64,000 nt of DNA from Clostridiaceae bacterium. GTDB taxonomy: Bacteria > Bacillota > Clostridia > Oscillospirales > QAMX01. The stretch is from NCBI GenBank assembly GCA_034926225.1, contig JAYFRF010000009.1, forward strand, positions 3,134-67,133, written 5' to 3'. The position numbers were made by a program, and so were the translations under genes. Shown here one piece after another: positions 1 to 64,000 of this stretch (within the stretch, counting starts at the first letter, position 1; each line of letters starts with the position of its first letter). The notes below the pieces were generated by a model. That model had not been told where the DNA came from. It saw only the letters and a list, made by a program, of their open reading frames with translations, and did not search any database.

Positions 1-1156
1 TGAAGTCACCCAGCAGGGACACACCGTCATCGGCGAGGGTCTGGAGCTGCGGCAGAAGTACCGTACCCATAACGCGCTTCGCTGCTTCGGAACCCTGCTT
101 TAATCGCTGAACGGAGTCGTCGAAGGCGCCCAGCTTGGCGATGCTTTCTTCGCTTAAGACAGCACCCATGCGATGTGCTTCTTCGGTTAGTGCTGCGATA
201 CCTGCGCTGCCTTGGGCAATGAGGGGATTCAAGTCCTGTGCGCTCTTACCGAACAGCTGCATAGCGAGAGCGTCGCGCTCGGTTTCGTTAGAGACGTTGC
301 CCAGGGCATCGATGACCTCCCAGTAAACATCCTCGCTGTCACGCAGTGTACCGTCCGCGTTCGTTACTGCCACGCCAAGCTGAGCGTACGCATCCGCATA
401 TTTCGCGGAGCCGTCAGCGGCGCTCGACATGGACTTGACGTTCTTCGCCATCGACCCGGTGAGTGTATCGAGCGACACATCCACAAGATCTGCGGCATAG
501 GAATACGCTTGCAAGCTCTCTACGCTCATGCCCGTGACGGTAGACTGAGTCAGCATTTCATCCGCGAAAGCGGCGGCTTCTACGGACATATCCACCAGTG
601 CTTTACCCGCAGAGATCGCAGCCGTGCCGATTGCCGCGAGGGCTGCTCCCATAGCGACACCGATGCCTTTAACCACGGACCCGAGTTTTTCAAACTTGCT
701 GCCGGAGCTGTCAGCTTCCCGGGCAGTGTCCTCCAGCTCATCACCGAATTTATCGGTTTCCTTCGCCGCGTCGCCCATCTCGTCGCCGATATCGTCGATG
801 GCTTTTTCGTTGCCCTTCAGTTCTCGCTCCATGCCGTTCAGCTCGGCCTGGGCATTGTTCAGAGCGGTGACCCATTGTTGCGTCCGCCGGTCGTTCTCCC
901 CGAAGGAGTCGGAGGCGTTCTGTAGCGCCTTACGCAGGGTTTCGATTTTGTCCTTCTGCGCATCGATCTGTTTCGTCAAGACCTCGTTCTTAGCGGTAAG
1001 AGACTGAACACTCTGCTCATTTTTATCGAACTGGGAGGTGGCAAGAGCCATCTCCGAGCCCAAAACTTTGAACGACTGGTTGATGTCGGAGAGCGCTTTT
1101 TTGAACTCCTTTTCACCCTCGACGCCGATTTTCAATCCGAAATTGTTATATCCCAT
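1..1156 (-). CDS. Tail tape measure protein, N-terminal part (continues beyond window start)
   Basis: Not in the ORF track because it is open at the edge. My manual translation from the ATG at 1156 gives MGYNNFGLKIGVEGEKEFKKALSDINQSFKVLGSEMALATSQFDKNEQSVQSL.... It is coiled-coil rich with a hydrophobic GIGVAMGAALAAIGTAAISAG segment, typical of tape-measure N-termini. It sits downstream of the G/GT chaperone. Confidence 0.85.
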   Translation of the reverse strand, partial: MGYNNFGLKIGVEGEKEFKKALSDINQSFKVLGSEMALATSQFDKNEQSVQSLTAKNEVLTKQIDAQKDKIETLRKALQNASDSFGENDRRTQQWVTALNNAQAELNGMERELKGNEKAIDDIGDEMGDAAKETDKFGDELEDTAREADSSGSKFEKLGSVVKGIGVAMGAALAAIGTAAISAGKALVDMSVEAAAFADEMLTQSTVTGMSVESLQAYSYAADLVDVSLDTLTGSMAKNVKSMSSAADGSAKYADAYAQLGVAVTNADGTLRDSEDVYWEVIDALGNVSNETERDALAMQLFGKSAQDLNPLIAQGSAGIAALTEEAHRMGAVLSEESIAKLGAFDDSVQRLKQGSEAAKRVMGTVLLPQLQTLADDGVSLLGDF

Positions 1157-1174
1157 AAATAAAGTTATCCTCCT
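1148..1174. repeat. 27-nt repeat copy 1, containing the tape-measure Shine-Dalgarno sequence and ATG-GGA-TAT
   Basis: Its reverse complement, aggaggataactttatttatgggatat, is identical to 1401-1427 on the plus strand. The two form a perfect inverted repeat separated by about 226 bp. Confidence 0.9.
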
Positions 1175-1400
1175 TTCTGCCGAGAATCGGCTTATTTACA
1201 GTGGTTTTCGGCTATTCTCTTCGGATAACTATTACAAAGGAATATTAGCCGTTATGGTTTGAAATCCGATATTTTATGCTTTTGAGCTGTCAAAGCAGGC
1301 GAAATGAGGATAACTATGCCTCAGAATGAGTGAAATACCTAAAAAGTTATCCGAGCAATTAAAGCAAAAACCGTTGATTTTACGGCATTTACAGGGAGTT

Positions 1401-1485
1401 AGGAGGATAACTTTATTTATGGGATATGCGGATTTATCCGAGATGTAGGATAAATCTGCATATCCCATGAGTTTGTTATCCTCCC
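1401..1485. repeat. Long imperfect hairpin made of repeat copies 2 and 3 of the tape-measure RBS/start sequence
   Basis: The left arm is 1401-1439 and the right arm 1448-1485. Paired blocks are 10 + 11 + 9 bp, with one internal loop and one G-T pair. The loop is gagatgta. Confidence 0.85.
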
Positions 1486-1566
1486 TTCTCTTTATAAATG
1501 CTAAATATCCGGGCATTTCGCCTTAATCAACTGCCTGTAAAATGGCGTATGTTCATATCTAAGCGG

Positions 1567-1595
1567 TTGAAACAACCATTATATTGTGGTAAAAT
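1567..1595 (+). promoter_or_regulatory. Sigma-70-like promoter for the GNAT cassette
   Basis: TTGAAA (1567-1572), a 17-nt spacer, then TAAAAT (1590-1595), about 90 nt upstream of the GNAT ATG. Confidence 0.55.
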
Positions 1596-1681
1596 TAAAC
1601 AGTTGCCGTGCAAAATATTTGCGAAACGGTAGCTGTGGAGAATTAAACTCGCGGGGTATATTTATATTAGGTGGTGTTCCC

Positions 1682-2137
1682 ATGGATTATCAAATAAAAA
1701 AATTAGAGCCTGAGAATTATAATAAGTGTAATAATATATGGGATATGAATAAGCACTCTGAACTAGCCAAAAGGTGGTACAATGAACTATTATCCGGCAA
1801 TAGAATTATATTTATATATGAAGTGAACGGAGAGTATATAGGCGAGGGCTCACTTGTGCTTGATGAAAATGATCCCGATTACACGATTCCTAATAAACGT
1901 ATTTATCTTTCCAGAATGGTCGTTAAGCCTGAATTCCGCAATCAGGGTATTGGTGGCTTGATCATTGATTTTCTTATCTCATATGCAAAAAATTTGGGAT
2001 ACGTAGAAATGTCATTAGGTGTTGATATTGTTAATATAGGCGCAAGATGGCTATATGAAAAAAAGGGGTTTACAAATATCATCTTTGTAGGAGAAGATAA
2101 TGATGGGAAATATGTTAAGCTTGTGAAAACACTTTAG
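1682..2137 (+). CDS. GNAT-family N-acetyltransferase (moron, opposite strand to the phage late genes)
   Basis: The acetyl-CoA motif A RNQGIGGLII lies within the VVKPEFRNQGIGGLIIDFL context. RBS AGGTGGTG precedes the ATG at 1682; the ORF-track start at 1586 is probably too early. The cassette is AT-rich. Confidence 0.8.
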   Translation: MDYQIKKLEPENYNKCNNIWDMNKHSELAKRWYNELLSGNRIIFIYEVNGEYIGEGSLVLDENDPDYTIPNKRIYLSRMVVKPEFRNQGIGGLIIDFLISYAKNLGYVEMSLGVDIVNIGARWLYEKKGFTNIIFVGEDNDGKYVKLVKTL

Positions 2138-2212
2138 CTATACATATAAGCATTCACCCCGTCTGGATAGTCTTTACCCTGTCCAAGCAAATCTCGATCA
2201 CACCGAAAGTGT

Positions 2213-2254
2213 GGGCAACCTCACTGATTGTGGCTTGGTTGCCCTTATTTATTT
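2213..2254 (+). terminator. Rho-independent terminator after the GNAT gene
   Basis: GGGCAACC, a 16-nt loop, GGTTGCCC, followed by TTATTTATTT. Confidence 0.6.
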
Positions 2255-2277
2255 AAGAAGATAGTACGAACGCTCCG

Positions 2278-2867
2278 CTATATCCCCACAATAAACACAT
2301 CATCAATAAACCATTCACGCTTCGGTTTTGCCATGCCATTGAACTGTTTATAGACCTCCCACTGGTCGAGCAGGTAGCCCAGAGGCATGAGCCACACCTC
2401 CGGCTCTGCCCGACCCAATAGGGTTACGCCGTAGAAAATCAACCGGGCAAACAACTCGTCGTCGCTTACCCGGCCGGCACGTTTTTTGATGCGGCACCTC
2501 CGGTAACGCTATCCTCGCTTTCGACCTCGCGCTTTGTGCCTTTATACATCGCTTCCATGATAGCAGCCTTGTAATCAGCCAGCTCAAGCGGTGAGGTGAG
2601 CAGCTCGACTGCCTCTTCCGTCAGCGTTTCGCGCTTATCCTGCGGGTTTTGCAGGTTGTGGATGAGGATACTCTGGTTGCACAGCAGCGTAATGAGATAG
2701 ACCACCTCGTCAAGCGCCGTTTCAAAGTTGTCGGACTTCATGAGCGTATCACCAAGACTTGAAAGGCCACCGTAACGCACCGCGATCTCCTTGGTAGCGC
2801 GAGTGGTGAGGACCATTTCATATTCCTTGCCGCCGATGGTAATGGCGGCACTTCTCTCGTTAGCCAT
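2278..2867 (-). CDS. Tail assembly chaperone GT-like product made by -1 programmed frameshift
   Basis: After the slip at A_AAA_AAC, the -1 frame stays open for about 68 codons (KKRAGRVSDDELFARLIFYGVTLLGRAEPEVWLMPLGYLLDQWEVYKQFNGMAKPKREWFIDDVFIVGI). It ends at the TAG at 2278-2280. Confidence 0.65.
2466..2867 (-). CDS. Tail assembly chaperone (G-like, zero-frame product)
   Basis: A 133-aa ORF lies between the major tail protein and the tape-measure gene. A slippery heptamer sits near its 3' end. Confidence 0.75.
   Translation of the reverse strand: MANERSAAITIGGKEYEMVLTTRATKEIAVRYGGLSSLGDTLMKSDNFETALDEVVYLITLLCNQSILIHNLQNPQDKRETLTEEAVELLTSPLELADYKAAIMEAMYKGTKREVESEDSVTGGAASKNVPAG
2481..2487 (-). 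promoter_or_regulatory. -1 ribosomal frameshift slippery heptamer A_AAA_AAC
   Basis: The zero-frame reading is TCA AAA AAC. This gives the X_XXY_YYZ pattern in the correct phase, 5 codons before the G stop. Confidence 0.65.
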
Positions 2868-3382
2868 TAACCCTCACCTCCGGCGGATACAGTGACCGTC
2901 ACAGCATTCGTCTTGACGGTGGTAGCCCCGGCGCTGACCGCGCAGTAGTAATAATAGATGCCCTCGGTAAGGTCTGTGGGGATCGTCATGCTTGCGCTGG
3001 TGGCACCCGTAATGACCGTCCCGCCAGTCGTACTTTCAGATGTGTTGCTATACCACTGATAGAGCAGCGTACTACTCGACGCAGTCGCAGCGACGGTCAG
3101 GTCACCGGTGATCGCGCCTTGGGTCACTGCGGCGTCCTGCGGCTGTGTAGTAATAGTAACGGTGGGAACGGTAAAGTCTGGTTCATACACCTGCGTAAAC
3201 CAACCGGAGATGACGCTTGCGGGCAGACTGGTATCTCCCTCGTTGGCTTCTGCCTTCCACGGATGATTGTTCTGTCCATCCAGCTTATTACGGCGGAAGA
3301 TGGTCCCCTCGATGGTCGGCGTGGAGAAGGTGATGCTGTCTCCTTTGGTTTGCAGGTTCGTCGCGGGAATGCCGAACTTCAC
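2867..3382 (-). CDS. Major tail protein continuation (same frame) plus C-terminal Ig-like domain
   Basis: Same reading frame as 3386-3748, separated only by TAG-CGC. It begins (V)KFGIPATNLQTKGDSITFSTPTIEG, which continues the conserved major-tail core. The C-terminus TVTITTQPQD...YQWY...GIYYYYCAV is Ig-like. Confidence 0.75.
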   Translation of the reverse strand: MKFGIPATNLQTKGDSITFSTPTIEGTIFRRNKLDGQNNHPWKAEANEGDTSLPASVISGWFTQVYEPDFTVPTVTITTQPQDAAVTQGAITGDLTVAATASSSTLLYQWYSNTSESTTGGTVITGATSASMTIPTDLTEGIYYYYCAVSAGATTVKTNAVTVTVSAGGEG

Positions 3383-3385
3383 GCG

Positions 3386-3748
3386 CTAGAGCCAGAAATA
3401 CTTATAACGACCGTCAGCCTTACGTGCGCGGAAACCGATGGCCACGGGGTTACCGCCGTTTTCGGACGCGGAGACAAGAACGTGATTCGTGTCAATCTGC
3501 GCTCCGGTCAGCTCGTTTGCGATGGTCGTACCGATGTCGTCGATTCCCAGCGTGAGGGTGCCGGACTTGAACTCCTTGACCGTTTCGGCCACGCCGTCAT
3601 CCGCGTAGAGGGTCGCTTCGTTCAACTCCACGGACAGTTCCGCAGAGATGGCTTTTGCGAGTGAAGCAGGTGTGCCGTAGGTCTCCGAGCCGTCAGCGGC
3701 TTCGGTGATAGGTGCATAAAATAGTCTGTCAAAACCGATAGTTGCCAT
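3386..3748 (-). CDS. Major tail protein (phi13/TP901-like), N-terminal portion ending at an in-frame TAG
   Basis: MATIGFDRLFYAPITEAADGSETYGTP...GFRARKADGRYKYFWL then TAG at 3386-3388. Confidence 0.8.
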   Translation of the reverse strand: MATIGFDRLFYAPITEAADGSETYGTPASLAKAISAELSVELNEATLYADDGVAETVKEFKSGTLTLGIDDIGTTIANELTGAQIDTNHVLVSASENGGNPVAIGFRARKADGRYKYFWL

Positions 3749-3751
3749 TGG

Positions 3752-4090
3752 TTATACCTCCAGTTCAAATGTGTAATCCTTTGCCACGTCGATGGTAAAG
3801 TGGTGATAGCCGTTATCGTAGGCGATGTACCGGCGGTCGGTTATCGTAATGTCCGCGGCAAGCAGCGCTCGGACGATCCGATTCTTGATATGGGTGTAGC
3901 TGCCTTTGTTGAACAGGGAAAGCCGCGCCTCCTGCACCTCTTGGTGGGGCTTGTCGTCGGCATACAGCTCGAAGGTGTCTACTACAGGGGTAATGACCAA
4001 ATAGCAATCAGGAGCGGTGCCGGAGAAAACGCCTGTTTCTATGGGAATAAGCGGTGTAAGCACCGTATTCAGTTCTTCCAGCAGGCTCAT
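3752..4090 (-). CDS. Tail terminator / tail completion-like protein
   Basis: A 112-aa ORF immediately upstream of the major tail protein, placed by synteny in SPP1/HK97-like modules. No diagnostic motif was recognised. Confidence 0.5.
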   Translation of the reverse strand: MSLLEELNTVLTPLIPIETGVFSGTAPDCYLVITPVVDTFELYADDKPHQEVQEARLSLFNKGSYTHIKNRIVRALLAADITITDRRYIAYDNGYHHFTIDVAKDYTFELEV

Positions 4091-4572
4091 ATGCTTTTTA
4101 CCTCTCGTTCAAAAGCGGCTTTCATAGCCTCAACGCAGTCGTTCTTGCTGGCAGATTTCGCGGGTTTCAGGAACGGACGCGGCGGTTGACCGTGCTTGCC
4201 GTATTCGAGCACTCCCGCTATCATAGCGTTGGACTTACCATCCGAGCGGCCTTCCGAGAATCCCACCTTGACATTGAAATTTCCGTCTTTATCCTGTTTC
4301 GCCGGCGAGACGCCGAGTGAAGAAAATAGCTCGCCGGTGGAGCGACTTTCTTCCTTCGTACCGCTGCCGATGACGCTTTTCAGATTGCTTCTGACTTTTG
4401 CCTTCACAACCTCGCCGCCAGCCTGCAAGACACGTGGGATTATTTCGTCCGTTCTGTCACCCAGCTGAGAGAGATTTAGAAGGAAATCCTCCGGTAGCTG
4501 CGTTATCGCTTTACCCACTGGGCCGTACCTCCTTCGCGAGTACTTCCGAATACATACCGCGCCCCTTGACAT
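4087..4572 (-). CDS. HK97 gp10-family tail component
   Basis: ...GVLEYGKHGQPPRPFLKPA... is typical of the gp10 family. The likely true start is the GTG at 4518, preceded by GGAGGT and overlapping the upstream stop (GTGGGTAA). Confidence 0.7.
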   Translation of the reverse strand: MSRGAVCIRKYSRRRYGPVGKAITQLPEDFLLNLSQLGDRTDEIIPRVLQAGGEVVKAKVRSNLKSVIGSGTKEESRSTGELFSSLGVSPAKQDKDGNFNVKVGFSEGRSDGKSNAMIAGVLEYGKHGQPPRPFLKPAKSASKNDCVEAMKAAFEREVKSI

Positions 4573-4858
4573 CCTCGACTGATGTTATTTCAAACCGATA
4601 TGCTTCATTTATAATAATCATAGAAGTGGTAACGGCTACGCCTGGAATACGGCGAAAACGGAAAAGGTCGGTGGCTTCTGAGAAAGCAGCCCGGTTAGCC
4701 CATTTCTCGGTTCCATGCCGTCCTTCCCGGTAAGCCCTGACAGATGCGACGATATTGTCAACCTCAGTGCTGAAGCCCTCCGAATCCTTTATAGTTACTA
4801 TCTCTATGATGTCGATGAAGGTATCCATCTTGCCAATACTCATACTCACACTTTCCAC
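4511..4858 (-). CDS. Head-tail adaptor / head closure protein (SPP1 gp16-like)
   Basis: Size, position and an RAYREGRHGTEKWANRAAFSEATDLFRFRRIPG-type sequence. Confidence 0.65.
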   Translation of the reverse strand: MESVSMSIGKMDTFIDIIEIVTIKDSEGFSTEVDNIVASVRAYREGRHGTEKWANRAAFSEATDLFRFRRIPGVAVTTSMIIINEAYRFEITSVEDVKGRGMYSEVLAKEVRPSG

Positions 4859-5169
4859 GCCCGTTCAAGACGCAAAAGTAGGTTGACCGTATTCCAGACC
4901 TGCTGCCCTGCCTGGACGTTATCCGCAAAAAAGCCGCCTGTGCTGCCGTCCCTGGATTCGTAGAAATGGGACGACAGCATAATAACCGCTTGTTCCGTGG
5001 TAGGCGGCATCGGGTTACTGCTGTAATATTCTTCTGCAATGTGCTGGTAGCTTTCTGCATAGGAAACAGCGGCGGTGATATACAGCTGCAGGAGCTCATC
5101 GTCCGCCGTGTGTTCGAGAATGAGATTTGCCTTAACCTTTTCAAGCAGTGTCATACCGCCGCCGTCCAT
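4846..5169 (-). CDS. Head-tail connector (gp6-like, DNA-packaging/connector family)
   Basis: A 107-aa ORF, LLEKVKANLILEHTADDELLQLYITAAVSYAE..., at the position after the capsid-accessory gene. Confidence 0.65.
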   Translation of the reverse strand: MDGGGMTLLEKVKANLILEHTADDELLQLYITAAVSYAESYQHIAEEYYSSNPMPPTTEQAVIMLSSHFYESRDGSTGGFFADNVQAGQQVWNTVNLLLRLERAWKV

Positions 5170-5172
5170 TCT

Positions 5173-5808
5173 CTATTCCTCTTCCGGCTCCGCGATTACG
5201 ACGGTAAAGGTCTCTTCGGGATACCCGGAAGCCCACAGGGTGAAGGTCTTCGGCGTATTCACGATTTCATCGCATTTGAGCCACATGACAATATCGCCGG
5301 CAGAGCAGCCCAAAACAGTCGCTTCCGTAACATCCTCCGCGGCAAGCTGATAACCGTTGTACTTGACCGCCGTTATATCCGTCAGTCCTGTGGTAATGGC
5401 AATGCCGACCCACTTATGTGTGCCCTGCGCCGGATTAGAACTGGGGAAAGCGACGAGGTCAGACACGTCCACGGTGACAGAAATAACCCTGTCCGCGAGG
5501 GTGATACCTGTGACCGCAGCCTGATTCGCCGTCATTTCAGCTGCGTAAGGATCGCCAGCCGGTACCTGCGGTATTTTGGCGACAGACACATGCCACGTGT
5601 CCGGCGTCATAAGCCCGGCGTCTTTCAGCTTGAGAAGCAGGGCGTTGAAATCGTCCTTGACTCCCGCGACAGTAGCAGCTGTGCTGGCAGCTTGGTTAAG
5701 TGCGGAAGGAAGCCCCGTTACCGAGGCTCCCTCCTTGATTTCCAGCGTTCCGCCGATCACCGTTTTCTCGCCGCCCTGTTCGGTGTAATTCTTTGTGTTA
5801 TACGACAT
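5173..5808 (-). CDS. Head decoration / head fibre-like protein
   Basis: A 211-aa ORF directly downstream of the major capsid gene. The N-terminus MSYNTKNYTEQGGEKTVIGGTLEIKEG resembles phage head-fibre-type proteins, from my recollection only. Confidence 0.45.
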   Translation of the reverse strand: MSYNTKNYTEQGGEKTVIGGTLEIKEGASVTGLPSALNQAASTAATVAGVKDDFNALLLKLKDAGLMTPDTWHVSVAKIPQVPAGDPYAAEMTANQAAVTGITLADRVISVTVDVSDLVAFPSSNPAQGTHKWVGIAITTGLTDITAVKYNGYQLAAEDVTEATVLGCSAGDIVMWLKCDEIVNTPKTFTLWASGYPEETFTVVIAEPEEE

Positions 5809-5822
5809 AGCCGTATCCTCCT

Positions 5823-7010
5823 TTAAGCGTGCTGCTTCAAGAGCTTGATACCTTCGGGCAGAACGGTCTTCCCGTCCACGCGCTGGAAGGCGTAGAAGCC
5901 GGTCTGCAGGTTCGCGATATGCAGCTCGTTTGCCCGGCGAATGGTTCTGCCGCTGCGGTCGGCAATCCAGTAGTTCTGGAAATCACCGAACGCGACGGTG
6001 TATGCGTTGGCTGCGATGGTCGGAGCATACTGCGAGATATGCACCGGGAAACCGAGCAGGCGATCGGGCTGATCTGCCTGCAGCGACGGCTGCCACATAT
6101 ATACGCCGTTGCCGTCCTTCAGCTTGCGGATCCCTGCGAGGGTAGCACTATTGAGAATAAACACCGCGTTTTTCTTGTAACCATCCTTGAGGGAATAGGT
6201 CAGGTCAATGAGCTCGTCTGCCTTAATGTCGGCTGTTCCTGCGGTCGTCACGCCAACATCTCCGCCTTTGACAGTAAAGATGCCGGTGGGCTGCCCTTCG
6301 CCGGTACCGACACAGAAGGCCTGTTCCTCCTTCGCCGCGAAAGCCAGGGCGAAGTTGCTGATGAGGTAATCCTCAAGGTCAAACATGGAATCCTGAAGCA
6401 GCTCCTCCGAAACCAGCGCCGCCGCACGAAGCGTATATGCGTCGAGGGAGAGCTGATTGAAGGTGGGCGTGCTGGGCGTAAACACACCGCTTTCAGCAAC
6501 CCAGTCGGCGGACACATCCGTCAACGCGATGTTGATCCTGTGCGGCGCCGTGGTGGTGATGATCTTTGCGAGGGAACGGATCACGTTTTCCTTCGCAAGC
6601 TTCTTCACAAGGGTGCTGTCGAATTCTACAGGCACAAGATAGCCGCCGGTAGATGAAGTGCCTTCCTCCATGACGTTGTGAATCGGGCGCTTGCCGCGCA
6701 CGAGATTCAGGAAGTCCTCGCGGTATTCAGCGGTCGCTCTGGGAGAGACGGGCTGGCCGTTCTGTGCGTTGGGTTTCGCTGTAAGCGGCGAGCTGGTCGG
6801 CTGCGCCATAGCAGCATCTCTGGCCACGCGGTCTTCCTCGATGGCAATTTGGTGGGCCATCGCATCCACATCCGCCAGCATCTTGTCATAGGTTGCGTTG
6901 TCTTCGGCAGAAAGGACGCCGTCCTTCGCACGAGTGTCGAGGAACGCCTTTGCCGCGTCCCATGCCTTTGCGCGTTTTTCACGCATTTCGAGTACCTTTT
7001 TCATAATCAA
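5823..7010 (-). CDS. Major capsid protein, HK97 family (with N-terminal delta/scaffold-like region)
   Basis: A 395-aa ORF with a coiled N-terminus MKKVLEMREKRAKAWDAAKAFLD and a core with ...TSSTGGYLVPVEFD.... It sits after the prohead protease. Confidence 0.9.
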   Translation of the reverse strand: MIMKKVLEMREKRAKAWDAAKAFLDTRAKDGVLSAEDNATYDKMLADVDAMAHQIAIEEDRVARDAAMAQPTSSPLTAKPNAQNGQPVSPRATAEYREDFLNLVRGKRPIHNVMEEGTSSTGGYLVPVEFDSTLVKKLAKENVIRSLAKIITTTAPHRINIALTDVSADWVAESGVFTPSTPTFNQLSLDAYTLRAAALVSEELLQDSMFDLEDYLISNFALAFAAKEEQAFCVGTGEGQPTGIFTVKGGDVGVTTAGTADIKADELIDLTYSLKDGYKKNAVFILNSATLAGIRKLKDGNGVYMWQPSLQADQPDRLLGFPVHISQYAPTIAANAYTVAFGDFQNYWIADRSGRTIRRANELHIANLQTGFYAFQRVDGKTVLPEGIKLLKQHA

Positions 7011-7019
7011 ATTCCTCCA

Positions 7020-7814
7020 TTAAATGAATTTACGGGCCTGCAGTTTCTGCATAGCCGCTTCGATAGATACGCCGGTCGGCGCATCCTGCTTCGGCACTTG
7101 CTTGTCAAGTGCGTGCTCCGTCTTCGGTGCGGATTTTGAGATGAGCTTGTTCATAAGCGAATTGGTAACCGCCCTGCGGCTGAACGCAAAGACCACATCG
7201 TCGGTACGAACGCGTTTGGCGTCCTCCAAGATGCCGTCGGCAAAGCCAAGCTCCACTGCCTTGTTTGCGTTCATATAGGTTTCGCCGTCCATGAGATGAG
7301 AGATTTTTGCGCGGGATTGCCCAGTCTTGATTTCGTAGGCGTTGATAATGGATTCCTTGACTTCATCCAGCATGGCGATTGCTTTTTGCATTTCCTCGGT
7401 ATCGCCGATTGCGATTGACATCGGATTATGGATCATGAGCATGGCCGTCGGAGCCATGAGCACCTCGGTTCCTGCCATAGCAATTACCGAAGCCGCGCTT
7501 GCTGCTAAACCATCAATTTTCACGGTGACATTTCCTGTGTAATCAATGAGCATTGTATATATCTGGCTTGCTGCCACGCAGTCTCCACCGGGTGAGTTAA
7601 TCCACACCACGATGTCTCCGCTCCCGGAAAGCAGCTCATCTTTGAACATCCGAGGGGTGATTTCGTCGTCCCACCAGCTTTCGTCTGCAATAGTACCGTC
7701 GAGGTAAAGGGTGCGGACGCCTGATTTTTCGTCTTTGTCCCAGTTCCAAAAGTGCTTATTACCTGCTCTGCCGAGGGCTTTGCTTGGGCTTGTCGCCCGC
7801 ATTGTTTTGTCCAT
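7020..7814 (-). CDS. Prohead (head maturation) protease, ClpP/S14-like
   Basis: WINSPGGDCVAASQIY...GLAASAASVIAMAG...MIHNP motifs, located between portal and capsid. Confidence 0.9.
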   Translation of the reverse strand: MDKTMRATSPSKALGRAGNKHFWNWDKDEKSGVRTLYLDGTIADESWWDDEITPRMFKDELLSGSGDIVVWINSPGGDCVAASQIYTMLIDYTGNVTVKIDGLAASAASVIAMAGTEVLMAPTAMLMIHNPMSIAIGDTEEMQKAIAMLDEVKESIINAYEIKTGQSRAKISHLMDGETYMNANKAVELGFADGILEDAKRVRTDDVVFAFSRRAVTNSLMNKLISKSAPKTEHALDKQVPKQDAPTGVSIEAAMQKLQARKFI

Positions 7815-9066
7815 CTGAGGTTTCCTCCGTTTCTGTAGAATTTACGAACGCGCCCGCGTCCTGTAATTTAGTCATCGCGCCGTTGATAAGAAAAAGGTCC
7901 CCTCCCAGTTCTGCCGGGATGCGGTCGAGGTTCTCAAGCTGCCTGATATCGTTGGCAGACATCCATCCATTCTGCCGTGCGGTGGCGTAGCCCGTCATAC
8001 GGCTGGCGTAATCTCCGCGAAGCAATCCATCCACATTGAATTTCGTAAACACATCACGCTTTTCGCTTTCGAGCAGCAGCGACTTATTCATCGCTTGTTC
8101 CCAGCGTATAACCCACGGGTCTAGCGTGTATTTCACGAACTCAAGCGACTGTTGCTCAATATTGCTGAACGATGATTTCTCCAAGTCGGCGAGCATATGT
8201 GGCGGTACCCTGAAAATGCGGGCGATTTCGTTTATCTGAAATTTCCGTGTCTCAAGGAACTGTGCCTGTTCCGGTGAGATGGCAATCGGTGTATACTTGA
8301 GACCTTCCTCAAGAACTGCGATCTTGTTGCTGTTAGCACTGCCGCCAAACGTGGACTGCCAGCTTTGCCGTATACGCTCCGGATCTTTAATCGTGCCGGG
8401 GTGTTCGAGGACACCGCTTGGTGCTGCACCGTTAGCAAAGAATTTAGCGCCGTATTCCTCAGCGGCGATGGCCAGCCCCACGGCGTTTTTCGCCATTGCA
8501 ATCGGTGAGTATCCAACTAGGCCATCAAAGCCCAGACCGAGAACGTGCAGCACATCGCTTGGTGCGAGGATGACGTCACTCTGTTTGGCTTTGCCAATCT
8601 CCGGTGCATCATCGCTGCTTTTTCGATAACGGTAGTAAAGCCGTCCATAAGAATCCCTGTCTACAGTCATGCGGTCAGGCATGAGCGGATACAGCGCTAC
8701 CACATCGCCGCGAGCGTTTCGTATAATTTGAGCGTAGGCGTTGCCCGTCAGCAGAAGGTGGTTCATCATGGTTTCCCGGAAGACAAACGATGTCATCTCC
8801 GGGTTCGGTTCATCGTGCAGTACGCGCCACAAGGGGTGGTCGATATACTTATCCTTACTGCCGTCGCTGCCGTATTTATACACGAACAGTGGTAAACTCG
8901 CGATTGCTTCCGCTAGAATGCGCACACAGCTGTAAACCGCTGTCATCTGCATGGCTGTTCTTTCGTTTACAACCTTGCCGGAGGACGATCCACCCAATAA
9001 AAAGCTGCTACTGCCTAAGTTCTTCGGCTTGTCACGGGGCTTAAATATATACTGGAACATGCTCAT
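7759..9066 (-). CDS. Portal protein (HK97 family)
   Basis: A 435-aa ORF with typical portal sequence (...TAMQMTAVYSCVRILAEAIASLP...). It is the next large structural gene after the TerL gene, separated from it by the AT-rich 9.1-10.1 kb patch. Confidence 0.9.
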   Translation of the reverse strand: MSMFQYIFKPRDKPKNLGSSSFLLGGSSSGKVVNERTAMQMTAVYSCVRILAEAIASLPLFVYKYGSDGSKDKYIDHPLWRVLHDEPNPEMTSFVFRETMMNHLLLTGNAYAQIIRNARGDVVALYPLMPDRMTVDRDSYGRLYYRYRKSSDDAPEIGKAKQSDVILAPSDVLHVLGLGFDGLVGYSPIAMAKNAVGLAIAAEEYGAKFFANGAAPSGVLEHPGTIKDPERIRQSWQSTFGGSANSNKIAVLEEGLKYTPIAISPEQAQFLETRKFQINEIARIFRVPPHMLADLEKSSFSNIEQQSLEFVKYTLDPWVIRWEQAMNKSLLLESEKRDVFTKFNVDGLLRGDYASRMTGYATARQNGWMSANDIRQLENLDRIPAELGGDLFLINGAMTKLQDAGAFVNSTETEETSDGQNNAGDKPKQSPRQSR

Positions 9067-9084
9067 AAGCTTATACCTCTTGTG

Positions 9085-9414
9085 TTACTGGTAAACTAAT
9101 AGAACGAATATTGGTAAAGAAGAATCCCCCGCTGAAACGCCAACTGTGTATAAATTAAAAGGGTGAAACACATGAGGCTGGGAGTGTATGGTGGGAACCG
9201 AGATGTATTCAGAAATACAAAAACGGTCTCCACCAGGCGCTTTTATAACTGATTTCTGAATTATGCGAAACACTTCTGTCGTCATCACTTCTAACAAGGG
9301 CTTTGATTGTTGGGCTGTATTCTCGGCAATGCCGTCCTTGCTGCTTTTTTCGATAGACTTACTCCTCGCTCTCAGATCCTTAATTTCTCTGACGATCACT
9401 ACAGGATACCTCAT
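9085..9414 (-). CDS. Hypothetical protein (weak call)
   Basis: A 109-aa ORF in the AT-rich patch with no convincing Shine-Dalgarno sequence and no recognisable motif. Confidence 0.3.
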   Translation of the reverse strand: MRYPVVIVREIKDLRARSKSIEKSSKDGIAENTAQQSKPLLEVMTTEVFRIIQKSVIKAPGGDRFCISEYISVPTIHSQPHVFHPFNLYTVGVSAGDSSLPIFVLLVYQ

Positions 9415-9762
9415 CGCAAATCGATCTTCTGATTAATGGGGAAATTTTGTTCGCCAATATTTGCGGTTTTTGCTTGACAGTGTCAGTTTGGGTATTGCTT
9501 TTTTTGTAACTATATAATACAATATTTTAATGATATGAACTGCTTATTCCTATCATATCAAATAAAAAGCAGACCGCATGTATCATGCCTGTTATTACTC
9601 ATTAGCACCTCTCCTTATCGCTACCGCACTGTAGGTTTTTCGGCGGTTTTTTCATTTTCCGCTTTGGTGTTGCTGGCAAGGTTTGTGTGGATGTAGAAAT
9701 CGTCCATCATCCAACAAAGATGGTTGAGTGTTACATTTGTTAAGCTGTAGGAGGAATCAGTC

Positions 9763-10014
9763 ATGAGTAAATGGAAAATTCACGAAGATGATACTTATGT
9801 ACAAGGATATTACCGACGAAGGCGTAATAGTGTAAAAAAAAACACAGGGAATGGCACAGGCAGTGTCGGTAGTTTGATTCTACTTTTTATTTTTTTTCCC
9901 TTTTTTTCATTAGGTTATATACCAGAATTAATAAAAAATAAAGCTTGGTTCTTGTTATTAATTATTGTGATTTATTTGGTATTTTATTGTAAATTTGTTA
10001 TTCGGCTTATATAA
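9763..10014 (+). CDS. Small predicted membrane protein (moron, opposite strand)
   Basis: A strong RBS (GTAGGAGGAATCAGTC-ATG) precedes the start. A basic N-terminus is followed by two hydrophobic stretches (LILLFIFFPFFSLGYI; WFLLLIIVIYLVFY). It is very AT-rich and followed by a terminator. Confidence 0.6.
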   Translation: MSKWKIHEDDTYVQGYYRRRRNSVKKNTGNGTGSVGSLILLFIFFPFFSLGYIPELIKNKAWFLLLIIVIYLVFYCKFVIRLI

Positions 10015-10023
10015 AATTTGCCT

Positions 10024-10058
10024 GAACGTAGCATATGAATATACGTTCTGTCTTTTAT
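10024..10058 (+). terminator. Rho-independent terminator after the small membrane-protein gene
   Basis: GAACGTA, an 11-nt loop, TACGTTC, followed by TGTCTTTTA. Confidence 0.5.
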
Positions 10059-10111
10059 CAAATTTCAGTTTCAACTTATCAAGTTGTATAGTCAGTAAAT
10101 ATCGTGGTCAT

Positions 10112-12787
10112 TTATATAAGCAATAAACCGCGTGTATCATACACACTTTCGCTCGTATCGTTTCCGCACCGTATCGCCCGGTCAAGCGCCATAATGGTAG
10201 CGACGGCACCGTCTATCTTCTCAGTGGATTTTTCCTTGTCTGCCTTAATGTTGCCCGCCGGGTCTGTGCGTATATAAATGTTGTCCATCATCCAGCGTAG
10301 TACCGGCTGACCGCCGTGGGCAAGCTTCTGTTCTAAGGTAAGCTTCATCAGCTCTTTTGTCGGTGGACTCATATCCTTGAAGCCCTGACCGAAGGGCACG
10401 ACGGAGAAGCCAAGGTTTTCGAGGTTCTGAGTCATCTGTACAGCACCCCAGCGGTCGAAAGCGATCTCTCGGATGTTATACTTCGTGCCGAGCTCCTCGA
10501 TAAAGGACTCGATGAAGCCGTAGTGGACGACGTTGCCTTCGGTGGTTTGTAGGAAACCCTGCCTCTTCCAAACATCATAGTTCACATGGTCACGCCGCAC
10601 ACGCAAATCGATGTTGTCCTTTGGTATCCAGAAATACGGAAGCACGATATACTTGTCATCCTCATTAACCGGTGGAAATACCAGGACGAAAGCAGTAATA
10701 TCGGTGGAGGACGAAAGGTCAAGTCCGCCGTAGCATACACGTCCCCGTAACACTTCCGGGTCAACCGGGAAAGCGCAGGCGTCCCATTTCTCCATCGGCA
10801 TCCAGCGTACGGCCTGTTTGACCCACTGGTTTAAGCGTAGTTGTCGAAAGCTGTTCTCCTCGGCGGGATTTTGCCGTGCCGACTCAAACGCCGCCTTGAC
10901 CTTATCCATACTCACCGTAATGCCGAGAGATGGGTTTGCTTTTTTCCACACCTTAGGATCAGTCCAGTCGTCCTCCGGCGCTGCGCCGTAAATAACCGGG
11001 TAGAAGGTTGAGTCGGTCTTGCGGCCGTCTATAATGTCCACCGCTTTCTGATGAACCTCCCAGCAGATGCTGTTCTGGTTATCTCCGGCGGTTGTAATAA
11101 GAAAATACAGCGGCTGCATTCTTGCGTCACCGCTGCCCTGGAGCATAACATCGTATAGTTTCCTGTTTGGCTGGGTATGAAGCTCATCAAATATAACACC
11201 GTGGGTGTTGAAACCATGCTTGTTCGCCACGTCCGCCGAAAGAGCCTTGTATTTGCTGCCGGTCGGAACATAGGTCATGGTTTTCAGGCTTGCCTGAATG
11301 CTCATTTTACTGAACAGATGAGGACAACGTTTGACCATATCCATCGCCACATCGAAAACGATACGCGCCTGGTCTTTATCCGCAGCACAGCCATAGACCT
11401 CGGCGCCGGGTTCAAAGTCCGCGCAGAGAAGATACAGCGCAACAGCCGCCGCGAGTTCGCTGTTATGTGTCGGCAAAAAAGAACGCCCCACCAGGTATTG
11501 ATGAGACGGGCTGTCAACCTGTATGCATTGCATTCCTCTGTTGGGTATAGGTTCGACGGCATCGATGTAGCGGAAATGACTCCGTGTGTAGGGATTCCTT
11601 ACGGCCGCACGTGATCGTTTGCGGTTCATACCTGACACGGGCATGTCTTCAAACGCAGTAAACTTCACATAGTACAGCGTCTCACCTGTCGGAACGCGGC
11701 CGCACTCTGTACTCGTCTTTGACCAGTCCCGCCTCTGCGTGGAGGGTGCGACGGTTATAGTATTTTTAATACCTAAACTCCACAGCAATTCACTGACACT
11801 TTCAGAGAGCGCTTTTTCTGTGGAGGTGTATATGCCTTGTCCTTTACGGGTACTGATACAGCCATCTGAATCCATTAACCCTTGCAGCAACCGCAACCGC
11901 TGCTGTCTCGAAGCCCTGATATATGGAAATGGAATCACTTTCTCGTGGAAGCTCTTTAACAGCACGGAACGCAGCGCCGGGATGTTGAAAACAATACTGT
12001 CGCCGGTGTTGTTCAAGGCGCTCAGCACCTCGTAATACGGTACTATGTTTTTTAGCACTCCGGCGACATCTTCGGTCTTTATTGTTACTTCAGGCCTTAC
12101 CGCATTCCCGTTACCAAGCCAGTAACCCATCAGATACGGTTCTATCGGCAAATCGGCATCGGGCACTTCAATGGCATCGGAAACGGCAATCCGAAATCGA
12201 ATCACCCCGTCATGCTTTGGCATACGGAACAATTCACCGGTTGTCATGGTGCAAGGCCTTCTCTTGCCGTGTGTATATTCACCCACCCACTGGTGGCGTT
12301 CTCCTGCGTCAATAACCTGTCCATCTTTAAAAATTATTCTGTATGCCTGTTCATCATAGTCTATCGCACTTTTTGCCACGACATGGCAGACGCGTCCCTT
12401 CTCATCAAATACCTGATCCCCAACCTGAATACTTCCCATTGTCGCAAACCCGGACGGAGTTGGAATGAGTGTGTCCAGCGCCAGTTGTTTGCCCATCTTC
12501 TTGGGGATCTCGATATATGCCGTATTGAACTGCCGGTATCCGTTCGGTTTTAGAATCCCGAATACATCCCGGATAATCTGTTCCTGCCAATCGATAAGCT
12601 CGAAAGGCTTACCGTCCCAAGTGCCTTTGGTATGGCAGCAGAAGTTTTCTATAAAGCACACAGCGTGGTCGGCGGCATCCTTGTCATAATGACTGCCTTC
12701 CGCCATAAAACGTGTGGGATGGTATTTATTAAGCTTTTTCAAGGATCCCGCCTCCTTCTGGACAAAATAATAGACCGCCATCAGCAA
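10112..12787 (-). CDS. terL: Terminase large subunit (Terminase_1-like) interrupted by an intein
   Basis: The extein sequence IEIPKKMGK/SELAAAVALYLL restores a Walker A context. The downstream nuclease half is typical. The probable true start is the TTG at 12742, after AGGAGG plus 8 nt. Confidence 0.9.
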   Translation of the reverse strand: MLMAVYYFVQKEAGSLKKLNKYHPTRFMAEGSHYDKDAADHAVCFIENFCCHTKGTWDGKPFELIDWQEQIIRDVFGILKPNGYRQFNTAYIEIPKKMGKQLALDTLIPTPSGFATMGSIQVGDQVFDEKGRVCHVVAKSAIDYDEQAYRIIFKDGQVIDAGERHQWVGEYTHGKRRPCTMTTGELFRMPKHDGVIRFRIAVSDAIEVPDADLPIEPYLMGYWLGNGNAVRPEVTIKTEDVAGVLKNIVPYYEVLSALNNTGDSIVFNIPALRSVLLKSFHEKVIPFPYIRASRQQRLRLLQGLMDSDGCISTRKGQGIYTSTEKALSESVSELLWSLGIKNTITVAPSTQRRDWSKTSTECGRVPTGETLYYVKFTAFEDMPVSGMNRKRSRAAVRNPYTRSHFRYIDAVEPIPNRGMQCIQVDSPSHQYLVGRSFLPTHNSELAAAVALYLLCADFEPGAEVYGCAADKDQARIVFDVAMDMVKRCPHLFSKMSIQASLKTMTYVPTGSKYKALSADVANKHGFNTHGVIFDELHTQPNRKLYDVMLQGSGDARMQPLYFLITTAGDNQNSICWEVHQKAVDIIDGRKTDSTFYPVIYGAAPEDDWTDPKVWKKANPSLGITVSMDKVKAAFESARQNPAEENSFRQLRLNQWVKQAVRWMPMEKWDACAFPVDPEVLRGRVCYGGLDLSSSTDITAFVLVFPPVNEDDKYIVLPYFWIPKDNIDLRVRRDHVNYDVWKRQGFLQTTEGNVVHYGFIESFIEELGTKYNIREIAFDRWGAVQMTQNLENLGFSVVPFGQGFKDMSPPTKELMKLTLEQKLAHGGQPVLRWMMDNIYIRTDPAGNIKADKEKSTEKIDGAVATIMALDRAIRCGNDTSESVYDTRGLLLI
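11462..12487 (-). mobile_element. Intein (342 aa) with LAGLIDADG-type endonuclease domain inserted in the TerL P-loop; class-3-like
   Basis: It covers residues 101-442 of the ORF. It starts QLALDTLIPT and ends FLPTHN, followed by a +1 Ser. Motifs are block B GERHQW, blocks C/E LMGYWLGNGNA and LLQGLMDSDGCIS, and block F MQCIQVD. Confidence 0.8.
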
Positions 12788-12857
12788 TCCGTCAAAATAT
12801 ACCTAAACGAGATACAGCCCATGCAGGGCTGAACCTCCGCTATTTTATTAGCGCGGG

Positions 12858-13109
12858 TTAGAAGTTTTCGCTAATGCTGGCGTTGTCGTCGTCGCACTTC
12901 CGACAAATGTCCTCGCCAAAGACCACGTTCAATCCGCTGCCGTTGTCCCATTTCACCATAACACTCGCCGTGTCATCCACCCCGATAACAGTGCCTTTGG
13001 TGCCGATGGGTGGTGCCTGCACATCGTTCATGCGGATAAGCTCTACGCGGCAACCGACCGGAAACTGGCGGCGGGTGCGCTCAACGATATCTTTACTCGG
13101 AAATCTCAT
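12858..13109 (-). CDS. DUF4314-like small protein
   Basis: An 83-aa ORF. FPVGCRVELIRMNDVQAPPIGTKGTVIGVDDTASVMVKWDNGSGLNVVFGED matches my recollection of the DUF4314 family seen in Clostridia mobile elements. Confidence 0.55.
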   Translation of the reverse strand: MRFPSKDIVERTRRQFPVGCRVELIRMNDVQAPPIGTKGTVIGVDDTASVMVKWDNGSGLNVVFGEDICRKCDDDNASISENF

Positions 13110-14100
13110 CGTTAGCCGCCTCCTCTCCGTTCAGTAAGGCTTTTACCGCTTCTATTACTGTGGGGCCGTCAGTGGCAGCGTCGAGGTCTTCTGCGTTGAA
13201 GCCCTTCTTGGCTCCCGAGCGAAACGCCGTGCTGCCGGTCAGGTTACGAAGGAGCTCCCGACGCGTTTCCTTGTACTCATCACCAATGAAGCCGAGTCGC
13301 AGGAGGAAGCAGCGGAAAGCGTACTTCTCGTTGTCTGTTTCCTTTTCCTTGGCAGTCACACGCTTCTGGCTCTTGGCTGCAGCAAGCATTTTTCCAACAA
13401 AGTGCGTGATGGCGCTAATGACTGCCGGCTCCGGAATGTGGTCGAACCAAGGGAAGCGAATAAGCTCATCGGTGAGCTCAATTTTCAAGCTATCCGCACC
13501 GAGCGCTTTTTTGATGAGCGTAGCTTTGCTGTCGACCAGCCGCTTGAGGTTGTCAATCGCGGTGTCGGTTAAAGAAGAGCGCGGCATCTCAATTACCAAT
13601 CCATTGCCATCCTCGAGTTCCGGTACATCGCTTGCCTGCATTCCGTTTTCACCCTGGAAGTTTTCGCGGCGGGTACAGCCAAGACCCAATTCCTCGCGGC
13701 CGTCCATCCTCAGGTCCTCAAAGGCGAGTGCTTCATCCAGTTGTCTTTGCATGGCTTCGGTAATCGGCGCGTCGGGATTGGCATACTGTCCGGGGTGGTG
13801 CTGGTCAATATCCGGGAACTCGTCAAGCGCACCCATACCGCCAAGTCCGCTCTCGTAGGTGTCGGCTTCGTCATACTCGCGAGTGTCGCCGTCTGCGTCA
13901 AAACCCGCGTGATGGAGTGAATCCTCCAAGTCCAGGTTGTCGGGACCCGTAAGCGTTCCGGTCTTGTCGATGTGGTAATCGCCGATCTCGTAGGCGAAGG
14001 TCGGGGCTCCAAGGTACTTGGCGGGGGAATCCAGTGCTGTGCTGATCGCGCCAACCAGTGATTTGCGTTCAGGTCCTGTTACGTTGTAGTTGATTTTCAT
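13093..14100 (-). CDS. Hypothetical protein with strongly acidic central region (often auto-annotated 'virulence-related protein' in Clostridia elements)
   Basis: A 335-aa ORF with a D/E-rich stretch DNLDLEDSLHHAGFDADGDTREYDEADTYES...DEFPDIDQ. No catalytic motif was recognised. Confidence 0.6.
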   Translation of the reverse strand: MKINYNVTGPERKSLVGAISTALDSPAKYLGAPTFAYEIGDYHIDKTGTLTGPDNLDLEDSLHHAGFDADGDTREYDEADTYESGLGGMGALDEFPDIDQHHPGQYANPDAPITEAMQRQLDEALAFEDLRMDGREELGLGCTRRENFQGENGMQASDVPELEDGNGLVIEMPRSSLTDTAIDNLKRLVDSKATLIKKALGADSLKIELTDELIRFPWFDHIPEPAVISAITHFVGKMLAAAKSQKRVTAKEKETDNEKYAFRCFLLRLGFIGDEYKETRRELLRNLTGSTAFRSGAKKGFNAEDLDAATDGPTVIEAVKALLNGEEAANDEISE

Positions 14101-14277
14101 TTGTCAAAACCGCCTTTCTTATTTCGGTACTACATTAATGCCTCAAAACCGCATATATAGCAACACTTATTTGCGATTTTCATGTAGAATACCGCACCGA
14201 TTATTCGGCGGTTTTTTGTGTATATAACACAATGCGGGAAAGAACAAAACAGGCATAGTTCAGACCTGAGAGTGAGT

Positions 14278-15516
14278 TTACTCATCTACAGTCACCTCCG
14301 TATAGGAGTAAATCACACCGTCGCGCTGTACGGAAACCTTGTCCGCCGAGCCGACCTGTTCGATGTACCGCTTGACAATAACGCCGCAGAACCGCTCATC
14401 GATTTCGGCTGTATAACAGATACGCCCGGACTGCTCACAGGCAATGAGCGTGGATCCGCTGCCGCCGAAGGGGTCGAGGACGATGGAGTTCGTCAGTGAT
14501 GAGTTCATTATGGGGTAAGCCAGAAGCGGTATCGGTTTCATCGTGGGGTGATCGCCGTTTTTCTTCGGCTTGTCGAACTCCCAGATGGTAGTTTCCTTCC
14601 TGCCGGTGTACCACTGATGCTTTCCGCTTTTCTTCCAGCCGTAGAGCACGGGCTCATGCTGCCACTGATACGGAGAGCGTCCGAGTACCAGAGACTGCTT
14701 TTTCCAGATACAGCAGCCGGAGAGATAGAACCCCGCGTCGGCAAAGGCACGGCGGAAATTCAACCCCTCGGTGTCTGCGTGGAATACATATATGGAGGCG
14801 TCGTCCGCCATGTAGCTTGCCATATTGGTAAAGGCGTCTAGGAGGAACTGATAGAACTTGTCGTTCGCCATATTGTCGTTCTTGATTTTTCCGGCGGAGC
14901 CTTCGTAATTAACGTTGTACGGAGGATCGGTCACTACTAGGTTGACGCGATGGTCGCCGATAAGAATATCATACGTTTCCTTTTTAGTGGAGTCGCCGCA
15001 GATAAGCCTGTGCCGTCCGAGCGTCCAGATATCACCGGTTTTTGAGAAGGTCGGCTTTTGCAGTTCAGCATCGACGTCGAAATCGTCATCCTTCACCTCG
15101 GTGTCCTTGCCGAACAAATCCGACAGGTCCTTTTCATCGAATCCTGTAAGGCCGAGGTCGAAGCCGAGACCCTCGAGTTCTTCCAACTCTATCTTCAATA
15201 GTTCCTCGTCCCATCCGGCATCGAGCGCCATACGGTTATCTGCGAGGATATACGCTTTCTTCTGCGCCTCGGTAAGATGGTCGACATATACACACGGTAC
15301 CTCGGTGATGCCTTCCTCCATAGCCGCCTGGATTCTGCCGTGTCCGGCGATGACACCGTAGCTGCGGTCGATGAGGACAGGGTTTACAAAGCCGAATTCC
15401 CGTAAAGAAGATCGGAGCTTTTTTATTTGCTCCGCCGAGTGTGTTCTCGCGTTATTCTGATAAGGCACCAGCTTTGCGATGGGCACGAGCCGCATCTCAG
15501 TCGTTGTCTTGCTCAT
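14278..15516 (-). CDS. ParB-like N-terminal domain fused to a DNA methyltransferase (N6-adenine/N4-cytosine, beta class)
   Basis: The N-terminus LVPYQNNARTHSAEQIKKLRSSLREFGFVNPVLID...GHGR is ParB/Srx-like. Motif IV is VVTDPPYN and motif I is LDPFGGSGSTLIACEQ. Confidence 0.9.
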   Translation of the reverse strand: MSKTTTEMRLVPIAKLVPYQNNARTHSAEQIKKLRSSLREFGFVNPVLIDRSYGVIAGHGRIQAAMEEGITEVPCVYVDHLTEAQKKAYILADNRMALDAGWDEELLKIELEELEGLGFDLGLTGFDEKDLSDLFGKDTEVKDDDFDVDAELQKPTFSKTGDIWTLGRHRLICGDSTKKETYDILIGDHRVNLVVTDPPYNVNYEGSAGKIKNDNMANDKFYQFLLDAFTNMASYMADDASIYVFHADTEGLNFRRAFADAGFYLSGCCIWKKQSLVLGRSPYQWQHEPVLYGWKKSGKHQWYTGRKETTIWEFDKPKKNGDHPTMKPIPLLAYPIMNSSLTNSIVLDPFGGSGSTLIACEQSGRICYTAEIDERFCGVIVKRYIEQVGSADKVSVQRDGVIYSYTEVTVDE

Positions 15517-16666
15517 GCTTTTTCACCGCCTCCCGGAGTTCCTGCGCACAGTGATTCCACTCCCATCTCTCGCAGCCGCCGAAGTGACCGTAGGTCGCGG
15601 TCGCGGAATAATCCGTGTCCTTCAGCTTGAGGAATTCGATAATGGCAGCCGGACGGAAGTTGAATGTATCAATAACAGCGTTTCTGATTGCCGTATCGGA
15701 ATACCTGCCTGTGCCGAAGGTATCGACCTGCACGGCGACGGGGTCAGCCTTGCTGATGGCATAGGAGACGGCGACCTGGCATTTATCCGCCAGACCGTTC
15801 TGCACGACAGACACGGCGACGCATCTCGCCATATAAGCTGCTGAGCGGTCGACCTTCGTGGGGTCTTTGCCGGAGAACGCTCCGCCGCCGTGCGCTCCCT
15901 CGCCACCGTAGGTGTCCACGATGATCTTTCTGCCAGTGAGCCCCGTATCTGCGGCGGGACCGCCTTTAACAAATCTGCCGGAGGGGTTGACGAGGATCTC
16001 CGTTTCCTCATCAAAAGGAAAGCCCTCGAACGCCGGCCACAGGACATTGGTGATAATTTCATTATGGAGAGCATCGAGGTCTTTGTCCTCGGAATGCTGA
16101 ACGGATACCACAATTGTCTTTACACGCTTGGGCTTTCGGTCTTCATACTGGACGGTCACCTGCGCTTTTCCGTCGGAGAAGATACCTTTGATGGTCCCGT
16201 CCGAGCGAACCTTGTCGAGCCGTTTACAGATCTGATGGGCAAGTTCCAGAGGCAGAGGAATAAGAGTTTTGGTTTCGTTGGTGGCGTAGCCGTAAACCGT
16301 ACCTTGATCCCCGGCGCCGATGGTGGAATACCAGGAGGTGTCTCCGTTTCTTGATTCAAGGGCTCTGGAAACGCCACCGTCGATGTCCTCCGATTGTTTA
16401 TGTATATATACATAAATGAGAAACCCCAGCGGATTGTATCCGGCTATCCGCAGGGCCTGTCTTGTAATAAATCGGATATCCACACGCTTTGAGCAGGTGA
16501 TCTCGCCCGCTACGATGATTTTGTGTCCCGTCGCCATGACCTCGCAGGCTACGCGGGAGGATTTGTCGAGCCGCATGCACTCGTCCAGAATGCTGTCGGC
16601 AATGAGGTCACACAGTTTATCCGGGTGACCGATGCATACGCTTTCACAGGTTTTATAGGATATCAT
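15497..16666 (-). CDS. metK: S-adenosylmethionine synthetase (phage-encoded MetK homolog)
   Basis: ESVCIGHPDKLCDLIADSILDE..., GAGDQG, and DTYGG...HGGGAFSGKDPTKVDRSAAY motifs. The start was refined to the ATG at 16666, directly after the terS stop (TGAtATG). Confidence 0.9.
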   Translation of the reverse strand: MISYKTCESVCIGHPDKLCDLIADSILDECMRLDKSSRVACEVMATGHKIIVAGEITCSKRVDIRFITRQALRIAGYNPLGFLIYVYIHKQSEDIDGGVSRALESRNGDTSWYSTIGAGDQGTVYGYATNETKTLIPLPLELAHQICKRLDKVRSDGTIKGIFSDGKAQVTVQYEDRKPKRVKTIVVSVQHSEDKDLDALHNEIITNVLWPAFEGFPFDEETEILVNPSGRFVKGGPAADTGLTGRKIIVDTYGGEGAHGGGAFSGKDPTKVDRSAAYMARCVAVSVVQNGLADKCQVAVSYAISKADPVAVQVDTFGTGRYSDTAIRNAVIDTFNFRPAAIIEFLKLKDTDYSATATYGHFGGCERWEWNHCAQELREAVKKHEQDND

Positions 16667-16667
16667 A

Positions 16668-17240
16668 TCAAAATCCCTTTCTCTGGTGCAGCAGTCTTTC
16701 CAAATCATCATTTGGGTTTGCGCCGCTGAAATCCACGGTACAGTTTTCCTTGACGATCTGCATGATGGCGTCCCACTGACGGGCTGCCTGATTCATATAG
16801 TTGATACCGATGTTTATAAACGGAGAAGTGATGGGCTTTCCGGTTGTCGGATGTTTTGAGAGGAAGCCAAGTTCATTGGTCATCTCCTCGCACTGAATCC
16901 ATCGCGCCACGCACATGGCATAGCGCTCTAACGTCTGGGGAGACACATAGGAGGCACAGCCGATATTGTTGAGCCACTGCCATGTTTCCTCGTATACCGC
17001 CTTCGCACGGAGCTCTGTGCCGTCGCGCTGTTTTGCCGAGAGGATGTCTTTCGGCTTCGGCATTGCCGTCCCCTCAACATCGGGAATGTCCAGAACGGTA
17101 AGTTTCCTGCCGCCCGGATTTCCGTTGGCCGCTTTCTCTGTCACGGCCTTTTTCTTGCGTCCGGCGCCGGGTCTTTTTCCGCCCTGTCCGCCGGTGTTAT
17201 TCGATTTTGTCGGCATTTTCTCACCGCCTTTCTTTATCAC
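16668..17240 (-). CDS. terS: Terminase small subunit (P27 family-like)
   Basis: A basic N-terminus is followed by ...AKAVYEETWQWLNNIG...LERYAMCVARWIQCEEM.... It lies adjacent to an HNH endonuclease. The alternative start is the ATG at 17216. Confidence 0.75.
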   Translation of the reverse strand: MIKKGGEKMPTKSNNTGGQGGKRPGAGRKKKAVTEKAANGNPGGRKLTVLDIPDVEGTAMPKPKDILSAKQRDGTELRAKAVYEETWQWLNNIGCASYVSPQTLERYAMCVARWIQCEEMTNELGFLSKHPTTGKPITSPFINIGINYMNQAARQWDAIMQIVKENCTVDFSGANPNDDLERLLHQRKGF

Positions 17241-17330
17241 CCTTCTGATATCGCCGTTTGTTCACACGAAGCCCCACGCCGCTGTCCGCTTGAAAAGGTC
17301 ACAGAGGTAAAATGACCCCACCGGTCGGCA

Positions 17331-17690
17331 TTAGCGGTCGATGTCATTCTTATTTGCCTCAAGGGTTATCCGCGAGTGACACGCCTTGCATAGTGCCATA
17401 AGGTTATGCACGTCGTTGGTGCCGCCCTGACTGAGCGGGAGAATATGATGAATCTCCTCGGTCGGTGTCAGGCGACCAACCTTCTTACATTCCTCGCAGA
17501 GCGGGTGCACCTTGATGAAGCGGTCGCGGATTCGCTTCCACGCACGACCGTACCTTTTGTTCGTCTCCGGCTCACGCTGGAAATGGTTGTAATGATAGTC
17601 TGCCTGTCGTTGGTGCTCCGGGCAGTAAAGACCGCTTGTCAGCGTTGGACAGCCGGGTTGCTGGCACGGGCGCTGGGGCTTCTTCGGCAT
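17331..17690 (-). CDS. HNH endonuclease (packaging-associated)
   Basis: CPEH...HPLCEECKKVGRLTPTEEIHHILPLSQGGTNDVHNLMALCKACH. The start at 17690 has RBS GAGGAGGTG. It sits immediately upstream of terS. Confidence 0.85.
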   Translation of the reverse strand: MPKKPQRPCQQPGCPTLTSGLYCPEHQRQADYHYNHFQREPETNKRYGRAWKRIRDRFIKVHPLCEECKKVGRLTPTEEIHHILPLSQGGTNDVHNLMALCKACHSRITLEANKNDIDR

Positions 17691-17805
17691 GATGTTCACC
17701 TCCTCACGGGCATAAGAAAAGCCCTGCGGGATTGCTCCCACAAGGCTCGCCTTTGCTAAATTTTCTATACTACCATTATACTACATTGCGCCATAACATC
17801 AACTC

Positions 17806-18225
17806 TCATATACTCTCCACTTTGGGAACGACTACTTTGGTCAAAGCCCAATCGCGCATCCGATAAGTGTGCTGAATGCTGTAGCCCATCTTGGCTGCCA
17901 CCTCTTCCCATGTACAGCCGCAGAGGAAACGAAGCTCAAGTAACGTCTGGTATTCCTTATTATCCACTGCCTTGATGGCGGTAACAATCTGCCGCTTGAT
18001 GTCAACCAGACGGTGAATGTCGACGTCGATTTCCGTCTGCAGGTCGACGATCTTTGCGACAGCGTCAGCCATAGATGACAGGCTGTGGCTGGGATTACGG
18101 GGCATTCCCGTTAGTGTTGATGTGCATTTTGTCGCCAGTTCGTTTAGCGAAGCTATCTGTTCGAGCTTACTGTCAATGCGGAGATCAAGGCGATATGCCT
18201 GACTAAGAAAATCCAAAGCCGTCAT
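17806..18225 (-). CDS. Sigma-70 region-4-like phage transcriptional regulator (DUF1492/ArpU-RinA-like late activator)
   Basis: The C-terminus EYQTLLELRFLCGCTWEEVAAKMGYSIQHTYRMRDWAL is HTH-like. It sits just before the packaging genes. The start was refined to the ATG at 18225. Confidence 0.65.
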   Translation of the reverse strand: MTALDFLSQAYRLDLRIDSKLEQIASLNELATKCTSTLTGMPRNPSHSLSSMADAVAKIVDLQTEIDVDIHRLVDIKRQIVTAIKAVDNKEYQTLLELRFLCGCTWEEVAAKMGYSIQHTYRMRDWALTKVVVPKVESI

Positions 18226-18226
18226 A

Positions 18227-18511
18227 TCACCGCACCTCCATTGCACGAATCTGCCGGAGCAGTATTTCACCGTCCAGATTGGAAAGCATTTCAAACCAAC
18301 CGGAGCGAAAGAAGCGCTCCACCTCGTCCCGCACACCTTCATTCTTTATGATTTTATCCCGAAGGACACGCTTGCGTTTATCCGACTGAGCGTCCTTCGT
18401 GTCGAAATCGGGTGTATGCGGATGGCGCTTCAGAAAGTCTAGTGCTTCGCGGTAGTCTCTCGCCGCCTGTACAATAATTGCGTTCGCCAGATTCACATAA
18501 TGGTCGTTCAT
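18227..18511 (-). CDS. Hypothetical phage protein
   Basis: A 94-aa ORF tightly packed with its neighbours. No motif was recognised. Confidence 0.5.
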   Translation of the reverse strand: MNDHYVNLANAIIVQAARDYREALDFLKRHPHTPDFDTKDAQSDKRKRVLRDKIIKNEGVRDEVERFFRSGWFEMLSNLDGEILLRQIRAMEVR

Positions 18512-18569
18512 AATCTGTACCTCCGATAATTTATTACCCTCGGATTGGCACGGATTGTCGATGATTGTC

Positions 18570-19949
18570 TCATATTTGCAGAACGGCTTTTACGGCATCG
18601 ATCAGGGCGGCTTGGGTACTGTCCTTCATGGATAACACCTTCAGAACCCGCTCGTCGATAGTACCTTTTGCCACAATGTGCTGCACCACAACCGTTTCGG
18701 CACTCTGTCCCTGTCGCCACAGGCGGGCGTTGGTCTGCTGATATAATTCCAGTGACCAGGTTAGCCCGAACCAGACGATGCAGGAGCCACCACTTTGTAG
18801 ATTTAACCCGTGACCGGCGGACGCCGGATGGATAAGCGCCACGGGTAGCTCTCCGGCGTTCCAGCGTATTATACTGTCAGCGCTGTCCAGCTTAGAAAAC
18901 GGAACATGGAACTTTTGTAGCCGCTCCATAATGCGGGCAAGGTCATGCTTGAACCAGTAGGCCACAAGAAGTGGCTTGCCACCAGCGGCTTCGATAATAT
19001 CCTCCAGTGCGTCCAGCTTTCTATCATGGATAGCTATGGTATCACCGTCGTCGGTGTATATAGCGCCGTTTGCCATCTGGCACAGCTTCCCGGTAAGCGC
19101 GGCGGCGTTTGCGGCGGTGATGTCTCCGTCCGGGAGCTGCAGCACGAGGTCTTGCTTTAACTCGTCGTAGTGCTTGCGCTCATCCTCGGAGAGCCAGACG
19201 GTATACTCGCTGCTGACTAGCTCTGGCATTTTCAGAAGCTCGGTGGAGCGCATGGAGATGGTGATGTCGGAGATTTTGTCGTAAATTCGCCGCTCCGCGC
19301 CGGGCAGGGGTTTGTAGTTGAAGATGACCTGCCCGTTGCGCTTGTCCGGCTGGAAGTATTCGAGGCGGTAGTGGCTGATAAAGCGTCCGAGCCGAGCGCC
19401 CATATCCAGCAGCCGGAACTCAGCCCACAAATCCATGAGACCGTTACTGCTGGGCGTGCCTGTGAGCCCGATGATGCGTTTTACCTTTGGCCGTACCTTC
19501 ATCAACGCCCGGAAGCGCTTTGTTTGATAATTCTTGAATGAAGACAGCTCGTCTATTACGACGGTATCGTAGTTGAACGGCAGCTTGCTGTCCTCGATCA
19601 GCCATTGGACGTTTTCGCGGTTGATGATGTAGATGTCGGCTGGTTTTATAAGAGCTGCCCGGCGCTCAGCCTCGGTACCGACAGCCACGCTGTATGTCAG
19701 ATTGCTCAAATGAGTCCATTTGCTAAATTCTTTCGGCCAGCTCATATAGGCAACTCGTAAAGGTGCGATTACTAACACTCTATGGATTTCAAAGCTATCA
19801 AACAATAGATCGTACAGAGCCGTCAGTGTAATAATTGTTTTTCCTAAGCCACAATCAAGGAATATCGCAGATATCGGTTGATTTTCGATAAAATCTACGC
19901 TGAAATTCTGGTAATAGTGTAGACTATCTCTACTTAGTGAATCTGCCAT
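18570..19949 (-). CDS. SNF2-family helicase
   Basis: LDCGLGKTI (motif I), VIDELSSFKN (DExx box), and the C-terminal helicase motif RLWRQGQ. Confidence 0.9.
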   Translation of the reverse strand: MADSLSRDSLHYYQNFSVDFIENQPISAIFLDCGLGKTIITLTALYDLLFDSFEIHRVLVIAPLRVAYMSWPKEFSKWTHLSNLTYSVAVGTEAERRAALIKPADIYIINRENVQWLIEDSKLPFNYDTVVIDELSSFKNYQTKRFRALMKVRPKVKRIIGLTGTPSSNGLMDLWAEFRLLDMGARLGRFISHYRLEYFQPDKRNGQVIFNYKPLPGAERRIYDKISDITISMRSTELLKMPELVSSEYTVWLSEDERKHYDELKQDLVLQLPDGDITAANAAALTGKLCQMANGAIYTDDGDTIAIHDRKLDALEDIIEAAGGKPLLVAYWFKHDLARIMERLQKFHVPFSKLDSADSIIRWNAGELPVALIHPASAGHGLNLQSGGSCIVWFGLTWSLELYQQTNARLWRQGQSAETVVVQHIVAKGTIDERVLKVLSMKDSTQAALIDAVKAVLQI

Positions 19950-20274
19950 TTTTGTCTCTCCTTTTACGCATCGCGTGAATTCTCATGTGCTCATTTCTGT
20001 TTATCACAAGAAGATTGCTTAAATTATTGTTGTAGTGATCCCCGTCAATGTGGTGAACTTCGTCGCTTGCCGTCAGCTCTCGTCCTAGATTGTGTTCAGC
20101 TATTTACCGATACAGCACTTTACCAGACACCCTTTGATTTTTTGCACCGGCTTTCTTTGACTTTTGCGGCATATGACATTCAGCACAACAATAGTGGTGC
20201 TTGTTACGTTGCCCATGCCGATCTCGCTTTGTTATTTCTTTTCCACACCAATCGCACTTAACGGTTGATTTCAT
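19930..20274 (-). pseudogene. Small HNH endonuclease interrupted by an in-frame TAA (20104-20106)
   Basis: Upstream part: MKSTVKCDWCGKEITKRDRHGQRNKHHYCCAEC...KVLYR. Then TAA, then the same frame continues IAEHNLGRELTASDEVHHIDGDHYNNNLSNLLVINRNEHMRIHAMRK, which is the HNH core. Confidence 0.7.
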
Positions 20275-20536
20275 CGAGTATCCCTCCAATCTGCTGCTCA
20301 TCATCAAGGACGTAAACCTTAAAGCCGAGTTTTCTAAGCATCCTGTGTCTTGCCGTCTGCAGCGGTCTCGGCTTTTCTTCAGGCGCTTTCACTTCCACGA
20401 ACGCCATCTTGCCGCCCGGAAAGAGCAGCAGTCTGTCCGGCATCCCGTCATAACCAGGAGATACGAACTTGGGGGCGATGCCGCCGGCCGCCTTGACCGC
20501 ATTCACCAGTTTTCGCTCAATCTGTTTTTCTCTCAT
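20258..20536 (-). CDS. VRR-NUC domain nuclease
   Basis: GMPDRLLLFPGGKMAFVEVKAPEEKPRPLQTARHRMLRKLGFKVYV. The start was refined to the ATG at 20536. Confidence 0.8.
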   Translation of the reverse strand: MREKQIERKLVNAVKAAGGIAPKFVSPGYDGMPDRLLLFPGGKMAFVEVKAPEEKPRPLQTARHRMLRKLGFKVYVLDDEQQIGGILDEINR

Positions 20537-21020
20537 ATTCCAGCACCTCAAATGCCACCGCTTTCGCCGCCTCAAGCGTTTCAATCCTTCGGTTTTCCCA
20601 CCACTGGTACGGTTCACCGCCAATGATGACCTTGTAGAATTCTCTGCCGCGAAAGCTGTCTATTTCTGCCGTTATGGTTTTGCGGGTTTTGGGTAGTACC
20701 ATGAATCCTGCCGGATGTTCCACCCACTGCTTTTTCATAAACGCTCTTTTCCGTGACTCTTTGCGTTTTGCCGCATCGTCGCGCTCCTGGGCCGCCCGCA
20801 TATTCCCGGACATGGTGCCGTCGCATACGCAGCCGACCCGGAACTCACCGTTCCACTGGGGATGAAGCATAACGTGAACATATTTGATGCGGTCATAATC
20901 GCAGAGTTCACAGGTGAAGGTCGCGTCTTTCATCGTTTCGACGTTCTCGCAAATCCATCCGCTGTGGGGAGCGCCAATGGATTCCAGTCTTGCGATACAT
21001 TTCTGCGAATATCCGCTCAC
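20517..21020 (-). CDS. Hypothetical protein (Cys-rich N-terminal region)
   Basis: A 167-aa ORF with a GTG start after RBS ACGGAGGAG. No family was recognised. Confidence 0.55.
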   Translation of the reverse strand: MSGYSQKCIARLESIGAPHSGWICENVETMKDATFTCELCDYDRIKYVHVMLHPQWNGEFRVGCVCDGTMSGNMRAAQERDDAAKRKESRKRAFMKKQWVEHPAGFMVLPKTRKTITAEIDSFRGREFYKVIIGGEPYQWWENRRIETLEAAKAVAFEVLEYERKTD

Positions 21021-21185
21021 TTTTACTCCTCCGTTCTGACAAAAATAATGAATGTAACGAAAGTAACTACTTGTAGGAGAAACATATATCTCGTATAGGG
21101 CTTTTTCTTTACGACCCCCATGAAATTAAAACTACATATATATGCGGTTGTCTTCCGAATGAGGGTGTTACGGGGGTTATTCTCG

Positions 21186-24053
21186 TTACAGAAACTCTTC
21201 AGCCTCGGTATCGACGTCAATTTTTAGGCATACGACGCGGGTGTTGACGCCTTGAATCCGCTTCTGAGTCTGGTTGTTGTTGCCGCCCTCCGAATTGGAA
21301 AAGCTCTCGATATACTCTCTGTCATGGAATCCCTTGATGCACTTGGTGTAGATGAACCCGGCATCCTCCAAAGCCTCCCGCAGAACCGACGCGATAACGA
21401 ATACATGATGCTTGTCGATTTTTCCGTAACAGGGAGATACAGCCGTATCGAAACGGTTTTTGTTTTCCGCGACCCATCCTTCAACAAAATGCCATGCTCT
21501 ATCCACGGAATCTTCCTTTTCCAGTGACTTGCAGTTGTGCAGAAGCGTCATGCCGAGTTCCAGCGCCTCCGCTATGGCATCCTCGTCGCTCATACTGAAA
21601 AGGCACTCGGAGGAATATTTGTCGGCAAGGGTGATAGCGGCGATGTTGTCCAGATGTGCGCCGGGGTCGCCGAGGTCAAGCATTTCAAAGGACTTTTTCA
21701 GTACACTGCGAATCTTAGTGTAGTCGCCGCTCAATTTGCCTTTGACCGGCATAACCTTTTCAACCAGATACCTTACAAACTTCTCTCCGGCAAAACCGTA
21801 ATTATCTTCGCTTACCTGGTGGACATATCGCCCGTACTCCATGTCCTCAATGGGTTGACCGTAGACCTCCAGAACACGGGTGTTGATGCCGTCCATAGAG
21901 GTTTCGTTTGTGATGGGCTGCTCCCCGGTAGAAATGATGCTGTTGAGCCAGGTTGGTACTTCCTGCAGACCGCCGTTTTTTGAACCTCTGGTCTTGCCGT
22001 AGCCGTTGCCAAGAGAGTACACGATTGTAGAGGAGGACAGCCTCTTTTCGTTCAGCACCTGCAGTTCATCCAGACCAAGCGGCAGATGCTTCAGCGTTCC
22101 GGCTCTGCGTTCCAGTCCGACCGCTGTGGAGTTAAAATTGCCCATGAGTTTCAGCGGATTGCCCCAAACGGAAAGGGAGAACTTCAGCATGGCGGTCTTT
22201 CCGCTCCCGGATGCGTACCAGAAGTGGATGTTGATGATTCTGTTCTGCAGCGGACTCAGCATCGGGGAAACAAAGGAACCCGCCAGCATCGCTCTCGATA
22301 CGGCCGACTTCCGCAGTTCTTTTGCGGTTTCAAGCCACACCGCGAAGTCACCCTTGGCTGTTAGCGCCGGGAGTATCTCCTCGCCGTCGTCACCGTCAAA
22401 CACGATTTCGCCATCCGTGACATAAGGGTAGAACTCTTTCCCTATCCAGCCGATTCTGCTCACGCTGCGGATAAAGGGAATGACGCCGCCGTTCTCGGTT
22501 TCATAATCGGTGAAATACCGCACCATGCCCTCGGAGTTGTCGGAGGACACCAGAAGACCGCTGTCTGCGTATTTTACGAGGGAGGTCTTATTGAACAGAT
22601 TTGATCGGGGAGCGCGTAGGGTCTTCCACTTGCCGTTTCTCATGAAAGCAAGCTCCATCATTTCCAAACCGCTGTCGATATTCTCAAGCCTTGCGGTGAT
22701 AACCACGGGCTGATGGCAGAGGCAGACTTTAGCGGGGACGCCGTTGAAGATGGATGTGGCGGTTACGCCCTCCTCGATGCTGATCTGGTATCCGGCAGGT
22801 TCCACAGCGCCGTTAAGGTCGATGCCGTCAAGGTTGATATCTGCCTGCATACTATCAAACTCCGGCTCGACCGCTTTTTCCGCTGTGAACTTGACGGCGT
22901 GTTCAAAATCGCGTATACCCACACCGGATGTTTTAATGAGCTGCTTGAGCCGGGCGTAGAGGGCGGGTGCTTTTACTTTCGCGTACCCGGCGAGCCGCAG
23001 AGTGCGGTCATCCAGAGCCTCGTCGCCGTCAACCTTCTTTTTTGTCAGCAATATTTCAAGTTGTTCATGGAGAGAAAGCAGCGCATGGACGACCGGTGCC
23101 TTTACACCGCAGCCTCCCGTAGGACAGTCGAAGCAGAGGTTCTCCCGGATATACCGGCAGGTGACCGGGCGCTTTACCTTCTGCGACCGCTGAATCTTCC
23201 TCTCCGTTTCCTCTTCGGAATAACCGTCGTACAAGGCGCTCCACTCATGGAACAGCTCCGCGCCGTCTGGGACGAGGGAGATGTTGTCGCACATGGCTTT
23301 CCATTCTGGCTCGGTCACACCGTTGGGGTCGTTTTTGAGTTTCTGCACAAAAGCGCAACGTTCCATAATCCTGTTCGCGCTGCCCGTTGTTTCCGGATCT
23401 GCCTCAAACGGCTCTTTGTCGAAAGACGTAGGTTTTTCGTAGTATTCGGCAAAGTCCTCAAGGGCATAGCGCGGACCGTCAAAGGAAATGACCGTACAGG
23501 GTATCGGCTCGTCCAACTTGTGGTTTATACTGCCGGGAGCGCGGAACATATGGGAAATATTATACACGTTGTCCAGCTTCCAACCGCGCTTCGCTGCCTC
23601 TCCCATCAGCAACTTTCCGAATCCCCGGAGCAGACCTTTCGCCCGTTCACGGGTGTCGTCATCCGCAAGGGAGACAGGCTCCTTAATAAGGTAATAGCCG
23701 TATATGCCGTAGCCGGAGTCCACGAAGCCCGTGGGTTTTATCTTCATCTCATCGAGGAAGGTCATGGCCGAATCCTTGTCCGGCGGCAGTTCAGTTTCTT
23801 TATGGGCGGGACCGTGAACGTCGATATCCGCCACAAAGGCAATTAGTGTTTCCACATCATCGTCCTCACCACGGAGGTTCGGCGACAGGTCAGCTCTTCG
23901 TGTGTTGGGGTTGATATACACATTCCTGCTTTTACCGAGTTCGACCACGCGGTCATAGACCCCGTCCGCCGGGACGCGGTAGTGCTTTCTGTCTGGCAGA
24001 GTCGTGATTATGACCGCATTGCCAAACAGCTTATAAAATTCGCGCTCGTTCAT
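21186..24053 (-). CDS. Primase-polymerase / SF3-type replicative helicase fusion (DUF927 / P4-D5-like)
   Basis: A 955-aa ORF. The N-terminal prim-pol-like region has IAFVADIDVHGPAHK, and a central Walker A reads YASGSGKTAMLK. It sits next to the DNA polymerase. Confidence 0.75.
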   Translation of the reverse strand: MNEREFYKLFGNAVIITTLPDRKHYRVPADGVYDRVVELGKSRNVYINPNTRRADLSPNLRGEDDDVETLIAFVADIDVHGPAHKETELPPDKDSAMTFLDEMKIKPTGFVDSGYGIYGYYLIKEPVSLADDDTRERAKGLLRGFGKLLMGEAAKRGWKLDNVYNISHMFRAPGSINHKLDEPIPCTVISFDGPRYALEDFAEYYEKPTSFDKEPFEADPETTGSANRIMERCAFVQKLKNDPNGVTEPEWKAMCDNISLVPDGAELFHEWSALYDGYSEEETERKIQRSQKVKRPVTCRYIRENLCFDCPTGGCGVKAPVVHALLSLHEQLEILLTKKKVDGDEALDDRTLRLAGYAKVKAPALYARLKQLIKTSGVGIRDFEHAVKFTAEKAVEPEFDSMQADINLDGIDLNGAVEPAGYQISIEEGVTATSIFNGVPAKVCLCHQPVVITARLENIDSGLEMMELAFMRNGKWKTLRAPRSNLFNKTSLVKYADSGLLVSSDNSEGMVRYFTDYETENGGVIPFIRSVSRIGWIGKEFYPYVTDGEIVFDGDDGEEILPALTAKGDFAVWLETAKELRKSAVSRAMLAGSFVSPMLSPLQNRIINIHFWYASGSGKTAMLKFSLSVWGNPLKLMGNFNSTAVGLERRAGTLKHLPLGLDELQVLNEKRLSSSTIVYSLGNGYGKTRGSKNGGLQEVPTWLNSIISTGEQPITNETSMDGINTRVLEVYGQPIEDMEYGRYVHQVSEDNYGFAGEKFVRYLVEKVMPVKGKLSGDYTKIRSVLKKSFEMLDLGDPGAHLDNIAAITLADKYSSECLFSMSDEDAIAEALELGMTLLHNCKSLEKEDSVDRAWHFVEGWVAENKNRFDTAVSPCYGKIDKHHVFVIASVLREALEDAGFIYTKCIKGFHDREYIESFSNSEGGNNNQTQKRIQGVNTRVVCLKIDVDTEAEEFL

Positions 24054-24390
24054 AATTTTTGCACCTGTCTTCCTCGGTTACGAATTTGATGGTCATATTC
24101 TTTTCACTCGCCCTGTCAAACTCCGCTTCCATACCGGGACTGAGGCGGTCGCCGCATACCCAGACTTCGCTGCATCTGTCCATGAGGGCATTACCAAAGG
24201 ACATACCGAGTTTTCGTTCCGCCAGGTCGGTATCGTCCATAAACTGCGGAAACAAAAGATGAGGCGCAACGGGGATGTATCCCTTATCCACGGCAAGGCG
24301 GCAATATTCTCTCGCCGCCTTTACGTTCGCCGCCACATCCCCGGAGTAGGGACTGCAGATATACACGAGCGGTCGTTTATTGTCCGTCAT
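24031..24390 (-). CDS. DUF4406 / nucleoside 2-deoxyribosyltransferase-like protein
   Basis: PLVYICSPYSGDVAANVKAAREYCRLAVDKGYIPVAPHLLFPQF... matches my recollection of the DUF4406 fold family. Confidence 0.55.
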   Translation of the reverse strand: MTDNKRPLVYICSPYSGDVAANVKAAREYCRLAVDKGYIPVAPHLLFPQFMDDTDLAERKLGMSFGNALMDRCSEVWVCGDRLSPGMEAEFDRASEKNMTIKFVTEEDRCKNYERARIL

Positions 24391-24766
24391 GACGCACCTC
24401 CATTACCTTGTCGAGGAGATCGTCCACAAAGAGCTCGCATTCCTCCGGGATGAGTTCATGGACATCTTCGATATCAAAGCTGTCGAAAAGCTCCCGGAGC
24501 GCCGCACCGTATCCCATATCGGAGAAAGCCTCCACAAGGAGCGCGACCGCGTCGAAGTTGATATTGCTTGTGTGCATCATCCTGTCGGTGCAGTCTGCGC
24601 AATTCACCTCTGTGTCATAGGGGTCTTGCGCTCCGGCGAGAATAAGCTCCCGCAGATCCATCTGAATTTCCTTGCCGCATACGGCGCAGCGGGTATAAGT
24701 GGTCTTTGCCGTAACGGGACCGCACACGACCGCGCCGTCCTTCAGCTTCGTTTTTGTGTAAATCAT
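24377..24766 (-). CDS. Hypothetical protein (CxxC...CxxC zinc-ribbon-like)
   Basis: The start was refined to the ATG at 24766, after GGAGGTA plus 6 nt. It contains the CAVCGKE...CADC pair. Confidence 0.55.
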   Translation of the reverse strand: MIYTKTKLKDGAVVCGPVTAKTTYTRCAVCGKEIQMDLRELILAGAQDPYDTEVNCADCTDRMMHTSNINFDAVALLVEAFSDMGYGAALRELFDSFDIEDVHELIPEECELFVDDLLDKVMEVRHDGQ

Positions 24767-24804
24767 CTTCTCTACCTCCGCAGTATTCGTGATGAACGGA
24801 AAAT

Positions 24805-24848
24805 CCGTCCTCACCTCGTACAGGACAGGCAAGAACGGAAACCGTACC
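24805..24848 (-). repeat. 44-nt conserved intergenic element, copy A
   Basis: ccgtcctc-acctcgtacaggacaggc-aagaacgg-aaaccgtacc. It ends exactly 38 nt before the ATG at 24766. Confidence 0.8.
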
Positions 24849-24852
24849 ATAT

Positions 24853-25362
24853 TTAATCTTTTTTCTGCTGACGTCGATTACGTTGTTGTTCTTGGATTGA
24901 TATCCATCGGCAGTTTTCTGGACAGTAGTTGCCGTCCGGGTTAATTCGATCAATAGTAAGCCCCATTTGATAGCCGGATTTCATGGCCCATTCTCGGAAG
25001 GGCAAATATTCATCCCATTCTTGGCAGATGGATATACCTCTTGCTCCGTAATAGTGAAAATCATGGTTTCTCGGATTACGGCACCGTTGCCGCATTTGAC
25101 TCCACACGGCCCTCAACGACTCGTTGTAATAACCGTGTTTTGTAGCTTTTTTGCGCATATAATCTTGCCTTAGACATCCGCAACTTTTTGTACTTCCGCA
25201 TCTTAAGCTGGCTGCTTGAACTGAAATAATCCGCCCACATTCACACGAACATGAATAGATAACTCTCTTTTTAATGTTTGGGAGTCTGTTGTTTACACTC
25301 AGTCTTCCAAATTTCATCCCAGTGAGATCAATAAAGTTGTTTCCACCGTGCATAACTATCAC
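24853..25362 (-). CDS. Free-standing HNH-like homing-endonuclease-family protein
   Basis: FGRLSV...CSCECG...GSTKSCGC...YGARGISICQEW...IDRINPDGNYCPENCRW. This family is commonly annotated as HNH endonuclease in phages. It is AT-richer than its neighbours and abuts the polymerase stop codon. Confidence 0.65.
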   Translation of the reverse strand: MIVMHGGNNFIDLTGMKFGRLSVNNRLPNIKKRVIYSCSCECGRIISVQAASLRCGSTKSCGCLRQDYMRKKATKHGYYNESLRAVWSQMRQRCRNPRNHDFHYYGARGISICQEWDEYLPFREWAMKSGYQMGLTIDRINPDGNYCPENCRWISIQEQQRNRRQQKKD

Positions 25363-27744
25363 CTAACCTTTCTGATAGAAATCGCATTCATAGCCGTCGG
25401 CGCGGAGGATAAGACCCGGAGCCCAGGGCGGTGTTCTGCCCATCTGTTCGCAGACCGCCTCAAGGGACATGATCCTGTCTGCTTCAATAATGATTTCATC
25501 GTGTACATGGACAACAATGTCACAGTAGCTCAGGGTCTTCATGGCGTGGCAGAGGATATCCCGGCTCGTAGCCTGAACGATATTTTCCACCAGCTTGGGG
25601 CCGTAGGTTACCAGCCGCTCCCACTTCTTCATGCCGCCGATACCCTCATAGGTGATAGCCTCGCCTCCGAAACGGTTCTCACCGATTCTTGGCTTCACAT
25701 AGGCGAGTCTTCTGCCGGACGGTAGTTTTATGAAAAGGAATCCACTCTCGTAGGAAAACTCGACACCGTAAGCGGATGTAGTGGACTTACCCTTGATAGC
25801 CGCTTTCGCCGCCCGGTCGACCGCCCACCAGAACTTGACGATATTGGGGTTAGCACTGCGCCATGAGTCCACGATAGGCTGAAGTTCTGACTCCTTGAGA
25901 CCCATCTCAAGAGCGCCCATGGCCTTGAGTGCGCCTACGGAGCCGCCGTAGCCGCAGTTGTGGACTAACTTGCCCGATACGGTAAAACGATGATGTGGTC
26001 CGACATTTCGTATGTCATAAAGTCGAGCCGTGTGCTTATTAGTTTCCAATTCTTTCGTTTCTCGAAGACTTTTGTTTCCGCATCCTGTATTACCCAACCG
26101 TATCGGGTTCCCACCATATCCGGTTTGTTTGAGATGTGCGCCGCAGGAGGTGGCGAATCCAAATCGTATCGGCTCCGGTTGCCCCTCAATCCAGACAAGG
26201 TGGTCTGGTGTAGCCGTAAGTCCCTCATAAGTAATCACCTCTCGTTCACCTTTATATATGATGCCATCGTGTTTAACCCAGTTTTCTCCATCCCACAGTT
26301 TCATATCTGTGGTAACATTTTCGATTCTTATTAAGCCATGGTTCGTTAATACAAGCTGCCCTTCAGCAATACAGGCTAATTCTGCGATCTTTCCCTTCTG
26401 TCTTAGTTCTCCGTTTACGCCGTGCTTGACCACGGGGACATGAAACATCTGCGAGGCGGTGGCGCAGTAAATATCTTCGCCCTTGGCGAAAGCGTCCGAT
26501 TTCCACTGTTCTTTTGCAAACCATGAGATGACCCTTGCCTCGATTGCCGAGAAGTCCGCCACGATAAACTTCCTGCCGTTCTGCGGCACGAAAGCAGTGC
26601 GGATAAGCTGAGACAGAGTATCCGGGATATCCTCATACAGCATTTCAAGAGCGCCATAATCTTCAGCACCGGCAAGGGCGCGGGCTTCGGCGAGGTCGGG
26701 GATATGGTTCTGAGGCAGATTTTGTAACTGGACCAGCCGCCCGGCGAATCGGCCCGTGCGCGAGGCTCCGAGGAACATGAACATTCCTCGGACACGGTTG
26801 TCGGCGCAGACGGCGTTTTTCATCGCCGTGTATTTCTTTACGGACGATTTCGCAAGCTGCTGGCGGAGCTGCAGCACCGGCACAAGTTCCTCCGGGGCGG
26901 TCTTCAGCCGTGCCGACACTTCTTTCTTGCCGAGGGTGTCTATCTCAAGTCCGTTATCGGCAAGCCAGCCCTTGACCTGCGCCACGCTGTTGGGGTTTTC
27001 CAGAGCGGTCATTTCCCGCATGGCTTCGGTCAGTGCGTCTGTTGACCTTGCATCCAAGGACAGACAGGCGGAAACGAAGGGCATATCTACGCCGATACCT
27101 CTGTCGTTTATTTCTTCGGACAGGTGGTACTCGTCCCACACGAAATCCAGCACGGGGAACTTGGAGAGTTTCTGCGTTATCTGCATCTCGACTTCTACAT
27201 CGCGGAGGTTGTAGGATTTGAAGAGTTCCCACTTTTCCGGGGCGTCGGAGGGCAGGTTTCTCGTCCTGCCGCCGTTTGCCTTTGTCGGTGCACATGGCTG
27301 GCAGAAGAATTTAACGAGTTCCTTGCCCTCGGTCAGCTTTTTCTTTTCAAGACCGAGTATTTCTCCAACATCCGCGAGGGAGAGCGGAAGGCCGAGATAA
27401 GCCGCCCATGTCATGGAGCAGCGCCAGGAGGACGGGTTCAAATAATTCCCAAGAGGATGACCCAGGTGGCGTGAGATACAGATGCGTTCAAACGCGCTGT
27501 TATGGCTCCACTTGAGAACGCCATCATCTTCTATTGCCGCCAGAACGTCGGCGGGTATCTGTTCGCCATGGGCAATATCGACCACTTGAACAGGTTCGTC
27601 ATCAACCGCATAGCTGAACAGAAGAATTCGAAAATCCGGGGACTCGGCATATTTGTAAAGGCCACATTTTTGCAGATCTACGCTGCTGAAAGTCTCAATG
27701 TCACAGGCCAGTTGTTTTATTTTACTCATCTTCTTTTCCTTCAT
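25363..27744 (-). CDS. Family A DNA polymerase with 3'-5' exonuclease domain, interrupted by a mini-intein
   Basis: Exo I is ACDIETFS, motif A is VADFSAIEARV, and motif B is split as RQKGKIAELA / CGYGGSVGAL. Confidence 0.9.
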   Translation of the reverse strand: MKEKKMSKIKQLACDIETFSSVDLQKCGLYKYAESPDFRILLFSYAVDDEPVQVVDIAHGEQIPADVLAAIEDDGVLKWSHNSAFERICISRHLGHPLGNYLNPSSWRCSMTWAAYLGLPLSLADVGEILGLEKKKLTEGKELVKFFCQPCAPTKANGGRTRNLPSDAPEKWELFKSYNLRDVEVEMQITQKLSKFPVLDFVWDEYHLSEEINDRGIGVDMPFVSACLSLDARSTDALTEAMREMTALENPNSVAQVKGWLADNGLEIDTLGKKEVSARLKTAPEELVPVLQLRQQLAKSSVKKYTAMKNAVCADNRVRGMFMFLGASRTGRFAGRLVQLQNLPQNHIPDLAEARALAGAEDYGALEMLYEDIPDTLSQLIRTAFVPQNGRKFIVADFSAIEARVISWFAKEQWKSDAFAKGEDIYCATASQMFHVPVVKHGVNGELRQKGKIAELACIAEGQLVLTNHGLIRIENVTTDMKLWDGENWVKHDGIIYKGEREVITYEGLTATPDHLVWIEGQPEPIRFGFATSCGAHLKQTGYGGNPIRLGNTGCGNKSLRETKELETNKHTARLYDIRNVGPHHRFTVSGKLVHNCGYGGSVGALKAMGALEMGLKESELQPIVDSWRSANPNIVKFWWAVDRAAKAAIKGKSTTSAYGVEFSYESGFLFIKLPSGRRLAYVKPRIGENRFGGEAITYEGIGGMKKWERLVTYGPKLVENIVQATSRDILCHAMKTLSYCDIVVHVHDEIIIEADRIMSLEAVCEQMGRTPPWAPGLILRADGYECDFYQKG
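25957..26373 (-). mobile_element. Mini-intein (139 aa, class 1: Cys1 ... His-Asn / Cys+1) in DNA polymerase motif B
   Basis: It covers residues 458-596. It starts CIAEGQLVLTNHG, has block B TATPDHLVW, and ends RFTVSGKLVHN, followed by CGYGG. No endonuclease domain is present, and the segment is locally AT-rich. Confidence 0.85.
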
Positions 27745-27844
27745 TAGAAAAGCGGCGGAGAAAGACCGTCTCCCTCCGCCGCCCGTTTTGATTACTGCTT
27801 TTCTTCGGCTATTGACTCAATATGCGTCATAGTGCTGCTCTCCC

Positions 27845-28417
27845 TTAACCCAGGAAGTCGTCGTCGGCATCGGACTTGTAGCCGTCGTTGAAATCGTCTT
27901 CTGCCTTGGCTTTACCTCCGAGGGATTCGCCGTCCTTGATTTTCTGGATGTTCTGAAGACCGCAGGCAACGCCTTTATTTCCATTAGAATTAAAAGCATA
28001 GAAACTGAGAGACACACGGGCATACACGCCGGAGTAAATTTCCGAGGTATCGAAGATGGGCTGACAGTGGACATCCACGACGCCGGGAGCATTAGTGCTG
28101 TTGGCGTTCACGAACCAGCAACCCTTGTACGCTTCATCGGCCGGGCGCTCGACATCTCCGTCGCGGAGGGGCGTTTTCAGAGTTGAGAGCGGAGGTACGG
28201 TTTTGCCGCTGCCGCGCAGTTTGCCCTGACCTTCCTCGTAGGCCGCCTGAATAGCGGCCTTAATTTTGGTCACGGTGACAGTGTCGGACTTAGGGATAAG
28301 TACGGAAGTGGAGAACTTCGGCGCTCCGCCGTTCACACTTTTGGCTTGCCATACGTTGGCATAGGAAAGACGGGCCAGGCCGGTTACAACTTTTGTGGGG
28401 TTAACAGAATTTGTCAT
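27845..28417 (-). CDS. DUF2815-family phage ssDNA-binding-like protein
   Basis: GLARLSYANVWQAKSVNGGAPKFSTSVLIPKSD... with an acidic C-terminal tail DADDDFLG. The start was refined to the ATG at 28417, after AAGGAG. Confidence 0.7.
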   Translation of the reverse strand: MTNSVNPTKVVTGLARLSYANVWQAKSVNGGAPKFSTSVLIPKSDTVTVTKIKAAIQAAYEEGQGKLRGSGKTVPPLSTLKTPLRDGDVERPADEAYKGCWFVNANSTNAPGVVDVHCQPIFDTSEIYSGVYARVSLSFYAFNSNGNKGVACGLQNIQKIKDGESLGGKAKAEDDFNDGYKSDADDDFLG

Positions 28418-28430
28418 GATAATAATCTCC

Positions 28431-29534
28431 TTAATTTTCATTTGGGTCGGCGAAGTCATCCGCCGCCGTGTTTAGTTCGTTACGCTTGTCCGATGCCGGA
28501 ACAAGCACGGGTTTGCCTTCGGGCTTGCAGGTCAGCCCGCCGAGGAGCTCATCAAACTTCTTCCTGCCGAGAAGCGAAGTCATAGCCGTTATGCCGAGCA
28601 GCTTGTGTTCATAGGGGTCGTACCCCGCGTCCTTGACCGCGGCTGCAGCGGCATCATCATCTGTGTACTTGCGGTTGCTTCTGCCGGCCACAACCTTCCA
28701 GCCGTCATACTTCGTGCCGGAAAGTGCCTGGGCAAGAGCGTAGTCCTTGACGTCCGACGCCCAGGAAACCAGTTCGTCGATTTTACCGAGGATGTCCGCA
28801 ACCTCGCAGATTTGCAGTAGAGCGGGGTCTGTGAAGTCATAGGCGGCAAGCGCCATATTTGCTTCGGCTCTGGCTCTGCATTCCGCTTTCGCCTTGCAGA
28901 ACCGGCAGTGGTCGCCAGCCTTATAGCTGCCTTTGCCGTCCCATGCGAGTTTCGCTGCCGGGACAAGCACGGTTTCCGCCCATTCGGTGAGAGCCTCTGC
29001 GGTCGTCTCCCAGGTCTGCACATTGCCGAGCCTTGGCTGATAGATACTCATCCGCACGGTATCGAACCGATAGAGGAAGTCGAACATCCGCATGGCACCG
29101 AGGGCGTAGATGCGAAGCTGGTCATTTTCTTCCGCATCGACCTTTACGCCGCGTCCGCTTTTCAGATCGATGATGTGCAGGACGCCGTCTGACACGATAA
29201 GTGCGTCGCAGGTGCCAAAGCACTCCGGGACATAGCGGGAGCAGTCCACGCGCTGCTCAACAAATACAGCCGGGTTTTTGAGTCCTTCCGACTGCTCCAT
29301 TACGAAGTCGGTGTAATCGGATGTGTACTCATCCATCTCCGCGTCATCGCAAGTAGGAGCGTTTTCGGCTCGTCCGAGTCGGTGGTTGAGTTTCTCCTCC
29401 GCCATGCTGTGGGCAATGGTGCCTTCCGCCGCGTAGCTTGACACGGTGTCTGCGAGGAACTCCGTGAGCCGTGCCGACGGTGGACACGCAATCCACCTGT
29501 GGCTTGCCGAGGGAGAGAGGAGTGCGTGGCTCAT
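28431..29534 (-). CDS. DUF2800-family PD-(D/E)XK nuclease (Cas4/RecB-like)
   Basis: The N-terminus LLSPSASHRWIACPPSARL and the C-terminal Cys cluster CRFCKAKAEC are typical of DUF2800. Confidence 0.75.
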   Translation of the reverse strand: MSHALLSPSASHRWIACPPSARLTEFLADTVSSYAAEGTIAHSMAEEKLNHRLGRAENAPTCDDAEMDEYTSDYTDFVMEQSEGLKNPAVFVEQRVDCSRYVPECFGTCDALIVSDGVLHIIDLKSGRGVKVDAEENDQLRIYALGAMRMFDFLYRFDTVRMSIYQPRLGNVQTWETTAEALTEWAETVLVPAAKLAWDGKGSYKAGDHCRFCKAKAECRARAEANMALAAYDFTDPALLQICEVADILGKIDELVSWASDVKDYALAQALSGTKYDGWKVVAGRSNRKYTDDDAAAAAVKDAGYDPYEHKLLGITAMTSLLGRKKFDELLGGLTCKPEGKPVLVPASDKRNELNTAADDFADPNEN

Positions 29535-29857
29535 AACAGCGCCCTCGCTTCCTCCATGAGCTCTTCATAGAACTCACTTTCAACCTCGGACAGCTTTTCA
29601 CAGCCGCGGCTTTCAAGCAGCTTCTTTACCTCCGCCGTTTTTCCGCCGCGGGATACCTCCGCCAGCAGAGCGCGGACTTCGGCAAGCTCCGGGGCCGTCT
29701 TCTGAGGTGCTTTGGGAGAGGGACTGCCAACCTCGTATGCCTTGAGCGCCGTACTCAGCTTAGTCACGCTGCCAGCCAGCGAGGTGAGTTCTGCGATTAC
29801 ACGCGCCAGGGTTTCCGCGATGTTGACCAGTTCGTTCCCGATTTCGGTGATTGTCAT
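29531..29857 (-). CDS. Hypothetical coiled-coil protein
   Basis: A 108-aa ORF with RBS GGAGGTA plus 6 nt. Confidence 0.5.
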   Translation of the reverse strand: MTITEIGNELVNIAETLARVIAELTSLAGSVTKLSTALKAYEVGSPSPKAPQKTAPELAEVRALLAEVSRGGKTAEVKKLLESRGCEKLSEVESEFYEELMEEARALL

Positions 29858-29895
29858 TCGGTTTACCTCCGTTTCTTATTTGTGAGAGGTCTTGT

Positions 29896-29939
29896 CCCTC
29901 TCCACCTCGTACAGGACAGGCGGAGAGGGAAACCGTACC
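29896..29939 (-). repeat. 44-nt conserved intergenic element, copy B
   Basis: ccctctcc-acctcgtacaggacaggc-ggagaggg-aaaccgtacc. It ends exactly 38 nt before the ATG at 29857. Confidence 0.8.
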
Positions 29940-29951
29940 GAAACGCAGAAA

Positions 29952-30524
29952 TTATTCGAAATAGTTTTTGAGAGCGTAATTTTCACGGAGAGTCTGTGCG
30001 AGTTTCTTCACGCGCTTGCGGATAGCGCCCTCGCTCAGACCGCATTCCTCCGCAATCTTTGCCTTGGTCTTGTCGCTCAGAAGCTCGTCCCATAGATACC
30101 GCTCCTCCGGGGTAAGGGCGTCAACAGCAATGCGAATGGATGTGATGGTTTCCTTTTTTATAAGGAATTCAACTGGACCGTCCGCGTCGTCCGGGATATC
30201 AAAGCCACTTTCCTCGCCGTCCTCGGAGCGGGACATAGGCTTATCAATTTCGAGGTTGCCGTGCTTGGCGGCTCTCACCGTCCAGCGTTCCTGGCGCTTG
30301 AGGTCGGCGGCGTTTGCCTTGTGGGTATCGTCACCCATCGTGTTTCTGGGTAGCCGAATTGCCATCTCGCGGTCGGGACTGTAATACCAGCGTTGAACGA
30401 AGGGGTTGTCCGCTGTGGGCGTTTCTGCTGGGGCGAAGCACTCTTGTCGGGTGCATTCGACTGTTTCTCCGCTTGGGCGCATACGGTAATAGTGGCGGTA
30501 GTGGAACTGTTGGTAGTTTTTCAT
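29952..30524 (-). CDS. Sigma-70-like / HTH transcriptional regulator (phage early)
   Basis: The C-terminus LTPEERYLWDELLSDKTKAKIAEECGLSEGAIRKRVKKLAQTLRE is region-4-like. The start was refined to the ATG at 30524, after CAGGAGGAAACACC. Confidence 0.65.
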   Translation of the reverse strand: MKNYQQFHYRHYYRMRPSGETVECTRQECFAPAETPTADNPFVQRWYYSPDREMAIRLPRNTMGDDTHKANAADLKRQERWTVRAAKHGNLEIDKPMSRSEDGEESGFDIPDDADGPVEFLIKKETITSIRIAVDALTPEERYLWDELLSDKTKAKIAEECGLSEGAIRKRVKKLAQTLRENYALKNYFE

Positions 30525-30565
30525 GGTGTTTCCTCCTGTGATTCGCCGGGGCTTCAGCGGCGGAG

Positions 30566-30604
30566 GAAACAAATAAAGGGTCTGCATCCGATGGACACAG
30601 ACCC
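30566..30604 (-). terminator. Rho-independent terminator oriented on the minus strand, upstream of the sigma-like gene
   Basis: In minus-strand reading: GGGTCTG, a 13-nt loop, CAGACCC, followed by TTTATTTGTTT. Confidence 0.55.
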
Positions 30605-31047
30605 CGTTTCGCCGAAAATGAGCGCACGAAACTAAGGTGGTGGCACATCGGAGCTCCGGGAGCGGTCTTTATCACCGTTCCGAGAACCTCTATGTAACCT
30701 CCACCGCTTCATGGCCACTCAGCAGTGTGATATATTTTCTGAGCCGTATAATCCGCGGCTCCTGCGGACAGTTAAGCTTTTTTGAGCGAGCCTCTTGTAA
30801 AATCTCAAATAGTAATGTATAATTAAGTGTGATTTAGTGGTAACAAGTCGAAGTAAGTAAAGTTCTGCTTGGGTTCAATGTTGCGTGAGGAATGCTCAAA
30901 TGGCTTGTCCAGCCTTACAAGCTGATTATAGATAATTTAAGTTCCACCTTCACCGACTGGGGTTGGGACTTCGTTCGGACGAATTAGGACATTATTCAGA
31001 CAATTCGGACCGATGCATAAATCGGAGGACATGAGAGGGATGCAGGA

Positions 31048-33381
31048 ATGAAATACACGGATTATTTCTCAAATTTCTATATGGGCAGAAGCTCCGGTGG
31101 CATCCTTGGGCACAAGTCCAAAGAAAAGATTCCAGAATACTTTTTCAATGCCGCGTTACCTGAAGATCACTATGAACTTTTGCCAACTTCGAACAGCACA
31201 TACGGAAAATGGTTTGATGGGACACGAAAACCAGAAGGCGTTATTTGGGGAACAGTTGTTTCGCATTTTGACGAAGATGGTTTTATTGACGAGACCTCGA
31301 AAAAGCTGAATGACAGTGTGTTAAGGGACATCATGCATCGCTTTGGCATTGAATTACAAACAGGAGAAAATCCTGATAAACACCTCTTTGCGTTTTCGCT
31401 GGCTAAACTGTTTTATGCAATCGCTCAAGGAAATGGAGAGACCACAGACGAAGCAAAGAATTATTACAAGCCAGAAGCACATATCATTTCTTTTCATCAG
31501 TACGTTGCACGGACAATAGCTAAATACGAGAAAATAAAAACGCCCTTCTCGGAAGGAGAAGAGCGTTTGATAGACGATATATATGTTTGCAATAAATTGA
31601 GTAGCCGGCTCTCAGCTACAAGGAACCGGCACCGCGGAACTCAAGAAAAAATTATTCTTAATGCGACTCTCGACTTGATTGAAGAATATTCAAAGAAAGT
31701 CATCCTTGTTGCAAATGGCGGAATGGGAAAAACGATGCTGCTTCAGCATCTGCTTCTTGAATCAGTCCGTAAGCACACACAAACGGGTCTGCTTCCAATC
31801 ATAATCGAACTCCGCGACTTTAGCGAGGGCAATGATCTGTTGAATGATTACATAATAAAGACAGCAAGTGTTTATGATGAAAACTTGACCAGCAAAAAAG
31901 TCGAAGAGTTGATGATATCAGGCAAATGCCAAATTCTTATGGATGGCGCTGATGAGATTGATCCTTCCGATGAAAAAGCATTTCAGCGGAAAATAGCTGA
32001 ACTTATCGATAGATACCCATACAATCAGTATGTCTTGGCCTCTAGGGAATGTGGGTTATTAAAAGGCATCACTGGTTTCTCACGGATGTATCTTCACCCC
32101 TTCAGCAGGGAGCAGTCAACTACACTAATTGATAACCTCTTAAAGGGTTGTGACGACGAAGCCATTATCGAAAGTATAAAAAATTACACGGAGGGCGATT
32201 TTCTCCAAAGGCACAAGGTGTTTGCTTCAAATCCCATGCTACTGACCTTTGTTATTATGAAGTATCCTATTGTGGAATCCTTTGATGGAAAAAAGAGACT
32301 ATTTTATAGAGCTGTATATGATGCAATCGTATATGGACACGATGAGGAAAAGGAAGGTTATTCTAGAGTATTTAGAAGTGCTCAAAATGCTGATGAATTT
32401 ACAAAGGTATTTGCCGAACTATGTGCCACCACATATATGAAGCACGAAGCAGAGTTTGATCTTGACACATTTGATGAGTACTTTAACAACCTGGCCACGA
32501 AGAATAGTATTGAAAACCCCAAAGCCATGACCAGTAAAAGCTTTATACACGATGCCTGTGCAACAGCGTGCATGATGTACGAGCAAGAGACGAAGCTCTT
32601 ATATATCGACCCAGGTTTTCAGGAGTATTTGTTTGCCAAGTACTATTTTTCAGCAGCACCCGAGGAATTGATTGCCCTTGGACAAAGCCTTTGGGATATT
32701 GCAGAAACAGAGTTTGAAGGACTCGACGCTTTTGAAATGTTAAATGAGTTTTCCCCTGAGAAATATGAACGGTATTTTCTCAAGCCGTTTTTGGAGAATG
32801 TTTTTCAGGGAAAGGATGAAGCCAAATATTTCATAACATTTTTGCGATATGGGTACCGAGATCTGGAATATCAAATGATTGATCTTGATTGTGTCGCAGC
32901 GTATGCAACGAAAGAAAAGTCCGAATGGGCTTCACCAAAGCCCGCCGTTACGGAACCATCTAGCCTCGTTTTTTCGATGTTACTACGAAAGCTGGGCACT
33001 CCCTGTCTATTGTGCTTGACCATTTTCGAGAAAGCACTTGATTATTCCGAGTTTATGACTGCCGGGATATATGGGGAACTTTATTTCGACCCGGCTGACA
33101 GTAAAAATAAAATTGTCCCTCGCAGATTGTTGCATCAAGAAACTCAAGATTTACAAGCTTACGAGAGAACACACGCAGTCGAAAACCATGTCCGTGATGA
33201 TGCAAAGCAGCTTGTATGTTTTGGACGCGAATATAAGGTTGATTTTAATAAGGTTCTGGAAACACCTGAGAACTACACCGATTTAATCAATGTTCTGAAA
33301 ACGCCAGAAGAAGATGTGTGGAAAACCTTTTGCAAGGTAAAAGAATACTATGAGGGTTTGGTAACAAGATATGGCACTTAA
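31048..33381 (+). CDS. NACHT-type STAND NTPase (NLR-like), flanking domains unassigned
   Basis: Walker A is VILVANGGMGKTMLL (nt 31717-31734) and Walker B is QILMDGADEID (31933-31956). These are followed by YVLASRE, LHPFSREQ and ASNPMLLTFV, which match the NACHT motif order. Confidence 0.8.
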   Translation: MKYTDYFSNFYMGRSSGGILGHKSKEKIPEYFFNAALPEDHYELLPTSNSTYGKWFDGTRKPEGVIWGTVVSHFDEDGFIDETSKKLNDSVLRDIMHRFGIELQTGENPDKHLFAFSLAKLFYAIAQGNGETTDEAKNYYKPEAHIISFHQYVARTIAKYEKIKTPFSEGEERLIDDIYVCNKLSSRLSATRNRHRGTQEKIILNATLDLIEEYSKKVILVANGGMGKTMLLQHLLLESVRKHTQTGLLPIIIELRDFSEGNDLLNDYIIKTASVYDENLTSKKVEELMISGKCQILMDGADEIDPSDEKAFQRKIAELIDRYPYNQYVLASRECGLLKGITGFSRMYLHPFSREQSTTLIDNLLKGCDDEAIIESIKNYTEGDFLQRHKVFASNPMLLTFVIMKYPIVESFDGKKRLFYRAVYDAIVYGHDEEKEGYSRVFRSAQNADEFTKVFAELCATTYMKHEAEFDLDTFDEYFNNLATKNSIENPKAMTSKSFIHDACATACMMYEQETKLLYIDPGFQEYLFAKYYFSAAPEELIALGQSLWDIAETEFEGLDAFEMLNEFSPEKYERYFLKPFLENVFQGKDEAKYFITFLRYGYRDLEYQMIDLDCVAAYATKEKSEWASPKPAVTEPSSLVFSMLLRKLGTPCLLCLTIFEKALDYSEFMTAGIYGELYFDPADSKNKIVPRRLLHQETQDLQAYERTHAVENHVRDDAKQLVCFGREYKVDFNKVLETPENYTDLINVLKTPEEDVWKTFCKVKEYYEGLVTRYGT

Positions 33382-33401
33382 TTCATTGGAAGGGAGTTTT
33401 A

Positions 33402-33641
33402 TTGGACATGAAAGATAGTAAAGTAAATGCTGTAGAACATTGGCTTAGCCTCGAGGAAATTTCAAAGCACGTTGGCTGCAGCAAGGACACCATCCGGTCC
33501 TGGGTCAAAAAGGATACCATTCCCTTCCATAAAGTTGGAAGGCTGTACAAATTTAGAGTATCCGAAGTGGACGCTTGGATTGAAAGCGGCGCAAGCGCAG
33601 ATGCAGATAAAAACAATTCGGAGGTAAAAGACAATGGCTGA
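33402..33641 (+). CDS. Excisionase/MerR-type helix-turn-helix DNA-binding protein
   Basis: WLSLEEISKHVGCSKDTIRSWVKKDTIPFHKVGRLYKFRVSEVDAWI. Its 3' end overlaps the hsdM start by 8 nt (ATGGCTGA). Confidence 0.8.
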   Translation: MDMKDSKVNAVEHWLSLEEISKHVGCSKDTIRSWVKKDTIPFHKVGRLYKFRVSEVDAWIESGASADADKNNSEVKDNG

Positions 33642-35226
33642 CATGAAAAAAGAGCAGGAGCGGGATGAGCTCCACCGTGCCATTTGGGCGATTGCCGACG
33701 AGCTGCGTGGTGCCGTAGACGGTTGGGATTTTAAGAACTATGTGCTTGGAACGATGTTCTACCGCTATATTTCCGAAAATTTGACCGCGTACATCAACGA
33801 CGGCGAGATTGAAGCCGGAAATACCAGTTTTGACTATGCCAAACTGAAAGATGCGGAAGCGGAGGAAGCCCGCGTCGGCCTAGTGCAGGAAAAGGGATTC
33901 TTCATTCTGCCCAGTGAGCTTTTTTGCAACGTGAGAGCCAGAGCCGCCAGCGGAGAAGGTTGGACTTACCCCAACGGCAAAGAAAAGCTGCTCAATGAAA
34001 AGCTGGAGGAAGTGTTTAGCCACATCGAGGAATCCGCCCAAGGCAGTGCTTCTGAAAACAGTTTTGCAGGGCTATTCGATGACTTTGATGTAAACAGTAA
34101 CAAGCTGGGCAGTACCGTCGCAAAGAGAAATGAGCGTCTTGCAAAGCTGCTGGATGGCGTTGCCGCCATGAATCTCGGTTCTATCAAAGACCATGACATC
34201 GATGCTTTTGGCGATGCCTATGAATTTTTAATGACTATGTACGCCTCCAATGCAGGCAAATCGGGCGGCGAGTTTTTCACCCCAGCAGATGTGTCCGAAC
34301 TGTTGACCCGTCTTGGTACGGTGGGCAAGAAAACCATCAACAAGGTTTATGACCCCGCCTGCGGTTCCGGCTCTCTGCTTTTAAAAGCCGAAAAAATTCT
34401 GGGCAAAGATTCAGTTACTACCGGGTTCTATGGTCAGGAAATCAATATCACCACCTACAACCTTTGCCGCATAAATATGTTTCTGCACGATATTGGCTTT
34501 GATAAGTTTGATGTGGAGTGCGAGGATACACTGATTAACCCGCAGCACTGGGACGATGAGCCCTTTGAACTGATCGTATCCAATCCGCCCTACTCCATCA
34601 AATGGGTGGGCGATGAAAACCCCTTGCTCATTAACGACCCTCGGTTTTCTCCCGCTGGTATCCTTGCACCAAAGAGCAAAGCCGACCTTGCCTTTATCAT
34701 GCACAGCCTTTCTTGGCTTGCAAGCAACGGAACGGCTGCCCTAGTCTGCTTCCCGGGCATTATGTACCGTGGCGGCGCAGAACAGAAAATCCGTAAATAC
34801 TTAATCGACAACAACTTTGTGGACTGCATTATTCAGTTGCCAAGTAACCTGTTTTTTGGCACCTCCATTGCCACCTGCATCATGGTGATGAAGAAGAACA
34901 AGAGCGACAACAAAACCCTGTTTATTGACGCATCCAACGAGTGTATTAAGGTCACCAATAACAACAAGCTGACCCCGGTAAATATCGACCGCATTGTGGA
35001 CACCTTTGCAAAGCGGGAGGAAGTGGCGAACTTCTCCCACCTTGCCGGTTATGATGAAGTAGCAGAAAACAACTATAACCTCTCGGTTTCCACCTATGTG
35101 GAGGAGGAGGACACCCGGGAAGAGATTGATATTGCCAAGCTGAATGCTGAGATTGAAGAAATCGTCATGCGCGAGGACGAACTGCGAGAAGCTATTCGGA
35201 ATATTATTGAAGAAATCGAGGCGTAA
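33634..35226 (+). CDS. hsdM: Type I restriction-modification system, methyltransferase subunit
   Basis: The N-terminal HsdM_N-like region has LWAIADELRG. Motif I is VYDPACGSGSLL and motif IV is VSNPPYSIKW. Confidence 0.95.
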   Translation: MADMKKEQERDELHRAIWAIADELRGAVDGWDFKNYVLGTMFYRYISENLTAYINDGEIEAGNTSFDYAKLKDAEAEEARVGLVQEKGFFILPSELFCNVRARAASGEGWTYPNGKEKLLNEKLEEVFSHIEESAQGSASENSFAGLFDDFDVNSNKLGSTVAKRNERLAKLLDGVAAMNLGSIKDHDIDAFGDAYEFLMTMYASNAGKSGGEFFTPADVSELLTRLGTVGKKTINKVYDPACGSGSLLLKAEKILGKDSVTTGFYGQEINITTYNLCRINMFLHDIGFDKFDVECEDTLINPQHWDDEPFELIVSNPPYSIKWVGDENPLLINDPRFSPAGILAPKSKADLAFIMHSLSWLASNGTAALVCFPGIMYRGGAEQKIRKYLIDNNFVDCIIQLPSNLFFGTSIATCIMVMKKNKSDNKTLFIDASNECIKVTNNNKLTPVNIDRIVDTFAKREEVANFSHLAGYDEVAENNYNLSVSTYVEEEDTREEIDIAKLNAEIEEIVMREDELREAIRNIIEEIEA

Positions 35227-36440
35227 TGATGAGCAAATTAAATGAATTGATTGCTAAATTATGCCCATATGGGGTGGAATATCGAGAACTCGGGGCATTC
35301 GCCCAAAATGAGAAGAAAAAGAATATAGGAGAACATTGTAAGTTGGCCTACAGCATTACACAAGCGGGATTGATTCCCACTTCCGAATACTTCAAAGGTG
35401 CAAAAGTTACAAGTGATGATACTTCCGGATATAGAATTGTAAAAAGAAATTGGTTTGTATATTCTCCTTCTCGAATTGATGTTGGTTCAATTAATTATCT
35501 TAGAGATAAAGATGAAGTGATCGTGAGTCCGCTCAATGTTGTTTTTAGTGTTAATGAAACGGAGATCCGTCCAGATTATCTCTTATACTTTCTGAACTCA
35601 CGGAGCGGAACATGGCAAATAATAACGAGTCGAGAGGGAATCGAGGGTACAGGACGAAAACTGCTACCGTTTGATAAGTTTAAGAAAATAATAGTTCCCG
35701 TTCCCCCTCTGCCCGTGCAGGCTGAGCTTGTCCGTATTCTGGACAATTTTACGGAACTTACAGCGGAGCTTACAGCGGAACTTACAGCGAGAAAAAAGCA
35801 GTATGAATATTATAGAGATAGTCTGTTGAAATGTGACAGCAGCGCTGAATGGAAATCAATGGGAGAAATCGGAAATTTTATAAGGGGTAGAAGATTTGTT
35901 CATGCAGATGATAGGCAAAATGGTATTCCTTGTATTCATTATGGCGAATTGTATACCCATTATGGCATTTCGGCAACGAATGTAAAAACTTATATAAATC
36001 CAGAGTTAAAAACCAACTTCCGATATGCAAAAAAGAATGATGTTGTTATTGTTGCGGCTGGAGAAAATAAGGTTGATATTGGGGTTGGAGTTGCTTGGCT
36101 GGGCAATTATGATGTTGCGATACACGACGCTTGCTTTATTTTCTGCCATAATCAAAATCCTAAATATATATCATATTTCTTGCGAACGGAAATGTTTCAC
36201 CAGCAAATTATTAAATTTGTGTCAGAAGGTAAAATATGTTCTATATCTGCCAATGGACTTGCAAAAGCAAAAATCCCGTTGCCACCCCTTGCCGAACAAC
36301 AGCGCATCGTCACCATCCTCGACCATTTCGATACCCTTTGCAACGATATTTCAACCGGTCTCCCCGCTGAAATCGCCGCACGACAAAAGCAATATGAATA
36401 CTATCGGGACAAGCTGCTGTCATTCCAAGAATTGACCTGA
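35226..36440 (+). CDS. hsdS: Type I restriction-modification system, specificity subunit
   Basis: Two target-recognition halves are each followed by a conserved helix (ELTARKKQYEYYRDSLL and AEIAARQKQYEYYRDKLL). The start overlaps the hsdM stop (TAATG). Confidence 0.9.
   Translation: MMSKLNELIAKLCPYGVEYRELGAFAQNEKKKNIGEHCKLAYSITQAGLIPTSEYFKGAKVTSDDTSGYRIVKRNWFVYSPSRIDVGSINYLRDKDEVIVSPLNVVFSVNETEIRPDYLLYFLNSRSGTWQIITSREGIEGTGRKLLPFDKFKKIIVPVPPLPVQAELVRILDNFTELTAELTAELTARKKQYEYYRDSLLKCDSSAEWKSMGEIGNFIRGRRFVHADDRQNGIPCIHYGELYTHYGISATNVKTYINPELKTNFRYAKKNDVVIVAAGENKVDIGVGVAWLGNYDVAIHDACFIFCHNQNPKYISYFLRTEMFHQQIIKFVSEGKICSISANGLAKAKIPLPPLAEQQRIVTILDHFDTLCNDISTGLPAEIAARQKQYEYYRDKLLSFQELT
35751..35789 (+). 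repeat. Tandem 12-bp repeats encoding (T)ELTAELTAELTA in the central conserved region of HsdS
   Basis: ACGGAACTT ACAGCGGAGCTT ACAGCGGAACTT ACAGCG. Confidence 0.9.
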
Positions 36441-36453
36441 GGAGGTGTAGAAA

Positions 36454-39400
36454 GTGCCATTTTTCAATATTGTTGCCGAAACCAATAAAAACACCGTTGT
36501 TACCGAATATGAGCCGGTCAGAACCCGATCCGATAGCTACCAGAGCGAGTCGGCCTTGGAACAGGAGTTTATTCGTCTGCTGTGTGAGCAAGGCTATGAT
36601 TATCTGCCCATCCACACCGAGGCCGACCTGATTGCCAACCTTCGCACAAAGCTGGAAGAACTCAACGATTACACCTTTACTGATACGGAATGGGAACGCT
36701 TCTTTTCCGACTGCATTGCCAACAAAAACGACGGCATTGTGGAAAAGACCCGCAAAATCCAAGAGGATTATGTGCAGGTGCTAAAGCGTGATGATGCCAT
36801 GACTAAAAACATCACGCTTATCGATAAAAAGAACATCCACAACAACCGCTTGCAGGTCATCAATCAGTACGTGCTTGGCAAAGAGGACGGCGCAACATAT
36901 GACAACCGCTATGATGAGACAGTGCTTGTAAATGGCCTGCCTCTTGTACATATCGAACTGAAACGCCGGGGCGTTGCCATTCGGGAGGCGTTCAACCAAA
37001 TTAACCGTTATCAGCGCGACAGCTTTTGGGCGGGCTGTGGCCTGTTTGAATATGTGCAGATTTTTGTCATCTCCAACGGCACGAACACCAAGTATTATTC
37101 CAACAGCACCCGATTTAATGCCATCAAAGATGCGTCATCCGGCAAAACCAAAAAGGGCAAAACAAGCAACAGCTTTGAGTTTACCTCGTTCTGGGCGGAC
37201 GCCAACAACAAGACGATTCCCGACCTGATTGACTTTACGAAGACCTTCTTTGCCCGGCACGCAATTTTAAATATTTTGACGAAGTACTGTGTTTTCACTT
37301 CTGAGAATATGCTGATGGTCATGCGTCCCTATCAGATTACCGCAACCGAGCGCATCCTCAACCGCATTGAGATTGCGCACAACTACAGAAAATACGGTGA
37401 CATTGCCGCCGGCGGTTATATCTGGCACACCACCGGTTCCGGTAAAACCTTGACTTCCTTCAAGACTGCACGGATTGCCTCGCAGTTGCCGTACATAAAT
37501 AAAGTCCTGTTTGTGGTAGACCGCAAAGACCTCGACTATCAGACCATGAAGGAATACGACCGCTTTGAAAAAGGTGCTGCCAACAGCAACACCTCAACTG
37601 CAATTTTGCAAAAACAGCTTGCTGGAACAAAAGAGCGTATCATCATCACCACAATTCAGAAGCTGTCGACCTTTATCAAGAAAAACAAGGAGCACTCGGT
37701 ATATAACAAAAACGTAGTTATTATCTTTGACGAGTGCCACCGTAGCCAGTTCGGAGATATGCACACGGCAATCGTGCAGAACTTCAAAAAGTATTATATG
37801 TTTGGCTTTACCGGAACTCCAATTTTCTCGGTTAACGCAGGCCGCGCGAAAAATGCGCAGTTCTTCACCACAGAGCAGACCTTCGGCGATCAGCTCCACG
37901 CCTACACCATTGTAGATGCCATCAACGATAGAAACGTGCTGCCCTTCCGTGTGGACTATATCAAAACAATGGATACTGACCGGGATATCGACGACGAGCA
38001 GGTTTGGGACATCGACCGTGAAAAGGCGTTCATGGCTCCGCAGCGCATTTCATTGGTCGCCAAATACATCCTGGATCACTTCGATCAGAAAACCTATCGT
38101 GGCGATAAGTCGTACATCTTTAGTCAGATGACAAATATTTCAGATGTAGCCTCGGCGAAAAGAGGAGCAGTTGAGGAAATTAAACAAAAACAGCGTATCA
38201 GCGGTTTCAACTCTATTTTTGCGGTGGCGTCTGTGGACATAGCAAAGCTGTATTATGATGAATTCCGCAAGAAGATGCGGGAAGACCCCATCAAGCAACT
38301 AAAAATCGCTGTAATCTACAGCTATGCCCCGAATGAGGAAGAAACTGACGGCATCCTTGATGAGGAAAATCCGGAGGATACTTCCGCACTGGACAAGACC
38401 TCCCGCGATTTTCTGGAGAGTGCAATAGACGATTATAACGGGATGTTCCACACCACCTATGACACCTCTTCCGACAAGTTTCAGAACTACTACAAGGATG
38501 TATCTCTGCGGATGAAGAACAAGGAACTGGACCTTTTAATTGTGGTCAACATGTTCCTCACCGGCTTTGACGCTACTACGCTCAACACTCTGTGGGTAGA
38601 TAAAAACCTCAAGATGCACGGCTTGATTCAGGCATTCAGCCGCACCAATCGAATTCTCAATTCGATTAAGACTTTCGGTAATATTGTTTGCTTCCGCAAT
38701 TTGCAAAAGAGAGTGGATGCAGCAATCTCGCTGTTCGGAGATAAAAATGCCGGCGGTATTGTTTTGCTGCAGAGCTTCAAAGATTATTATTACGGATACG
38801 AATCTGTGGATGGCACCCCGAAGCCGGGTTACATTGATATGATCGAGGACTTGTCAAACAAGTTCCCTCTGTCAGAGCCACAGATTATTGGCGAAAAGAA
38901 TCAGAAGGACTTTATTTCACTGTTTGGCGCTATCCTGCGTATTCGTAATCTTTTGGTCTCCTTTGATGAATTTAAGGGGAAAGAAATGATTACCGAGCGC
39001 GATCTGCAGGATTATCTGGGCAGATACCAGGACCTGCGCGATGAATGGAAGCGCAAACGTGAAAATGGTGAAAGCACTGATATTATTGATGATATTGTAT
39101 TCGAGATTGAACTGATCAAGCAAATCGAAATCAATATTGACTATATTCTTATGCTGGTGAAGAAGTACCACGATACGCATTGTGAGGACAAAGAGGTGCT
39201 TGTCACCATCAAAAAGGCAATCGACGCCAGCCCTGAACTGCGCAGCAAAAAGCAGCTGATTGAAACCTTTATTGCCGGGGTCAATGATGTGGATGATGTC
39301 ATGAGCGAATGGCATGGTTTCGTTGCCCAGCAGCGCGAGCAGGATCTTTCTGCACTGATTCAAGACGAAAAGTTGAAGCCGGCAGAAACTCGTATTTTCT

Positions 39401-39585
39401 TGGAAAACTCGTTCCGAGAAGGCGAGATAAAGACTGTTGGTACGGATATTGATAGAATTATGTCACCTGTGAGCCGCTTTGGGGGCGGAAATAGGGAGAA
39501 AAAGAAACAGAGTATCATTGATAAGCTGAAAGCATTCTTTGAGAAGTATTTTGGAATTGGTGGATCGAATAAATTTACATGCTGA
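36454..39585 (+). CDS. hsdR: Type I restriction-modification system, restriction (helicase-nuclease) subunit
   Basis: A 1043-aa ORF with a GTG start after GAGGAGGTG. Motifs are HTTGSGKTLTSF, FDECHRSQFG, and the C-terminal helicase motif FSRTNR. Confidence 0.95.
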   Translation: MPFFNIVAETNKNTVVTEYEPVRTRSDSYQSESALEQEFIRLLCEQGYDYLPIHTEADLIANLRTKLEELNDYTFTDTEWERFFSDCIANKNDGIVEKTRKIQEDYVQVLKRDDAMTKNITLIDKKNIHNNRLQVINQYVLGKEDGATYDNRYDETVLVNGLPLVHIELKRRGVAIREAFNQINRYQRDSFWAGCGLFEYVQIFVISNGTNTKYYSNSTRFNAIKDASSGKTKKGKTSNSFEFTSFWADANNKTIPDLIDFTKTFFARHAILNILTKYCVFTSENMLMVMRPYQITATERILNRIEIAHNYRKYGDIAAGGYIWHTTGSGKTLTSFKTARIASQLPYINKVLFVVDRKDLDYQTMKEYDRFEKGAANSNTSTAILQKQLAGTKERIIITTIQKLSTFIKKNKEHSVYNKNVVIIFDECHRSQFGDMHTAIVQNFKKYYMFGFTGTPIFSVNAGRAKNAQFFTTEQTFGDQLHAYTIVDAINDRNVLPFRVDYIKTMDTDRDIDDEQVWDIDREKAFMAPQRISLVAKYILDHFDQKTYRGDKSYIFSQMTNISDVASAKRGAVEEIKQKQRISGFNSIFAVASVDIAKLYYDEFRKKMREDPIKQLKIAVIYSYAPNEEETDGILDEENPEDTSALDKTSRDFLESAIDDYNGMFHTTYDTSSDKFQNYYKDVSLRMKNKELDLLIVVNMFLTGFDATTLNTLWVDKNLKMHGLIQAFSRTNRILNSIKTFGNIVCFRNLQKRVDAAISLFGDKNAGGIVLLQSFKDYYYGYESVDGTPKPGYIDMIEDLSNKFPLSEPQIIGEKNQKDFISLFGAILRIRNLLVSFDEFKGKEMITERDLQDYLGRYQDLRDEWKRKRENGESTDIIDDIVFEIELIKQIEINIDYILMLVKKYHDTHCEDKEVLVTIKKAIDASPELRSKKQLIETFIAGVNDVDDVMSEWHGFVAQQREQDLSALIQDEKLKPAETRIFLENSFREGEIKTVGTDIDRIMSPVSRFGGGNREKKKQSIIDKLKAFFEKYFGIGGSNKFTC

Positions 39586-39616
39586 TCAAATTTTGCGCTC
39601 GGGAGGTGTTGAGCAT

Positions 39617-39946
39617 ATGGGCCGAGGTTAAAGTATCAATCTATTTTTAATGGACGGAACCGCCACGGGACGAATAAAACGTACCCTTGCTAACTGGACG
39701 AGTGTGGCATATAACAAATAGTGTTGTCTCGCTCACACCTACCAAAAGTTGTCCGGAAGCAATTATTAAGCGTAGAAAAGCCTGTCAGGAAAAATCGATG
39801 TCGAGGGCGTGTTAACTGAAAACACTTTGTTTGGAAGTCCCTCCACAGCGGCGGCCTTTGTTACTTTTGGCGGTGCTAATGGAAATATTATATGGGAAAC
39901 CGCTGAAGGACACACTTTAAAAGACGTCGAGCGGTCTGAAAGCTAG
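39617..39946 (+). pseudogene. Decayed DUF4357/GIY-YIG-associated gene remnant
   Basis: The pieces lie in different frames. They are M-G-R-G-stop; AEVKVSIYF; LMDGTATGRIKRTLANWTSVAYNK-stop; and a C-terminal piece ENTLFGSPSTAAAFVTFGGANGNIIWETAEGHTLKDV, which is the DUF4357 signature. The middle of the gene is missing. Confidence 0.6.
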
Positions 39947-40190
39947 CTAGTAAATGCCGCTAAAGATAGTGCAGGCATGCGATAGCCAGGGCGTTTTGAA
40001 CCCTTTTATTTTTCCTTGAACTTCGTTATTTTTCGTAGAACTATTTTATTTTTCCTAAAGGGGTATTCAAATTGTGCCTTGAGCCGAGAGTACTTCCGAA
40101 GCCCCAAGACGCAAAAAAAGCCTGCAATACAAAGAATTTTGCATACCCGTATGGGGCAAATCCCTTGTATTGCAGGCTTTCTTGATATGA

Positions 40191-40236
40191 ATAATAAAAG
40201 AATTGACCGTAGCATTGTATCAATGCTACGGTCAAT
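40191..40236 (-). terminator. Rho-independent terminator downstream of tRNA-Leu
   Basis: A perfect 16-bp stem ATTGACCGTAGCATTG / CAATGCTACGGTCAAT with a 3-nt loop. On the minus strand it is followed by TTCTTTTATTAT. Confidence 0.7.
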
Positions 40237-40239
40237 GTT

Positions 40240-40326
40240 TGGTGCCGGTGGCGGGGGTCGAACCCGCACGGTGTCGCCACCGCGGGATTTTGAGTCCCGT
40301 ACGTCTGCCAATTCCATCACACCGGC
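40240..40326 (-). tRNA. tRNA-Leu (anticodon CAA), class II with long variable arm, CCA encoded
   Basis: GCCGGTG...ACGGGA-CTCAAAA-TCCCG-CGGTGGCGACACCGTG-CGGGTTCGACCCCCG-CCACCGGC-A-CCA folds as a cloverleaf, with CAA at positions 34-36. Confidence 0.9.
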
Positions 40327-40339
40327 TTAAAGCATACTT

Positions 40340-40368
40340 ATTATAGCACGGCTTACCCGAAAAAGCAA
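40340..40368 (-). promoter_or_regulatory. Sigma-70-like promoter of tRNA-Leu
   Basis: In minus-strand reading: TTGCTT, 17 nt, TATAAT, ending about 13 nt before the tRNA 5' end. Confidence 0.6.
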
Positions 40369-40542
40369 GGGCTTTTTGTAAGAGGAAATGAGCATAAAAG
40401 ATTATAATATTCACTGCATTAATACAGCATAAACATTAATGCAATCATTGCATAAATCCTATTGCGTTTTTTATAGGTTTGTGCTATACTGGAAACAGAT
40501 AAATTCGCATAGGGTTTAGTACTATGAAGGAGGATTATTCAT

Positions 40543-41856
40543 ATGGCGAAGAAGAAAGCTTCCGATTTCCGTTACAATACCGGCGAGACGAAGGTGCCGT
40601 GGGCTGCCGTCGGCGAAAACTACAACGCGGGCGACCTGATGAGCGTCGTCGAGTTCCTGATGCAGGGTTCGGGCGACGCGTATGATGCGGCACTGTCTGC
40701 TGTCCGCGAAAAGGTGAACGCCCTCGCCGCCATATCCGCCCCGCCGGCAAAACTGTCGCTCGATACCAAGGTCGCGCAGGCCGAGCAGGCCGTGGACGAA
40801 TATCTCGGTACGGAGGCCAGCACATTCGTGCCGAGCTGCACCGCGGGCTTTGAAATCGCATTCCGTTATTGCAACATTGGCCCGGGAGACGAGGTCATCG
40901 TTCCCGCGATCACCTTCATCGCGACGATGGCATACCCCCTCGCCGCCGGCGCCAAGGTCGTCTTCTGCGACGTCGATCCCCGCACGCTGAACATGAATCC
41001 CGCGGACCTCGAGCGCAAGATCACCTCCAAGACGAAGATGATCGTCCCAGTCGATATCGGCGGCTACCCCTGTGACCTCGACGCGATTATGGCGATCGCC
41101 CGCAAGCATAACATCACCGTACTCGAGGACGGCGCGCATTCGTTCGGCGCCGAGTACAAGGGCCGCAAGATCGGCACCATCGCCGACTTCACCGGTTTCT
41201 CCCTCCACGAGGTCAAGAACATCACCTCCTACGGCGAAGGCGGCATCCTCTCCACGACGATCGACTCCTTCCGTCCGTATATCAAGCGCTGCCGCTTCTT
41301 CGGTACCACCTTTGAGCGCCAGATCAAGGATTGGCTCTACGATGTCGAGCTGATCCCCGGCAAGTACGCCCCGTTCGTCGCCCTCAACGCCTCGACCACC
41401 GAAATCCAGGCCGTCGGTTTGATGAACCAGCTCGAGCGCGTCGATCAGATCATCGCCGAGCGCGCCGCGAACGCCGCATACCTGAATTCCCGCTTCGCCG
41501 AAAACGACGCCATCATCCCGCAGCTCCTCGGCGACGACGAAATTAAACCTTCCTTCCATCTCTATCAGCTCCAGATCGACCCGGCCAAAGCCGGCGGCGA
41601 CATCCAGATGCTCAAAAAGAAGCTCGAAGCGCGCGGCGTCACCAACATCCCGCATTTTGGCCCGCTCTACCGCTTCGATATCATCCGTGCACTCGGCTAC
41701 GATGTGGACGCAATCGCCGCGTCCTGCCCCAACACCGAGGAAGTTTTCTACCACCGCTTCACCCATCTCCCCGTCTACGATCTGACGCGCGAACAGCTCG
41801 AGTACATGGCCGACGCCATCCTGGACGCTGTCGCTGAAATGCAGGCCGGGAAATAA
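40543..41856 (+). CDS. DegT/DnrJ/EryC1/StrS-family PLP-dependent aminotransferase
   Basis: DEVIVPAITFIATMAYPLAAGAKVVFCDVDPRTLNM...VPVDIGGYPCDLD...LEDGAHSFGA...FSLHEVKNITS. Confidence 0.85.
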   Translation: MAKKKASDFRYNTGETKVPWAAVGENYNAGDLMSVVEFLMQGSGDAYDAALSAVREKVNALAAISAPPAKLSLDTKVAQAEQAVDEYLGTEASTFVPSCTAGFEIAFRYCNIGPGDEVIVPAITFIATMAYPLAAGAKVVFCDVDPRTLNMNPADLERKITSKTKMIVPVDIGGYPCDLDAIMAIARKHNITVLEDGAHSFGAEYKGRKIGTIADFTGFSLHEVKNITSYGEGGILSTTIDSFRPYIKRCRFFGTTFERQIKDWLYDVELIPGKYAPFVALNASTTEIQAVGLMNQLERVDQIIAERAANAAYLNSRFAENDAIIPQLLGDDEIKPSFHLYQLQIDPAKAGGDIQMLKKKLEARGVTNIPHFGPLYRFDIIRALGYDVDAIAASCPNTEEVFYHRFTHLPVYDLTREQLEYMADAILDAVAEMQAGK

Positions 41857-41871
41857 TCTGGCGATAGCCTT

Positions 41872-42100
41872 CCTTCCCTCTGCTTTCGGTGAAAGCAGAG
41901 GGAAGGCTTGTCGGAGGGGGACTTCTCGTCCCCCTCCGACACCACCTCCGCGCCAGTATTCTTTCTGCGGCAGAAAGAATACTGGACAAGAAAGCACCTT
42001 TTTGAGGACGGGGAAAACGCCTGAGGGCGTTTTTTATACGAGAGAGCAGCTATTACCGCGTACCGGTTTTTGACGGCGCGGTGACAGCTGCTCTTTTTTG
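41872..42100. repeat. Array of five consecutive near-perfect hairpins (REP-like / terminator cluster)
   Basis: The stems are 41872-41906 (16 bp), 41910-41938 (12 bp), 41953-41985 (15-16 bp), about 42014-42036 (followed by a T-run), and about 42052-42100 (nested, followed by a T-run). Confidence 0.75.
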
Positions 42101-42162
42101 CTTTACAAAGCGGGGGCTATGACGTATAATAAAGAATAAGATTATTTGCCCGATGGGAGTGT

Positions 42163-42921
42163 ATGGTTTGTATGAAGCCTTTGATTCTGATAACGCCTAC
42201 CTATACGTATACGGATAAGCTGCCTCTGAATGATTTTACCTTCCGTGTAAACTCCACTTATGTCGCGGCGTTCAGCGCCGCCGGGGCAGTGCCTGTTGTC
42301 GCTGTTGAGACGGACTATGAAGCTCTCGTCGAGCATGCCGACGGCGTCCTTTTCGCGGGCGGCGTCGACGTCGATCCCGTCTATTTCGGCGAGGCCGCCG
42401 CGAACGATACCGTCGAGATCTGCCGGGCCAGAGATGAGCTCGAGCTTGCCCTCTTTGAGAAGGCCGCCGCGAAAGGCTTGCCCATCCTCGGCATCTGCCG
42501 CGGCATCCAGCTCATCAACGTCGCGCTCGGTGGCAGTCTGTGGCAGGATATTCCCTCTCAATGCGCGGGTTCCCTCGTCCACAGCGGCGGCGCGCGCCAC
42601 GAGGTGCGCTGTGAGGATAATTCCGTCGTCAGCCGCTTGTTTGGGGAGAGTGTTCTCACAAACTCCTACCACCATCAGTCCGTGAAAACCCCCGGACGCG
42701 GCCTGCGCGTAACAGCGTATGCCTCCGACGGTATCGTCGAGGCCGTTGAGCATGAGAGCCTGCCCATCCTCGGACTGCAGTGGCATCCCGAGCGGCAGAC
42801 AGGTGATTTCAAGCCGGACGGCGTGGACGATATGACCGAGGTCTTCCGCATGTTCGTCCGCTGTTGTGCAGAGCGTAACAGCAGTTACGCGCGTGACAGC
42901 AGTTGCGCCAAGCGGAGCTGA
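42163..42921 (+). CDS. Class I glutamine amidotransferase / gamma-glutamyl-GABA hydrolase-like (peptidase C26)
   Basis: LPILGICRGIQLINVALGGSLWQDI...YHHQSV...GLQWHPE. Confidence 0.85.
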   Translation: MVCMKPLILITPTYTYTDKLPLNDFTFRVNSTYVAAFSAAGAVPVVAVETDYEALVEHADGVLFAGGVDVDPVYFGEAAANDTVEICRARDELELALFEKAAAKGLPILGICRGIQLINVALGGSLWQDIPSQCAGSLVHSGGARHEVRCEDNSVVSRLFGESVLTNSYHHQSVKTPGRGLRVTAYASDGIVEAVEHESLPILGLQWHPERQTGDFKPDGVDDMTEVFRMFVRCCAERNSSYARDSSCAKRS

Positions 42922-42924
42922 CGA

Positions 42925-43269
42925 ATGGCGGGATACAAGACGGTCAACCTCGAGCTGGGCATGCCGACCGCCGACCGCGCCATCCGCCGGTTGACGTATG
43001 AGCTGGCCGCGGCGAAGAGCATGGGCTATACCGCCGTCAAGCTCATTCACGGCTATGGCTCCTCCGGCAAAGGCGGCGTGCTGCGCGTCGAGGTGCGGGA
43101 GTATCTTTTAAGAAAGCATCGGCGCGGCGAGATTCAGGCGTTCATCGAAGGTGAGCGGCTTTCCATCTTCGACGAGGATACCCGCATCGCGATGGGGCTG
43201 TGCCCCGAAATCCGTATGGATCGGGACCTCGAGCGGCACAATAACGGCATCACGGTTGTAATCCTGTAA
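42925..43269 (+). CDS. Smr-domain-like protein
   Basis: VKLIHGYGSSGKGGVLRVEVREYL resembles the Smr core. Confidence 0.55.
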   Translation: MAGYKTVNLELGMPTADRAIRRLTYELAAAKSMGYTAVKLIHGYGSSGKGGVLRVEVREYLLRKHRRGEIQAFIEGERLSIFDEDTRIAMGLCPEIRMDRDLERHNNGITVVIL

Positions 43270-45433
43270 ACAGCGGCGACGGTTTCCCTGAGTACAGGAT
43301 CCGCAGCGTATGCAGCGCGCGCGTACATGCGACGTACAGCGCCCGCACAGCGTCCTGCGTATCCGGATAGCTTGCCGCGTCCGCGTCGGCCAGGATCACG
43401 CGGTCAAATTCCAGACCCTTCACGCTTTTGACATCGAACACGCTCGCCCCGCCCGCGTACGTCCCGTCAAGCGAGGCGTCCTCCGTGAACAGATGCACGC
43501 CCTCGCGCGCCGGCAGCGCGGCATACAGCGCCCTCGCGCTCTCCGCCGTCGCGCAGACGACGGCGAGCGACCCTTCCGCGCCCTTCCATGCCGTAAGCTC
43601 CTCCGATATGGCGGCTGTCACCGCCCCGTCATCGTCCAGCGCCGAAAAGATCACCGGTTCTCCGTGACGCACCACCGGCGTGATGTCGTAGGCGCGTGCG
43701 CGGCTGTGCGACAGCACCGCGTTCGCAACGGCCGCAATTTCGATCGTGTTGCGGTAGCTCTTTGATAAGACCCGGAACGCGTGGCTGCGTCCGGCAAAGC
43801 TTGCTTCGAGCACCGCGTCCCAGTCCGAAACCCCTGACTCGCCCGAGAGGTTCTGCGAGACGTCGCCGAGGATTGTAAACGTCGTGTGCGGCTGGGGGAA
43901 GATGCGTGCAAACATTGCGTACAGCGACGGGCCGAAGTCCTGCGCCTCGTCGATCACGAGATGCCGGAATTCGTCGGCACGGGTGGGTCGGTCGAGCCGC
44001 GCAGCCGCGTACAGGAGCGCGCACAGGTCATAGACGCCGTACTGCCCTGCCCGGACGCGTTTTAAGACGGCTTTCGCACGCGGATCGCCGCTTTTCGCGC
44101 TTTGCGTTAAAAACTGCGTGTAAAGCTTCTCGGGAGGCATCGCGCGCACCTTCCGCGCAAACCGGTTGCGCAGCTCGGACGACTGCTTCTTCGCTACGGC
44201 GATCAGCGCGTTGCGGTAGTCGATGATGTCCCCGACGTTTGAGTACCCCGTGGCCTCTCCCGCGCGAAAACGCGCGACGTCCCGGTCGGACTGTGCCTCC
44301 AGCCGTGCGATCGTACGCGGCAGCGCCGTCGAAAGCCGCAGCTCGAGGATGCTGTGCATCAGCTCCGCACGGTCGGCGCAAGGATGCGTCCGGCCGCCAA
44401 TCACGCGCTCGGCTATCTCTTGCCGTGTCATGATCGGCTCGTCAAGGAGCATCAGGTCCTCCGAGAGGAACACGCTGTCCTCAAACGCACGGACATGTGC
44501 GTCGAACGCGTCGAAGAAGCCCTGCGAGCTTTGCCAGGCCGTTTCCGCCGCCGGCGGAGTGCTTTCCCGCTCCGGTTCCGGCAGACGCAGGATATAGCGC
44601 AGAAGCTCCGGCATGACCATCTGCCGCACGTTCTCCACACCGAGGTCGGGGAGCATCCCCGAGATGTACGACAGGAACATCCGGTTTGAGCCAATCACGA
44701 CGAAGCCCGAGGTCTTCATCTTGTCGGAAAAGTTGAAGATCAGATACGCAAGCCTGTGCAGCGCGACCGTCGTCTTCCCCGACCCCGCGACGCCCTGCAC
44801 CAGGACGTCCTTCCACGGGTCGACACGGATGATTTCGTTTTGATCCTTCTGAATCGTCGCGACGATGTCCTTTAAGACGGCGCTCGCGTTCTTCGACAGG
44901 TATTCCTGCAGCAGAGCGTCATTGGCGACCATATCCGCGTCGAAATACGCGCCGAGAACACCGTTTTTGATGTTATACGTCCGCTTGCAGGACAGCTCGC
45001 CCTGAATCGTCTCCTCGACGCTCCGGTACGACGCCCGTCCGGGCGTCGCGTCGTAATAGAGGTTTGCGACCGGCGTGCGCCAGTCGACGACGACGGTTTT
45101 GTGCGTGCGCTCATCGTACAGGCCGCCGCGTCCGATGTAGATACGGCTTATGTGACCTTCGTCGTCCGCGCGGAAGTCGACGCGCCCGAAATACGGGCTG
45201 TCCCCCGCGCGGGAGAGCGCGTGCAGCACCGATCCTTGACTTTTCTGCATATCCGTCGCCACAACGAGCGCCATCCGCAGTTCCTCGTTATCCGAGTTGT
45301 AGTGCTCCATCATGTCCGCGATCTGTTCGTCAAGCTCCGCCTTCGTCGCGGAGACCTCCGCGTTCTTCTTCGCGACAAATTCCAGCGTCTCCTTCAGGTT
45401 TTGCCGCTCAAAACGTTCCGACAAGGTATCCAT
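43250..45433 (-). CDS. helD: UvrD-family helicase, HelD-like
   Basis: An N-terminal coiled coil is followed by SPYFGRVDF. The Walker A is VQGVAGSGKTTVALHRLAYL, and the C-terminal motif is VKGLEFDRVIL. Confidence 0.75.
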   Translation of the reverse strand: MDTLSERFERQNLKETLEFVAKKNAEVSATKAELDEQIADMMEHYNSDNEELRMALVVATDMQKSQGSVLHALSRAGDSPYFGRVDFRADDEGHISRIYIGRGGLYDERTHKTVVVDWRTPVANLYYDATPGRASYRSVEETIQGELSCKRTYNIKNGVLGAYFDADMVANDALLQEYLSKNASAVLKDIVATIQKDQNEIIRVDPWKDVLVQGVAGSGKTTVALHRLAYLIFNFSDKMKTSGFVVIGSNRMFLSYISGMLPDLGVENVRQMVMPELLRYILRLPEPERESTPPAAETAWQSSQGFFDAFDAHVRAFEDSVFLSEDLMLLDEPIMTRQEIAERVIGGRTHPCADRAELMHSILELRLSTALPRTIARLEAQSDRDVARFRAGEATGYSNVGDIIDYRNALIAVAKKQSSELRNRFARKVRAMPPEKLYTQFLTQSAKSGDPRAKAVLKRVRAGQYGVYDLCALLYAAARLDRPTRADEFRHLVIDEAQDFGPSLYAMFARIFPQPHTTFTILGDVSQNLSGESGVSDWDAVLEASFAGRSHAFRVLSKSYRNTIEIAAVANAVLSHSRARAYDITPVVRHGEPVIFSALDDDGAVTAAISEELTAWKGAEGSLAVVCATAESARALYAALPAREGVHLFTEDASLDGTYAGGASVFDVKSVKGLEFDRVILADADAASYPDTQDAVRALYVACTRALHTLRILYSGKPSPLFTGLQP

Positions 45434-45526
45434 CGATTTCTTCCCTCCTTTTTTGACGTGAAGGCATCCATTTTACGCCTATTTTACGCACTTGTCAAGT
45501 GCTAATTCTCATAAAGGAGCAAAAAT

Positions 45527-48250
45527 ATGACTGTACTTGATCTCTCCGGCGCATGGTCGTGCGCGTATACCGCGCCGGGAGAAGCCGCTATGCCAAAAGC
45601 CTTCCCCGGGACCATCCGTGTCCCCGGCTACTGGGACGACCAGAGCGCCGCTTTCGAGGACTTTTCCCCGGTGACGAACCCCGACTACATCCCTGTGGTA
45701 TACCCCATGCCCGATACCCCCGATGCGTCGCTGCCGTATATCGTCGGCACCGTCTGGTATCAAAGGCGGTTTACCCTCGACGAGCCGACACCCTGCGCCG
45801 TCCTCGAGCTCGCGGGTGTATGCACCGGGGTGCGCGTCTGGGCAAACGGCGCGTATGTCGGACAGGCGTTTAGCTACTCCGTTCCGCATCGCTTTTCCCT
45901 CGATGGCTATCTGCAAAAAGGGGAGAATACCCTTCTCCTTGCCGTCGATAACGACCCGCACGGCCGCCTCGGCTGCGTGACGCGCGGCTTTAAGGGATTT
46001 TCCGGTGGGATTACCCGCGCCGTTACCCTCCGCGCCACCGGGAAATGCCGCATCGCGGACGCCGCCGCGTTCGCCCGCGACGAAAAGTTCTTCACCCTCG
46101 ACGTGCTCTTTGACGGCGACACCTCGAACGCCGAAATCTCCTATAAGATTTGCGACGGTCTGCACGTCCTCAAGGAGGGCAATTTCCCGCTCGACGGCGC
46201 GTCGCTGCGCCGTGATATACTCTCGCTCGGGCTTGCGCGCTGGAGCGAAACCGACCCACGAGTCTACGAATGTAAGATTACCCTAAGGAACCGTGACGGC
46301 GTATGCGACAGACTGACTGTCCCCCTCGGCCTGCGGAGCTTTCGCCGCGATAAAACCCGCTTGACACTCGACGGCGTTCCCGTCTTCCTGCGCGGCGCGA
46401 CCGAGCACGCCTACTATCCTGAAACCTGCACCCCGCCCGCCGATGTCGAGACCTATCTTGAAAAGCTCGGCATCCTTAAAGGTTACGGCTTTAATTTCCT
46501 GCGCTTCCATACCTCCGTTCCGAACGAGGAATACATGACCGCCGCCGACGCTTTGGGCTTCTTTATTCAAGTCGAAGCCCCGGTCAACTGCGACTTATCC
46601 GAGTGGGAGGACATCCTCCGCTTTACGCGCCGCCACCCCAGCGTCGCCGTCCTCTGCGGCGGCAACGAGGAGCTGCTCGACGAGGACAAGATCGCCGCCC
46701 TCGCCCGCGAGGCGCGTCTTGCGCACACCCTCGCCCCCGCGACACTCTGTAACCCGCAGGAAGCCCTGCGCGGGATCGAATACGGCTGGAGCGACGCCGA
46801 CATGGGAGACTGCGTCGATGAGCCGAGCGCGCATAACCCGAAGCGTCTCGCCGCGCTGAAAACCTTCTCCGACGTTTTCGGCCAGTTTACGTGGGGCTTT
46901 TTGAGCTACGGCTCCACCGACGGCGAAAACCACGAGCTGGACCGCCGCCTTGCCGTCTACGAGCGACCCTGCCTCGCTCACGAAATGGGCATCTATGGCG
47001 GCTATTTCGACTTTTCTCTTGAAAAACGTTACGAGGGGACGCGCATCGGCACCGATATGTACGCCAAAGCCCGCGAATACCTCGAGCGCGAGGGCCTGTT
47101 CGACCGCTGGGAACAGTTTTACCGCAATTCGAGCGCGCTGATGGCGTCCGTCCGCAAGCAGAACGTCGAGACCGCCCGCAAATGCCGTCTACTTGCCGGG
47201 TTTGACTACCTCGGCGCGATCGACTACCACTGGCACCGTACGGGCTACCCTTGCGGTATCCTGAGCGAGTTCTACGAGGAAAAGCCTTATTCCCCCAGGG
47301 CTGAGGTACTCTCGTGGAACAGCCCCACCGTTCTGCTATGGGATCACTGCAACCGCTTTACCTACTATAGCGGCGACCAAATGGAATGCACCCTGCTCGT
47401 CTCACGCTTTGACTTAAGTGACCTCCCCTCCGGTACGGTGACATGGATGCTCACAGATGCGCACGGCGCGTCCGAGGGCTGTGGCATTACCGAAACGGCC
47501 GAAGTCCCGAACGGCAGCGTCGCCGAGGTATGCGCCTTTCGCGTCCGGCTGCCGGCAAAGGAGGGCAAATACACCTTATCCACCGTTCTCACGTCGGAGG
47601 AGTCTCCCATCCGCAACCGCTGGACGCTCTGGTGCTTCGACCGCGCCGAAAAGACAGTTCCCGCAAACGTCCGCGTGACCGATACGCTGACCGACGCCGA
47701 TGTAGCGGCCCTTGAACGCGGCGCGCGCATCCTCCTGACCTCCGCGCATCCTCTGCCGTCCGAGGAGACTGCCTTCCAGCCCATGTGCGCCGGCCGTCCC
47801 CATGGCGTCGCGGCATCGGTCATCCATCCCCATCCCGCCCTCGATGCCTTTCCCCACGACGGATGGTGTGACTGGCAGTTTAAGACCCTGCTCGACGGCG
47901 GCACCGCCGTCCGCTACGGCGCGCCGAGCGCGCCGGCGATGGACGCCGCCTTCGCCCCCATCGTCGAGCTGGTCACGGGCTTTAAGAACATCGACCGCCT
48001 TGCCGCCGTCGCCGAATTTGGAGTAGGGGAGGGCAGGCTCCTTATTTGCGGGCTAGTCCTCGGCGACGCGCCAGAGCAGGTCGCCCTTCGCGCAAGGCTC
48101 ATGACTTACCTCGCGGGTACGCTCGTCCCCGCGCCGTCGATCGCGCCGGATACCCTCCGCGCCCGGATCGCCGAGCGCGAACAGGCAACCTCCCATATCG
48201 CTACCGATCGCGGGTACGATGCAAACGCGCAGGTGAAGATCACATTCTGA
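45527..48250 (+). CDS. Glycoside hydrolase family 2-like protein
   Basis: The N-terminal sugar-binding motif is GTVWYQRRFTL. The TIM-barrel region has GFNFLRFHTSVPNEEY and CGGNEELL. Confidence 0.65.
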   Translation: MTVLDLSGAWSCAYTAPGEAAMPKAFPGTIRVPGYWDDQSAAFEDFSPVTNPDYIPVVYPMPDTPDASLPYIVGTVWYQRRFTLDEPTPCAVLELAGVCTGVRVWANGAYVGQAFSYSVPHRFSLDGYLQKGENTLLLAVDNDPHGRLGCVTRGFKGFSGGITRAVTLRATGKCRIADAAAFARDEKFFTLDVLFDGDTSNAEISYKICDGLHVLKEGNFPLDGASLRRDILSLGLARWSETDPRVYECKITLRNRDGVCDRLTVPLGLRSFRRDKTRLTLDGVPVFLRGATEHAYYPETCTPPADVETYLEKLGILKGYGFNFLRFHTSVPNEEYMTAADALGFFIQVEAPVNCDLSEWEDILRFTRRHPSVAVLCGGNEELLDEDKIAALAREARLAHTLAPATLCNPQEALRGIEYGWSDADMGDCVDEPSAHNPKRLAALKTFSDVFGQFTWGFLSYGSTDGENHELDRRLAVYERPCLAHEMGIYGGYFDFSLEKRYEGTRIGTDMYAKAREYLEREGLFDRWEQFYRNSSALMASVRKQNVETARKCRLLAGFDYLGAIDYHWHRTGYPCGILSEFYEEKPYSPRAEVLSWNSPTVLLWDHCNRFTYYSGDQMECTLLVSRFDLSDLPSGTVTWMLTDAHGASEGCGITETAEVPNGSVAEVCAFRVRLPAKEGKYTLSTVLTSEESPIRNRWTLWCFDRAEKTVPANVRVTDTLTDADVAALERGARILLTSAHPLPSEETAFQPMCAGRPHGVAASVIHPHPALDAFPHDGWCDWQFKTLLDGGTAVRYGAPSAPAMDAAFAPIVELVTGFKNIDRLAAVAEFGVGEGRLLICGLVLGDAPEQVALRARLMTYLAGTLVPAPSIAPDTLRARIAEREQATSHIATDRGYDANAQVKITF

Positions 48251-48272
48251 CTGAACAAAGGAGGATGCCCCC

Positions 48273-49715
48273 ATGTCCACGCGAATCGCCGCATGGCTTC
48301 TGTTCGCGCTGTTTCTGTTCCCCGACGCATACCCCGGATACGGTAGCTTCCTCCGTGTGGATACCCATGCCGACACGCTTGCCGCCGCGCTGACTAAGGG
48401 GTTTTCCCGGACGGATACCGCCACCCTCACGACAGCCGACGGGGAAATCCTCCGCGTGGAGGGCGCGTCCGATACCGCGCGCGTCCGGCTCTACCGCTTC
48501 CCCTCCGGCGCGCTTGTCTGCCAGCGGCAGGAACGCGCTGCCGCCACGGTGACCATCGACTTCACCGGCTCCGGTACCGTCCGATGGGTCGAAAACGGCG
48601 TGTGGGTCGAGAAGCCCTCCGTGACGAGCGGCACTCAGACTTTATATATTCGCTTGACCGACGGGGGAGAGACGCGCGAGCTGATTGTCAATCCGCCGAA
48701 GATGTATCGCGGCGCGCCGCTCGGCTGCGTCGAGGAAATCCCCGCGTCCGCGGGCACCGTTTCCGTCGCCGAAAACGCCGGGAACGTTCGCGTAACCATC
48801 CGGGTACCCCTTCCCCCTTACGCTGCGTGGGCGGACTGGTCGGTCGTCTATGCCGACACGCCGCTGATCGACTGGTCGAATGACACTCTGCGCGCGCTGT
48901 GGGCTAACTACGACCTCAGCGAGAAAAGCCGTCTGACCTTCGACGGCTGCTGTTACAAAATAGAGCCTGACTATGAACCGGCGGGGGAGAATATCTTCGA
49001 ATACGCACCCTCCATGTACGTCCCAAACGGCATGGCGCAGTCCGGCGGCTCCGACGCGGCGTTTTATCTCGCGACCGTCATGCTCGACCTCGCACGCAGC
49101 CGCTACACCGACGAGGGCTATTTCCCGACCGAGACGAGAAGCCTCTGGCTTGCGCGCGACTACGGGTGTGCCCCAGGATTCTTCGATACCCGGTTTAATA
49201 CCGACACCGCCTATTCGTATCGGAAGCTCGGGCGCGAGTACGGTATCCCCGCCTTCCTCGACGTCGCCGAACGCTACACAGCGTATCTCCTTGCGCATAT
49301 CGAAACGTACGGAATCCCGACCGAAAACGGCGTACTGGCCCCCGACTACGCGGGCTCGGGGGAGCCTACGCACGCTTCCTTAAACCATATGCTCGCGGAA
49401 ATACTCTATCTCTACCGCGACGGCTCCGAGGAGGCGTCGTCCGCTGCCGACGCGCTTCTCGCCGGGATCGCCGATCTCGGCCGCGCGTGGATCCGCCCGA
49501 ACGGGAATCTTCACTACGCATGGCTTCCCGACGGGTCGTTTGGTTTAGAGGATTACCCGTATCTGACGTATAACGATCTCTACAACCTGCAAAGCTACCT
49601 CTATGAGACGACCGGCGTTCAAAACGCCGCGATCGACATGCTCATGCACGCAAAGCTTGCGTGGATGCGCGGTAACGGTATAACCGGCTACAAAACAGAC
49701 CTCATCGGCAACTAA
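48273..49715 (+). CDS. Hypothetical secreted/membrane-anchored protein
   Basis: It has a hydrophobic N-terminus IAAWLLFALFLF. No family was recognised. Confidence 0.5.
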   Translation: MSTRIAAWLLFALFLFPDAYPGYGSFLRVDTHADTLAAALTKGFSRTDTATLTTADGEILRVEGASDTARVRLYRFPSGALVCQRQERAAATVTIDFTGSGTVRWVENGVWVEKPSVTSGTQTLYIRLTDGGETRELIVNPPKMYRGAPLGCVEEIPASAGTVSVAENAGNVRVTIRVPLPPYAAWADWSVVYADTPLIDWSNDTLRALWANYDLSEKSRLTFDGCCYKIEPDYEPAGENIFEYAPSMYVPNGMAQSGGSDAAFYLATVMLDLARSRYTDEGYFPTETRSLWLARDYGCAPGFFDTRFNTDTAYSYRKLGREYGIPAFLDVAERYTAYLLAHIETYGIPTENGVLAPDYAGSGEPTHASLNHMLAEILYLYRDGSEEASSAADALLAGIADLGRAWIRPNGNLHYAWLPDGSFGLEDYPYLTYNDLYNLQSYLYETTGVQNAAIDMLMHAKLAWMRGNGITGYKTDLIGN

Positions 49716-49729
49716 AAGGAGGGTTTTCA

Positions 49730-52069
49730 TTGGCAGAGCATCCGTTTTACAGGCTTGCGCCGTTTATTCAGGAATTTATCTATAAGAACGAGTGGAAATC
49801 CCTGCGCGCCGTACAGGTCGCGGCGTGCGAGACGATTTTCGATACCGACTGCCATCTCCTGCTCGCGGCAACCACCGCCGCGGGAAAAACCGAGGCCGCG
49901 TTCTTCCCGATTCTCACCGACCTTTACGAAAATCCCCCCGCGACCCTCGGCGCGCTCTATATCGGCCCCTTAAAAGCCCTCATCAACGATCAGTTCCAAC
50001 GCCTGGAAGCCCTCTGCGCCGAAGGGGACATCCCCGTATGGCACCGCCACGGCGACGTGTCGCAGTCCCACAAGGAAAAGATGCTTAAAAACCCACGCGG
50101 CGTGCTGCAAATTACCCCGGAATCCCTCGAAGCCCTGATGATGCACAAGCACGGTGACCTCGTCCGTCTGTTCGGGGAGCTGCGCTATGTCGTCATCGAC
50201 GAGGTACATGCCCTCATGCGCGCCGACCGCGGCGGTCAGGTGCTGTGCCTGCTCGAGCGCCTGGAGCGTATGTCCGGCTGCCGACCCCGCAGAATCGGGC
50301 TTTCCGCCACCATCGGTGACCTAGACGCCGCGGGACGCTGGCTTGCCGGTAACAGCGGCCGCCGCACCATTGCCCCCAAGCTCGAGGCGGTCGGTACGCG
50401 CTGGCGGCTCACCCTCGCGCATTTCCCCGTCTCCGAAAACGCCTCCGACTACAACCGCACCCGCCGCTGGAAGCTCCCGAACGCCCTGCCGGACGAAGCA
50501 CCGCCCGAGCCTGTCCTCGCCGAAACCGCGCCCGATGTCGAAAGTCCCGACGGCGCCGCCTACGATGAAAAGGCCGCGGAGTCGGGTGTCCTCGCAAACG
50601 CCGACCCCGGCTTCCACTATATTTTCGACCACACAGCGGGCAAGAAGTGCCTAATTTTTTGCAACAGCCGCGAGGAAGCGGAAATGGTTACCACCACCCT
50701 CCGCCAGTACTGCGAGGACATGCACGAGCCGGAACGTTTCCTCATCCATCACGGCAACCTTTCCGCGTCCTACCGCGAGACGGCCGAGGCCCTCATGAAG
50801 GACGACACCCTGACGTTCTCCACCGTGACCACGGCGACGCTGGAGCTTGGCATTGATATCGGTAGGCTCGAGCGGGCGTTTCAGGTGGACGCGCCTTTCA
50901 CCGTCAGCTCATTTTTACAGCGCATGGGACGCACCGGGCGGCGCGGAGATCCGCAGGAGATGTGGTTCGTCCTCCGCGAAGCCCCGCCCCTGCCGAGAGC
51001 GCCCATCCAGCACCACATCCCGTGGAAGCTTTTGCAGGCCATCGCCCTCGTCCAGCTTTATCTCGAGGAAAAGTGGGTAGAACCCCCGCGCGAGGGTAAG
51101 CGGCCGTTCTCGCTTCTGTTCCATCAGACCTTAAGCACCCTTGCCTCCTGCGGAGAGCTGACCCCACCGCAGCTTGCCGACCGCGTGCTGCGCCTGTCGC
51201 CCTTCCAAAACATCTCCCCGGACGATTACCGCGCGCTTCTGCGGCACATGCTCGACAACGACATGATCCAGACGACCGCCGACCGGGGTTTGATCATCGG
51301 CCTTGCCGGGGAACGCATTGTCAACAGCTATAAGTTCTACGCCGTCTTCCGCGAGGACGAGGAGTACGCCGTCCGCTGGGAGTCCCAGGAGCTTGGCACA
51401 CTCGTCATGCCGCCGCCCGTCGGGGAGCGCGTCGCCATTGCCGGACGCGTCTGGGAGGTCACGGAGCTTGACTTAAAGAAGCGTGTCCTCTACGTCGAGC
51501 CGGTGCGCGGCAACGTCCCGGCTTATTTCGGCCTTGTTCCCGGCGACATCCACACAAAGGTGCTGGAACGTATGCGGCAGGCTCTCATCGAGGACGTAAA
51601 CTATCCTTATCTGCAAAAAAACGCCGCACAGCGTCTCTACGAAGTCCGTACGCAGGTTCACGCCGCGAAGCTTTTAGAGGGAAGCTCCCCGCGTGACATA
51701 CTTTTCCGGCTCGGCGGCGATATGTGGTGCCTGACCCCCTGGCTCGGCACCTACGCATTTCTCGCGCTCGAGCGCTTCCTGCGCCTGATCTGCGGCAAGG
51801 AGCTCTCTCTCTCCGGCTTTGAATCCTCCCGCCCGTATTTCATGCAGTTCCACATGAAGGCCTCCGAGGACGAGTTCTGGCAGATCGTCCTCCGTCATGC
51901 GGCGGAGCCGGACGACCCCATGCAGTATCTCTACGACGGCGAAGTCCCGATCTTTGAAAAATACGACGACTACGTCCCAGCGGAGCTTTTGCGCCGCGCG
52001 TTTGCCTACGGGGTGCTTGATATCGATGGAGCGAAGAAGAGAATGCTGGAGGCTTCCTCCGCTTGCTGA
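49730..52069 (+). CDS. DEAD/DEAH (DEVH)-box helicase, Lhr-like
   Basis: Motif I is ATTAAGKTEAAFFPIL and motif II is VVIDEVHAL. Helicase C is TATLELGIDIG...QRMGRTGRRG. Confidence 0.75.
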   Translation: MAEHPFYRLAPFIQEFIYKNEWKSLRAVQVAACETIFDTDCHLLLAATTAAGKTEAAFFPILTDLYENPPATLGALYIGPLKALINDQFQRLEALCAEGDIPVWHRHGDVSQSHKEKMLKNPRGVLQITPESLEALMMHKHGDLVRLFGELRYVVIDEVHALMRADRGGQVLCLLERLERMSGCRPRRIGLSATIGDLDAAGRWLAGNSGRRTIAPKLEAVGTRWRLTLAHFPVSENASDYNRTRRWKLPNALPDEAPPEPVLAETAPDVESPDGAAYDEKAAESGVLANADPGFHYIFDHTAGKKCLIFCNSREEAEMVTTTLRQYCEDMHEPERFLIHHGNLSASYRETAEALMKDDTLTFSTVTTATLELGIDIGRLERAFQVDAPFTVSSFLQRMGRTGRRGDPQEMWFVLREAPPLPRAPIQHHIPWKLLQAIALVQLYLEEKWVEPPREGKRPFSLLFHQTLSTLASCGELTPPQLADRVLRLSPFQNISPDDYRALLRHMLDNDMIQTTADRGLIIGLAGERIVNSYKFYAVFREDEEYAVRWESQELGTLVMPPPVGERVAIAGRVWEVTELDLKKRVLYVEPVRGNVPAYFGLVPGDIHTKVLERMRQALIEDVNYPYLQKNAAQRLYEVRTQVHAAKLLEGSSPRDILFRLGGDMWCLTPWLGTYAFLALERFLRLICGKELSLSGFESSRPYFMQFHMKASEDEFWQIVLRHAAEPDDPMQYLYDGEVPIFEKYDDYVPAELLRRAFAYGVLDIDGAKKRMLEASSAC

Positions 52070-52092
52070 AACTTTTCAATGGCTGATACCTT

Positions 52093-52506
52093 TGCAGGGG
52101 CGCTTCCCGCCCCCTGCACCCCAGGGTTACTTTCTTTGCACGAGCAAAGAAAGTAACAAAGAAAGCTCGCTTAGGGGAACTTCGTTCCCCTAAGTACCCC
52201 TCCGGGGTTGCGTCACCTGCGGGCGACGCTTATACGAAGGTTTGCCTTTCATTAAAACAACTGTGCCGTCGTCTTCTGATCCATTCCGAAAACTCACCCT
52301 TGTTCTCGGGTGGCATTTTCCGTCAGGACAGGAGACGACGGCATTTCCAACTTTATACAAATTAAACTCCCGTATAAGCATCGCGAAGCGATGCCGTTCC
52401 GGGGTAATTCTTAAGAGGACTTTAGTCCTCTTAAGACGGCTTTCTTTCCCTCTTTCTTTGCCGGTGCAAAGAAAGAGGTCGGGAGGTGCAGGGGGGCGAA
52501 GCGCCC
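52093..52506. repeat. About 415-bp quasi-palindrome: two inverted copies of a triple-hairpin module flanking a hairpin-rich core
   Basis: The left module (52093-52200) and the reverse complement of the right module (52395-52506) share three hairpins: TGCAGGGGCG..CGCCCCCTGCA, CTTTCTTTGC(n4)GCAAAGAAAG, and CTTAGGGGAAC..GTTCCCCTAAG-like. The inner inverted repeats are CTTATACG/CGTATAAG and TGCCGTCGTCT/AGACGACGGCA. Confidence 0.75.
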
Positions 52507-52550
52507 CTTGCAAACTATCCACTGCTTTCAGTAAAAGCAGTGGGATAGTT

Positions 52551-53870
52551 TTAATAAACGAAGAATTCCACATAGACCGCGCGCACCGCGCGCTCGAAGT
52601 CGGCTTCGTCTACGCCGATGATAATGTTCATCTCCGACGACCCCTGGTCGATCATGCGGATGTTGATGTCTGCGCCTGCGATGGCGGAAAGGAGGCGGGC
52701 GGCAATACCTTTGGAACGCACCATGCCGCGTCCGACGACGGCAAGCAGCGCGATGTTGCGCACGACCTCGATGTGGTCGGGCGACGCCGCTTCCTGAATC
52801 TCCGAGAGCAGCGTATCCTCGATGCCGTCCAAAAGCTCCGCGTGCAGGACGATGCCCAGCGTGTCGATGCCCGTGGGCAGATGCTCGTAGCTGATACCAT
52901 GGCGTTCCAGTACGGATAACACCTTGCGGGTAAAGCCGACCTCCGAGTTCATCATGTCCTTCTCCAGCGTGATAACGCTGAAGCCCCGCTTACCGGCCAC
53001 GCCCGTGACTTTGCCCGTGCGGATCGGGGCGTCCGACGCCTGCACAATCCGCGTGCCGGGCTCCTCCGGTGCGTTTGTGTTGCGGATGTTGATCGGAATG
53101 CCTACCGCCCGTACCGGGAAAATCGAATCCTCGTGCAAAACAGTCGCACCCATGTATGACAACTCCCGCAGCTCCGCAAAGCTGATCGTCTCGATGATGC
53201 GCGGGTTCGTGACAAGACGCGGGTCGGCTACCGAGAAACCTGAGACATCGGTCCAGTTTTCGTATAACGCCGCACCTACGCCGCGCGCCACGATCGCACC
53301 CGATATGTCCGAGCCGCCGCGCGAAAATGTCTTAACCTTCTTGTCATACCCGCGTCCGTAAAAGCCCGGAATGACCGCGCGCGGAAAGCGGGAGGACATC
53401 TCACGGATCGCCGCATAGGTGAGATCCTCGTCAAGACGCCCCGAACGGTCGAAAAAGATCACGTTGGCCGCGTCCACAAACGGATAGCCGAGGTACGCCG
53501 CCAGCAGGATGCCGTTCAGGTACTCGCCGCGCGACGCCGCATAGTCGCGCATGCCATCCTCGCCATACGCGCGTTCAATCGCAGCAAACTCTGTCTCGAG
53601 ATCGACGCCCAGGGACAGCTCGCGGGCAATTCCTTCAAAACGCTCCCGGATTGGCGCGAACGCGGTCTCAAACGCCTCTCCACGACGCACGGCATCATAG
53701 CTCCCATATAAAAGATCGGTGACTTTGCGGTCGCCGGAATTGCGTTTGCCCGGTGCGGACGGGACGACATAACGGCGGGAGGGGTCCGCCTTGATGATCG
53801 CGGCGACCTTTTGAAATTGCGCGGCGTCGGCAAGTGAGCTTCCGCCAAATTTGACTACAGTTACAGACAT
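52551..53870 (-). CDS. Aspartate kinase
   Basis: VVKFGGSSLADAAQF...VVPSAPGK..., with C-terminal ACT-like repeats. Confidence 0.9.
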   Translation of the reverse strand: MSVTVVKFGGSSLADAAQFQKVAAIIKADPSRRYVVPSAPGKRNSGDRKVTDLLYGSYDAVRRGEAFETAFAPIRERFEGIARELSLGVDLETEFAAIERAYGEDGMRDYAASRGEYLNGILLAAYLGYPFVDAANVIFFDRSGRLDEDLTYAAIREMSSRFPRAVIPGFYGRGYDKKVKTFSRGGSDISGAIVARGVGAALYENWTDVSGFSVADPRLVTNPRIIETISFAELRELSYMGATVLHEDSIFPVRAVGIPINIRNTNAPEEPGTRIVQASDAPIRTGKVTGVAGKRGFSVITLEKDMMNSEVGFTRKVLSVLERHGISYEHLPTGIDTLGIVLHAELLDGIEDTLLSEIQEAASPDHIEVVRNIALLAVVGRGMVRSKGIAARLLSAIAGADINIRMIDQGSSEMNIIIGVDEADFERAVRAVYVEFFVY

Positions 53871-54116
53871 GTAAAAAACGACTCCTTTGACCGAATAGAA
53901 TTATTATAATGTATGCGCAAAGCCTTTGCAAGGTACATTTCGCTTAAGCTTTCATAACCGCAGACTTTTTTATTATAACGAATGCACTACAAAAACACTT
54001 AAAACTGCGCCGAAGTAGATAGAGAGGTTCCTTATCGCCGCCTTTATGACGCGAATTTAGGAATTTCGGCGAATCTTTCCGGACGGCGCCCTCTCGTTTT
54101 CGTGAATTTTTGGTTG

Positions 54117-54145
54117 TTGACATCTTGCAGTTTTCAGCGTATACT
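54117..54145 (+). promoter_or_regulatory. Sigma-70-like promoter of the T-box leader
   Basis: TTGACA (54117-54122), 17 nt, TATACT (54140-54145). Confidence 0.65.
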
Positions 54146-54151
54146 AAGAAT

Positions 54152-54467
54152 AGTTTCATAAGGTAAACCGTTGAGACGGGCGAGTACGCAAAAAGACTCC
54201 CTTTGCAGAGAGCCGCCGGTGATGAAAAGGCGGTATCGGAGATTTTGCCGAATGGACCGTGGAGGGCGAGCCGAAAACATCGCATGTGTGCGTATCGTAC
54301 ACGTATGATGTGAGTATGCTTCGACGGGGATTCCCACGTTACGGGAAGGCCGCATGGTAGTGCGGAGTAAGTGGACGGCAATATCGCCGTCAATTCGGGT
54401 GGCACCGCAGAAGCGTTTGTAAGCTTTTGTCCCGGAAAATGATTTTTCCGAGGATGAAGGCTTTTTT
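54152..54467 (+). promoter_or_regulatory. T-box riboswitch leader with Trp (UGG) specifier
   Basis: Stem I has the GAGTA and AGAGAG elements. The specifier context is GAA-TGG-A, with TGG at 54253-54255. The T-box sequence AATTCGGGTGGCACCGC lies at 54392-54408. A terminator helix at 54421-54463 (about 19 bp, one bulge) is followed by TTTTTT. Confidence 0.8.
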
Positions 54468-54539
54468 CATACTCTTCTTCCCGGAAGAACGCGGAATCCT
54501 ACCAGCTTCCGCACATTTTTGAAAGGAGAGACTCTTACT

Positions 54540-55925
54540 ATGAAAACCGCCGCCGACGTAAACATCCCCTACAAGATCTATCTGTCCGAAAACGAACTTC
54601 CCCATGCGTGGTACAACGTCCGCGCCGATATGAAGAATAAACCCGCGCCGCTTCTGCACCCCGGAACCTTGCAGCCTATGGGCTACGATGATCTCCGCCC
54701 CGTCTTCTGCGACGAGCTCGTGCGTCAGGAGCTGGACGACACCACCCCGTATATCGATATCCCCACGGAAATCCGCGACTTTTATAAGATGTACCGCCCG
54801 TCCCCCCTCGTCCGCGCCTACTGCCTCGAGGAAAAGCTCGGTACCCCGGCGAAAATCTACTATAAGTTTGAAGGCAACAATACCTCCGGCAGCCATAAGC
54901 TGAACTCCGCGATCGCGCAAGCGTATTATGCTAAAAAACAAGGCCTGAAAGGCGTCACCACCGAGACCGGAGCCGGTCAGTGGGGTACCGCGTTGTCTAT
55001 GGCTTGTGCATACCTCGGCCTTGAATGTCGGGTCTATATGGTGAAATGCTCCTACGAGCAGAAGCCCTTCCGCCGCGAGGTGATGCGTACCTACGGCGCG
55101 TCCGTGACCCCCAGCCCCTCCGAAACCACCGCCATAGGCCGTAAAATCCTTGCCGAGCATCCCGGCACCACCGGCTCTCTCGGCTGCGCCATCTCCGAGG
55201 CCGTCGAGGTCGCCACGACAACTCCCGGCTTCCGCTATGTCCTCGGCAGCGTCCTCAATCAGGTGCTCCTGCATCAGTCTGTGATCGGTCTGGAAGCCAA
55301 AGCCGCCTTCGACAAAGTCGGCGTGCGCCCCGACGTGATCATCGGCTGCGCCGGCGGCGGCTCCAACCTCGGCGGCCTGATCGCTCCCTTCATGCGCGAA
55401 AAACTGCACGGGGAAGCCGACTACCGCATCATCGCCGTCGAACCCGCCTCCTGCCCCAGCTTTACCCGCGGCAGGTTTGCCTATGACTTCTGCGATACCG
55501 GTATGGTTACTCCGCTTGCGAAAATGTATACGCTCGGTTCCGGCTTCATTCCCTCCGCCAACCACGCCGGCGGGCTCCGCTACCACGGCATGAGCTCCAC
55601 CCTCTCCCAGCTCTACCACGACGGTCTCATGGAAGCGTGTTCCGTCGAGCAGACCTCCGTCTTCGAAGCCGCCGAAACCTTCGCCCGTGTCGAAGGCATC
55701 CTCCCTGCGCCCGAGTCCAGCCACGCCATCCGCGTCGCGATGGACGAGGCCATCCGCTGCCGTGAAACCGGCGAGGAAAAAACCATCCTCTTTGGACTCA
55801 CCGGCACCGGCTACTTCGATATGGTCGCCTACCAGAAGTACAACGACGGCGTCATGTCGGATACGATCCCCACGGACGACGATCTGGCGGTTGGTTTTGC
55901 GGGTCTGCCGAGCGTGAACGGCTAA
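54540..55925 (+). CDS. trpB: TrpB2-type tryptophan synthase beta-like PLP enzyme
   Basis: YKFEGNNTSGSHKLNSAIAQAYYAKKQGLKGVTTETGAGQWGTALSMA.... The start was refined to the ATG at 54540, after GAAAGGAGAG. Confidence 0.85.
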   Translation: MKTAADVNIPYKIYLSENELPHAWYNVRADMKNKPAPLLHPGTLQPMGYDDLRPVFCDELVRQELDDTTPYIDIPTEIRDFYKMYRPSPLVRAYCLEEKLGTPAKIYYKFEGNNTSGSHKLNSAIAQAYYAKKQGLKGVTTETGAGQWGTALSMACAYLGLECRVYMVKCSYEQKPFRREVMRTYGASVTPSPSETTAIGRKILAEHPGTTGSLGCAISEAVEVATTTPGFRYVLGSVLNQVLLHQSVIGLEAKAAFDKVGVRPDVIIGCAGGGSNLGGLIAPFMREKLHGEADYRIIAVEPASCPSFTRGRFAYDFCDTGMVTPLAKMYTLGSGFIPSANHAGGLRYHGMSSTLSQLYHDGLMEACSVEQTSVFEAAETFARVEGILPAPESSHAIRVAMDEAIRCRETGEEKTILFGLTGTGYFDMVAYQKYNDGVMSDTIPTDDDLAVGFAGLPSVNG

Positions 55926-56015
55926 AACGCAAAAAAACAGGACAATTTGCGCGGGAAACAGGAAATCCTTTCGATTCCGCCGAATGTCTCTTGCATTTAA
56001 ACACACAATGCGGTA

Positions 56016-56055
56016 GAATAGGAATGCGATTTTTATCGCATTCCTATTCTTTTGC
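56016..56055 (+). terminator. Rho-independent terminator after trpB2
   Basis: AGAATAGGAATGCGAT, a 4-nt loop, ATCGCATTCCTATTCT, followed by TTTG. Confidence 0.7.
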
Positions 56056-56076
56056 TTAACTTAAGGAGATTTGCAC

Positions 56077-57465
56077 ATGAAGCTCTGGGGCGGACGGTTC
56101 TCCCGTGAAACGGATAAGACCGCAAACGATTTCCAGGCATCGATCGGATTCGATCAGCGCCTGTACCGTGAGGATATTGAAGGCAGTATCGCCCATGCGA
56201 CCATGCTCGCGCGGCAGGGGATTATCACGCATGACGACGAAAAGCAGATCGTCGAGGGACTCCACGGGATCCTTGCCGATATCGAAGCCGGGAAGCTCGA
56301 GTTCTCCGAGGATAACGAGGACATTCATATGAACATCGAGACCTTCCTGACCGCGCGTATCGGCAGCGCCGGGAAAAGGCTCCATACCGCGCGCTCCAGA
56401 AATGATCAGGTCGCTCTCGATATGCGCCTGTATACCCGCCGTGAAATAGGGGAGATCGAATCCCTCGTCGCGGATGCCCTCGAGGCGCTTTTGTCTCAAG
56501 CGCGTGCACACACCGCCAGCGTAATGCCCGCCTATACCCACCTGCAGCGCGCGCAGCCCGTGACGTTTGCCCATTATATGCTCGCCTGGGCCCAGATGCT
56601 CCGCCGCGACTATACCCGGCTTAGCGACTGCCGCGAACGCATGAACGAATGCCCCCTGGGCGCCGGTGCTTGCGCTTCGACGACCTACCCGCTCGACCGG
56701 GCGTTCGTGGCCGAAGCCCTCGGCTTTGACCGACCAACCGAAAACTCCATCGATTCCGTCTCCGACCGCGATTATCTGATTGAGCTCTGCTCCGCTTTGT
56801 CCATATTGATGATGCACCTTTCCCGTATGTGCGAGGAGCTTTGCCTATGGTGCTCGTGGGAGTTCCGCTTCGTCGAGATGGACGAGGCCTACTCCACCGG
56901 CTCCTCCATCATGCCCCAGAAGAAGAACCCCGACATGGCCGAGCTGATCCGTGGAAAGACCGGCCGCGTCTACGGCGACCTTATCGGCCTGCTTACCGTC
57001 ATGAAAGCGCTCCCGCTTGCCTACAACAAGGACATGCAGGAGGACAAGGAAGCCGCCTTCGATGCGATGGATACCGCGAAAAACTGTCTTCGGGTCTTTG
57101 CGCCGATGGTCCGCACCATGCGTATCCGCACCGACCGTCTCCGCGCGGCGGCAGGGGAGGGCTTTATCAACGCCACCGACGCCGCCGACTACCTTGTCCG
57201 CCGCGGCATCCCCTTCCGCGACGCCTATACCGCCGTCGGCAAGCTTGTCGCGGCCTGCGTCGACGCCGGCACCACCCTCGAAAAGCTCCCGCTTCGGACC
57301 CTGCAAAGCATCCATCCCGCCTTCGGCCCCGACGTTTACGAGGCCATCTCCCTCGACGCCTGTGTCAACGGCCGCAAAGTTCCCGGCGGCCCCGCCGAGG
57401 AAAGCGTCCGCACGCAGATCGCCGGGCTGGAAGCCTTTTTGAAGGAAGCCGCGACGGACGCTTAA
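56077..57465 (+). CDS. argH: Argininosuccinate lyase
   Basis: MKLWGGRFS...DIEGSIAHATMLARQGII..., SRNDQV, and GSSIMPQKKNPD signatures. The ATG at 56077 follows AAGGAG. Confidence 0.95.
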   Translation: MKLWGGRFSRETDKTANDFQASIGFDQRLYREDIEGSIAHATMLARQGIITHDDEKQIVEGLHGILADIEAGKLEFSEDNEDIHMNIETFLTARIGSAGKRLHTARSRNDQVALDMRLYTRREIGEIESLVADALEALLSQARAHTASVMPAYTHLQRAQPVTFAHYMLAWAQMLRRDYTRLSDCRERMNECPLGAGACASTTYPLDRAFVAEALGFDRPTENSIDSVSDRDYLIELCSALSILMMHLSRMCEELCLWCSWEFRFVEMDEAYSTGSSIMPQKKNPDMAELIRGKTGRVYGDLIGLLTVMKALPLAYNKDMQEDKEAAFDAMDTAKNCLRVFAPMVRTMRIRTDRLRAAAGEGFINATDAADYLVRRGIPFRDAYTAVGKLVAACVDAGTTLEKLPLRTLQSIHPAFGPDVYEAISLDACVNGRKVPGGPAEESVRTQIAGLEAFLKEAATDA

Positions 57466-57501
57466 ATCATTAGCCCTTAATACAAAGGAGGTCTTATTCA
57501 T

Positions 57502-58314
57502 ATGGTGGATTTTGCACAGAAACTCGAGTTCTTCCGCACAAATCCAGTTACCGACTGGCATGAGCACGTCGCGATCGGCGCGGTATCCGGTGGGGAAACC
57601 GATGAACGGCTTGAAAAGCTCATCCGCGACATGGCGGTCTGCGGCATCGACCGCGTCGTCATCTCTCGTCCCATCACGGGGGGGACGCACGCGCTGCCGG
57701 AGGAAATTGCGCGTGCGAACGATACCGTTGGCTACACCGTGGAGAGGTACCCCGGGAAAATCTGGGGGCTTGCCTACACCGATGCCATACACGGCAGGTA
57801 CGCCGTCGACGAAATCGACCGCTGCCGCAGGAGCTTCGGCGCGATCGGCGTAAAGCTCTACAACCAGTTCACGATGGACAACGATATCCAGAATCCCATC
57901 ATCGAATACTGCATCGAACACGATATGTTCATCCTGATGCACGCCGCGCACCTGACGCAGCGTCCGTGGGAGCAGGCTTACCTTTCCGGCAGCGACCATA
58001 TCTGCGCCGCCGCGAAAAAGTACCCCGCCGCGACGTTCCTCATGGCGCATATCGGCGGCGGCGGCGACTGGAGCTGGCAGCTGAGAGGGCTTGAGGACTG
58101 CCCCAACGTGTTCTGCGATATCTCCGGTTCCGTTCACGATGCCGGCATGATCGAAGGACTTGTCCGCGCGATGGGCACCGAGCGGATCCTCTTCGGTACC
58201 GACGGCTCCTTCTCATCGAGTGTCGGCAAGCTCCTGGGCGCCCGCATTTCCGATGCCGAGAAGCTGGAAATCATGGAAAATACCGCCTTCAAACGGTATT
58301 TGGAGAGGAGATAA
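57502..58314 (+). CDS. Amidohydrolase-family (TIM-barrel metal-dependent hydrolase) protein
   Basis: DWHEHV...MHAAH...HIGGGGDW...LFGTD pattern. Confidence 0.7.
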   Translation: MVDFAQKLEFFRTNPVTDWHEHVAIGAVSGGETDERLEKLIRDMAVCGIDRVVISRPITGGTHALPEEIARANDTVGYTVERYPGKIWGLAYTDAIHGRYAVDEIDRCRRSFGAIGVKLYNQFTMDNDIQNPIIEYCIEHDMFILMHAAHLTQRPWEQAYLSGSDHICAAAKKYPAATFLMAHIGGGGDWSWQLRGLEDCPNVFCDISGSVHDAGMIEGLVRAMGTERILFGTDGSFSSSVGKLLGARISDAEKLEIMENTAFKRYLERR

Positions 58315-58320
58315 GGCCGT

Positions 58321-59118
58321 ATGAGAGAATATATCGACGCCTGCGCCTATATCGGGGCGTATCCGTTTCGCAAGGTGGAGCATACCTCCGCGCGTGACCT
58401 CGTCGCCGCGATGGACGAGTACGGCATCACGCAGGCGATCGTCTCGTCCCTGCCCGCGATCTACTACCGCGACGTCCGCGACGGCAACCTCGAGCTGATG
58501 AGCGAAATCGCACCCTTCCGCGGCCGCCTCATCCCCGCCGCGACAGGCAATCCCGTCTATAACTGCGCGATGGAAGATCTCGAGCGTTATGCGGGGGAAT
58601 TCGGCTGCCGCGAGGTCCGTCTTTTCCCCCGTCAGCACGGCTATCAGCTGACCGATGAGAAGGCTGTCCGCTATCTCCGGCGTGCCGCCGAGCTGTCCGT
58701 CGCCGTCGCGCTGCCCCTCTACGTTGAGGACCCGCGCCAGAGACATGTCCTTGACATCCTGGACCCCGTCGGCGCGGCAGAAATCCGCGACGCCGCCGTC
58801 CTCGCGCCGGAGACCGATTTCGTCCTCCACAACGCCGGCAATCTCGGATACGCGCATACGCTTGCGCCTGTCGCCGCGTCCCGTACCGGTGCGTTTTACT
58901 ACGATTTCGGCCGTACGGATTGCCTCTACTCTGGCAGTCTGCAGCAGATGATCGCGCTCGCGGGTGAGGATCATATCCTCTTTGCCACGTCGCAGCCGTT
59001 GCAGTATCCCGACCCGGCGTTTGTCAAAATGGCGTTCCTGCCGGAAAAGGCGGGGCTTCAGGAAGCGACGCTCGAGCTGATCGCGTCCGGCAACGCCCGA
59101 CGGTTGTTCGCACTCTAA
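58321..59118 (+). CDS. Amidohydrolase-related protein (paralogous neighbour)
   Basis: IDACAYIGAYPFRK... at a size and position adjacent to 57502-58314. The metal ligands are less clear. Confidence 0.55.
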   Translation: MREYIDACAYIGAYPFRKVEHTSARDLVAAMDEYGITQAIVSSLPAIYYRDVRDGNLELMSEIAPFRGRLIPAATGNPVYNCAMEDLERYAGEFGCREVRLFPRQHGYQLTDEKAVRYLRRAAELSVAVALPLYVEDPRQRHVLDILDPVGAAEIRDAAVLAPETDFVLHNAGNLGYAHTLAPVAASRTGAFYYDFGRTDCLYSGSLQQMIALAGEDHILFATSQPLQYPDPAFVKMAFLPEKAGLQEATLELIASGNARRLFAL

Positions 59119-59171
59119 AAAACATAGAAACTTAGCGCGGGAGGATGCTTTCCGCCCGCGCCTGCTATTTT

Positions 59172-59591
59172 TTATAGATGTGTCCGAATCTTTTCGATCA
59201 TCGCTTCCAGCTCCGCGTCGGGAATCAGGATCTGATCCTCCGGCGGCGGCAGCATCTCGAAAAGCTTGCCCCATGTATAGCCGTTTTTGATTTTCGGGAC
59301 GATGTGCATGTGGAAATGCCGGTTTCCGTCGCCGCAGATGCCGTAATTAAGCTTGTCACACGGGAACGCAAGCGTGATCGCACGCGCGACGCGCGCCACG
59401 TCGTCGGAAAACCCCGCCCGCTCCTCCGGCGTCAGCTCAAACCACTCCTCCGCATGCCGCTTTAACGTCACGATGCAGCGCCCGGGGTAGTATTTCTGGT
59501 ATCCCGCCATGTATGCGTACGAAACCGACAGCTCTTTGATCAATTTCATGTATTTTTTGTACTCATCGCCGCAGTAATAGCATTCGCTCAT
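59172..59591 (-). CDS. HIT-family (histidine triad) protein
   Basis: NRHFHMHIVPK histidine-triad motif. Confidence 0.85.
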   Translation of the reverse strand: MSECYYCGDEYKKYMKLIKELSVSYAYMAGYQKYYPGRCIVTLKRHAEEWFELTPEERAGFSDDVARVARAITLAFPCDKLNYGICGDGNRHFHMHIVPKIKNGYTWGKLFEMLPPPEDQILIPDAELEAMIEKIRTHL

Positions 59592-59687
59592 TTTAACCTA
59601 CCGACCTTTCATACCGTATTGCAGGTTTATTATACCACAGTTCGCCGGAAACGCAAGCGTTTTTGGCCTAATTAGGAGGTAACCGTC

Positions 59688-62390
59688 ATGCAGCGAGCCG
59701 TCAAGCGTGACCCGTTTTTCGCCGATCAGCCGCCGCTTTCCTTCCTTGACGACCTGAAATCCCCCGTCCACGCCGAAAAACCCGCCGGCTTCGGGACCCG
59801 CTCTATCGCCCCCGGAGAGGCCGACGTGTCCGGTCTGTATCTCGATTCCGGTTTCCCCGATCCTAAAGGCTTGCTGGAAACCATCTACGACGATTTCACG
59901 AAGTTCCTGCTCGTCACCGACGTCTTCGGCATGCGGATTCCTGTCCGTATCGAGATGGCCCAAACCCCCGTCTTTGAAGCCTACCGCGTGACCGTAACGG
60001 ACGACGCCGTGACCGTCGAAACCGCCGATACCGAGGGGGCGCGGCGTGCGCTGATCTGGATTGAGGATGAGCTGAAACGCCGCGAAGGGGCGTTTTTGCC
60101 GTACGGCACCATAGAACGCACCCCGCACATCCATGCGCGCATCACCCGTTGCTTTTTCTCGCCGATCAACCGCCCGCCCAAATACGGCGACGAGTTGTCT
60201 GACGATATCGATTACTATCCCGACGAGTACCTAAACCGCATTATGCACGACGGCGCGAACGGTGTATGGATCTACACCCGCTTCTCCGATCTCGTCGAGT
60301 CCTCCTACCTCACCCACTACGGCAAAGGCCGCGAGCCCCGCATCGAGAAGCTGAACCGCGTCATAGAAAAGTGCGCCCGCTACGGCATCGGCGTCTATGT
60401 CTTCGCGATCGAACCCGTGGCCCTCACCGCCGAGGAAGCGGAAAAGTATCCAGAGGCCGCCGGCGCGCATAGTGGCTGGGACGGCCGCCGTACCTTCTGC
60501 ACTAACACCGAATTCGGCAAAGCCTTCTGCGAGGAGGCCGGACGCCGCCTGTTCGAATCCGCGCCGGGACTTGCGGGCTATATCAGCATCACCTACGGCG
60601 AACGCACGACCTCCTGCTCGTCAGCCTACCGTCACTGCGACTGTCCCCGCTGTAAGGACATCGCGCCCGGACAGGTCCTCGCACAGGCCGTAGACGCCCT
60701 CACGGCCGGGATGAAGGCGGCATCGCCCTCCGCGACGCTCGTCAGCTGGACCTACGGGCACCGCCTCTGGAGCTTTGACGATATCCGTGAGTACGTCCGG
60801 AATGCGCCGGGCGGCGTCGCGCTGATGCAGAACTTCGATGATATGGGTTACGAGGATCAGCTCGGCCGTATGCGCCTTGCCGTCGACTACTGGCTCTCCT
60901 ATGTAGGCCCCTCCGAGCTGTTCCGCATCACCGCCGAGGAAGCCAAGGCCGCCGGGAAAACATGTTTTGCCAAAATGCAGGTCTGCTGCTCCCATGAGGT
61001 CGCGAGTGTCCCGTATGTGCCCGTCCCGGGTATTATTTATAAGAAGTACAAGGCGGCGCACGAGCTCGGCGTGACCGGCGTTATGCAGTGCTGGTACTTC
61101 GGCAACTACCCTTGCCTGATGTCCAAAGCCGCAGGCGAGCTTGCCTTCGAGGACTTCTCCCGCGGTGAGGATGCTTTCCTTGCCGATCTAGCCGCCATCT
61201 ACTGGGGCCGCTCCCGCGCCGCGGTTGTGGTGAACGCATGGCGCTACTTCGAACGCGCCTACCGTAATTACCCGATGAACGTCATGTTCTCCTACTACGG
61301 CCCCATGCACGACAGCGTTGTCTGGGAGCTGCAGCTCCTGCCCAAAAACTTCTCCCTGCCGCGCACCTGGCAGACACTCGACCCCATCGACGGCGACCGC
61401 ATCGCCGAAAGCCTCTTAAATGGCCATACGCTCGCCGAAGCCATCACCCTCACCGGCCGCATGGTCACCTTCTGGAACGCAGGGCTCCGTGAGATGAACG
61501 CGCTTTCCGATCTCGACGCCGAACGCCGCGGTCAGCTCAGCGTCGCCGCCGCTCTCGGCATCCTGTTCTCCGGCGGACACGATATCCTTGAGTTTTATCA
61601 ATACCGCGACTTCCTCGGCAGAGGCCAGAAGCCCAATGAGTACCTCGACGCGATGCGCGCGATCGTCGGCCGCGCTATCCGTCAAAGCGAAGCTATGACC
61701 GTCCTCTGCGAAGCCGACGGCAGGCTCGGCTACCACTCCGAGGGAGAGGGCTATAAATTCTTCCCCAAAAAGCTCAGATCTAGGATCGATCAGCTTAAAA
61801 ACCTTCTCGAGACCGAGTTTACCGAGGTGCAGCGCCGCATCGACGAGGGGAAAGCGCCCCTATCTTACTACGAAGGCGTCGAACCCGACGTCCGGCACTA
61901 TCAAATGAGTAAAACGGGCATCGCGAGCGCCCCGTGGGAGCCGCTCTCCGACGGGAAGTCCGCTTTCCGCGTGGCTTACGACGATCAGGCTATGACAATC
62001 GAGCTTTCCTCCCCCGAATCCTGCAATTTCATTCTGACGCCTGAGTTTCGGCTCCTCTGGCCGGATGCAAGCGCCGTCATCGCGCCGGACGCCACGGTCA
62101 CCCTCGAGGGTAACGCTTTTCTCTATTTCTCCCTCTTCGGCGAACGTGAAAAACAAAACCGCGAACGCTGGCATACCGAGACGCTTCCCGGCGACGGCAC
62201 GCAGCTGCGCGTGACCCTCGAACGCCGTGACATCGAATGGGACGGCAAGCTCCCCATGAAGCTCCGCGTCGCGCTGGATAACCGCGACAATAATGGCCGG
62301 GGCGCTCTCTGGTGCGTTGAGACTGACCCGGTGGTCACCCTCGGTAAGAGCTACGTTTCCCCCTGTGAGTTCGGCTGGCTCATGCCTTAA
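59688..62390 (+). CDS. Large hypothetical protein, possibly carbohydrate-active (no family assigned)
   Basis: A 900-aa ORF next to a sugar-type ABC binding protein. It has a Cys cluster CSSAYRHCDCPRC. I recognised no diagnostic motif. Confidence 0.5.
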   Translation: MQRAVKRDPFFADQPPLSFLDDLKSPVHAEKPAGFGTRSIAPGEADVSGLYLDSGFPDPKGLLETIYDDFTKFLLVTDVFGMRIPVRIEMAQTPVFEAYRVTVTDDAVTVETADTEGARRALIWIEDELKRREGAFLPYGTIERTPHIHARITRCFFSPINRPPKYGDELSDDIDYYPDEYLNRIMHDGANGVWIYTRFSDLVESSYLTHYGKGREPRIEKLNRVIEKCARYGIGVYVFAIEPVALTAEEAEKYPEAAGAHSGWDGRRTFCTNTEFGKAFCEEAGRRLFESAPGLAGYISITYGERTTSCSSAYRHCDCPRCKDIAPGQVLAQAVDALTAGMKAASPSATLVSWTYGHRLWSFDDIREYVRNAPGGVALMQNFDDMGYEDQLGRMRLAVDYWLSYVGPSELFRITAEEAKAAGKTCFAKMQVCCSHEVASVPYVPVPGIIYKKYKAAHELGVTGVMQCWYFGNYPCLMSKAAGELAFEDFSRGEDAFLADLAAIYWGRSRAAVVVNAWRYFERAYRNYPMNVMFSYYGPMHDSVVWELQLLPKNFSLPRTWQTLDPIDGDRIAESLLNGHTLAEAITLTGRMVTFWNAGLREMNALSDLDAERRGQLSVAAALGILFSGGHDILEFYQYRDFLGRGQKPNEYLDAMRAIVGRAIRQSEAMTVLCEADGRLGYHSEGEGYKFFPKKLRSRIDQLKNLLETEFTEVQRRIDEGKAPLSYYEGVEPDVRHYQMSKTGIASAPWEPLSDGKSAFRVAYDDQAMTIELSSPESCNFILTPEFRLLWPDASAVIAPDATVTLEGNAFLYFSLFGEREKQNRERWHTETLPGDGTQLRVTLERRDIEWDGKLPMKLRVALDNRDNNGRGALWCVETDPVVTLGKSYVSPCEFGWLMP

Positions 62391-62413
62391 CGAAATTTTA
62401 ATACAATAGTAAC

Positions 62414-62456
62414 GATAGCCCCGATCCCGACAGAACGTCGGGATCGGGGCTATTTT
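62414..62456 (+). terminator. Rho-independent terminator after 59688-62390
   Basis: A 17-bp perfect stem ATAGCCCCGATCCCGAC / GTCGGGATCGGGGCTAT with a 5-nt loop, followed by TTTCG. Confidence 0.7.
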
Positions 62457-62665
62457 CGATATTTAACGAAAATATATGAAGGATACTCATAAATTTAATT
62501 AATGGAGCTAACAGTATATTTAATATAGACAAAAGAAACTGTGTTTAAAAAGTAAAATTTCATAGAAACCTCAAAAAAACTATTGAAAAACTGAAAAAGC
62601 TGTTATATACTAATTATAAAAAGTGCGTTATATACAGATGCACTTTTAACGAAAGGAGAAGCATC

Positions 62666-64000
62666 ATGGAACACCGCATTTGGTCCCGCGCAATTGTTCT
62701 TTTGCTGGTTGTCGCCCTCGTCCTGACGACAGCCTGCTCATCCGGAGGCGGCACCGCGACTACGACAACCGCCGCGACGACCGCTGCGACGACAGCCGCT
62801 GCCACAACAACTGCTGCCGCCTCTACGACTGCCGGCACCACCCGCGCCACGACTGCGATTACCACCGCGCAGACCTCTACCGCGACGACGGTGCCCGCCA
62901 GCACCGACGCTCCGCACATTACCTGGTATGCGAACAACGGCGTCAACACCGACAACGATATGGTAATGGAATACCTTGAAAAGTATATCCTCGAGGCCAT
63001 CAACGTCGATGTGACCATCAACAACATGAGCGACGCCGACTACAAGGAAAAAGTTCCCGTTATGCTCAACGCCGGTCAGGAAATGGATATGATTATCTGC
63101 AACGCGTCCTTCAACAACGCCATTTCCGATATGGTGAAGATCAACGCGCTCCAGCCCGTGACCGAGTACTATGATACCCTCCTTGCCGATGTCGTAGCGA
63201 TCCTGCCGGAAAACATCTGGAAGGATTCCACCTACAAAGGCGAAATCTGGGGCGTCCCGCTCTATAAGAACCGCGTGCGCAACTACGACTTCCTCTACAA
63301 TAAGAACCTCGCCGAACAGCTCGGCGTCGGCGATTATATGTCCACTCTCGAATGGGAATTCATGCCCGACCTGATGGAAAAGCTCTACACCGTGAAGGAC
63401 GCGATGGATTCTCAGGGCTTCAGCGCGCCCTACGTGACGACGATGTATACCCCGGACAGCGCTCTTCGCAGCTTCGCCGCGATTGATACCCTCCAGGGCG
63501 ATAATACGAAGAAGGGCTATGCCTCGATCAACATCGACGGCGAGATCGGCTGCGCTTCTCAGCAGCACGGCGTCGTTTACAATGCCTACGGTACCGAAGA
63601 ATTCCGCGACTGGTGCCACCTCGCCTGGCAGTGGGTGCAGGACGGGATGGTTCCGCCGGATGATACCAAGAACATCGACCCCGATAACGCCCTGCGGACC
63701 AATGGCGAGCTCTTCGCCTGGGGCTCCTCCGGTCTTACCTCCATCGACCCCTTCTCCTTCTCCAACGACTATGAGACCGTTCTTATCCGCTCTAAGAAGG
63801 CGATCGGTCTGTCCAACGCCTCCAACGGCGTTTACTGCGTCCCCGCTTCCTCCAAGAACCCCGAAGCCGCGGTCAAGCTGATGAACCTCACCAACTCCGA
63901 CGGCTACCTCGCGACCTGCATGCGCTACGGTATCGAAAACACCCACTGGAAGTATGATACCGACGGCCAGGTGACCTTAGAGTTCGAAGGCTCCCGTAAC
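62666..64000 (+). CDS. ABC transporter extracellular solute-binding lipoprotein (partial, runs off window end)
   Basis: Not in the ORF track because it is open-ended. The ATG at 62666 follows GAAAGGAGAA. The signal peptide plus lipobox is LVVALVLTTAC-SSGG, followed by a Thr/Ala-rich linker and SBP-like sequence (ITWYANNGVNTDNDMV...). Confidence 0.8.
   Translation, partial: MEHRIWSRAIVLLLVVALVLTTACSSGGGTATTTTAATTAATTAAATTTAAASTTAGTTRATTAITTAQTSTATTVPASTDAPHITWYANNGVNTDNDMVMEYLEKYILEAINVDVTINNMSDADYKEKVPVMLNAGQEMDMIICNASFNNAISDMVKINALQPVTEYYDTLLADVVAILPENIWKDSTYKGEIWGVPLYKNRVRNYDFLYNKNLAEQLGVGDYMSTLEWEFMPDLMEKLYTVKDAMDSQGFSAPYVTTMYTPDSALRSFAAIDTLQGDNTKKGYASINIDGEIGCASQQHGVVYNAYGTEEFRDWCHLAWQWVQDGMVPPDDTKNIDPDNALRTNGELFAWGSSGLTSIDPFSFSNDYETVLIRSKKAIGLSNASNGVYCVPASSKNPEAAVKLMNLTNSDGYLATCMRYGIENTHWKYDTDGQVTLEFEGSRN

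Follow-up and report, generated by a model that had tools for sequence, protein, structure and literature searches.

A LAGLIDADG-Containing Class 3 Intein Allele in the Walker A Motif of a Prophage Terminase Large Subunit

Introduction

How can a phage terminase package DNA when its ATP-binding loop is interrupted by 342 additional residues? This question is raised by the gene for the large terminase subunit (TerL) of a prophage in the window, i.e., the whole 64,000-nucleotide stretch of DNA analyzed here. A first-pass annotation, made from the sequence alone, had proposed that the interruption is an intein of a class-3-like type, with a LAGLIDADG endonuclease domain of doubtful activity. The prophage belongs to a Clostridia-type host and is kin to the gut-phage order Ca. 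Heliusvirales, and its source record is a metagenome-assembled genome. The genes that adjoin TerL encode a capsid protein, a protease and a portal protein, and all are intact. In the reading favored here, which is held with high confidence, TerL carries a full-length class 3 intein at GK|S, splicing restores the terminase, and the LAGLIDADG portion most likely serves in homing. Features of the locus and of related alleles are given in Table 1.

Table 1. Features of the interrupted TerL gene in the window, and shortened alleles at the same insertion site in other loci.
Feature	Position	Strand	Size	Remarks
TerL precursor ORF	10112..12787	-	891 codons	From first possible start (ORF list)
N-extein	12488..12742	-		Ends in Walker A IEIPKKMGK; aligned with intein-less orthologues
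Lys-1 codon	12488-12490	-		Last N-extein residue; coordinates checked
Intein, Gln1 to Asn342	11462..12487	-	342 aa	Translation, empty-allele gap, PDB matches, AF2 model
HINT N-terminal half, intein residues 1-104	12176..12487	-		Aligned to 6bs8/6rix residues 2-81
Blocks A (QLALDTLIPTPSG) and B (GQVIDAGERHQWV)	within 12176..12487	-		In HINT N-terminal half
His65 (B:10)	12293-12295	-		Invariant in 121 homologues
Trp67 (B:12)	12287-12289	-		Invariant in 121 homologues
LAGLIDADG domain, intein residues ~105-300	11588..12175	-		Pfam, AF2 model, Foldseek
Motif 1 LMGYWLGNG	12107-12133	-		
Asn126	12110-12112	-		Invariant in 121 homologues
Motif 2 LLQGLMDSDG	11861-11890	-		
Asp208	11864-11866	-		Invariant in 121 homologues
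HINT C-terminal half, intein residues 301-342	11462..11587	-		Aligned to 6bs8 residues 105-139
Block F GMQCIQVDSPSHQYLV, Cys321 (F:4)	11525-11527 (Cys321)	-		Invariant in 121 homologues
Block G SFLPTHN, Thr340 (G:5)	11468-11470 (Thr340)	-		Invariant in 121 homologues
His341 and Asn342	11462-11464 (Asn342)	-		His341 invariant; Asn342 in 120/121
Ser+1	11459-11461	-		Walker A Ser, also splice nucleophile
C-extein	10112..11461	-		Rest of ATPase and nuclease domain; stop codon included
L134			225 aa	Decaying endonuclease at same site
L027			159 aa	Mini-intein at same site
L078			169 aa	Mini-intein at same site
L135			146 aa	Mini-intein at same site

The TerL Precursor

Counted from its first possible start, the reading frame runs for 891 codons without interruption, as first annotated, and the residue numbers of that annotation (101–442 for the insert; W167, C421 and T440 for the catalytic triad) follow this count. 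The true start, however, is probably the TTG at 12742, which has a strong AAGGAGG ribosome-binding site 8 nt upstream, and the NCBI entry for the precursor is an 876-aa protein with 100% identity. On the basis of this ribosome-binding site and the NCBI call, the precursor is taken to be 876 aa and spliced TerL to be 534 aa, in place of the ~549 aa originally given. The probable start codon is the sole factual correction to the first-pass annotation.

The protein has the architecture of a terminase_1-type TerL, with an N-terminal ATPase domain that bears the Walker A motif and a C-terminal nuclease domain. Pfam TerL_ATPase (PF03354) is matched (E 1e-15) in two stretches around the insert, the second of which (residues 445–579) corresponds to profile positions 37–173, and TerL_nuclease (PF20441) is matched by residues 591–871 (E 7e-50). 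Minus the insert, TerL is 75–93% identical to phage TerLs. Public records name such proteins just “terminase TerL endonuclease subunit”.

Insertion Site and Junctions

The insert translates to QLALDT...LPTHN and occupies residues 101–442 of the ORF, in frame, between the Lys and Ser of Walker A; it is preceded by IEIPKKMGK and followed by SELAAAVALYLL. The splicing-domain motifs quoted in the first-pass annotation (LALDTLI, GERHQW, MQCIQVD, and LPTHN followed by Ser) were all found at their places.

Alleles that lack the insert define its ends. Four annotated intein-less phage TerLs (75–84% identical) align to the precursor with one clean gap, which is exactly residues 101–442, the segment whose removal had been predicted to join a canonical terminase sequence. 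Intein-less orthologues at 75–93% identity read KK(M/Q)GK|SELAAAVA, and 61 IMG/VR alleles without the insert read KK.GK|SELAAA. For example, the empty site of the intein-less allele L023 reads ...ATCGAGATACTTAAAAAGCAAGGAAAA|AGCGAACTCGCGGCGGCTGTCGCT.... The nearest extein relatives of the window's TerL (93%) are also empty at this site. Among 121 close homologues, G99 is kept in all but one, and K100 and S443 are kept in every case.

By the empty-allele alignment, the Walker A motif is split between the Lys of GK and the Ser, and the first intein residue is Gln, both as originally proposed. The empty alleles pin the junction between K100 and S443, and no shift of it would give the intein a Cys, Ser or Thr as its first residue. 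The insert thus has the attributes of an intein. It lies in frame at a conserved site, with exact junctions, and is missing from the 61 orthologous alleles; it also has the fold of a HINT domain, carries blocks A, B, F and G, ends in Asn and is followed by Ser at +1. It is matched by 15,145 clusters (50% identity) at E ≤ 1e-3.

Class 3 Signature

A phmmer search of the PDB returned the class 3 DnaB inteins 6bs8, 6rix and 6riy as best matches (E 6e-18 to 2e-16). Their alignment with the TerL intein runs end to end, with residue 2 on residue 2 and THN on THN, and all six residues of the signature (the H and W of block B, the C of block F, and the T, H and N of block G) are in register. The triad first noted as W167, C421 and T440 corresponds column for column to that of Mycobacterium smegmatis (Msm) DnaBi1, with W67, C321 and T340 aligned to Trp67, Cys118 and Thr137 (6bs8; PMC6195587). 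All three are invariant in the 121 close homologues, as are H65, which sits two residues ahead of W67, H341 and S+1; N342 is present in 120 of them. At position 1, the same homologues carry Q in 105 cases, E in 11 and L in 5; C, S and T do not occur there.

These features hold well beyond the close homologues. In 74 distant relatives, which are full-length and drawn from 50%-identity clusters, position 1 is most often A (41) or P (16), followed by G (5), D (3), E, Q and H (2 each), and N, M and S (1 each), so that a non-nucleophile is found there in 73. The WCT triplet is present in 73, His B:10 in all 74, and Ser or Thr at +1 in 70.

Class 3 inteins are marked by the lack of C, S or T at position 1, the WCT triplet and His B:10, the last of which is catalytically essential (Tori et al. 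2010). The TerL insert has every one of these sequence features, and the hedge in “class-3-like” is not needed. Class 3 inteins are also described as a monophyletic clade; in this respect, the solved structures nearest to the insert by sequence are class 3, and the signature is carried by 73 of its 74 nearest full-length relatives.

Predicted Structure and the LAGLIDADG Domain

The AF2 model of the intein (pLDDT 94.4, pTM 0.91) shows two domains, one of the HINT and one of the LAGLIDADG type. Its top Foldseek match is PI-SceI (E 5e-18, TM 0.77), and for the HINT part of the model the class 3 DnaB inteins reach a target TM of 0.84–0.90. The N-terminal half of the HINT domain has a beta-strand topology in the model.

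Within the insert, Pfam detects LAGLIDADG_3 (E 5.5e-9) and Hom_end. The model places the two motif helices at residues 117–126 and 194–208, each followed by a strand, and the endonuclease domain is matched by PI-SceI, PI-PfuI and I-DmoI in Foldseek. Together, these results describe a double-motif LAGLIDADG fold of the order alpha-beta-beta-alpha-beta-beta-alpha. Both of the motifs reported in the first-pass annotation were located, including the Asn at the catalytic position of the first. An acidic residue is accordingly found in motif 2 (Asp208), whereas motif 1 has Asn126 (GNG), and this Asn is invariant among the 121 close homologues. In the 74 distant relatives, the same position is D in 61, N in 12 and A in 1, and the 12 with Asn represent at least eight different insertion contexts.

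A LAGLIDADG enzyme has two closely coupled active sites, each supplied with a catalytic acidic residue by one of the motifs, and the sites often share a metal ion (PMC3017599). Given one acidic residue per motif and the Asn of motif 1, double-strand cleavage may be impaired, and a domain of the Asn126 type may cut only one strand or work more slowly. The first-pass annotation had suggested that the endonuclease may be degenerate or a nickase. Sequence comparison nevertheless argues that the domain is under purifying selection and is not decaying, since its pN/pS is 0.32 and its Asn is invariant rather than variable. The pN/pS values are 0.29–0.36 for the parts of the intein versus 0.16–0.22 for the exteins; they are semi-quantitative, as synonymous sites are saturated (pS ~0.8) and pN/pS was used together with the minority of pairs that gave a finite dS.

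Comparison with Known Inteins

The closest sequence matches of solved structure are the DnaB P-loop inteins, namely M. smegmatis DnaBi1 (6bs8) and M. chimaera DnaB1 (6rix/6riy). They share LALDT, HQW, C-[IV]-x-VD and PTHN with the TerL intein, and they are inserted alike, after the GK of Walker A and before the +1 Ser (PMC6195587); a second source gives the DnaB insertion point as SVGK|A (PMC7664689). In contrast, the DnaB elements are mini-inteins of ~139–145 aa that lack an endonuclease, reside in a bacterial helicase and start with Ala, whereas the TerL intein is 342 aa long, has a LAGLIDADG domain, belongs to a phage terminase and has Gln as its first residue. Finer differences are also seen. 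Block B position 7 is Gly in the TerL intein but Asp in DnaBi1, and the redox-partner Cys48 of DnaBi1 is replaced by Ala in the TerL intein, which has an invariant Cys34 instead. A pairing rule between Cys34 and Cys48, considered with a view to a redox partner for Cys321 akin to the C48–C118 pair of DnaBi1, was rejected, as all four combinations are common.

The same architecture, at ~330–345 aa, occurs in class 3 LAGLIDADG inteins of actinobacteriophage TerL, Cas4/RecB-like exonuclease and DnaB proteins (PMC5050341, Kelley et al. 2016; PMC2807308, Tori et al. 2010; bioRxiv 10.1101/2025.01.02.630785, Gosselin et al. 2025). In tblastn searches, residues 2–342 matched inteins of phages Gaia, Nebkiss, Cjw1, Eureka and Gordonia phages at 33–35% identity. 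The actinobacteriophage TerL inteins even share the host gene, a terminase_1-type TerL, but the known comparison phages infect Actinobacteria while the hosts of the present intein are Firmicutes phages and gut prophages. The class 3 TerL inteins named in mycobacteriophages are at sites c, d and e; site a (GK|T) goes by the term “classic” P-loop site, and no class is assigned with that description.

Over its full length, the model finds its best structural matches among inteins of a different kind, comprising PI-SceI (yeast VMA1), PI-PfuI and the Tli and Pho VMA inteins. These inteins and the TerL intein have the same two-domain plan, in which a LAGLIDADG endonuclease with two motifs is set into a HINT domain, although sequence identity is only ~14%. 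Elements of the PI-SceI type are class 1, with Cys1, Asp at F:4 and two catalytic Asp residues, in contrast to Gln1, Cys at F:4 and the motif 1 Asn of the TerL intein. By pattern, we take LMGYWLGNG of the TerL intein to line up with LLGLWIGDG of PI-SceI.

Mobility and the State of the Endonuclease

A single insertion site exists in several states: empty, occupied by a full-length intein, occupied by an intein with a decaying endonuclease, and occupied by a mini-intein. Counts at the site were 61 empty, 14 full-length and 2 mini alleles, and occupancy is patchy on the extein tree of these loci, which a best-hit tool had selected, with sampling that is not unbiased. The window's intein falls within a clade of empty alleles. 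The identity of the intein shows almost no correlation with that of the extein, r being −0.03 for comparisons to the query and 0.31 for pairwise ones; the two histories are thus decoupled, which points to recent movement. No INPHARED phage was found with the TerL intein allele at ≥60% identity.

Patchy occupancy, decoupled histories and purifying selection are indirect evidence that the endonuclease may cleave the intein-less allele at a specific site. The LAGLIDADG domain would, most likely, recognize the uninterrupted GK|SELAAA-coding site of intein-less terminase alleles in co-resident phages or prophages, and recognition would start the copying of the intein into them. As to how a domain with an invariant Asn might do so, it is tentatively proposed that it is a natural strand-specific nicking enzyme, or a variant with a single active site, that still drives homing. 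A nick would then lead to gene conversion through the recombination-dependent replication of the phage, a route earlier suggested for HNH endonucleases of Bacillus phages that make nicks. To our knowledge, natural LAGLIDADG nickases are not established.

An unlikely alternative is that class 3 splicing is intact and the LAGLIDADG domain is catalytically dead, so that the element is no longer mobile. It would persist since nothing short of an exact deletion could give back a working TerL, and the fold would be kept for structural purposes, e.g., to let the splicing domain fold correctly, or just to bind DNA. Replacement of Asp by Asn at the motif 1 catalytic position inactivates both I-CreI and PI-SceI. 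The Asn is seen in 121 of 121 close homologues, in an enzyme family with one catalytic acidic residue per motif and, often, a shared metal. Against loss of activity, the domain is constrained as strongly as the splicing domain, and where selection has evidently lapsed, it has been deleted or scrambled (L134, L135, L027 and L078), which implies that splicing has no need of the endonuclease. Occupied and empty alleles intermingled on the tree, with signs of recent movement, likewise fit poorly with an immobile element, and the recurrence of Asn in diverse contexts suggests that the variant is tolerated.

It is considerably less probable that the intein is an inactive relic in a decaying prophage, with a non-functional TerL whose precursor is unspliced or unexpressed. 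The metagenomic source would allow for such a relic, and there is a precedent in the class 3 look-alike Arth_1007 of Arthrobacter, which proved to be a pseudogene (PMC3196547). However, Arth_1007 lacks both Cys F:4 and His B:10 (PMC3196547), whereas all catalytic residues, these two included, are present in the window's intein. Its sequence departs from the ≥93% consensus at just three positions, all of them conservative, and this copy looks intact. The open frame of the precursor and its intact structural neighbors also argue against decay.

The least credible reading, that the junctions are offset and a class 1 intein begins at a Cys, Ser or Thr, or that Ser+1 attacks directly as in class 2 without Cys321, found no supporting evidence as regards the junction and is at odds with the empty alleles, which fix K|Q...N|S without sliding and rule out the class 1 variant, with the absence of C, S and T from positions −1, 1 and 2, with the invariance of a WCT triplet that is missing from class 2 inteins, known only in KlbA (PMC3196547), and with the need for the block F Cys in the nearest characterized relatives, i.e., the abolition of splicing by C118A in Msm DnaBi1, the P-loop class 3 intein of 6bs8 (PMC6195587), and the dependence revealed by C320A/S in MP-Be DnaB (PMC2807308).

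Proposed Splicing Pathway

For the class 3 intein at GK|S, we infer by homology its splicing, its block F branched intermediate and its endonuclease activity. The gene is translated as a single precursor in which the ATP-binding loop is physically split, and the precursor should for that reason fail to package DNA. Gln1 would be incapable of the usual acyl shift. Instead, Cys321 of block F would attack the peptide bond of Lys-1, aided by His65 and Trp67, to yield a branched thioester intermediate, after which the N-extein would be transferred to the hydroxyl of Ser+1. Cyclization of Asn342 would free the intein. Finally, an O-to-N shift would produce a normal peptide bond, an uninterrupted Walker A GKS and an active TerL of 534 aa.

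Significance

Base composition was tried as a sign of foreign origin, but the gap in GC3 (0.53 in the intein versus 0.61 in the extein) is small and not decisive. Descriptions of class 3 inteins at terminase P-loops go back to 2010, and the mechanistic class is therefore not new. Tori et al. (2010; PMC2807308) already noted that the large terminase subunits of phages can harbor inteins that lack an N-terminal nucleophile and that such inteins lie mostly in the P-loops of ATPases. What the present locus provides is a well-supported and precisely bounded class 3 allele in the TerL of Firmicutes and gut prophages that form a very common group. A literature search for a class 3 intein in a Clostridium terminase large subunit returned no paper. 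InBase lists a “TerA” intein of Clostridium thermocellum, which may be an earlier catalogue entry for this allele.

TerL is the marker that defines the order Ca. Heliusvirales, and the defining paper makes no mention of inteins. Unrecognized inserts of 340 aa could upset length filters for TerL, HMM scores and alignments. Packaging would, in addition, depend on prior protein splicing, which might offer a post-translational control point; splicing of a related DnaB intein is controlled under oxidative stress (PMC6195587). As for the endonuclease, its Asn form is conserved in >120 sequence clusters and recurs in ~11–16% of a very large class 3 family, and it is a direct and inexpensive test case for the existence of natural LAGLIDADG nickases.

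Insertion Site and Reading Frame

The intein in the large terminase (TerL) gene of the window is real and belongs to an already well-described kind of element. Alignment with four intein-less phage TerLs that match the window protein, insert excluded, at 75–84% identity (Erysipelothrix phage phi1605, Streptococcus phage Javan191, Gardnerella phage vB_Gva_AB1, and Ruminococcus phage NatCom_38182) opens a single clean gap at exactly residues 101–442 of the open reading frame, at which these proteins read ...EIPKK(M/Q)GK↓SELAAAVA... (the arrow marks the site). The window insert is flanked by IEIPKKMGK before and SELAAAVALYLL after. This comparison had been proposed in the first-pass annotation and bears out its junctions: judged by sequence, residue 1 of the intein is Gln and the first C-extein residue (+1) is the Walker A serine. 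A junction slid so that Cys, Ser, or Thr became residue 1 is ruled out, as the sequence leaves no room for it.

A scan of IMG/VR for the same TerL site returned 61 empty (intein-less) alleles, 14 complete full-length inteins of 339–343 aa, partial ones, and two mini-inteins (L027 and L078), all of the inteins lying at exactly the site used in the window. The record of the phi1605 TerL (ASD51096.1) calls it “intein-containing”, probably by transfer from an intein-bearing homolog; the allele is in fact empty, at 521 aa, and reads KKMGK↓SELAAA.

In Pfam searches, the insert splits the TerL ATPase domain into two stretches, with residues 445–579 matching profile positions 37–173. The length of 891 codons first reported holds when counted from the first possible start, TTG 12787, but this is probably not the real one. 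A strong ribosome-binding site (AAGGAGG) lies 8 nt upstream of TTG 12742, and an identical protein at NCBI starts at that codon and is 876 aa long. This makes a precursor of 876 aa and a spliced product of 534 aa probable, the latter in agreement with the 521–548 aa of annotated intein-less relatives, and the residue numbers of the first-pass annotation are probably 15 too high for the real protein. Each motif that it quoted was found where it had been placed, and its interpretation is correct in all testable respects.

Features of the window and of related loci (L-numbers denote retrieved loci with relatives of the window's TerL)
Feature	Position	Strand	Remarks
TerL ORF	10112–12787	−	891 codons
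Intein	11462–12487	−	342 aa; QLALDTLIPTPSG...SFLPTHN
Intein Cys34	12386–12388		
LAGLIDADG motif 1	intein residues 119–127		LMGYWLGNG; catalytic position Asn126
LAGLIDADG motif 2	intein residues 200–209		LLQGLMDSDG; catalytic position Asp208
LAGLIDADG_3 domain	within insert		Pfam
TerL nuclease domain	residues 591–871		Pfam
TerL–portal gap	9067–10111		GC 0.30–0.42, about 0.52 around
Small ORF	9085–9414	−	
Small ORF	9763–10014	+	
Four genes upstream of TerL	12858–16711		DUF4314 protein; match to PHROG “amidoligase”; ParB-domain DNA methyltransferase; S-adenosylmethionine synthetase
tRNA-Leu (CAA)	40240–40326	−	
phi1605 TerL	L001:3037–4602		empty allele
Partly deleted intein	L134:2501–3175		225 aa
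Mini-intein	L135:2501–2938		146 aa
Mini-intein	within L027:1501–3615		159 aa
Mini-intein	within L078:1501–3597		169 aa

Class 3 Assignment

Class 3 inteins are defined by a Trp at B:12, Cys at F:4, and Thr at G:5 (the WCT triad), together with an essential His at B:10 and no N-terminal nucleophile (PMC2807308, PMC3196547). The top three phmmer matches among all PDB chains are class 3 DnaB inteins, namely M. smegmatis (Msm) DnaBi1 (6bs8, E 6e-18) and M. chimaera DnaB1 (6rix, 6riy). These alignments start at residue 2 of both proteins and end at ...PTHN in both, pairing His65, Trp67, Cys321, Thr340, His341, and Asn342 of the window intein with His65, Trp67, Cys118, Thr137, His138, and Asn139 of 6bs8, respectively (PMC6195587). 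All of these residues except Asn342 (120 of 121) are invariant in 121 close homologs (65–100% identical), as is Ser+1. Position 1 of the same set is Gln in 105, Glu in 11, and Leu in 5, with no nucleophile in any.

More distant relatives are numerous: when 1.84 billion cluster representatives were searched in full with HMMER, 15,145 clusters matched at E ≤ 1e-3, of which 2,417 reached E ≤ 1e-30. Among the best 150 proteins of that search, 74 intein copies align over residues 2–342; the WCT triad is present in 73, the B:10 His in all, and the C-terminal HN in 73. The +1 residue in this set is Ser (42), Thr (28), or Cys (4), and position 1 is A in 41, P in 16, G in 5, D in 3, E, Q, and H in 2 each, and N, M, and S in 1 each. 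Thus, Gln1 is a minority yet unremarkable state within class 3, and the earlier hedge “class-3-like” is unnecessary at the level of sequence.

Intein Cys34 is likewise invariant in the 121 homologs and common across the wider class 3 family. In Msm DnaBi1, oxidative stress leads Cys48 to trap the catalytic Cys through a disulfide (PMC6195587), whereas the window intein has Ala at that position. With Cys34 weighed as a possible partner of Cys321 instead, no rule of co-variation between Cys34 and Cys48 was found.

Splicing and Fold

The insert splits Walker A between Lys and Ser, and the class 3 catalytic residues are all present. By homology with MP-Be DnaB, Dra Snf2, and Msm DnaBi1 (PMC2807308, PMC3196547, PMC6195587), Cys321 would attack the carbonyl of Lys-1 to give a block F branched thioester, the N-extein would pass to Ser+1, cyclization of Asn342 would free the intein, and an O-to-N shift would restore the GKS P-loop. 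Because the insert sits in Walker A, packaging would depend on splicing. Kelley et al. argue for the same dependence in TerL inteins, and in RadA a P-loop intein disrupts ATPase function (PMC5050341, PMC6195587).

An AlphaFold2 model of the intein, built from an alignment of 32 homologs, has a mean pLDDT of 94.4 and a pTM of 0.91. Its closest PDB structure by Foldseek is PI-SceI (E 5e-18, query TM 0.77), followed by the Tli and Pho VMA inteins and PI-PfuI, then class 3 DnaB mini-inteins over the HINT part (target TM 0.84–0.90) and I-DmoI for the endonuclease part. The element is thus a classic bifunctional intein, in which a LAGLIDADG domain with two motifs interrupts a HINT splicing domain.

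The LAGLIDADG Domain

Two LAGLIDADG motifs, the first with Asn at the catalytic position, had been noted earlier; both lie where they were placed, each at the end of a predicted helix that leads into a strand, and Asn126 and Asp208 are invariant in the 121 homologs. Among the 74 distant relatives, the motif 1 position is Asp in 61, Asn in 12, and Ala in 1, with the Asn forms in at least eight different insertion contexts; over all domain matches, it is Asp in 177 and Asn in 24. LAGLIDADG enzymes carry one catalytic acidic residue per motif in two coupled active sites, with one strand cut per domain (PMC3017599), and on that basis Asn126 should weaken or abolish one active site.

The domain is nevertheless not in decay. 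Whole-intein length is 330–346 aa across homologs, with the endonuclease domain constant in length, and this domain has the same mean pairwise identity (0.645) as the N-terminal half of the splicing domain (0.618). Values of pN/pS, with synonymous sites saturated, are 0.32 for the endonuclease, 0.29–0.36 for the splicing halves, and 0.16–0.22 for the exteins. At only three positions does the window copy itself differ from the ≥93% family consensus, each time by a conservative change (L to I, L to M, and I to V). Elsewhere, the endonuclease has lost part of its length and carries a scrambled second motif (L134), or it is missing altogether from the three mini-inteins, which retain WCT, HN, and Gln1 at the TerL site. 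These are cases in which selection has evidently lapsed, so selection maintains the Asn form at full length. The Asn-type enzyme may nick, cut slowly, or act in some other way. At a further locus (L019), the intein reading frame is apparently interrupted, and this copy could be a pseudogene or a sequencing error.

Distribution and Mobility

Alleles with and without the intein are intermixed in a neighbor-joining tree of exteins. For example, three empty alleles, 92–93% identical to the window's TerL, share its clade, full and empty alleles form sister pairs (L005 with L052, L009 with L003), and mini-inteins are paired with full-length inteins. No other intein found exceeds 76% identity to that of the window, and identity to the query in the intein shows no correlation with that in the extein (r = −0.03; 0.31 over random pairs). 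Patchy occupancy and decoupled identities are the pattern expected of a homing cycle still turning, as seen in loci picked by best-hit tools and so not an unbiased sample. The allele occurs in Firmicutes prophages of many genera, such as Acetobacterium, Ruminococcus, Allobaculum, Megasphaera, Pseudolactococcus, and Acidaminobacter, and in the Actinomycetota Gleimia, Mobiluncus, and Arcanobacterium. The chromosome of Allobaculum mucilyticum (NZ_CP078089.1) carries three separate intein-bearing TerL copies at about 610 kb, 657 kb, and 2.91 Mb, an arrangement that could allow homing from one resident prophage to another.

Similar elements are familiar from actinobacteriophages. [quoted passage not shown] Kelley et al. 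(2016) describe TerL as the commonest intein host in mycobacteriophages, GK↓T as the classic P-loop insertion site, class 3 TerL inteins, and demonstrated splicing and endonuclease activity (PMC5050341). For actinobacteriophages, Gosselin et al. (2025) arrived at a count of 287 class 3 inteins, nearly all of them in TerL and Cas4. The actinophage inteins are, however, only 33–35% identical to that of the window, whose particulars are its host lineage (Firmicutes and gut prophages), Gln1, and the conserved Asn-type endonuclease. No deposited phage genome was found with the window's allele at ≥60% identity. The nearest annotated phages are members of Ca. Heliusvirales; the paper on that group, in which TerL is the taxonomic marker, does not mention inteins.

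Gene Neighborhood

[quoted passage not shown] The GC3 of the intein (0.53) differs mildly from that of the exteins (0.61), which is consistent with, but no proof of, a separate origin. Upstream are a helicase gene and four genes in a row, and no small terminase is recognizable directly upstream. The S-adenosylmethionine synthetase is complete, with all three MetK Pfam domains, and its position beside a methyltransferase suggests that the phage supplies its own methyl donor.

The gap between TerL and portal is AT-rich. Its two small ORFs have no PHROG match and no solid Pfam match, and the plus-strand one looks membrane-embedded. In the equivalent slot, phi1605 instead carries an aminoglycoside nucleotidyltransferase and Javan191 carries DinJ/Doc as cargo. 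The only tRNA gene of the window, a tRNA-Leu, lies beyond the phage-like left part and could mark the prophage attachment site or boundary.

Follow-up and report, generated by a model that had tools for sequence, protein, structure and literature searches.

The window, a 64,000-nucleotide stretch of DNA, holds a family-A DNA polymerase gene that is interrupted by an intein-like insert and followed at once by a free-standing gene of an endonuclease-like family. As a first-pass annotation had read this pair as a possible case of collaborative homing, with the neighbour mobilising the intein-containing allele, we asked whether the two elements are partners or have each settled in the same gene on their own. 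The polymerase gene is part of the replication module in a prophage resembling Heliusvirales, and its nearest annotated relatives are those of Ca. Heliusvirales phages; a megablast search of the region against phage records returned no matches. The features of the locus are as follows.

25363..27744, minus strand: family-A DNA polymerase gene (Pfam DNA_pol_A, 3.5e-20; PHROG 17, 7e-139), encoding a 793-aa precursor
25957..26373, minus strand: class-1 mini-intein, 139 aa, recognised from its splicing residues and precisely absent from relatives L185 and L184
25965..26228, minus strand: relic of a nested homing-endonuclease gene, +1 frame, 87 codons, recognised from frame translations and DNA alignment with L015, L042 and L003
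24853..25353, minus strand: intact, putative free-standing HNH-like homing-endonuclease gene, 166 aa (PHROG 374, 1.8e-60)
24865..25374, minus strand: inserted segment carrying that gene, delimited by comparison with the empty site of L185 (blastn and an alignment of the junctions), with boundaries ambiguous by a few bases
24377..24766, minus strand: downstream gene of unknown function, 129 aa (PHROG 21057)

Across positions 21359-29612 of the window, the DNA of L185 is ∼88.7% identical. Blastn and junction alignment showed that the segments missing from L185 are exactly 25957-26373 and about 24865-25374, and in this relative the 129-aa gene comes straight after the polymerase gene. Because L185 lacks exactly the intein and the endonuclease segments, both are insertions, and the empty sites in L185 and L184 mark them as mobile-element insertions. 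Both elements are also AT-richer than their surroundings, with a GC content of 45.6% for the intein and 42.5% for the endonuclease open reading frame (ORF), compared with 54.2% for the exteins. Overall, we consider it quite probable that this prophage polymerase gene was colonised by two independent selfish elements, a decayed mini-intein and a 3′ endonuclease gene.

A mini-intein in motif B of the polymerase

The insert comprises residues 458-596 of the precursor and interrupts the O-helix (motif B), separating ...KIAELA from CGYGG, with the junctions ...RQKGKIAELA/CIAEGQ...TATPDH...KLVHN/CGYGGSVGAL. It displays the sequence features of class 1 inteins, namely an N-terminal Cys1, a TxxH motif (T55-P-D-H58), the terminal H138-N139 and a +1 Cys, together with block F YDIxN, and these splicing residues are all invariant among 21 diverse mini-inteins. 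An endonuclease domain was absent from its reading frame. The split of motif B by a 139-aa insert with Cys1, TATPDH, His-Asn and Cys+1, as well as its designation as an endonuclease-less mini-intein, were thus confirmed as first annotated. The comparison with intein-less polymerases that had been proposed at the same time also bore out this designation: such homologues exist, and L185 and L184 read ...AELA/CGYGG in frame with precisely the insert missing. A further pair, L179 and L180, differs by exactly 780 nt at the same motif-B site.

These residues might instead belong to an insertion that the polymerase tolerates without splicing, as no Pfam or NCBIfam model, including those for inteins, matched the insert even at E ≤ 10, and its AF2 model was of low confidence (pLDDT 62.8, with a poor C-terminal third). 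Matches to solved structures were likewise weak and none was significant individually, but 20 of the 21 Foldseek matches and all five profile matches were inteins or BIL domains (E 0.018 to 0.4). The insert, moreover, breaks the O-helix between residues that we take to be equivalent to Klenow F762 and Y766 in the established numbering, the splicing residues have stayed invariant through 21 diverged copies, and several pairs of relatives show precise indels with C...HN/C boundaries. We therefore regard a tolerated, non-splicing insertion as scarcely credible, and infer that protein splicing still gives rise to the polymerase, with a predicted product of ∼654 aa.

A nested endonuclease gene and its relic

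At the same motif-B site, relatives carry full-size inteins of 257-313 aa. These hold an endonuclease gene of the same HNH-like family as the free-standing gene in the +1 reading frame, which upholds the family link between the intein and its neighbour drawn in the first-pass annotation. In a tblastn search with the free-standing protein, every match inside full-size inteins was shifted relative to the intein frame by 1 (mod 3), and the +1 ORF matched PHROG 374 at 3.5e-21. An HNH-like domain in frame with these inteins was also considered and rejected, as every match lies in the +1 frame and frame 0 translates to junk; the frame-0 linker did not match anything. Among 39 unique full-size inteins, frame 0 contains no stop codons and the +1 frame only 29 in 9590 codons, compared with one per 25.6 codons in the exteins. 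In the 25 unique inteins of 927 nt, the most variable codon phase shifts to the third positions of the +1 frame from nt ∼181 to 900. Together, these data indicate that selection in the full-size inteins tracks the +1 (endonuclease) frame and is purifying there. Neighbour-joining analysis grouped the nested genes in a single clade distant from that of the free-standing genes, and the free-standing protein shares only 24-37% identity with the nested ones, so an origin of the free-standing gene as a recently excised nested copy was rejected.

Whereas the 39 unique full-size inteins carry an intact out-of-frame endonuclease gene, the intein in the window holds only the 87-codon relic. This retains the conserved start (GAGGTGA-N6-ATG), and both ends of the +1 ORF are preserved, with nine codons from the beginning of the endonuclease core (MVGTRYGWV, from 26117) and some 41 from the end of the gene flanking a deletion junction at 26090/26091; ∼170 codons are gone. 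A PHROG search with the relic gave no matches. Alignment and frame evidence indicate that the mini-intein in the window is a deletion derivative of a full-size intein. As the deletion endpoints differ in L005 and L014, such deletions have occurred more than once. This suggests a model in which an ancestral class-1 intein of 257-313 aa in motif B carried a separately translated, +1-frame homing-endonuclease gene, which the polymerase frame read through as a junk linker. An in-frame deletion of ∼510 nt would then have taken out the endonuclease core, leaving a splicing-competent but immobile mini-intein with the relic ends of the gene.

Inteins with out-of-frame or antisense homing endonucleases are known (Gorbalenya 1998; Gosselin, Arsenault & Gogarten, bioRxiv 10.1101/2025.01.02.630785; Phillips, DeSimone & Gogarten, bioRxiv 10.64898/2026.09.14.751524), the out-of-frame genes having already been described in the 2025-2026 preprints. 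As in those systems, an endonuclease is encoded in a second frame amid the splicing blocks, the same stretch yields an unstructured linker in the intein frame while selection acts on the endonuclease frame, and related free-standing phage genes and mini-intein derivatives exist. In contrast to the described endonucleases, which are Endo VII-like (actinophages) or LAGLIDADG (dnaX), those studied here are HNH-like with Arg for His and a zinc ribbon, and their host is motif B of a family-A polymerase in Firmicutes phages of the gut (Heliusvirales and relatives); the intact composite occurs in relatives, the window having only the deleted relic. The out-of-frame architecture, cultivable examples of which include Gardnerella phage vB_Gva_AB1 with its full-size intein, would thereby reach both an additional endonuclease family and a highly abundant human-gut phage group, and comprises ∼750 nt of dual-coding sequence missed by annotation pipelines. 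A single gene thus offers a natural series of empty site, intein with out-of-frame endonuclease, several independent deletion mini-inteins and free-standing 3′ cousins, which bears on the proposed origin of bifunctional inteins by invasion of mini-inteins by free-standing endonuclease genes and on that half of the homing cycle in which elements decay.

The free-standing gene and its probable home

The AT-rich ORF that had been annotated directly behind the polymerase stop codon (24853-25362) is real, and its GTG at 25362, which would give 169 aa, directly follows the polymerase TAG. However, the ATG at 25353 (166 aa) is the likelier start: it is preceded by a Shine-Dalgarno sequence (AGGTGA, 25359-25364) that overlaps the polymerase TAG, and gene callers picked it on two independent assemblies, with an identical 166-aa protein. 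Membership in a phage family annotated as HNH endonucleases likewise stood, through PHROG 374, but the label itself is weak. It comes only from PHROG families, and searches of the ORF against Pfam and NCBIfam gave no match even at E ≤ 10. The AF2 model (pLDDT 92.8) consists of a zinc-ribbon sheet and a C-terminal ββα unit, and a Foldseek search with it against the PDB returned nothing significant. The family profile aligned to I-HmuI (HNH_3-type; PDB 1U3E) at E 0.011 along ...D-x-I-D-x-x-G-N...N-x-R-W-x-T..., with which the family would share a ββα core, as modelled, as well as a phage-borne, free-standing or element-embedded lifestyle. In this alignment D135-R136 takes the place of the D-H of I-HmuI, and R136 is invariant in 119 aligned members, so that the catalytic His expected of an HNH/His-Me finger is replaced by Arg; also unlike I-HmuI, the protein carries a zinc ribbon (CxCxC...SCGC) at its N terminus. 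A very large phage family is thus labelled 'HNH endonuclease' without a canonical catalytic histidine. As catalytic His, Pfam HNH match and significant structural match are all missing, the case for nuclease activity comes from genomic behaviour only.

Compared with the empty site, the inserted segment brings a Shine-Dalgarno sequence and a QKG-stop that serves as a surrogate end for the polymerase, and the original polymerase end (KKD-stop) now closes the endonuclease ORF. The same insertion design was seen between L180 and L424, where L424 represents the empty site, and sequence remodelling in gene-bearing alleles affects the last 12-27 nt of the polymerase gene, not motif B. The closest relatives of the gene (P0025, P0026, P0031, P0033, P0034, P0039, P0046 and L344) are 56-100% identical, and each of these eight examined members of the clade follows a family-A polymerase gene at a distance of 0-16 nt; another 79 + 158 more distant relatives are not at a polymerase 3′ end. 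Endonuclease scans of genome and metagenome contigs yielded mostly relatives of ≤50% identity, and among those 160 loci the gene abuts the polymerase 3′ end only in L344. The endonuclease is 83% identical to a homologue (dN/dS 0.09), in comparison with 56-61% for the adjacent polymerase tail. Overall, the gene behaves as a free-standing homing endonuclease gene does, with presence and absence at a fixed site, the same site in diverged hosts and incongruence with the host gene. This points, indirectly, to the last codons of the polymerase gene, 0.6 kb from the intein, as its home, and suggests that the gene is functional and mobile and that its product is a nuclease.

A different reading is that the 166-aa protein is a non-nuclease, DNA-binding derivative of the HNH fold with a regulatory or other role, its position after the polymerase gene reflecting ordinary variation in gene order. 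The replacement of D-H by D-R in 119 of 119 aligned members would fit such a protein, as would the empty Pfam, NCBIfam and Foldseek searches. Yet the same D-R family provides the nested gene of a mobile intein, where it is under purifying selection, and the free-standing gene comes and goes at a fixed site, brings a surrogate polymerase terminus, is more conserved than the flanking polymerase sequence and lies within a 658-nt tract that is identical between diverged genomes, all of which are behaviours of homing endonuclease genes. We consider a non-nuclease role improbable. For a mobile endonuclease gene, the data suggest a model where an endonuclease of the same HNH-like superfamily as the nested gene, but of another clade, inserted in the last polymerase codons. 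The enzyme would cut endonuclease-less alleles near the polymerase 3′ end, into which the gene would be copied by break repair, and the substitute polymerase terminus brought along would also immunise its own allele.

Do the intein and the gene travel together?

Strict collaborative homing would entail co-occurrence of the two elements. However, the gene abuts the polymerase in none of the 32 mini-intein loci with enough downstream sequence and in none of the 41 full-size-intein loci with downstream sequence. The polymerases beside genes of the clade are intein-less in five lineages, carry a full intein in two and the mini-intein in the window; five of the seven gene-bearing lineages of known intein status include intein-less polymerases, and one identical endonuclease protein adjoins both intein-plus and intein-minus alleles. 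The survey of relatives for joint presence therefore revealed independent assortment, the outcome by which the first-pass annotation had said its proposal would fall, and the placement of the gene's home at the last polymerase codons by empty-site comparisons likewise speaks against a collaborative-homing pair. In L179 and L180, whose background is 3-4% diverged, the 658-nt identical tract consists of the gene and 117 nt of the polymerase gene and ends 496 nt from the intein site, indicating one recent exchange of the gene that stopped ∼0.5 kb short of that site. The same two alleles show seven synonymous differences within ±20 bp of the intein insertion site. As these cluster at the site, the intein-less allele of this type could be a cleavage-resistant variant, which also foiled the use of this pair as proof that the enzyme cannot cut an intein-less site.

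The precedent for collaborative homing is F-CphI with the endonuclease-less psbA intron of cyanophage S-PM2 (Zeng et al. 2009; PMC6083498), where a free-standing endonuclease gene also lies immediately downstream of a gene with an endonuclease-less splicing element. By analogy, the mini-intein would disrupt and so protect the site of the endonuclease and travel as its cargo. The free-standing gene 0.6 kb away, its shared superfamily with the nested endonuclease, the possible resistance of intein-less alleles and the presence of an intein in three of the seven gene-bearing lineages are compatible with this. F-CphI, however, cuts the intron insertion site, whereas here the indirect evidence points to the polymerase stop codon as the home site, with remodelling there rather than at motif B. 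Unlike in S-PM2, the gene also co-resides with intein-less alleles, being kept in five such lineages and missing from all 32 mini-intein loci; the free-standing and nested enzymes belong to separate clades, and the recent conversion tract stops short of the intein. Strict collaborative homing is thus not supported, and we judge it very unlikely.

The data are instead consistent with an intein and a gene that share a target gene without being obligate partners. The most to be expected is that co-conversion sometimes carries along the mini-intein, which lies 0.6 kb off, and occasional hitch-hiking of this kind is possible. Inteins were found in three of seven gene-bearing lineages and in two of 158 polymerases sampled by polymerase similarity, raw counts from different databases without phylogenetic correction; this excess could reflect real linkage.

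A stronger form of such linkage would be trans homing, in which a cut near the polymerase 3′ end is repaired with tracts that regularly reach at least 0.6 kb, so that the neighbour materially maintains or spreads the defunct mini-intein. A distance of 0.6 kb is inside typical phage co-conversion ranges, and the possible surplus of inteins among gene-bearing lineages would also fit. The arrangement resembles T4 MobE and the defunct I-TevIII/nrdB intron (Wilson & Edgell 2009, PMC2790892), where, as here, a self-splicing element whose internal endonuclease gene has decayed adjoins an intact free-standing HNH-type gene, the product of which probably acts at a site other than that of the element's insertion. 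In contrast to that group I intron, the element here is an intein known from sequence comparison, and intein and gene usually occur apart. Were this reading true, it would be the first trans homing of an intein, with a mini-intein that lost its own out-of-frame endonuclease kept circulating by its neighbour's co-conversion, and the Arg-for-His family would comprise real, mechanistically non-canonical homing endonucleases, serving across gut-phage family-A polymerases both as free-standing genes and as out-of-frame genes within inteins. We regard this extension as doubtful, and likewise give the underlying trans homing a minor share of the likelihood. Mini-inteins persist at 32 loci without the gene, and the C-extein between the two elements is 87.2% identical to L185, compared with 88.6-88.7% for the flanks; being no less diverged than these, it gives no sign of joint import. 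The sole measurable natural tract reaches 117-496 nt into the polymerase gene, whereas 612 nt would be needed to include the intein.

Two insertions in a phage polymerase gene

The minus strand of the window, from about 1 to 30.6 kb, holds the replication and structural region of a phage whose nearest annotated relatives are Ca. Heliusvirales gut phages and Streptococcus and Gardnerella prophages. The replication module, in gene order, and the two elements studied here are:

PD-(D/E)XK/DUF2800 exonuclease
Enc34-type ssDNA-binding protein
25363-27744, minus strand: family-A DNA polymerase, 793 aa
small ORF of unknown function
DUF7768 protein
DUF927 primase-helicase
25957-26373, minus strand: 139-aa insert, polymerase residues 458-596
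24853-25353 (ATG) or 24853-25362 (GTG), minus strand: free-standing HNH-like gene

The polymerase reads ...RQKGKIAELA/CIAEGQ...TATPDH...KLVHN/CGYGGSVGAL across the insert. From the spacing R-x3-K-x3-L-x3-Y, we take the flanks to be Klenow O-helix residues R754/K758/F762/Y766 (our own alignment, established numbering); motif B is therefore interrupted by the insert, in agreement with the first-pass annotation. GC content is 54.2% in the exteins, 45.6% in the insert and 42.5% in the ORF after the polymerase. In the IMG/VR contig L185 (L numbers denote homologous loci compared with the window), whose DNA is about 88.7% identical to window 21359-29612, exactly two blocks are missing, the 417-nt insert and about 510 nt with the ORF; L184 shows the same two absences. 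This precision bears out the earlier reading of both segments as mobile elements. The empty polymerase end of L185 reads ...TTCTAT AAAAAAGATTAA (YKKD-stop), whereas that of the window reads ...TTCTAT CAGAAAGGTTAG GTGATAGTTATG...ORF...CAGCAG AAAAAAGATTAA; this places the entry point of the free-standing element in the final codons of the polymerase gene. Aligned with L185 across the junctions, it supplies a surrogate polymerase terminus (QKG-stop) and a ribosome-binding site, and its ORF closes on the original terminus (KKD-stop). A second pair has the same design: L180, with the gene, and the empty site L424 are 96.6% identical upstream, and divergence sets in abruptly 27 nt before the polymerase stop.

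The 139-aa insert matched no curated intein model (Pfam, NCBIfam), and we identify it as an intein on other grounds. All of 21 mini-inteins with 51-75% identity to that of the window share Cys1, T55-x-x-H58, block F YDIxN, H138-N139 and the +1 Cys. Presence or absence is exact: between L179 and L180 the difference at ...AELA/C...HN/CGY amounts to precisely 780 nt. A mini-intein profile run against the PDB found five sequences, all inteins or intein-like domains (E 0.09-0.4), and Foldseek with a mediocre AF2 model of the insert (pLDDT 62.8) returned inteins in 20 of 21 matches (best E 0.018). The first-pass observation of a mini-intein and an abutting ORF was correct. From its position inside an essential motif and its conserved catalytic residues, we infer that the insert undergoes protein splicing.

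An out-of-frame endonuclease gene in full-size relatives

Searching IMG/VR with the insert yielded 104 relatives, about half of them 120-168 aa long and the others 257-313 aa. In tblastn, the free-standing 166-aa protein matched the long inteins in their middle region (24-37% identity), always 1 mod 3 out of register with the intein frame. Direct translation of this middle region gives K/R/Q/E-rich junk sequence in frame 0 and, in frame +1, a clean HNH-like family member with zinc-ribbon cysteines, YGxRGI and IDRIDxxGNYxPxNLRF. For L015, the +1 ORF matched PHROG 374 (3.5e-21) and the frame-0 linker matched nothing in PHROG. No stop interrupts frame 0 in any of 39 unique long inteins, and the +1 frame has 29 in 9590 codons, against one per 25.6 codons in the flanking exteins. 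Among 25 unique 927-nt inteins, the most variable phase was the third positions of the intein frame at nt 1-180 and in the last 27 nt, and the third positions of the +1 frame at nt 181-900, a pattern indicating that selection on the nested region follows the +1 frame. GAGGTRAT-N6-ATG is conserved at the head of the +1 ORF, within the block-B coding region. Together, the HNH-like ORF, the two open frames, the +1-frame selection and the conserved start indicate that the full-size relatives are composite elements, each a mini-intein with a separately translated, out-of-frame homing-endonuclease gene in its loop region.

The +1 frame of the window holds an 87-codon ORF (25965-26228; MRDLRL...SPPPAAHISNKPDMVGTRYGWV/IQDAETKVFEKRKNWKLISTRLDFMTYEMSDHIIVLPYRAS), of which the first part matches the start of the nested gene and the last part its C-terminal end. 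About 170 codons, the whole catalytic core included, are gone at the deletion junction (26090/26091), which marks the window's mini-intein as a deletion derivative of a full-size intein. The junctions of mini-inteins L005 and L014 differ from it, and there are thirteen length classes; loss of the endonuclease gene by deletion has thus happened more than once, as predicted by the decay phase of the homing cycle.

The finding of most interest is only in part a feature of the window: a motif-B intein, its endonuclease encoded out of frame, is widespread in the family-A polymerases of gut phages. Such an architecture was reportedly proposed by Gorbalenya in 1998. It is already known, but only recently so: Endo VII-like endonucleases lie out of frame or antisense in actinophage inteins (Gosselin et al., bioRxiv 10.1101/2025.01.02.630785), and a LAGLIDADG +2 ORF occurs in cyanobacterial dnaX (Phillips et al., bioRxiv 10.64898/2026.09.14.751524). 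The locus extends these recently described kinds of element and is not a new category. The Heliusvirales paper makes no mention of inteins or homing endonucleases.

The cultured and sequenced Gardnerella phage vB_Gva_AB1 (L003, MW387018) has a 309-aa intein (L003 4384-5310) in ORF9 (967 aa), annotated simply as "DNA polymerase", with an unannotated +1-frame endonuclease ORF, and the ~957-aa polymerases of Streptococcus Javan prophages probably likewise carry an intein and a nested ORF. This motif-B position is also occupied by the same intein in highly divergent family-A polymerases with identities of 26-34% or lower (L077, 2696-4942; L081, 2738-5581; L083, 2561-5500), in L081 and L083 together with the nested +1 gene, which shows that the composite element has spread across a broad range of polymerases. 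Two ~200-aa non-polymerase proteins, P0002 and P0004, contain the same intein family (S/CIAEG...LVHN/C) between a ~55-aa N-terminal part and a ~12-aa tail, representing a different extein context or an intein-like domain. Further insertions occur in the same polymerase gene of relatives (L007/L011/L012, about 2713-3629; L020/L057, about 1806-2009 and 1979-2179; L040, 4736-5641; L320, 6858-7503). One of about 900 nt follows N-extein residue ~333, and a second block, intein-like, lies near residue ~346. The C-extein can hold a second intein (residue ~127-131), which likewise contains an HNH-like ORF; in L040 this ORF is in the +1 frame.

The free-standing gene and its relation to the intein

The ORF ending at 24853 lies directly 3' of the polymerase TAG, its GTG codon abutting the stop. 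A good AGGTGA lies 5 nt upstream of the ATG at 25353, which serves as the start in two independent assemblies with an identical 166-aa protein. The family is very large (4773 database clusters at E <= 1e-5; 1114 phage records). A confident AF2 model of the 166-aa protein (pLDDT 92.8) has a three-stranded zinc-ribbon sheet, helices and a C-terminal beta-beta-alpha unit. A profile search of solved structures found I-HmuI as sole relative (E 0.011), and Foldseek with the model returned no significant structure; the 'HNH' label is thus weak and rests on a remote match. I-HmuI D-H aligns with D135-R136 of the family, R136 being invariant in 119 sequences, and the canonical catalytic His is missing. 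The gene is intact and keeps all family-invariant residues. Against an 83%-identical homologue its dN/dS is 0.09, indicating purifying selection, and identity is only 56-61% in the polymerase tail next to this homologue. Its clade occupies the same site wherever found. Intact, under purifying selection and fixed in site, it behaves as a homing endonuclease gene would. Same-family HNH-like genes (35-36% identical) lie elsewhere in replication modules, 3.7 kb downstream of the polymerase in L170 (8777-9244) and ~0.7 kb downstream in L036 (5792-6253) and L037 (6234-6695), both with a full-size intein.

The first-pass annotation had suggested that gene and mini-intein may home collaboratively. The closest relatives of the gene product (56-100% identity; related proteins P0025, P0026, P0031, P0033, P0034, P0039 and P0046, and locus L344) are all encoded 0-16 nt after a family-A polymerase gene; among 79 and 160 more distant relatives, only L344 has that position. 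The adjacent polymerase is intein-less for P0031, P0033, P0039, L344 and P0046 in L180, has a full-size intein for P0034 and P0046 in L178/L179, and has a mini-intein in the window (P0026, on contigs too short, was left out of this scoring). Among loci with at least 600 nt downstream, none of 32 with a mini-intein and none of 41 with a full-size intein has the abutting gene. Nor does the gene occur in two samples of 80 polymerase loci picked by polymerase similarity alone, each of which contains one intein. In a neighbour-joining tree, all nested genes form one long-branched clade apart from the polymerase-3' clade. A specific partnership is therefore not supported: intein and gene assort independently among relatives, the outcome that the first-pass annotation itself had named as refuting its idea, and this argues against strict collaborative homing.

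L179 (with intein) and L180 (without) share the same endonuclease protein. Between them, a 658-nt tract (4881-5538) covering the last 117 nt of the polymerase gene, the endonuclease gene and about 30 nt beyond has zero mismatches in a 3-4% diverged background. The nearest mismatch is 496 nt from the intein site, and the tract suggests that homing or conversion took place recently and stopped short of the intein. The mini-intein may still hitch-hike passively over 0.6 kb with the free-standing gene; T4 MobE, which mobilises the defunct I-TevIII intron by hitch-hiking (PMC2790892), is a precedent for this mode. An intein occurs in 3 of 7 gene-bearing lineages, against 2 of 158 sampled polymerases; this uncontrolled comparison hints at linkage. 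Seven synonymous differences between L179 and L180 cluster within +-20 bp of the intein site (3605/4386), so intein-less alleles living with the gene could be resistant variants. Overall, the window holds a decayed copy of the motif-B intein beside an independent free-standing cousin that putatively homes to the polymerase stop codon.

The 157-aa ORF at 24377-24850 (minus strand) probably represents a shorter gene of 129 aa with its start at 24766: this start was adopted by the gene calls in L164, the PHROG 21057 match of the ORF begins at residue 29, and the empty-site relative L185 has no ATG at the upstream start position. A defence cluster lies directly beyond the replication module, at the edge of the prophage or close to it. 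It comprises a NACHT/STAND ATPase and a complete type I restriction-modification system (hsdM, hsdS, hsdR; 31048-39585, plus strand) and is followed by tRNA-Leu(CAA) (40240-40326, minus strand).

Follow-up and report, generated by a model that had tools for sequence, protein, structure and literature searches.

Bacterial NLRs are understood as solitary sensors that kill via an N-terminal effector. The family described here breaks two expectations: it is wired through its operon to a restriction-modification (R-M) system, and its output domain looks like a DNA reader.

Among the closest described systems, SNaCT-type bNACHTs are antiphage by experiment (Kibby et al. and related work). The SNaCT domain of bNACHT11 has phage proteins as ligands, and the protein kills the cell through a short effector at its N-terminus. 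A NACHT-specific Walker B signature, D[GAS]hDE, has also been defined (Kibby et al.). Transcriptional regulators built on STAND ATPases offer a second point of reference: multimerisation of MalT results in cooperative binding to MalT boxes, and the repeats of the SARP/AfsR type lie 11 or 22 bp apart. Here we compare with these systems a NACHT gene from a 64,000-nt stretch of clostridial DNA (the window, to which all positions refer), whose family is found across phages of the Bacillota and other mobile elements.

A NACHT ATPase with a probable SNaCT14 C-terminus

The NACHT ORF (31048..33381, + strand) begins with ATG and encodes 777 aa. An earlier sequence-only reading of this DNA had listed five ordered NACHT motifs, GGMGKT (containing K228), ILMDGADEID, VLASRE, HPFSREQ, and NPMLL; all five are real, and the Walker B residues D299-G-A-D302-E303 fit the NACHT-specific signature. 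Pfam NACHT (PF05729) is matched at aa 218-362 with 36.9 bits against a cutoff of 26.7, and by 29 of 29 relatives. K228, D299, D302, E303, R333, and H431 are invariant in alignments of both 29 and 80 sequences; H431 is the WHD histidine of the NACHT module. The full-length AlphaFold2 model (mean pLDDT 87.9, pTM 0.75) resembles NLRC4, NOD2, NLRP3, and NAIP5 in Foldseek searches, with probability 1.00 and E values of 6e-9 to 1e-6 for the predicted structure. The earlier identification as a bacterial NACHT/STAND protein, of the sort associated with antiphage defence, is supported. The sole PADLOC match for the protein is PDC-S60, in the NTPase region, and PDB sequence searches with the whole protein, a family profile, and an N-domain profile returned only the P-loop match.

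The NACHT module (31690..32748, + strand) consists of the P-loop NTPase domain (aa 215-362) and a helical/winged-helix region (aa 363-567) that is conserved as strongly as the P-loop domain. It is preceded by a linker (aa 145-214; 31480..31689, + strand) that has a conserved YVCN motif, is modelled with lower pLDDT (below 50 in a flexible loop at aa 190-195), and is common to relatives carrying other N-termini.

The approximately 300 C-terminal residues, previously considered unassignable, divide between the NACHT module (aa 363-567) and SNaCT14 (aa 568-771). The SNaCT14 domain (Pfam PF22720; aa 568-777 with the stop codon, 32749..33381, + strand) is mixed alpha/beta in the predicted model. 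Its match in the window protein is borderline (26.9 bits against a cutoff of 27.0, E 7e-6, aa 568-771); the family is matched in 20 of 29 relatives, with a best E value of 4.7e-13, and reaches 177 bits in the relative L040. A word-indexed search with the SNaCT14 profile returned fragments only. Mean pairwise identity over aa 568-777 is 0.36 with an entropy of 2.16 bits, compared to 0.52 and 1.47-1.51 bits for the NACHT module; SNaCT14 is the most variable domain of the protein. The idea that the sensing module would be new is not supported, as aa 568-771 match a described NACHT-associated sensor domain. When both flanks are compared with the domains of described bNACHT clades, the C-terminus matches and the N-terminus does not. 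Domain searches of the protein and of 28 relatives detected no nuclease, TIR, protease, PLD, or repeat domain, in agreement with what had been said of the flanks.

An N-terminal domain with a predicted XRE-like core

The N-terminal domain (N-domain; aa 1-144, 31048..31479, + strand) is all-helical with a predicted XRE-like HTH core and belongs to no Pfam family. The helices of the core (39-44, 49-57, and 64-73) lie in a confidently modelled domain (pLDDT >90). Aligned by hhalign to HTH_3 repeats, the N-domain matched with a probability of 82.6% (E 1e-5) over 36 columns at aa 40-75, the helix 2-4 core, and its profile also matches tandem HTH_3 proteins. From these profile matches, the N-domain looks like a DNA-reading domain.

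Curated HTH families compared with 27 N-domains gave no match at E <= 10. Foldseek searches with the N-domain found nothing significant in the PDB (best E ~1) and only uncharacterised phage proteins in BFVD (E 6e-3). These fold and Pfam searches without an HTH match count against the DNA-reader view, as does the acidic character of the domain, whose net charge of -6 is unusual for a DNA binder. The N-terminal region had been suspected to have no known homolog, and indeed there is no Pfam, PDB-sequence, or significant Foldseek match. The domain is rare: a search of 1.84 billion proteins yielded only 142 cluster representatives.

Most of the conserved positions hold aromatic or hydrophobic residues (Y11, W55, W67, Y140, and Y152), and transmembrane or pore-like character is absent. 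An enzymatic N-terminus was rejected, as the conserved positions show no catalytic-type pattern. The N-terminus had been put forward as a possible new effector; because it lacks conserved catalytic-type residues, has a predicted XRE-like HTH core, and co-occurs on several scaffolds with putatively cognate repeats upstream of its own gene, it is unlikely to be an enzymatic killer.

A conserved operon with HTH_17 and Type I R-M genes

NACHT comes first after the promoter in an operon of five genes, NACHT-HTH_17-hsdM-hsdS-hsdR. Its stop codon lies 26 nt before the ATG of an HTH_17 gene (33408..33641, + strand; 77 aa from the ATG, Pfam HTH_17 at 53.6 bits), which overlaps the start of hsdM by 8 nt and is translationally coupled to it. 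The Type I methyltransferase gene hsdM (33634..35226, + strand; N6_Mtase at 377 bits, HsdM_N) overlaps hsdS (35226..36440, + strand), encoding the specificity subunit with two stretches of Methylase_S. After a further 13 nt follows hsdR (36454..39585, + strand), which encodes an EcoR124-type restriction subunit with HSDR_N, SWI2_SNF2, T1R_D3-like, and EcoR124_C domains. We saw no + strand terminator between the operon genes.

The same gene order is found with homologs at 89, 70, 40, and 34% identity. Counting loci with an intact family member and at least 300 nt downstream (n=34), hsdM follows on the same strand, ~250-290 nt past the NACHT stop, in 34/34; HTH_17 accompanies NACHT in 33 of these and is absent from R-M loci that lack NACHT. 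One further locus, L117, is likewise hsd-linked. The sole intact exception, L040, precedes a C5-methylase/HATPase/Mrr-helicase system. Across these loci NACHT diverges to 30% identity, and HsdM and HsdR remain 74-96% identical. The R-M genes had been taken as defence-island context; what the relatives show instead is a conserved, tightly spaced NACHT-HTH_17-hsdMSR cassette. Our search of the literature for a described NACHT-hsd operon found none.

The R-M system does not depend on NACHT, as closely related R-M cassettes lack it. Members of this R-M clade without NACHT occur on seven viral contigs; one NACHT-less locus, L087, has the same phage backbone. The slot upstream of this hsdM clade varies, containing GmrSD and Mrr, integrase or Mob genes, or nothing. 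The NACHT-HTH_17 pair forms a separate unit, attached precisely at the ribosome-binding site of hsdM.

The operon is cargo on a temperate phage-like element inserted beside tRNA-Leu. Prophage genes occupy 2.4-30.6 kb of the window, and GC content falls to 0.41-0.48 over 31-40 kb, between a left flank of 0.50-0.57 and a right flank of ~0.60. The tRNA-Leu(caa) gene (40240..40326, - strand; ARAGORN and Rfam), whose 3' end points toward the cassette, probably marks both where the element integrated and where it ends on the right. Within the window we found neither a second copy of the tRNA-Leu 3' end (att) nor long direct repeats delimiting the element. The AT-rich island near a Type I R-M system, a tRNA, and a prophage, and with it the mobile setting of the NACHT gene, are as first described. 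The cassette was seen on 12 IMG/VR contigs, and cassettes have phage replication modules or ParAB, Mob, or integrase genes nearby.

Direct repeats in the operon leader

The best + strand promoter match in the region, P1 (TTGTAA-17-TATAAT; 30795..30823, + strand; 10/12), has its hexamers kept in 12 aligned loci, with the consensus TCTTGTAAA-N17-TGTATAAT. Directly after the -10 hexamer is a constant element of four nAAGT units at exactly 10-nt spacing (30824..30858, + strand), kept throughout the aligned loci, and likewise in L038, where the N-domain is missing; that it is an HTH_17 site is speculation. Between the promoter and the ribosome-binding site (GAGAGGGA; 31033..31040, + strand; 7 nt before the ATG, GAGAGGG/GAGGA in relatives) lies a tandem array of six (G)GAC direct repeats (30954..31010, + strand), which we propose as the N-domain operator. 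Its GAC cores start at 30955, 30967, 30978, 30988, 30999, and 31008, with spacings of 12, 11, 10, 11, and 9 nt, and a seventh GGAC (31027-31030) follows after a 20-nt gap, the seven units together lying at 30954-31030.

All 12 of 12 aligned loci keep the GAC cores unchanged, including those where NACHT identity is 33-40%. The three-unit repeat pattern occurs once in the window, compared to 0.10 expected. Among 39 distinct leaders, 22 contain a chain of at least four identical 4-mers spaced 9-12 nt apart, a feature of 0.6% of simulated and 0.9% of random control segments. The leader repeats number 5-7 and lie about one helical turn apart, and the repeat word switches with NACHT clade, the words being GGAC, CGGAT, GATA, GGAA, TTGGCTT, and CTTATAG. 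We ruled out HTH_17 as the reader of these variable repeats because its recognition segment is invariant across repeat classes. Correspondence between recognition-helix residues and the repeat word is imperfect, with DSSYE occurring with GGAC in L022 and DSSYD with GAA in L035. The array is downstream of the strong P1 but immediately precedes a weak -10-like hexamer, a position compatible with regulation of either sign.

The N-domain and its arrays on other scaffolds

The N-domain is also found on Lamassu/ABC-3C and other scaffolds. In P0195, a CTD6 protein encoded beside MC2, it occupies the N-terminal output slot (profile E 3e-22). In Lamassu/ABC-3C a toxic effector normally fills this slot, which speaks more for a killing role than for autoregulation alone. 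With the ABC-3C-type N-domain as query, a word-indexed search returned no matches.

The array travels with the N-domain across scaffolds: GGACATTT occurs three times upstream of the ABC-3C/CTD6 scaffold N-domain gene, TAGA six times upstream of that on the NACHT-FGS scaffold, and GACA three times upstream of a phage N-domain protein gene. Such arrays occur in non-phage contexts too. Sister NACHTs that are R-M-linked but carry other N-termini have no such array upstream. In L038/L082 and L040, the N-termini are not recognisably DNA-binding and there are no arrays; R-M linkage is kept, so the N-domain alone cannot underlie the coupling to R-M. A linkage tied to the N-domain is also ruled out by the NACHT-FGS and ABC-3C carriers, which have no R-M neighbours. 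In the sister protein P0084, the N-terminal slot contains a winged helix of the OmpR type (Trans_reg_C, scoring over its Pfam cutoff), and hsdM follows NACHT in this variant as well. SARPs use this OmpR type of winged helix.

Proposed mechanism and alternatives

With confidence a little short of even, and reasoning from sequence comparison, we suggest that the protein may be a signal-responsive, MalT/AfsR-like DNA-binding NLR that controls its co-transcribed restriction system. The fast-evolving SNaCT14 domain would be the sensor and, by analogy with bNACHT11, its probable ligand is a protein encoded by a phage, perhaps one directed against the linked restriction system. The central NACHT ATPase would serve as the oligomerisation switch, and the N-terminal XRE-like HTH would read the GGAC array, one of the leaders' sets of 5-7 direct repeats one helical turn apart. 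Triggering of the sensor would cause an ATP-dependent oligomeric change that alters cooperative occupancy of the array and with it transcription of all the operon's genes, those for restriction among them; regulated restriction, not an enzymatic kill, would be the output. We infer that the N-domain binds the array, and that it does so at the level of DNA; the nature of the signal and the sign of the regulation are likewise proposals. The wider claim, that an NLR-like immune sensor may have sequence-specific DNA binding in place of cell death as its output, with a portable repeat-reading N-domain and clade-specific tandem operators co-evolving with it, is more tentative, and we regard it as possible though doubtful.

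The main rival, which we consider rather unlikely, is an abortive-infection NLR guarding the linked R-M system in the manner of PrrC/EcoprrI, Ronin, and PARIS. SNaCT14 would detect a phage protein, such as an anti-restriction factor, or an inhibited R-M complex; NACHT would oligomerise, the clustered N-domains would form a toxic or arresting effector, and the array would be an autoregulatory operator only. The antiphage activity of SNaCT-type bNACHTs and the phage-protein binding and lethal N-terminus of bNACHT11 are consistent with such a guard, as is the variability of SNaCT14. The dependence is also one-sided, for in the loci examined NACHT never occurs without R-M, and R-M occurs without NACHT; PrrC and RonA are likewise almost exclusively R-M-linked. 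Every N-terminal variant is R-M-linked, pointing to the NACHT-SNaCT14 body as the coupling partner, and the N-domain fills the effector slot of LmuA-like ABC-3C proteins. Against this rival, the N-domain has neither invariant catalytic-type residues nor transmembrane or pore-like character, and two independent HTH-type domains fill the N-terminal slot. By their conservation and clade switching, the arrays make DNA reading look like a core function instead of a side feature. Homology to PrrC, RonA, or AriAB is absent.

It is improbable that NACHT-HTH_17 controls the establishment or homeostasis of a mobile R-M system as an outsized counterpart of R-M controller (C) proteins, timing or limiting hsdR expression on entry to an unmethylated host or at induction and sensing the state of the host or element, not foreign phage. 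A controller would suit a cassette that is carried by phage-like and other mobile elements, with the proposed operator array in its own leader, HTH_17 coupled to hsdM, and the NACHT-HTH_17 pair attached as a unit at the hsdM ribosome-binding site; but a 777-aa NLR-like protein with a rapidly diversifying sensor domain is hard to square with housekeeping timing, and the same R-M clade moves on the same backbone without NACHT (L087). Decidedly improbable is an independent single-gene bNACHT that merely travels with R-M in a phage defence hotspot, its adjacency due to shared descent and the repeats unrelated to the protein. While bNACHT genes are typically solitary (Kibby et al.) and the slot upstream of the hsdM clade is variable, gene order, strand, and the ~26-nt spacing hold in 34/34 loci despite NACHT identity as low as 30%, a relative with canonical SNaCT14 (L040) precedes a different R-M system, and the arrays co-vary with protein clade and follow the N-domain to other scaffolds. 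Least of all do we expect the array to be an RNA-level element, whether a target of an RNA-binding protein or a structured leader, or a set of phage replication-origin iterons. It does lie in the leader transcribed from P1 and adjoin the phage replication module, but the leader RNA shows no excess fold stability (z +0.70) and no Rfam match, on which grounds we rejected an RNA element, and the 10-11 nt periodicity corresponds to one turn of the DNA helix. Origin iterons were rejected because the array is missing from the NACHT-less backbone and present in non-phage contexts.

If the DNA-binding NLR that we tentatively favour is confirmed, NLR-type sensing would be linked to restriction, the oldest known defence, either as inducible restriction or as a new kind of R-M guardian. 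On the wider and more tentative claim, a phage-sensing SNaCT domain would make phage-borne Type I restriction inducible or tunable; such an output would be of a class new to bacterial NLRs, and the operon would be the first of the Type I R-M kind known to be under the control of a sensor. Confirmation would also establish a small modular DNA-binding domain common to NACHT and Lamassu systems; on the wider claim, its reading of repeats would let NACHT, Lamassu/ABC-3C, and WD40 scaffolds switch transcription. The natural word switches GGAC, GGAT, GATA, and TTGGCTT provide a ready-made specificity panel.

Comparison with described systems

The window protein shares with bNACHT01 and bNACHT11 (NACHT clade 14) the D[GAS]hDE signature in its NACHT module, and its short C-terminal domain, probably of the SNaCT class, likewise lacks repeats and varies more than the NACHT core. 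Like them, it is carried by mobile elements and phage genomes, and by analogy ATP-dependent oligomerisation is expected. It differs in its 215-aa N-region with a folded HTH-like domain, where the bNACHT11 effector is ~45 aa, and its Walker A lysine is K228, compared to K115 in bNACHT01. Whereas bNACHTs are reported to be solitary, this gene is in a conserved operon with HTH_17 and R-M, and in contrast to bNACHT01 and bNACHT11 it has a putatively cognate tandem-repeat array in its leader and a borderline SNaCT14 match. The N-domain is all that the NACHT protein has in common with the LmuA-type effector proteins of Lamassu/ABC-3C; it lacks a CTD as well as ABC or MC partners.

PrrC-EcoprrI, Ronin (RonA-HsdMS), and PARIS likewise show an accessory gene that is linked tightly and one-sidedly to hsd genes of Type I. 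By sequence and by structure, the window protein is unrelated to PrrC, RonA, or AriAB; PrrC is an ABC ATPase with an anticodon nuclease and RonA a 61-aa membrane peptide, and Pfam and NCBIfam searches of the window protein for ABC/anticodon-nuclease and OLD-type domains found none. Unlike the genes of these R-M guardians, the NACHT gene is upstream of hsdM and not embedded, and a full hsdR is retained. By analogy to the guardians, a second-layer role when restriction is attacked is plausible.

In mechanism, the protein would follow the logic of the STAND transcription factors MalT and AfsR (SARP-NOD-TPR), with a DNA-binding domain, a STAND ATPase, and a sensor acting on direct-repeat targets; direct repeats at whole helical turns, as in the SARP rule, are present at 30954-31030. 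Here, however, the ATPase is of the NACHT clade and not MalT or NB-ARC-like, the sensor is SNaCT14 in place of TPR/SUPR, and the DNA-binding module is a new, predicted XRE-like one. The comparison is an analogy of mechanism and not one of family membership, and the genes controlled would be those of a phage-borne restriction system.

NACHT Protein Identity and C-Terminal Domain

The ORF at 31048–33381 on the + strand encodes the 777-residue protein that had been read from the sequence, with the NACHT motifs in the order proposed: GGMGKT, ILMDGADEID, VLASRE, HPFSREQ, and NPMLL. The Pfam NACHT model matches residues 218–362 at 36.9 bits (cutoff 26.7), and the Walker B segment D299-G-A-D302-E303 agrees with D[GAS]hDE, a NACHT-specific signature (Kibby et al.). 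Alignments of 29 and 80 relatives show no variation at K228, D299, D302, E303, R333, and H431, and a full-length AlphaFold2 model based on the 80-sequence alignment (mean pLDDT 87.9, pTM 0.75) retrieves NLRC4, NOD2, NLRP3, and NAIP5 in Foldseek with probability 1.00. The protein thus belongs to the NACHT clade, with all of the computationally testable features present; the identical protein in NCBI (MEA4824096.1) is labeled only "NACHT domain-containing protein".

The sequence-only reading regarded about 300 C-terminal residues as unassignable, but they divide between two recognizable parts. Residues 363–567 make up the helical/winged-helix portion of the NACHT module (mean pairwise identity 0.52, a conservation equal to that of the P-loop domain), and the remainder is a SNaCT14 domain. 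The SNaCT14 match is borderline in the window protein itself (26.9 bits vs. 27.0) and clear at the family level, where 20 of 29 relatives match (best E 4.7e-13) and a distant relative, in locus L040, scores 177 bits. SNaCT14 is the most variable domain of the protein (identity 0.36, entropy 2.16 bits). SNaCT domains were defined as putative, rapidly diversifying sensors (Kibby et al.), and that of bNACHT11 binds several phage proteins that are unrelated to one another and causes a heptamer to assemble. The C-terminal domain belongs to this described class and therefore is not the new sensing module that the sequence-only reading had considered possible.

Operon with a Type I Restriction System

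The surroundings described from the sequence are confirmed: GC content is low at 31–40 kb, a tRNA-Leu(caa) gene lies at 40240–40326, and a prophage is found on the left. The adjacent Type I R-M system also is present, with HsdM, HsdS, and HsdR encoded directly downstream, but it is part of the same conserved unit rather than a mere neighbor. The NACHT stop and the ATG of the HTH_17 gene (33408–33641; Pfam 53.6 bits) are separated by 26 nt containing the ribosome-binding site GGAAGGGAG. The HTH_17 and hsdM genes share 8 nt and are translationally coupled; hsdM and hsdS overlap, and 13 nt separate hsdS from hsdR. Within NACHT-HTH_17-hsdMSR no + strand terminator was found, and homologs at 89, 70, 40, and 34% identity occur in the same gene order.

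In a survey of 72 loci from species-representative genomes and IMG/VR, some of the counted loci being near-duplicates between collections, hsdM is found on the same strand 250–290 nt past the NACHT stop in 34 of the 34 loci where the family member is intact and 300 nt or more of downstream sequence is available. HTH_17 lies between the two genes in 33 of these 34, and hsdS and hsdR come next in order wherever the sequence extends that far. NACHT loci lacking HTH_17 are L034 and L117. Of the three apparent exceptions to the linkage, two (L039 and L041) are remnants with truncations or frameshifts. The third (L040:4900–13200) encodes an intact NACHT with a canonical SNaCT14 and another, unassigned N-terminus; it has an HTH_17 of its own and is followed directly by a different restriction system, composed of a C5 cytosine methylase, a HATPase_c_3 protein, and an Mrr_cat-helicase. 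Front-ends of the SNaCT14-NACHT/HTH_17 type may therefore be combined with restriction systems of more than one kind. Distant NACHTs (20–28% identity, without the N-terminal domain) show no hsd linkage; one in Bacteroides (L052) has a Dcm-like gene ~600 nt past it.

Equally close hsdM/hsdR genes without NACHT or HTH_17 are present in seven viral contigs, one of which shares the phage backbone, and in the NACHT-less loci homology to the window starts just 15 nt before the hsdM ATG. HTH_17 is absent from all seven of these copies of the hsdM clade and occurs only with NACHT. The dependence between NACHT and R-M is one-sided. Elsewhere the slot upstream of hsdM is filled by GmrSD+Mrr, integrase genes, or Mob genes; the position upstream of this hsdM clade is a variable defense slot. 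In one viral contig (L112:2072–5829) the slot encodes a GmrSD-type Type IV enzyme with DUF4268 and DUF7662, as well as an Mrr_cat protein matching "NACHT-associated inactive REase 1".

The R-M linkage is kept in a variant with an N-terminal Trans_reg_C domain and in variants with other N-termini (L038/L082), and no R-M neighbors were seen for carriers of the N-terminal domain on other scaffolds; the linkage belongs to the NACHT-SNaCT14 body. The cassette is found in hosts assigned to Lachnospiraceae, Oscillospiraceae, Christensenellales, Paenibacillus, Selenomonas, Clostridium, and a "Leucobacter" MAG (L011–L037). HsdM and HsdR are 74–96% identical across such hosts, whereas NACHT identity falls to 30%, a pattern which implies that the R-M core spread horizontally and recently, with a NACHT partner that is highly diverged or replaced.

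Prophage and Element Surroundings

The prophage to the left of the cassette encodes a capsid, portal, TerL, DNA polymerase A, an Enc34-type SSB, DUF2800, and a DUF927 primase. The large terminase (10112–12787, − strand; 890 residues) contains a LAGLIDADG homing-endonuclease domain at residues 296–353, preceding the TerL ATPase and nuclease domains, which suggests a putative intein or homing-endonuclease insertion in terL. A diverged 77-nt direct repeat (9637–9713 and 10218–10294, 71% identity) lies at the terL 3′ end and adjoins one of two low-GC patches in or beside the prophage, at 9001–10000 (0.374), which has no long ORF; the other, at 1001–2000 (0.377), contains a GNAT acetyltransferase ORF (1586–2137, + strand). 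The prophage also encodes a full MetK-like S-adenosylmethionine synthetase (15497–16711, − strand), adjoined by a ParB_N-fused N6/N4 DNA methylase (14278–15516, − strand). The element that bears the SAM-dependent Type I R-M system therefore also carries a phage-encoded SAM supply and methylase, a combination that may be connected with self-protection or counter-defense.

Between hsdR and the tRNA, ~650 nt (39586–40240) are non-coding or degenerate and include a 19-nt direct repeat at 39998 and 40038, and a perfect 16-bp hairpin (40202–40236) abuts the 3′ end of tRNA-Leu. No integrase and no second att copy were found in the window.

The N-Terminal Domain

Residues 1–144 form an all-helical domain (pLDDT >90) followed by a flexible linker. 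The N-terminal flank, previously described as unassignable and without a nuclease, TIR, protease, PLD, or repeat signature, is indeed unassigned: Pfam has no family at E ≤ 10 for any of 27 N-domain sequences, the N-domain profile has no meaningful match among PDB sequences (best E 0.59), and Foldseek returns nothing significant from the PDB and only uncharacterized phage proteins from BFVD. It does, however, have distinguishing features, in its confident all-helical fold and a profile similarity to HTH_3. Profile positions 37–112 match proteins built of tandem HTH_3 repeats, and hhalign aligns residues 40–75 with the helix 2–4 core of HTH_3 at 82.6% probability; by profile–profile similarity alone, this is a putative HTH domain. 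In a sister protein (P0084) the place of the N-domain is taken by a winged helix of the OmpR type (Trans_reg_C, scoring above the Pfam cutoff), after which the linker and NACHT-SNaCT14 body are the same as in the window protein. The N-domain is acidic (net charge −6); aromatic or hydrophobic residues occupy most of its conserved positions, which show no catalytic-type pattern.

An exhaustive search of 1.84 billion cluster representatives with the N-domain profile recovered only 142 proteins, most of which share an architecture of ~780 residues. The domain also occurs on proteins of ~300 residues, fused to CTD6 of ABC-3C systems with an adjoining MC2 gene (P0195), and on a NACHT-FGS protein (P0240), a WD40 protein (P0242), and another P-loop protein (P0244). 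ABC-3C corresponds to type II Lamassu, in which the LmuA subunit bears the CTD and has its effector at the N-terminus. The N-domain is thus an output module that is shuffled among conflict systems.

In a phage (L116:3001–6632), a 291-residue protein consists of the N-domain and a C-terminal half without an assigned domain, followed after 27 nt by a 909-residue helicase/nSTAND3-like protein and then a DNA methylase. This cassette is divergent from a sigma-like gene, resembling the window layout, and may be another N-domain-fronted defense cassette.

Promoter and Repeat Arrays in the Leader

Alignment of the 460 nt upstream of the NACHT ATG from 12 loci reveals a conserved promoter (P1) at window 30795–30823 and, just 5′ of the ribosome-binding site, a tandem GGAC array whose GAC cores are invariant, also in loci whose proteins share no more than 33–40% identity. 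The window array has cores beginning at 30955, 30967, 30978, 30988, 30999, and 31008, with another at 31028 (spacing 12, 11, 10, 11, 9, and 20 nt). Chains of at least four identical 4-mers at 9–12-nt spacing are present in 22 of 39 distinct leaders, and of at least five in 18; the frequency of chains of four or more is only 0.6% in first-order Markov simulations and 0.9% in 110-nt segments drawn at random from these loci. The array word varies with the NACHT clade: it is GGAC(A) in most, CGGAT in L076 and L031, GATA/GGATA in L004 and L025, GGAA/AGAA in L035 and L037, TTGGCTT in L033, and CTTATAG in L081.

All word classes have the same HTH_17 recognition segment, so HTH_17, which we considered as a reader, cannot read these variable repeats. 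The putative recognition helix of the N-domain (residues 47–55) varies between word classes, but the code is not clean. Stronger evidence is that the arrays follow the N-domain onto other scaffolds: GGACATTT occurs three times upstream of the ABC-3C CTD6 gene, TAGA six times upstream of the NACHT-FGS gene, and GACA three times, at 10–11-nt spacing, upstream of a phage N-domain protein. R-M-linked sister NACHTs with other N-termini have no array upstream. The leader RNA has neither excess stability (z = +0.70) nor an Rfam match.

A second repeat (30824–30858), nAAGT ×4 at exactly 10-nt spacing, lies directly after the P1 −10. Its consensus in relatives is TAAGTnTGA ×3; unlike the GGAC array it is constant between clades, and it is kept in L038, where HTH_17 is present and the N-domain absent. 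We speculate that this element is the site of the invariant HTH_17 protein.

Proposed Mechanism

The best-supported reading, to which we assign somewhat less than an even chance, is that the NACHT protein is a STAND-type, signal-responsive DNA-binding protein. SNaCT14 would sense a signal, most likely a phage protein, upon which NACHT would change its oligomeric state and the N-domains would bind to or leave the tandem operator within the leader of the operon itself; the change in occupancy would alter NACHT-HTH_17-hsdMSR transcription. We infer the DNA binding, the signal, and the phenotype alike. Relative to the strong P1 the array is on the downstream side, as is typical of repression. Its 3′ repeat also precedes, by a few bases, a weak −10-like hexamer (ATAAAT, 31017–31022), an arrangement typical of activator-dependent promoters. 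The array could thus act in repression or in activation.

The one-sided linkage of NACHT to R-M, its persistence across N-terminal variants, and the occupation of the Lamassu effector slot by the N-domain favor instead an abortive, PrrC/Ronin-like guardian of the R-M system. The N-domain would then be an oligomerization-activated effector and the array mere autoregulation. This is the main rival reading, which we consider quite possible but less likely than the regulator. It is compatible with the signal-responsive regulator, as SNaCT14 could sense restriction attack and the output could be transcriptional. An establishment controller, coincidental co-travel, and repeats that are not operators share the probability that these two readings leave.

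Comparison with Known Systems

In the literature searched, neither a NACHT-hsd operon nor this N-domain nor its repeat arrays are described, and the output mechanism has a substantial chance of being new among bacterial NLRs. The window protein is partly like the SNaCT-type bNACHTs in how it would work; those, however, are described with a short N-terminus and as solitary genes, and the window protein and its gene differ in both respects. To MalT and AfsR it is analogous but not homologous: sites of SARP/AfsR regulators are direct repeats spaced by whole helical turns, and in MalT multimerization makes possible cooperative binding to repeated boxes.
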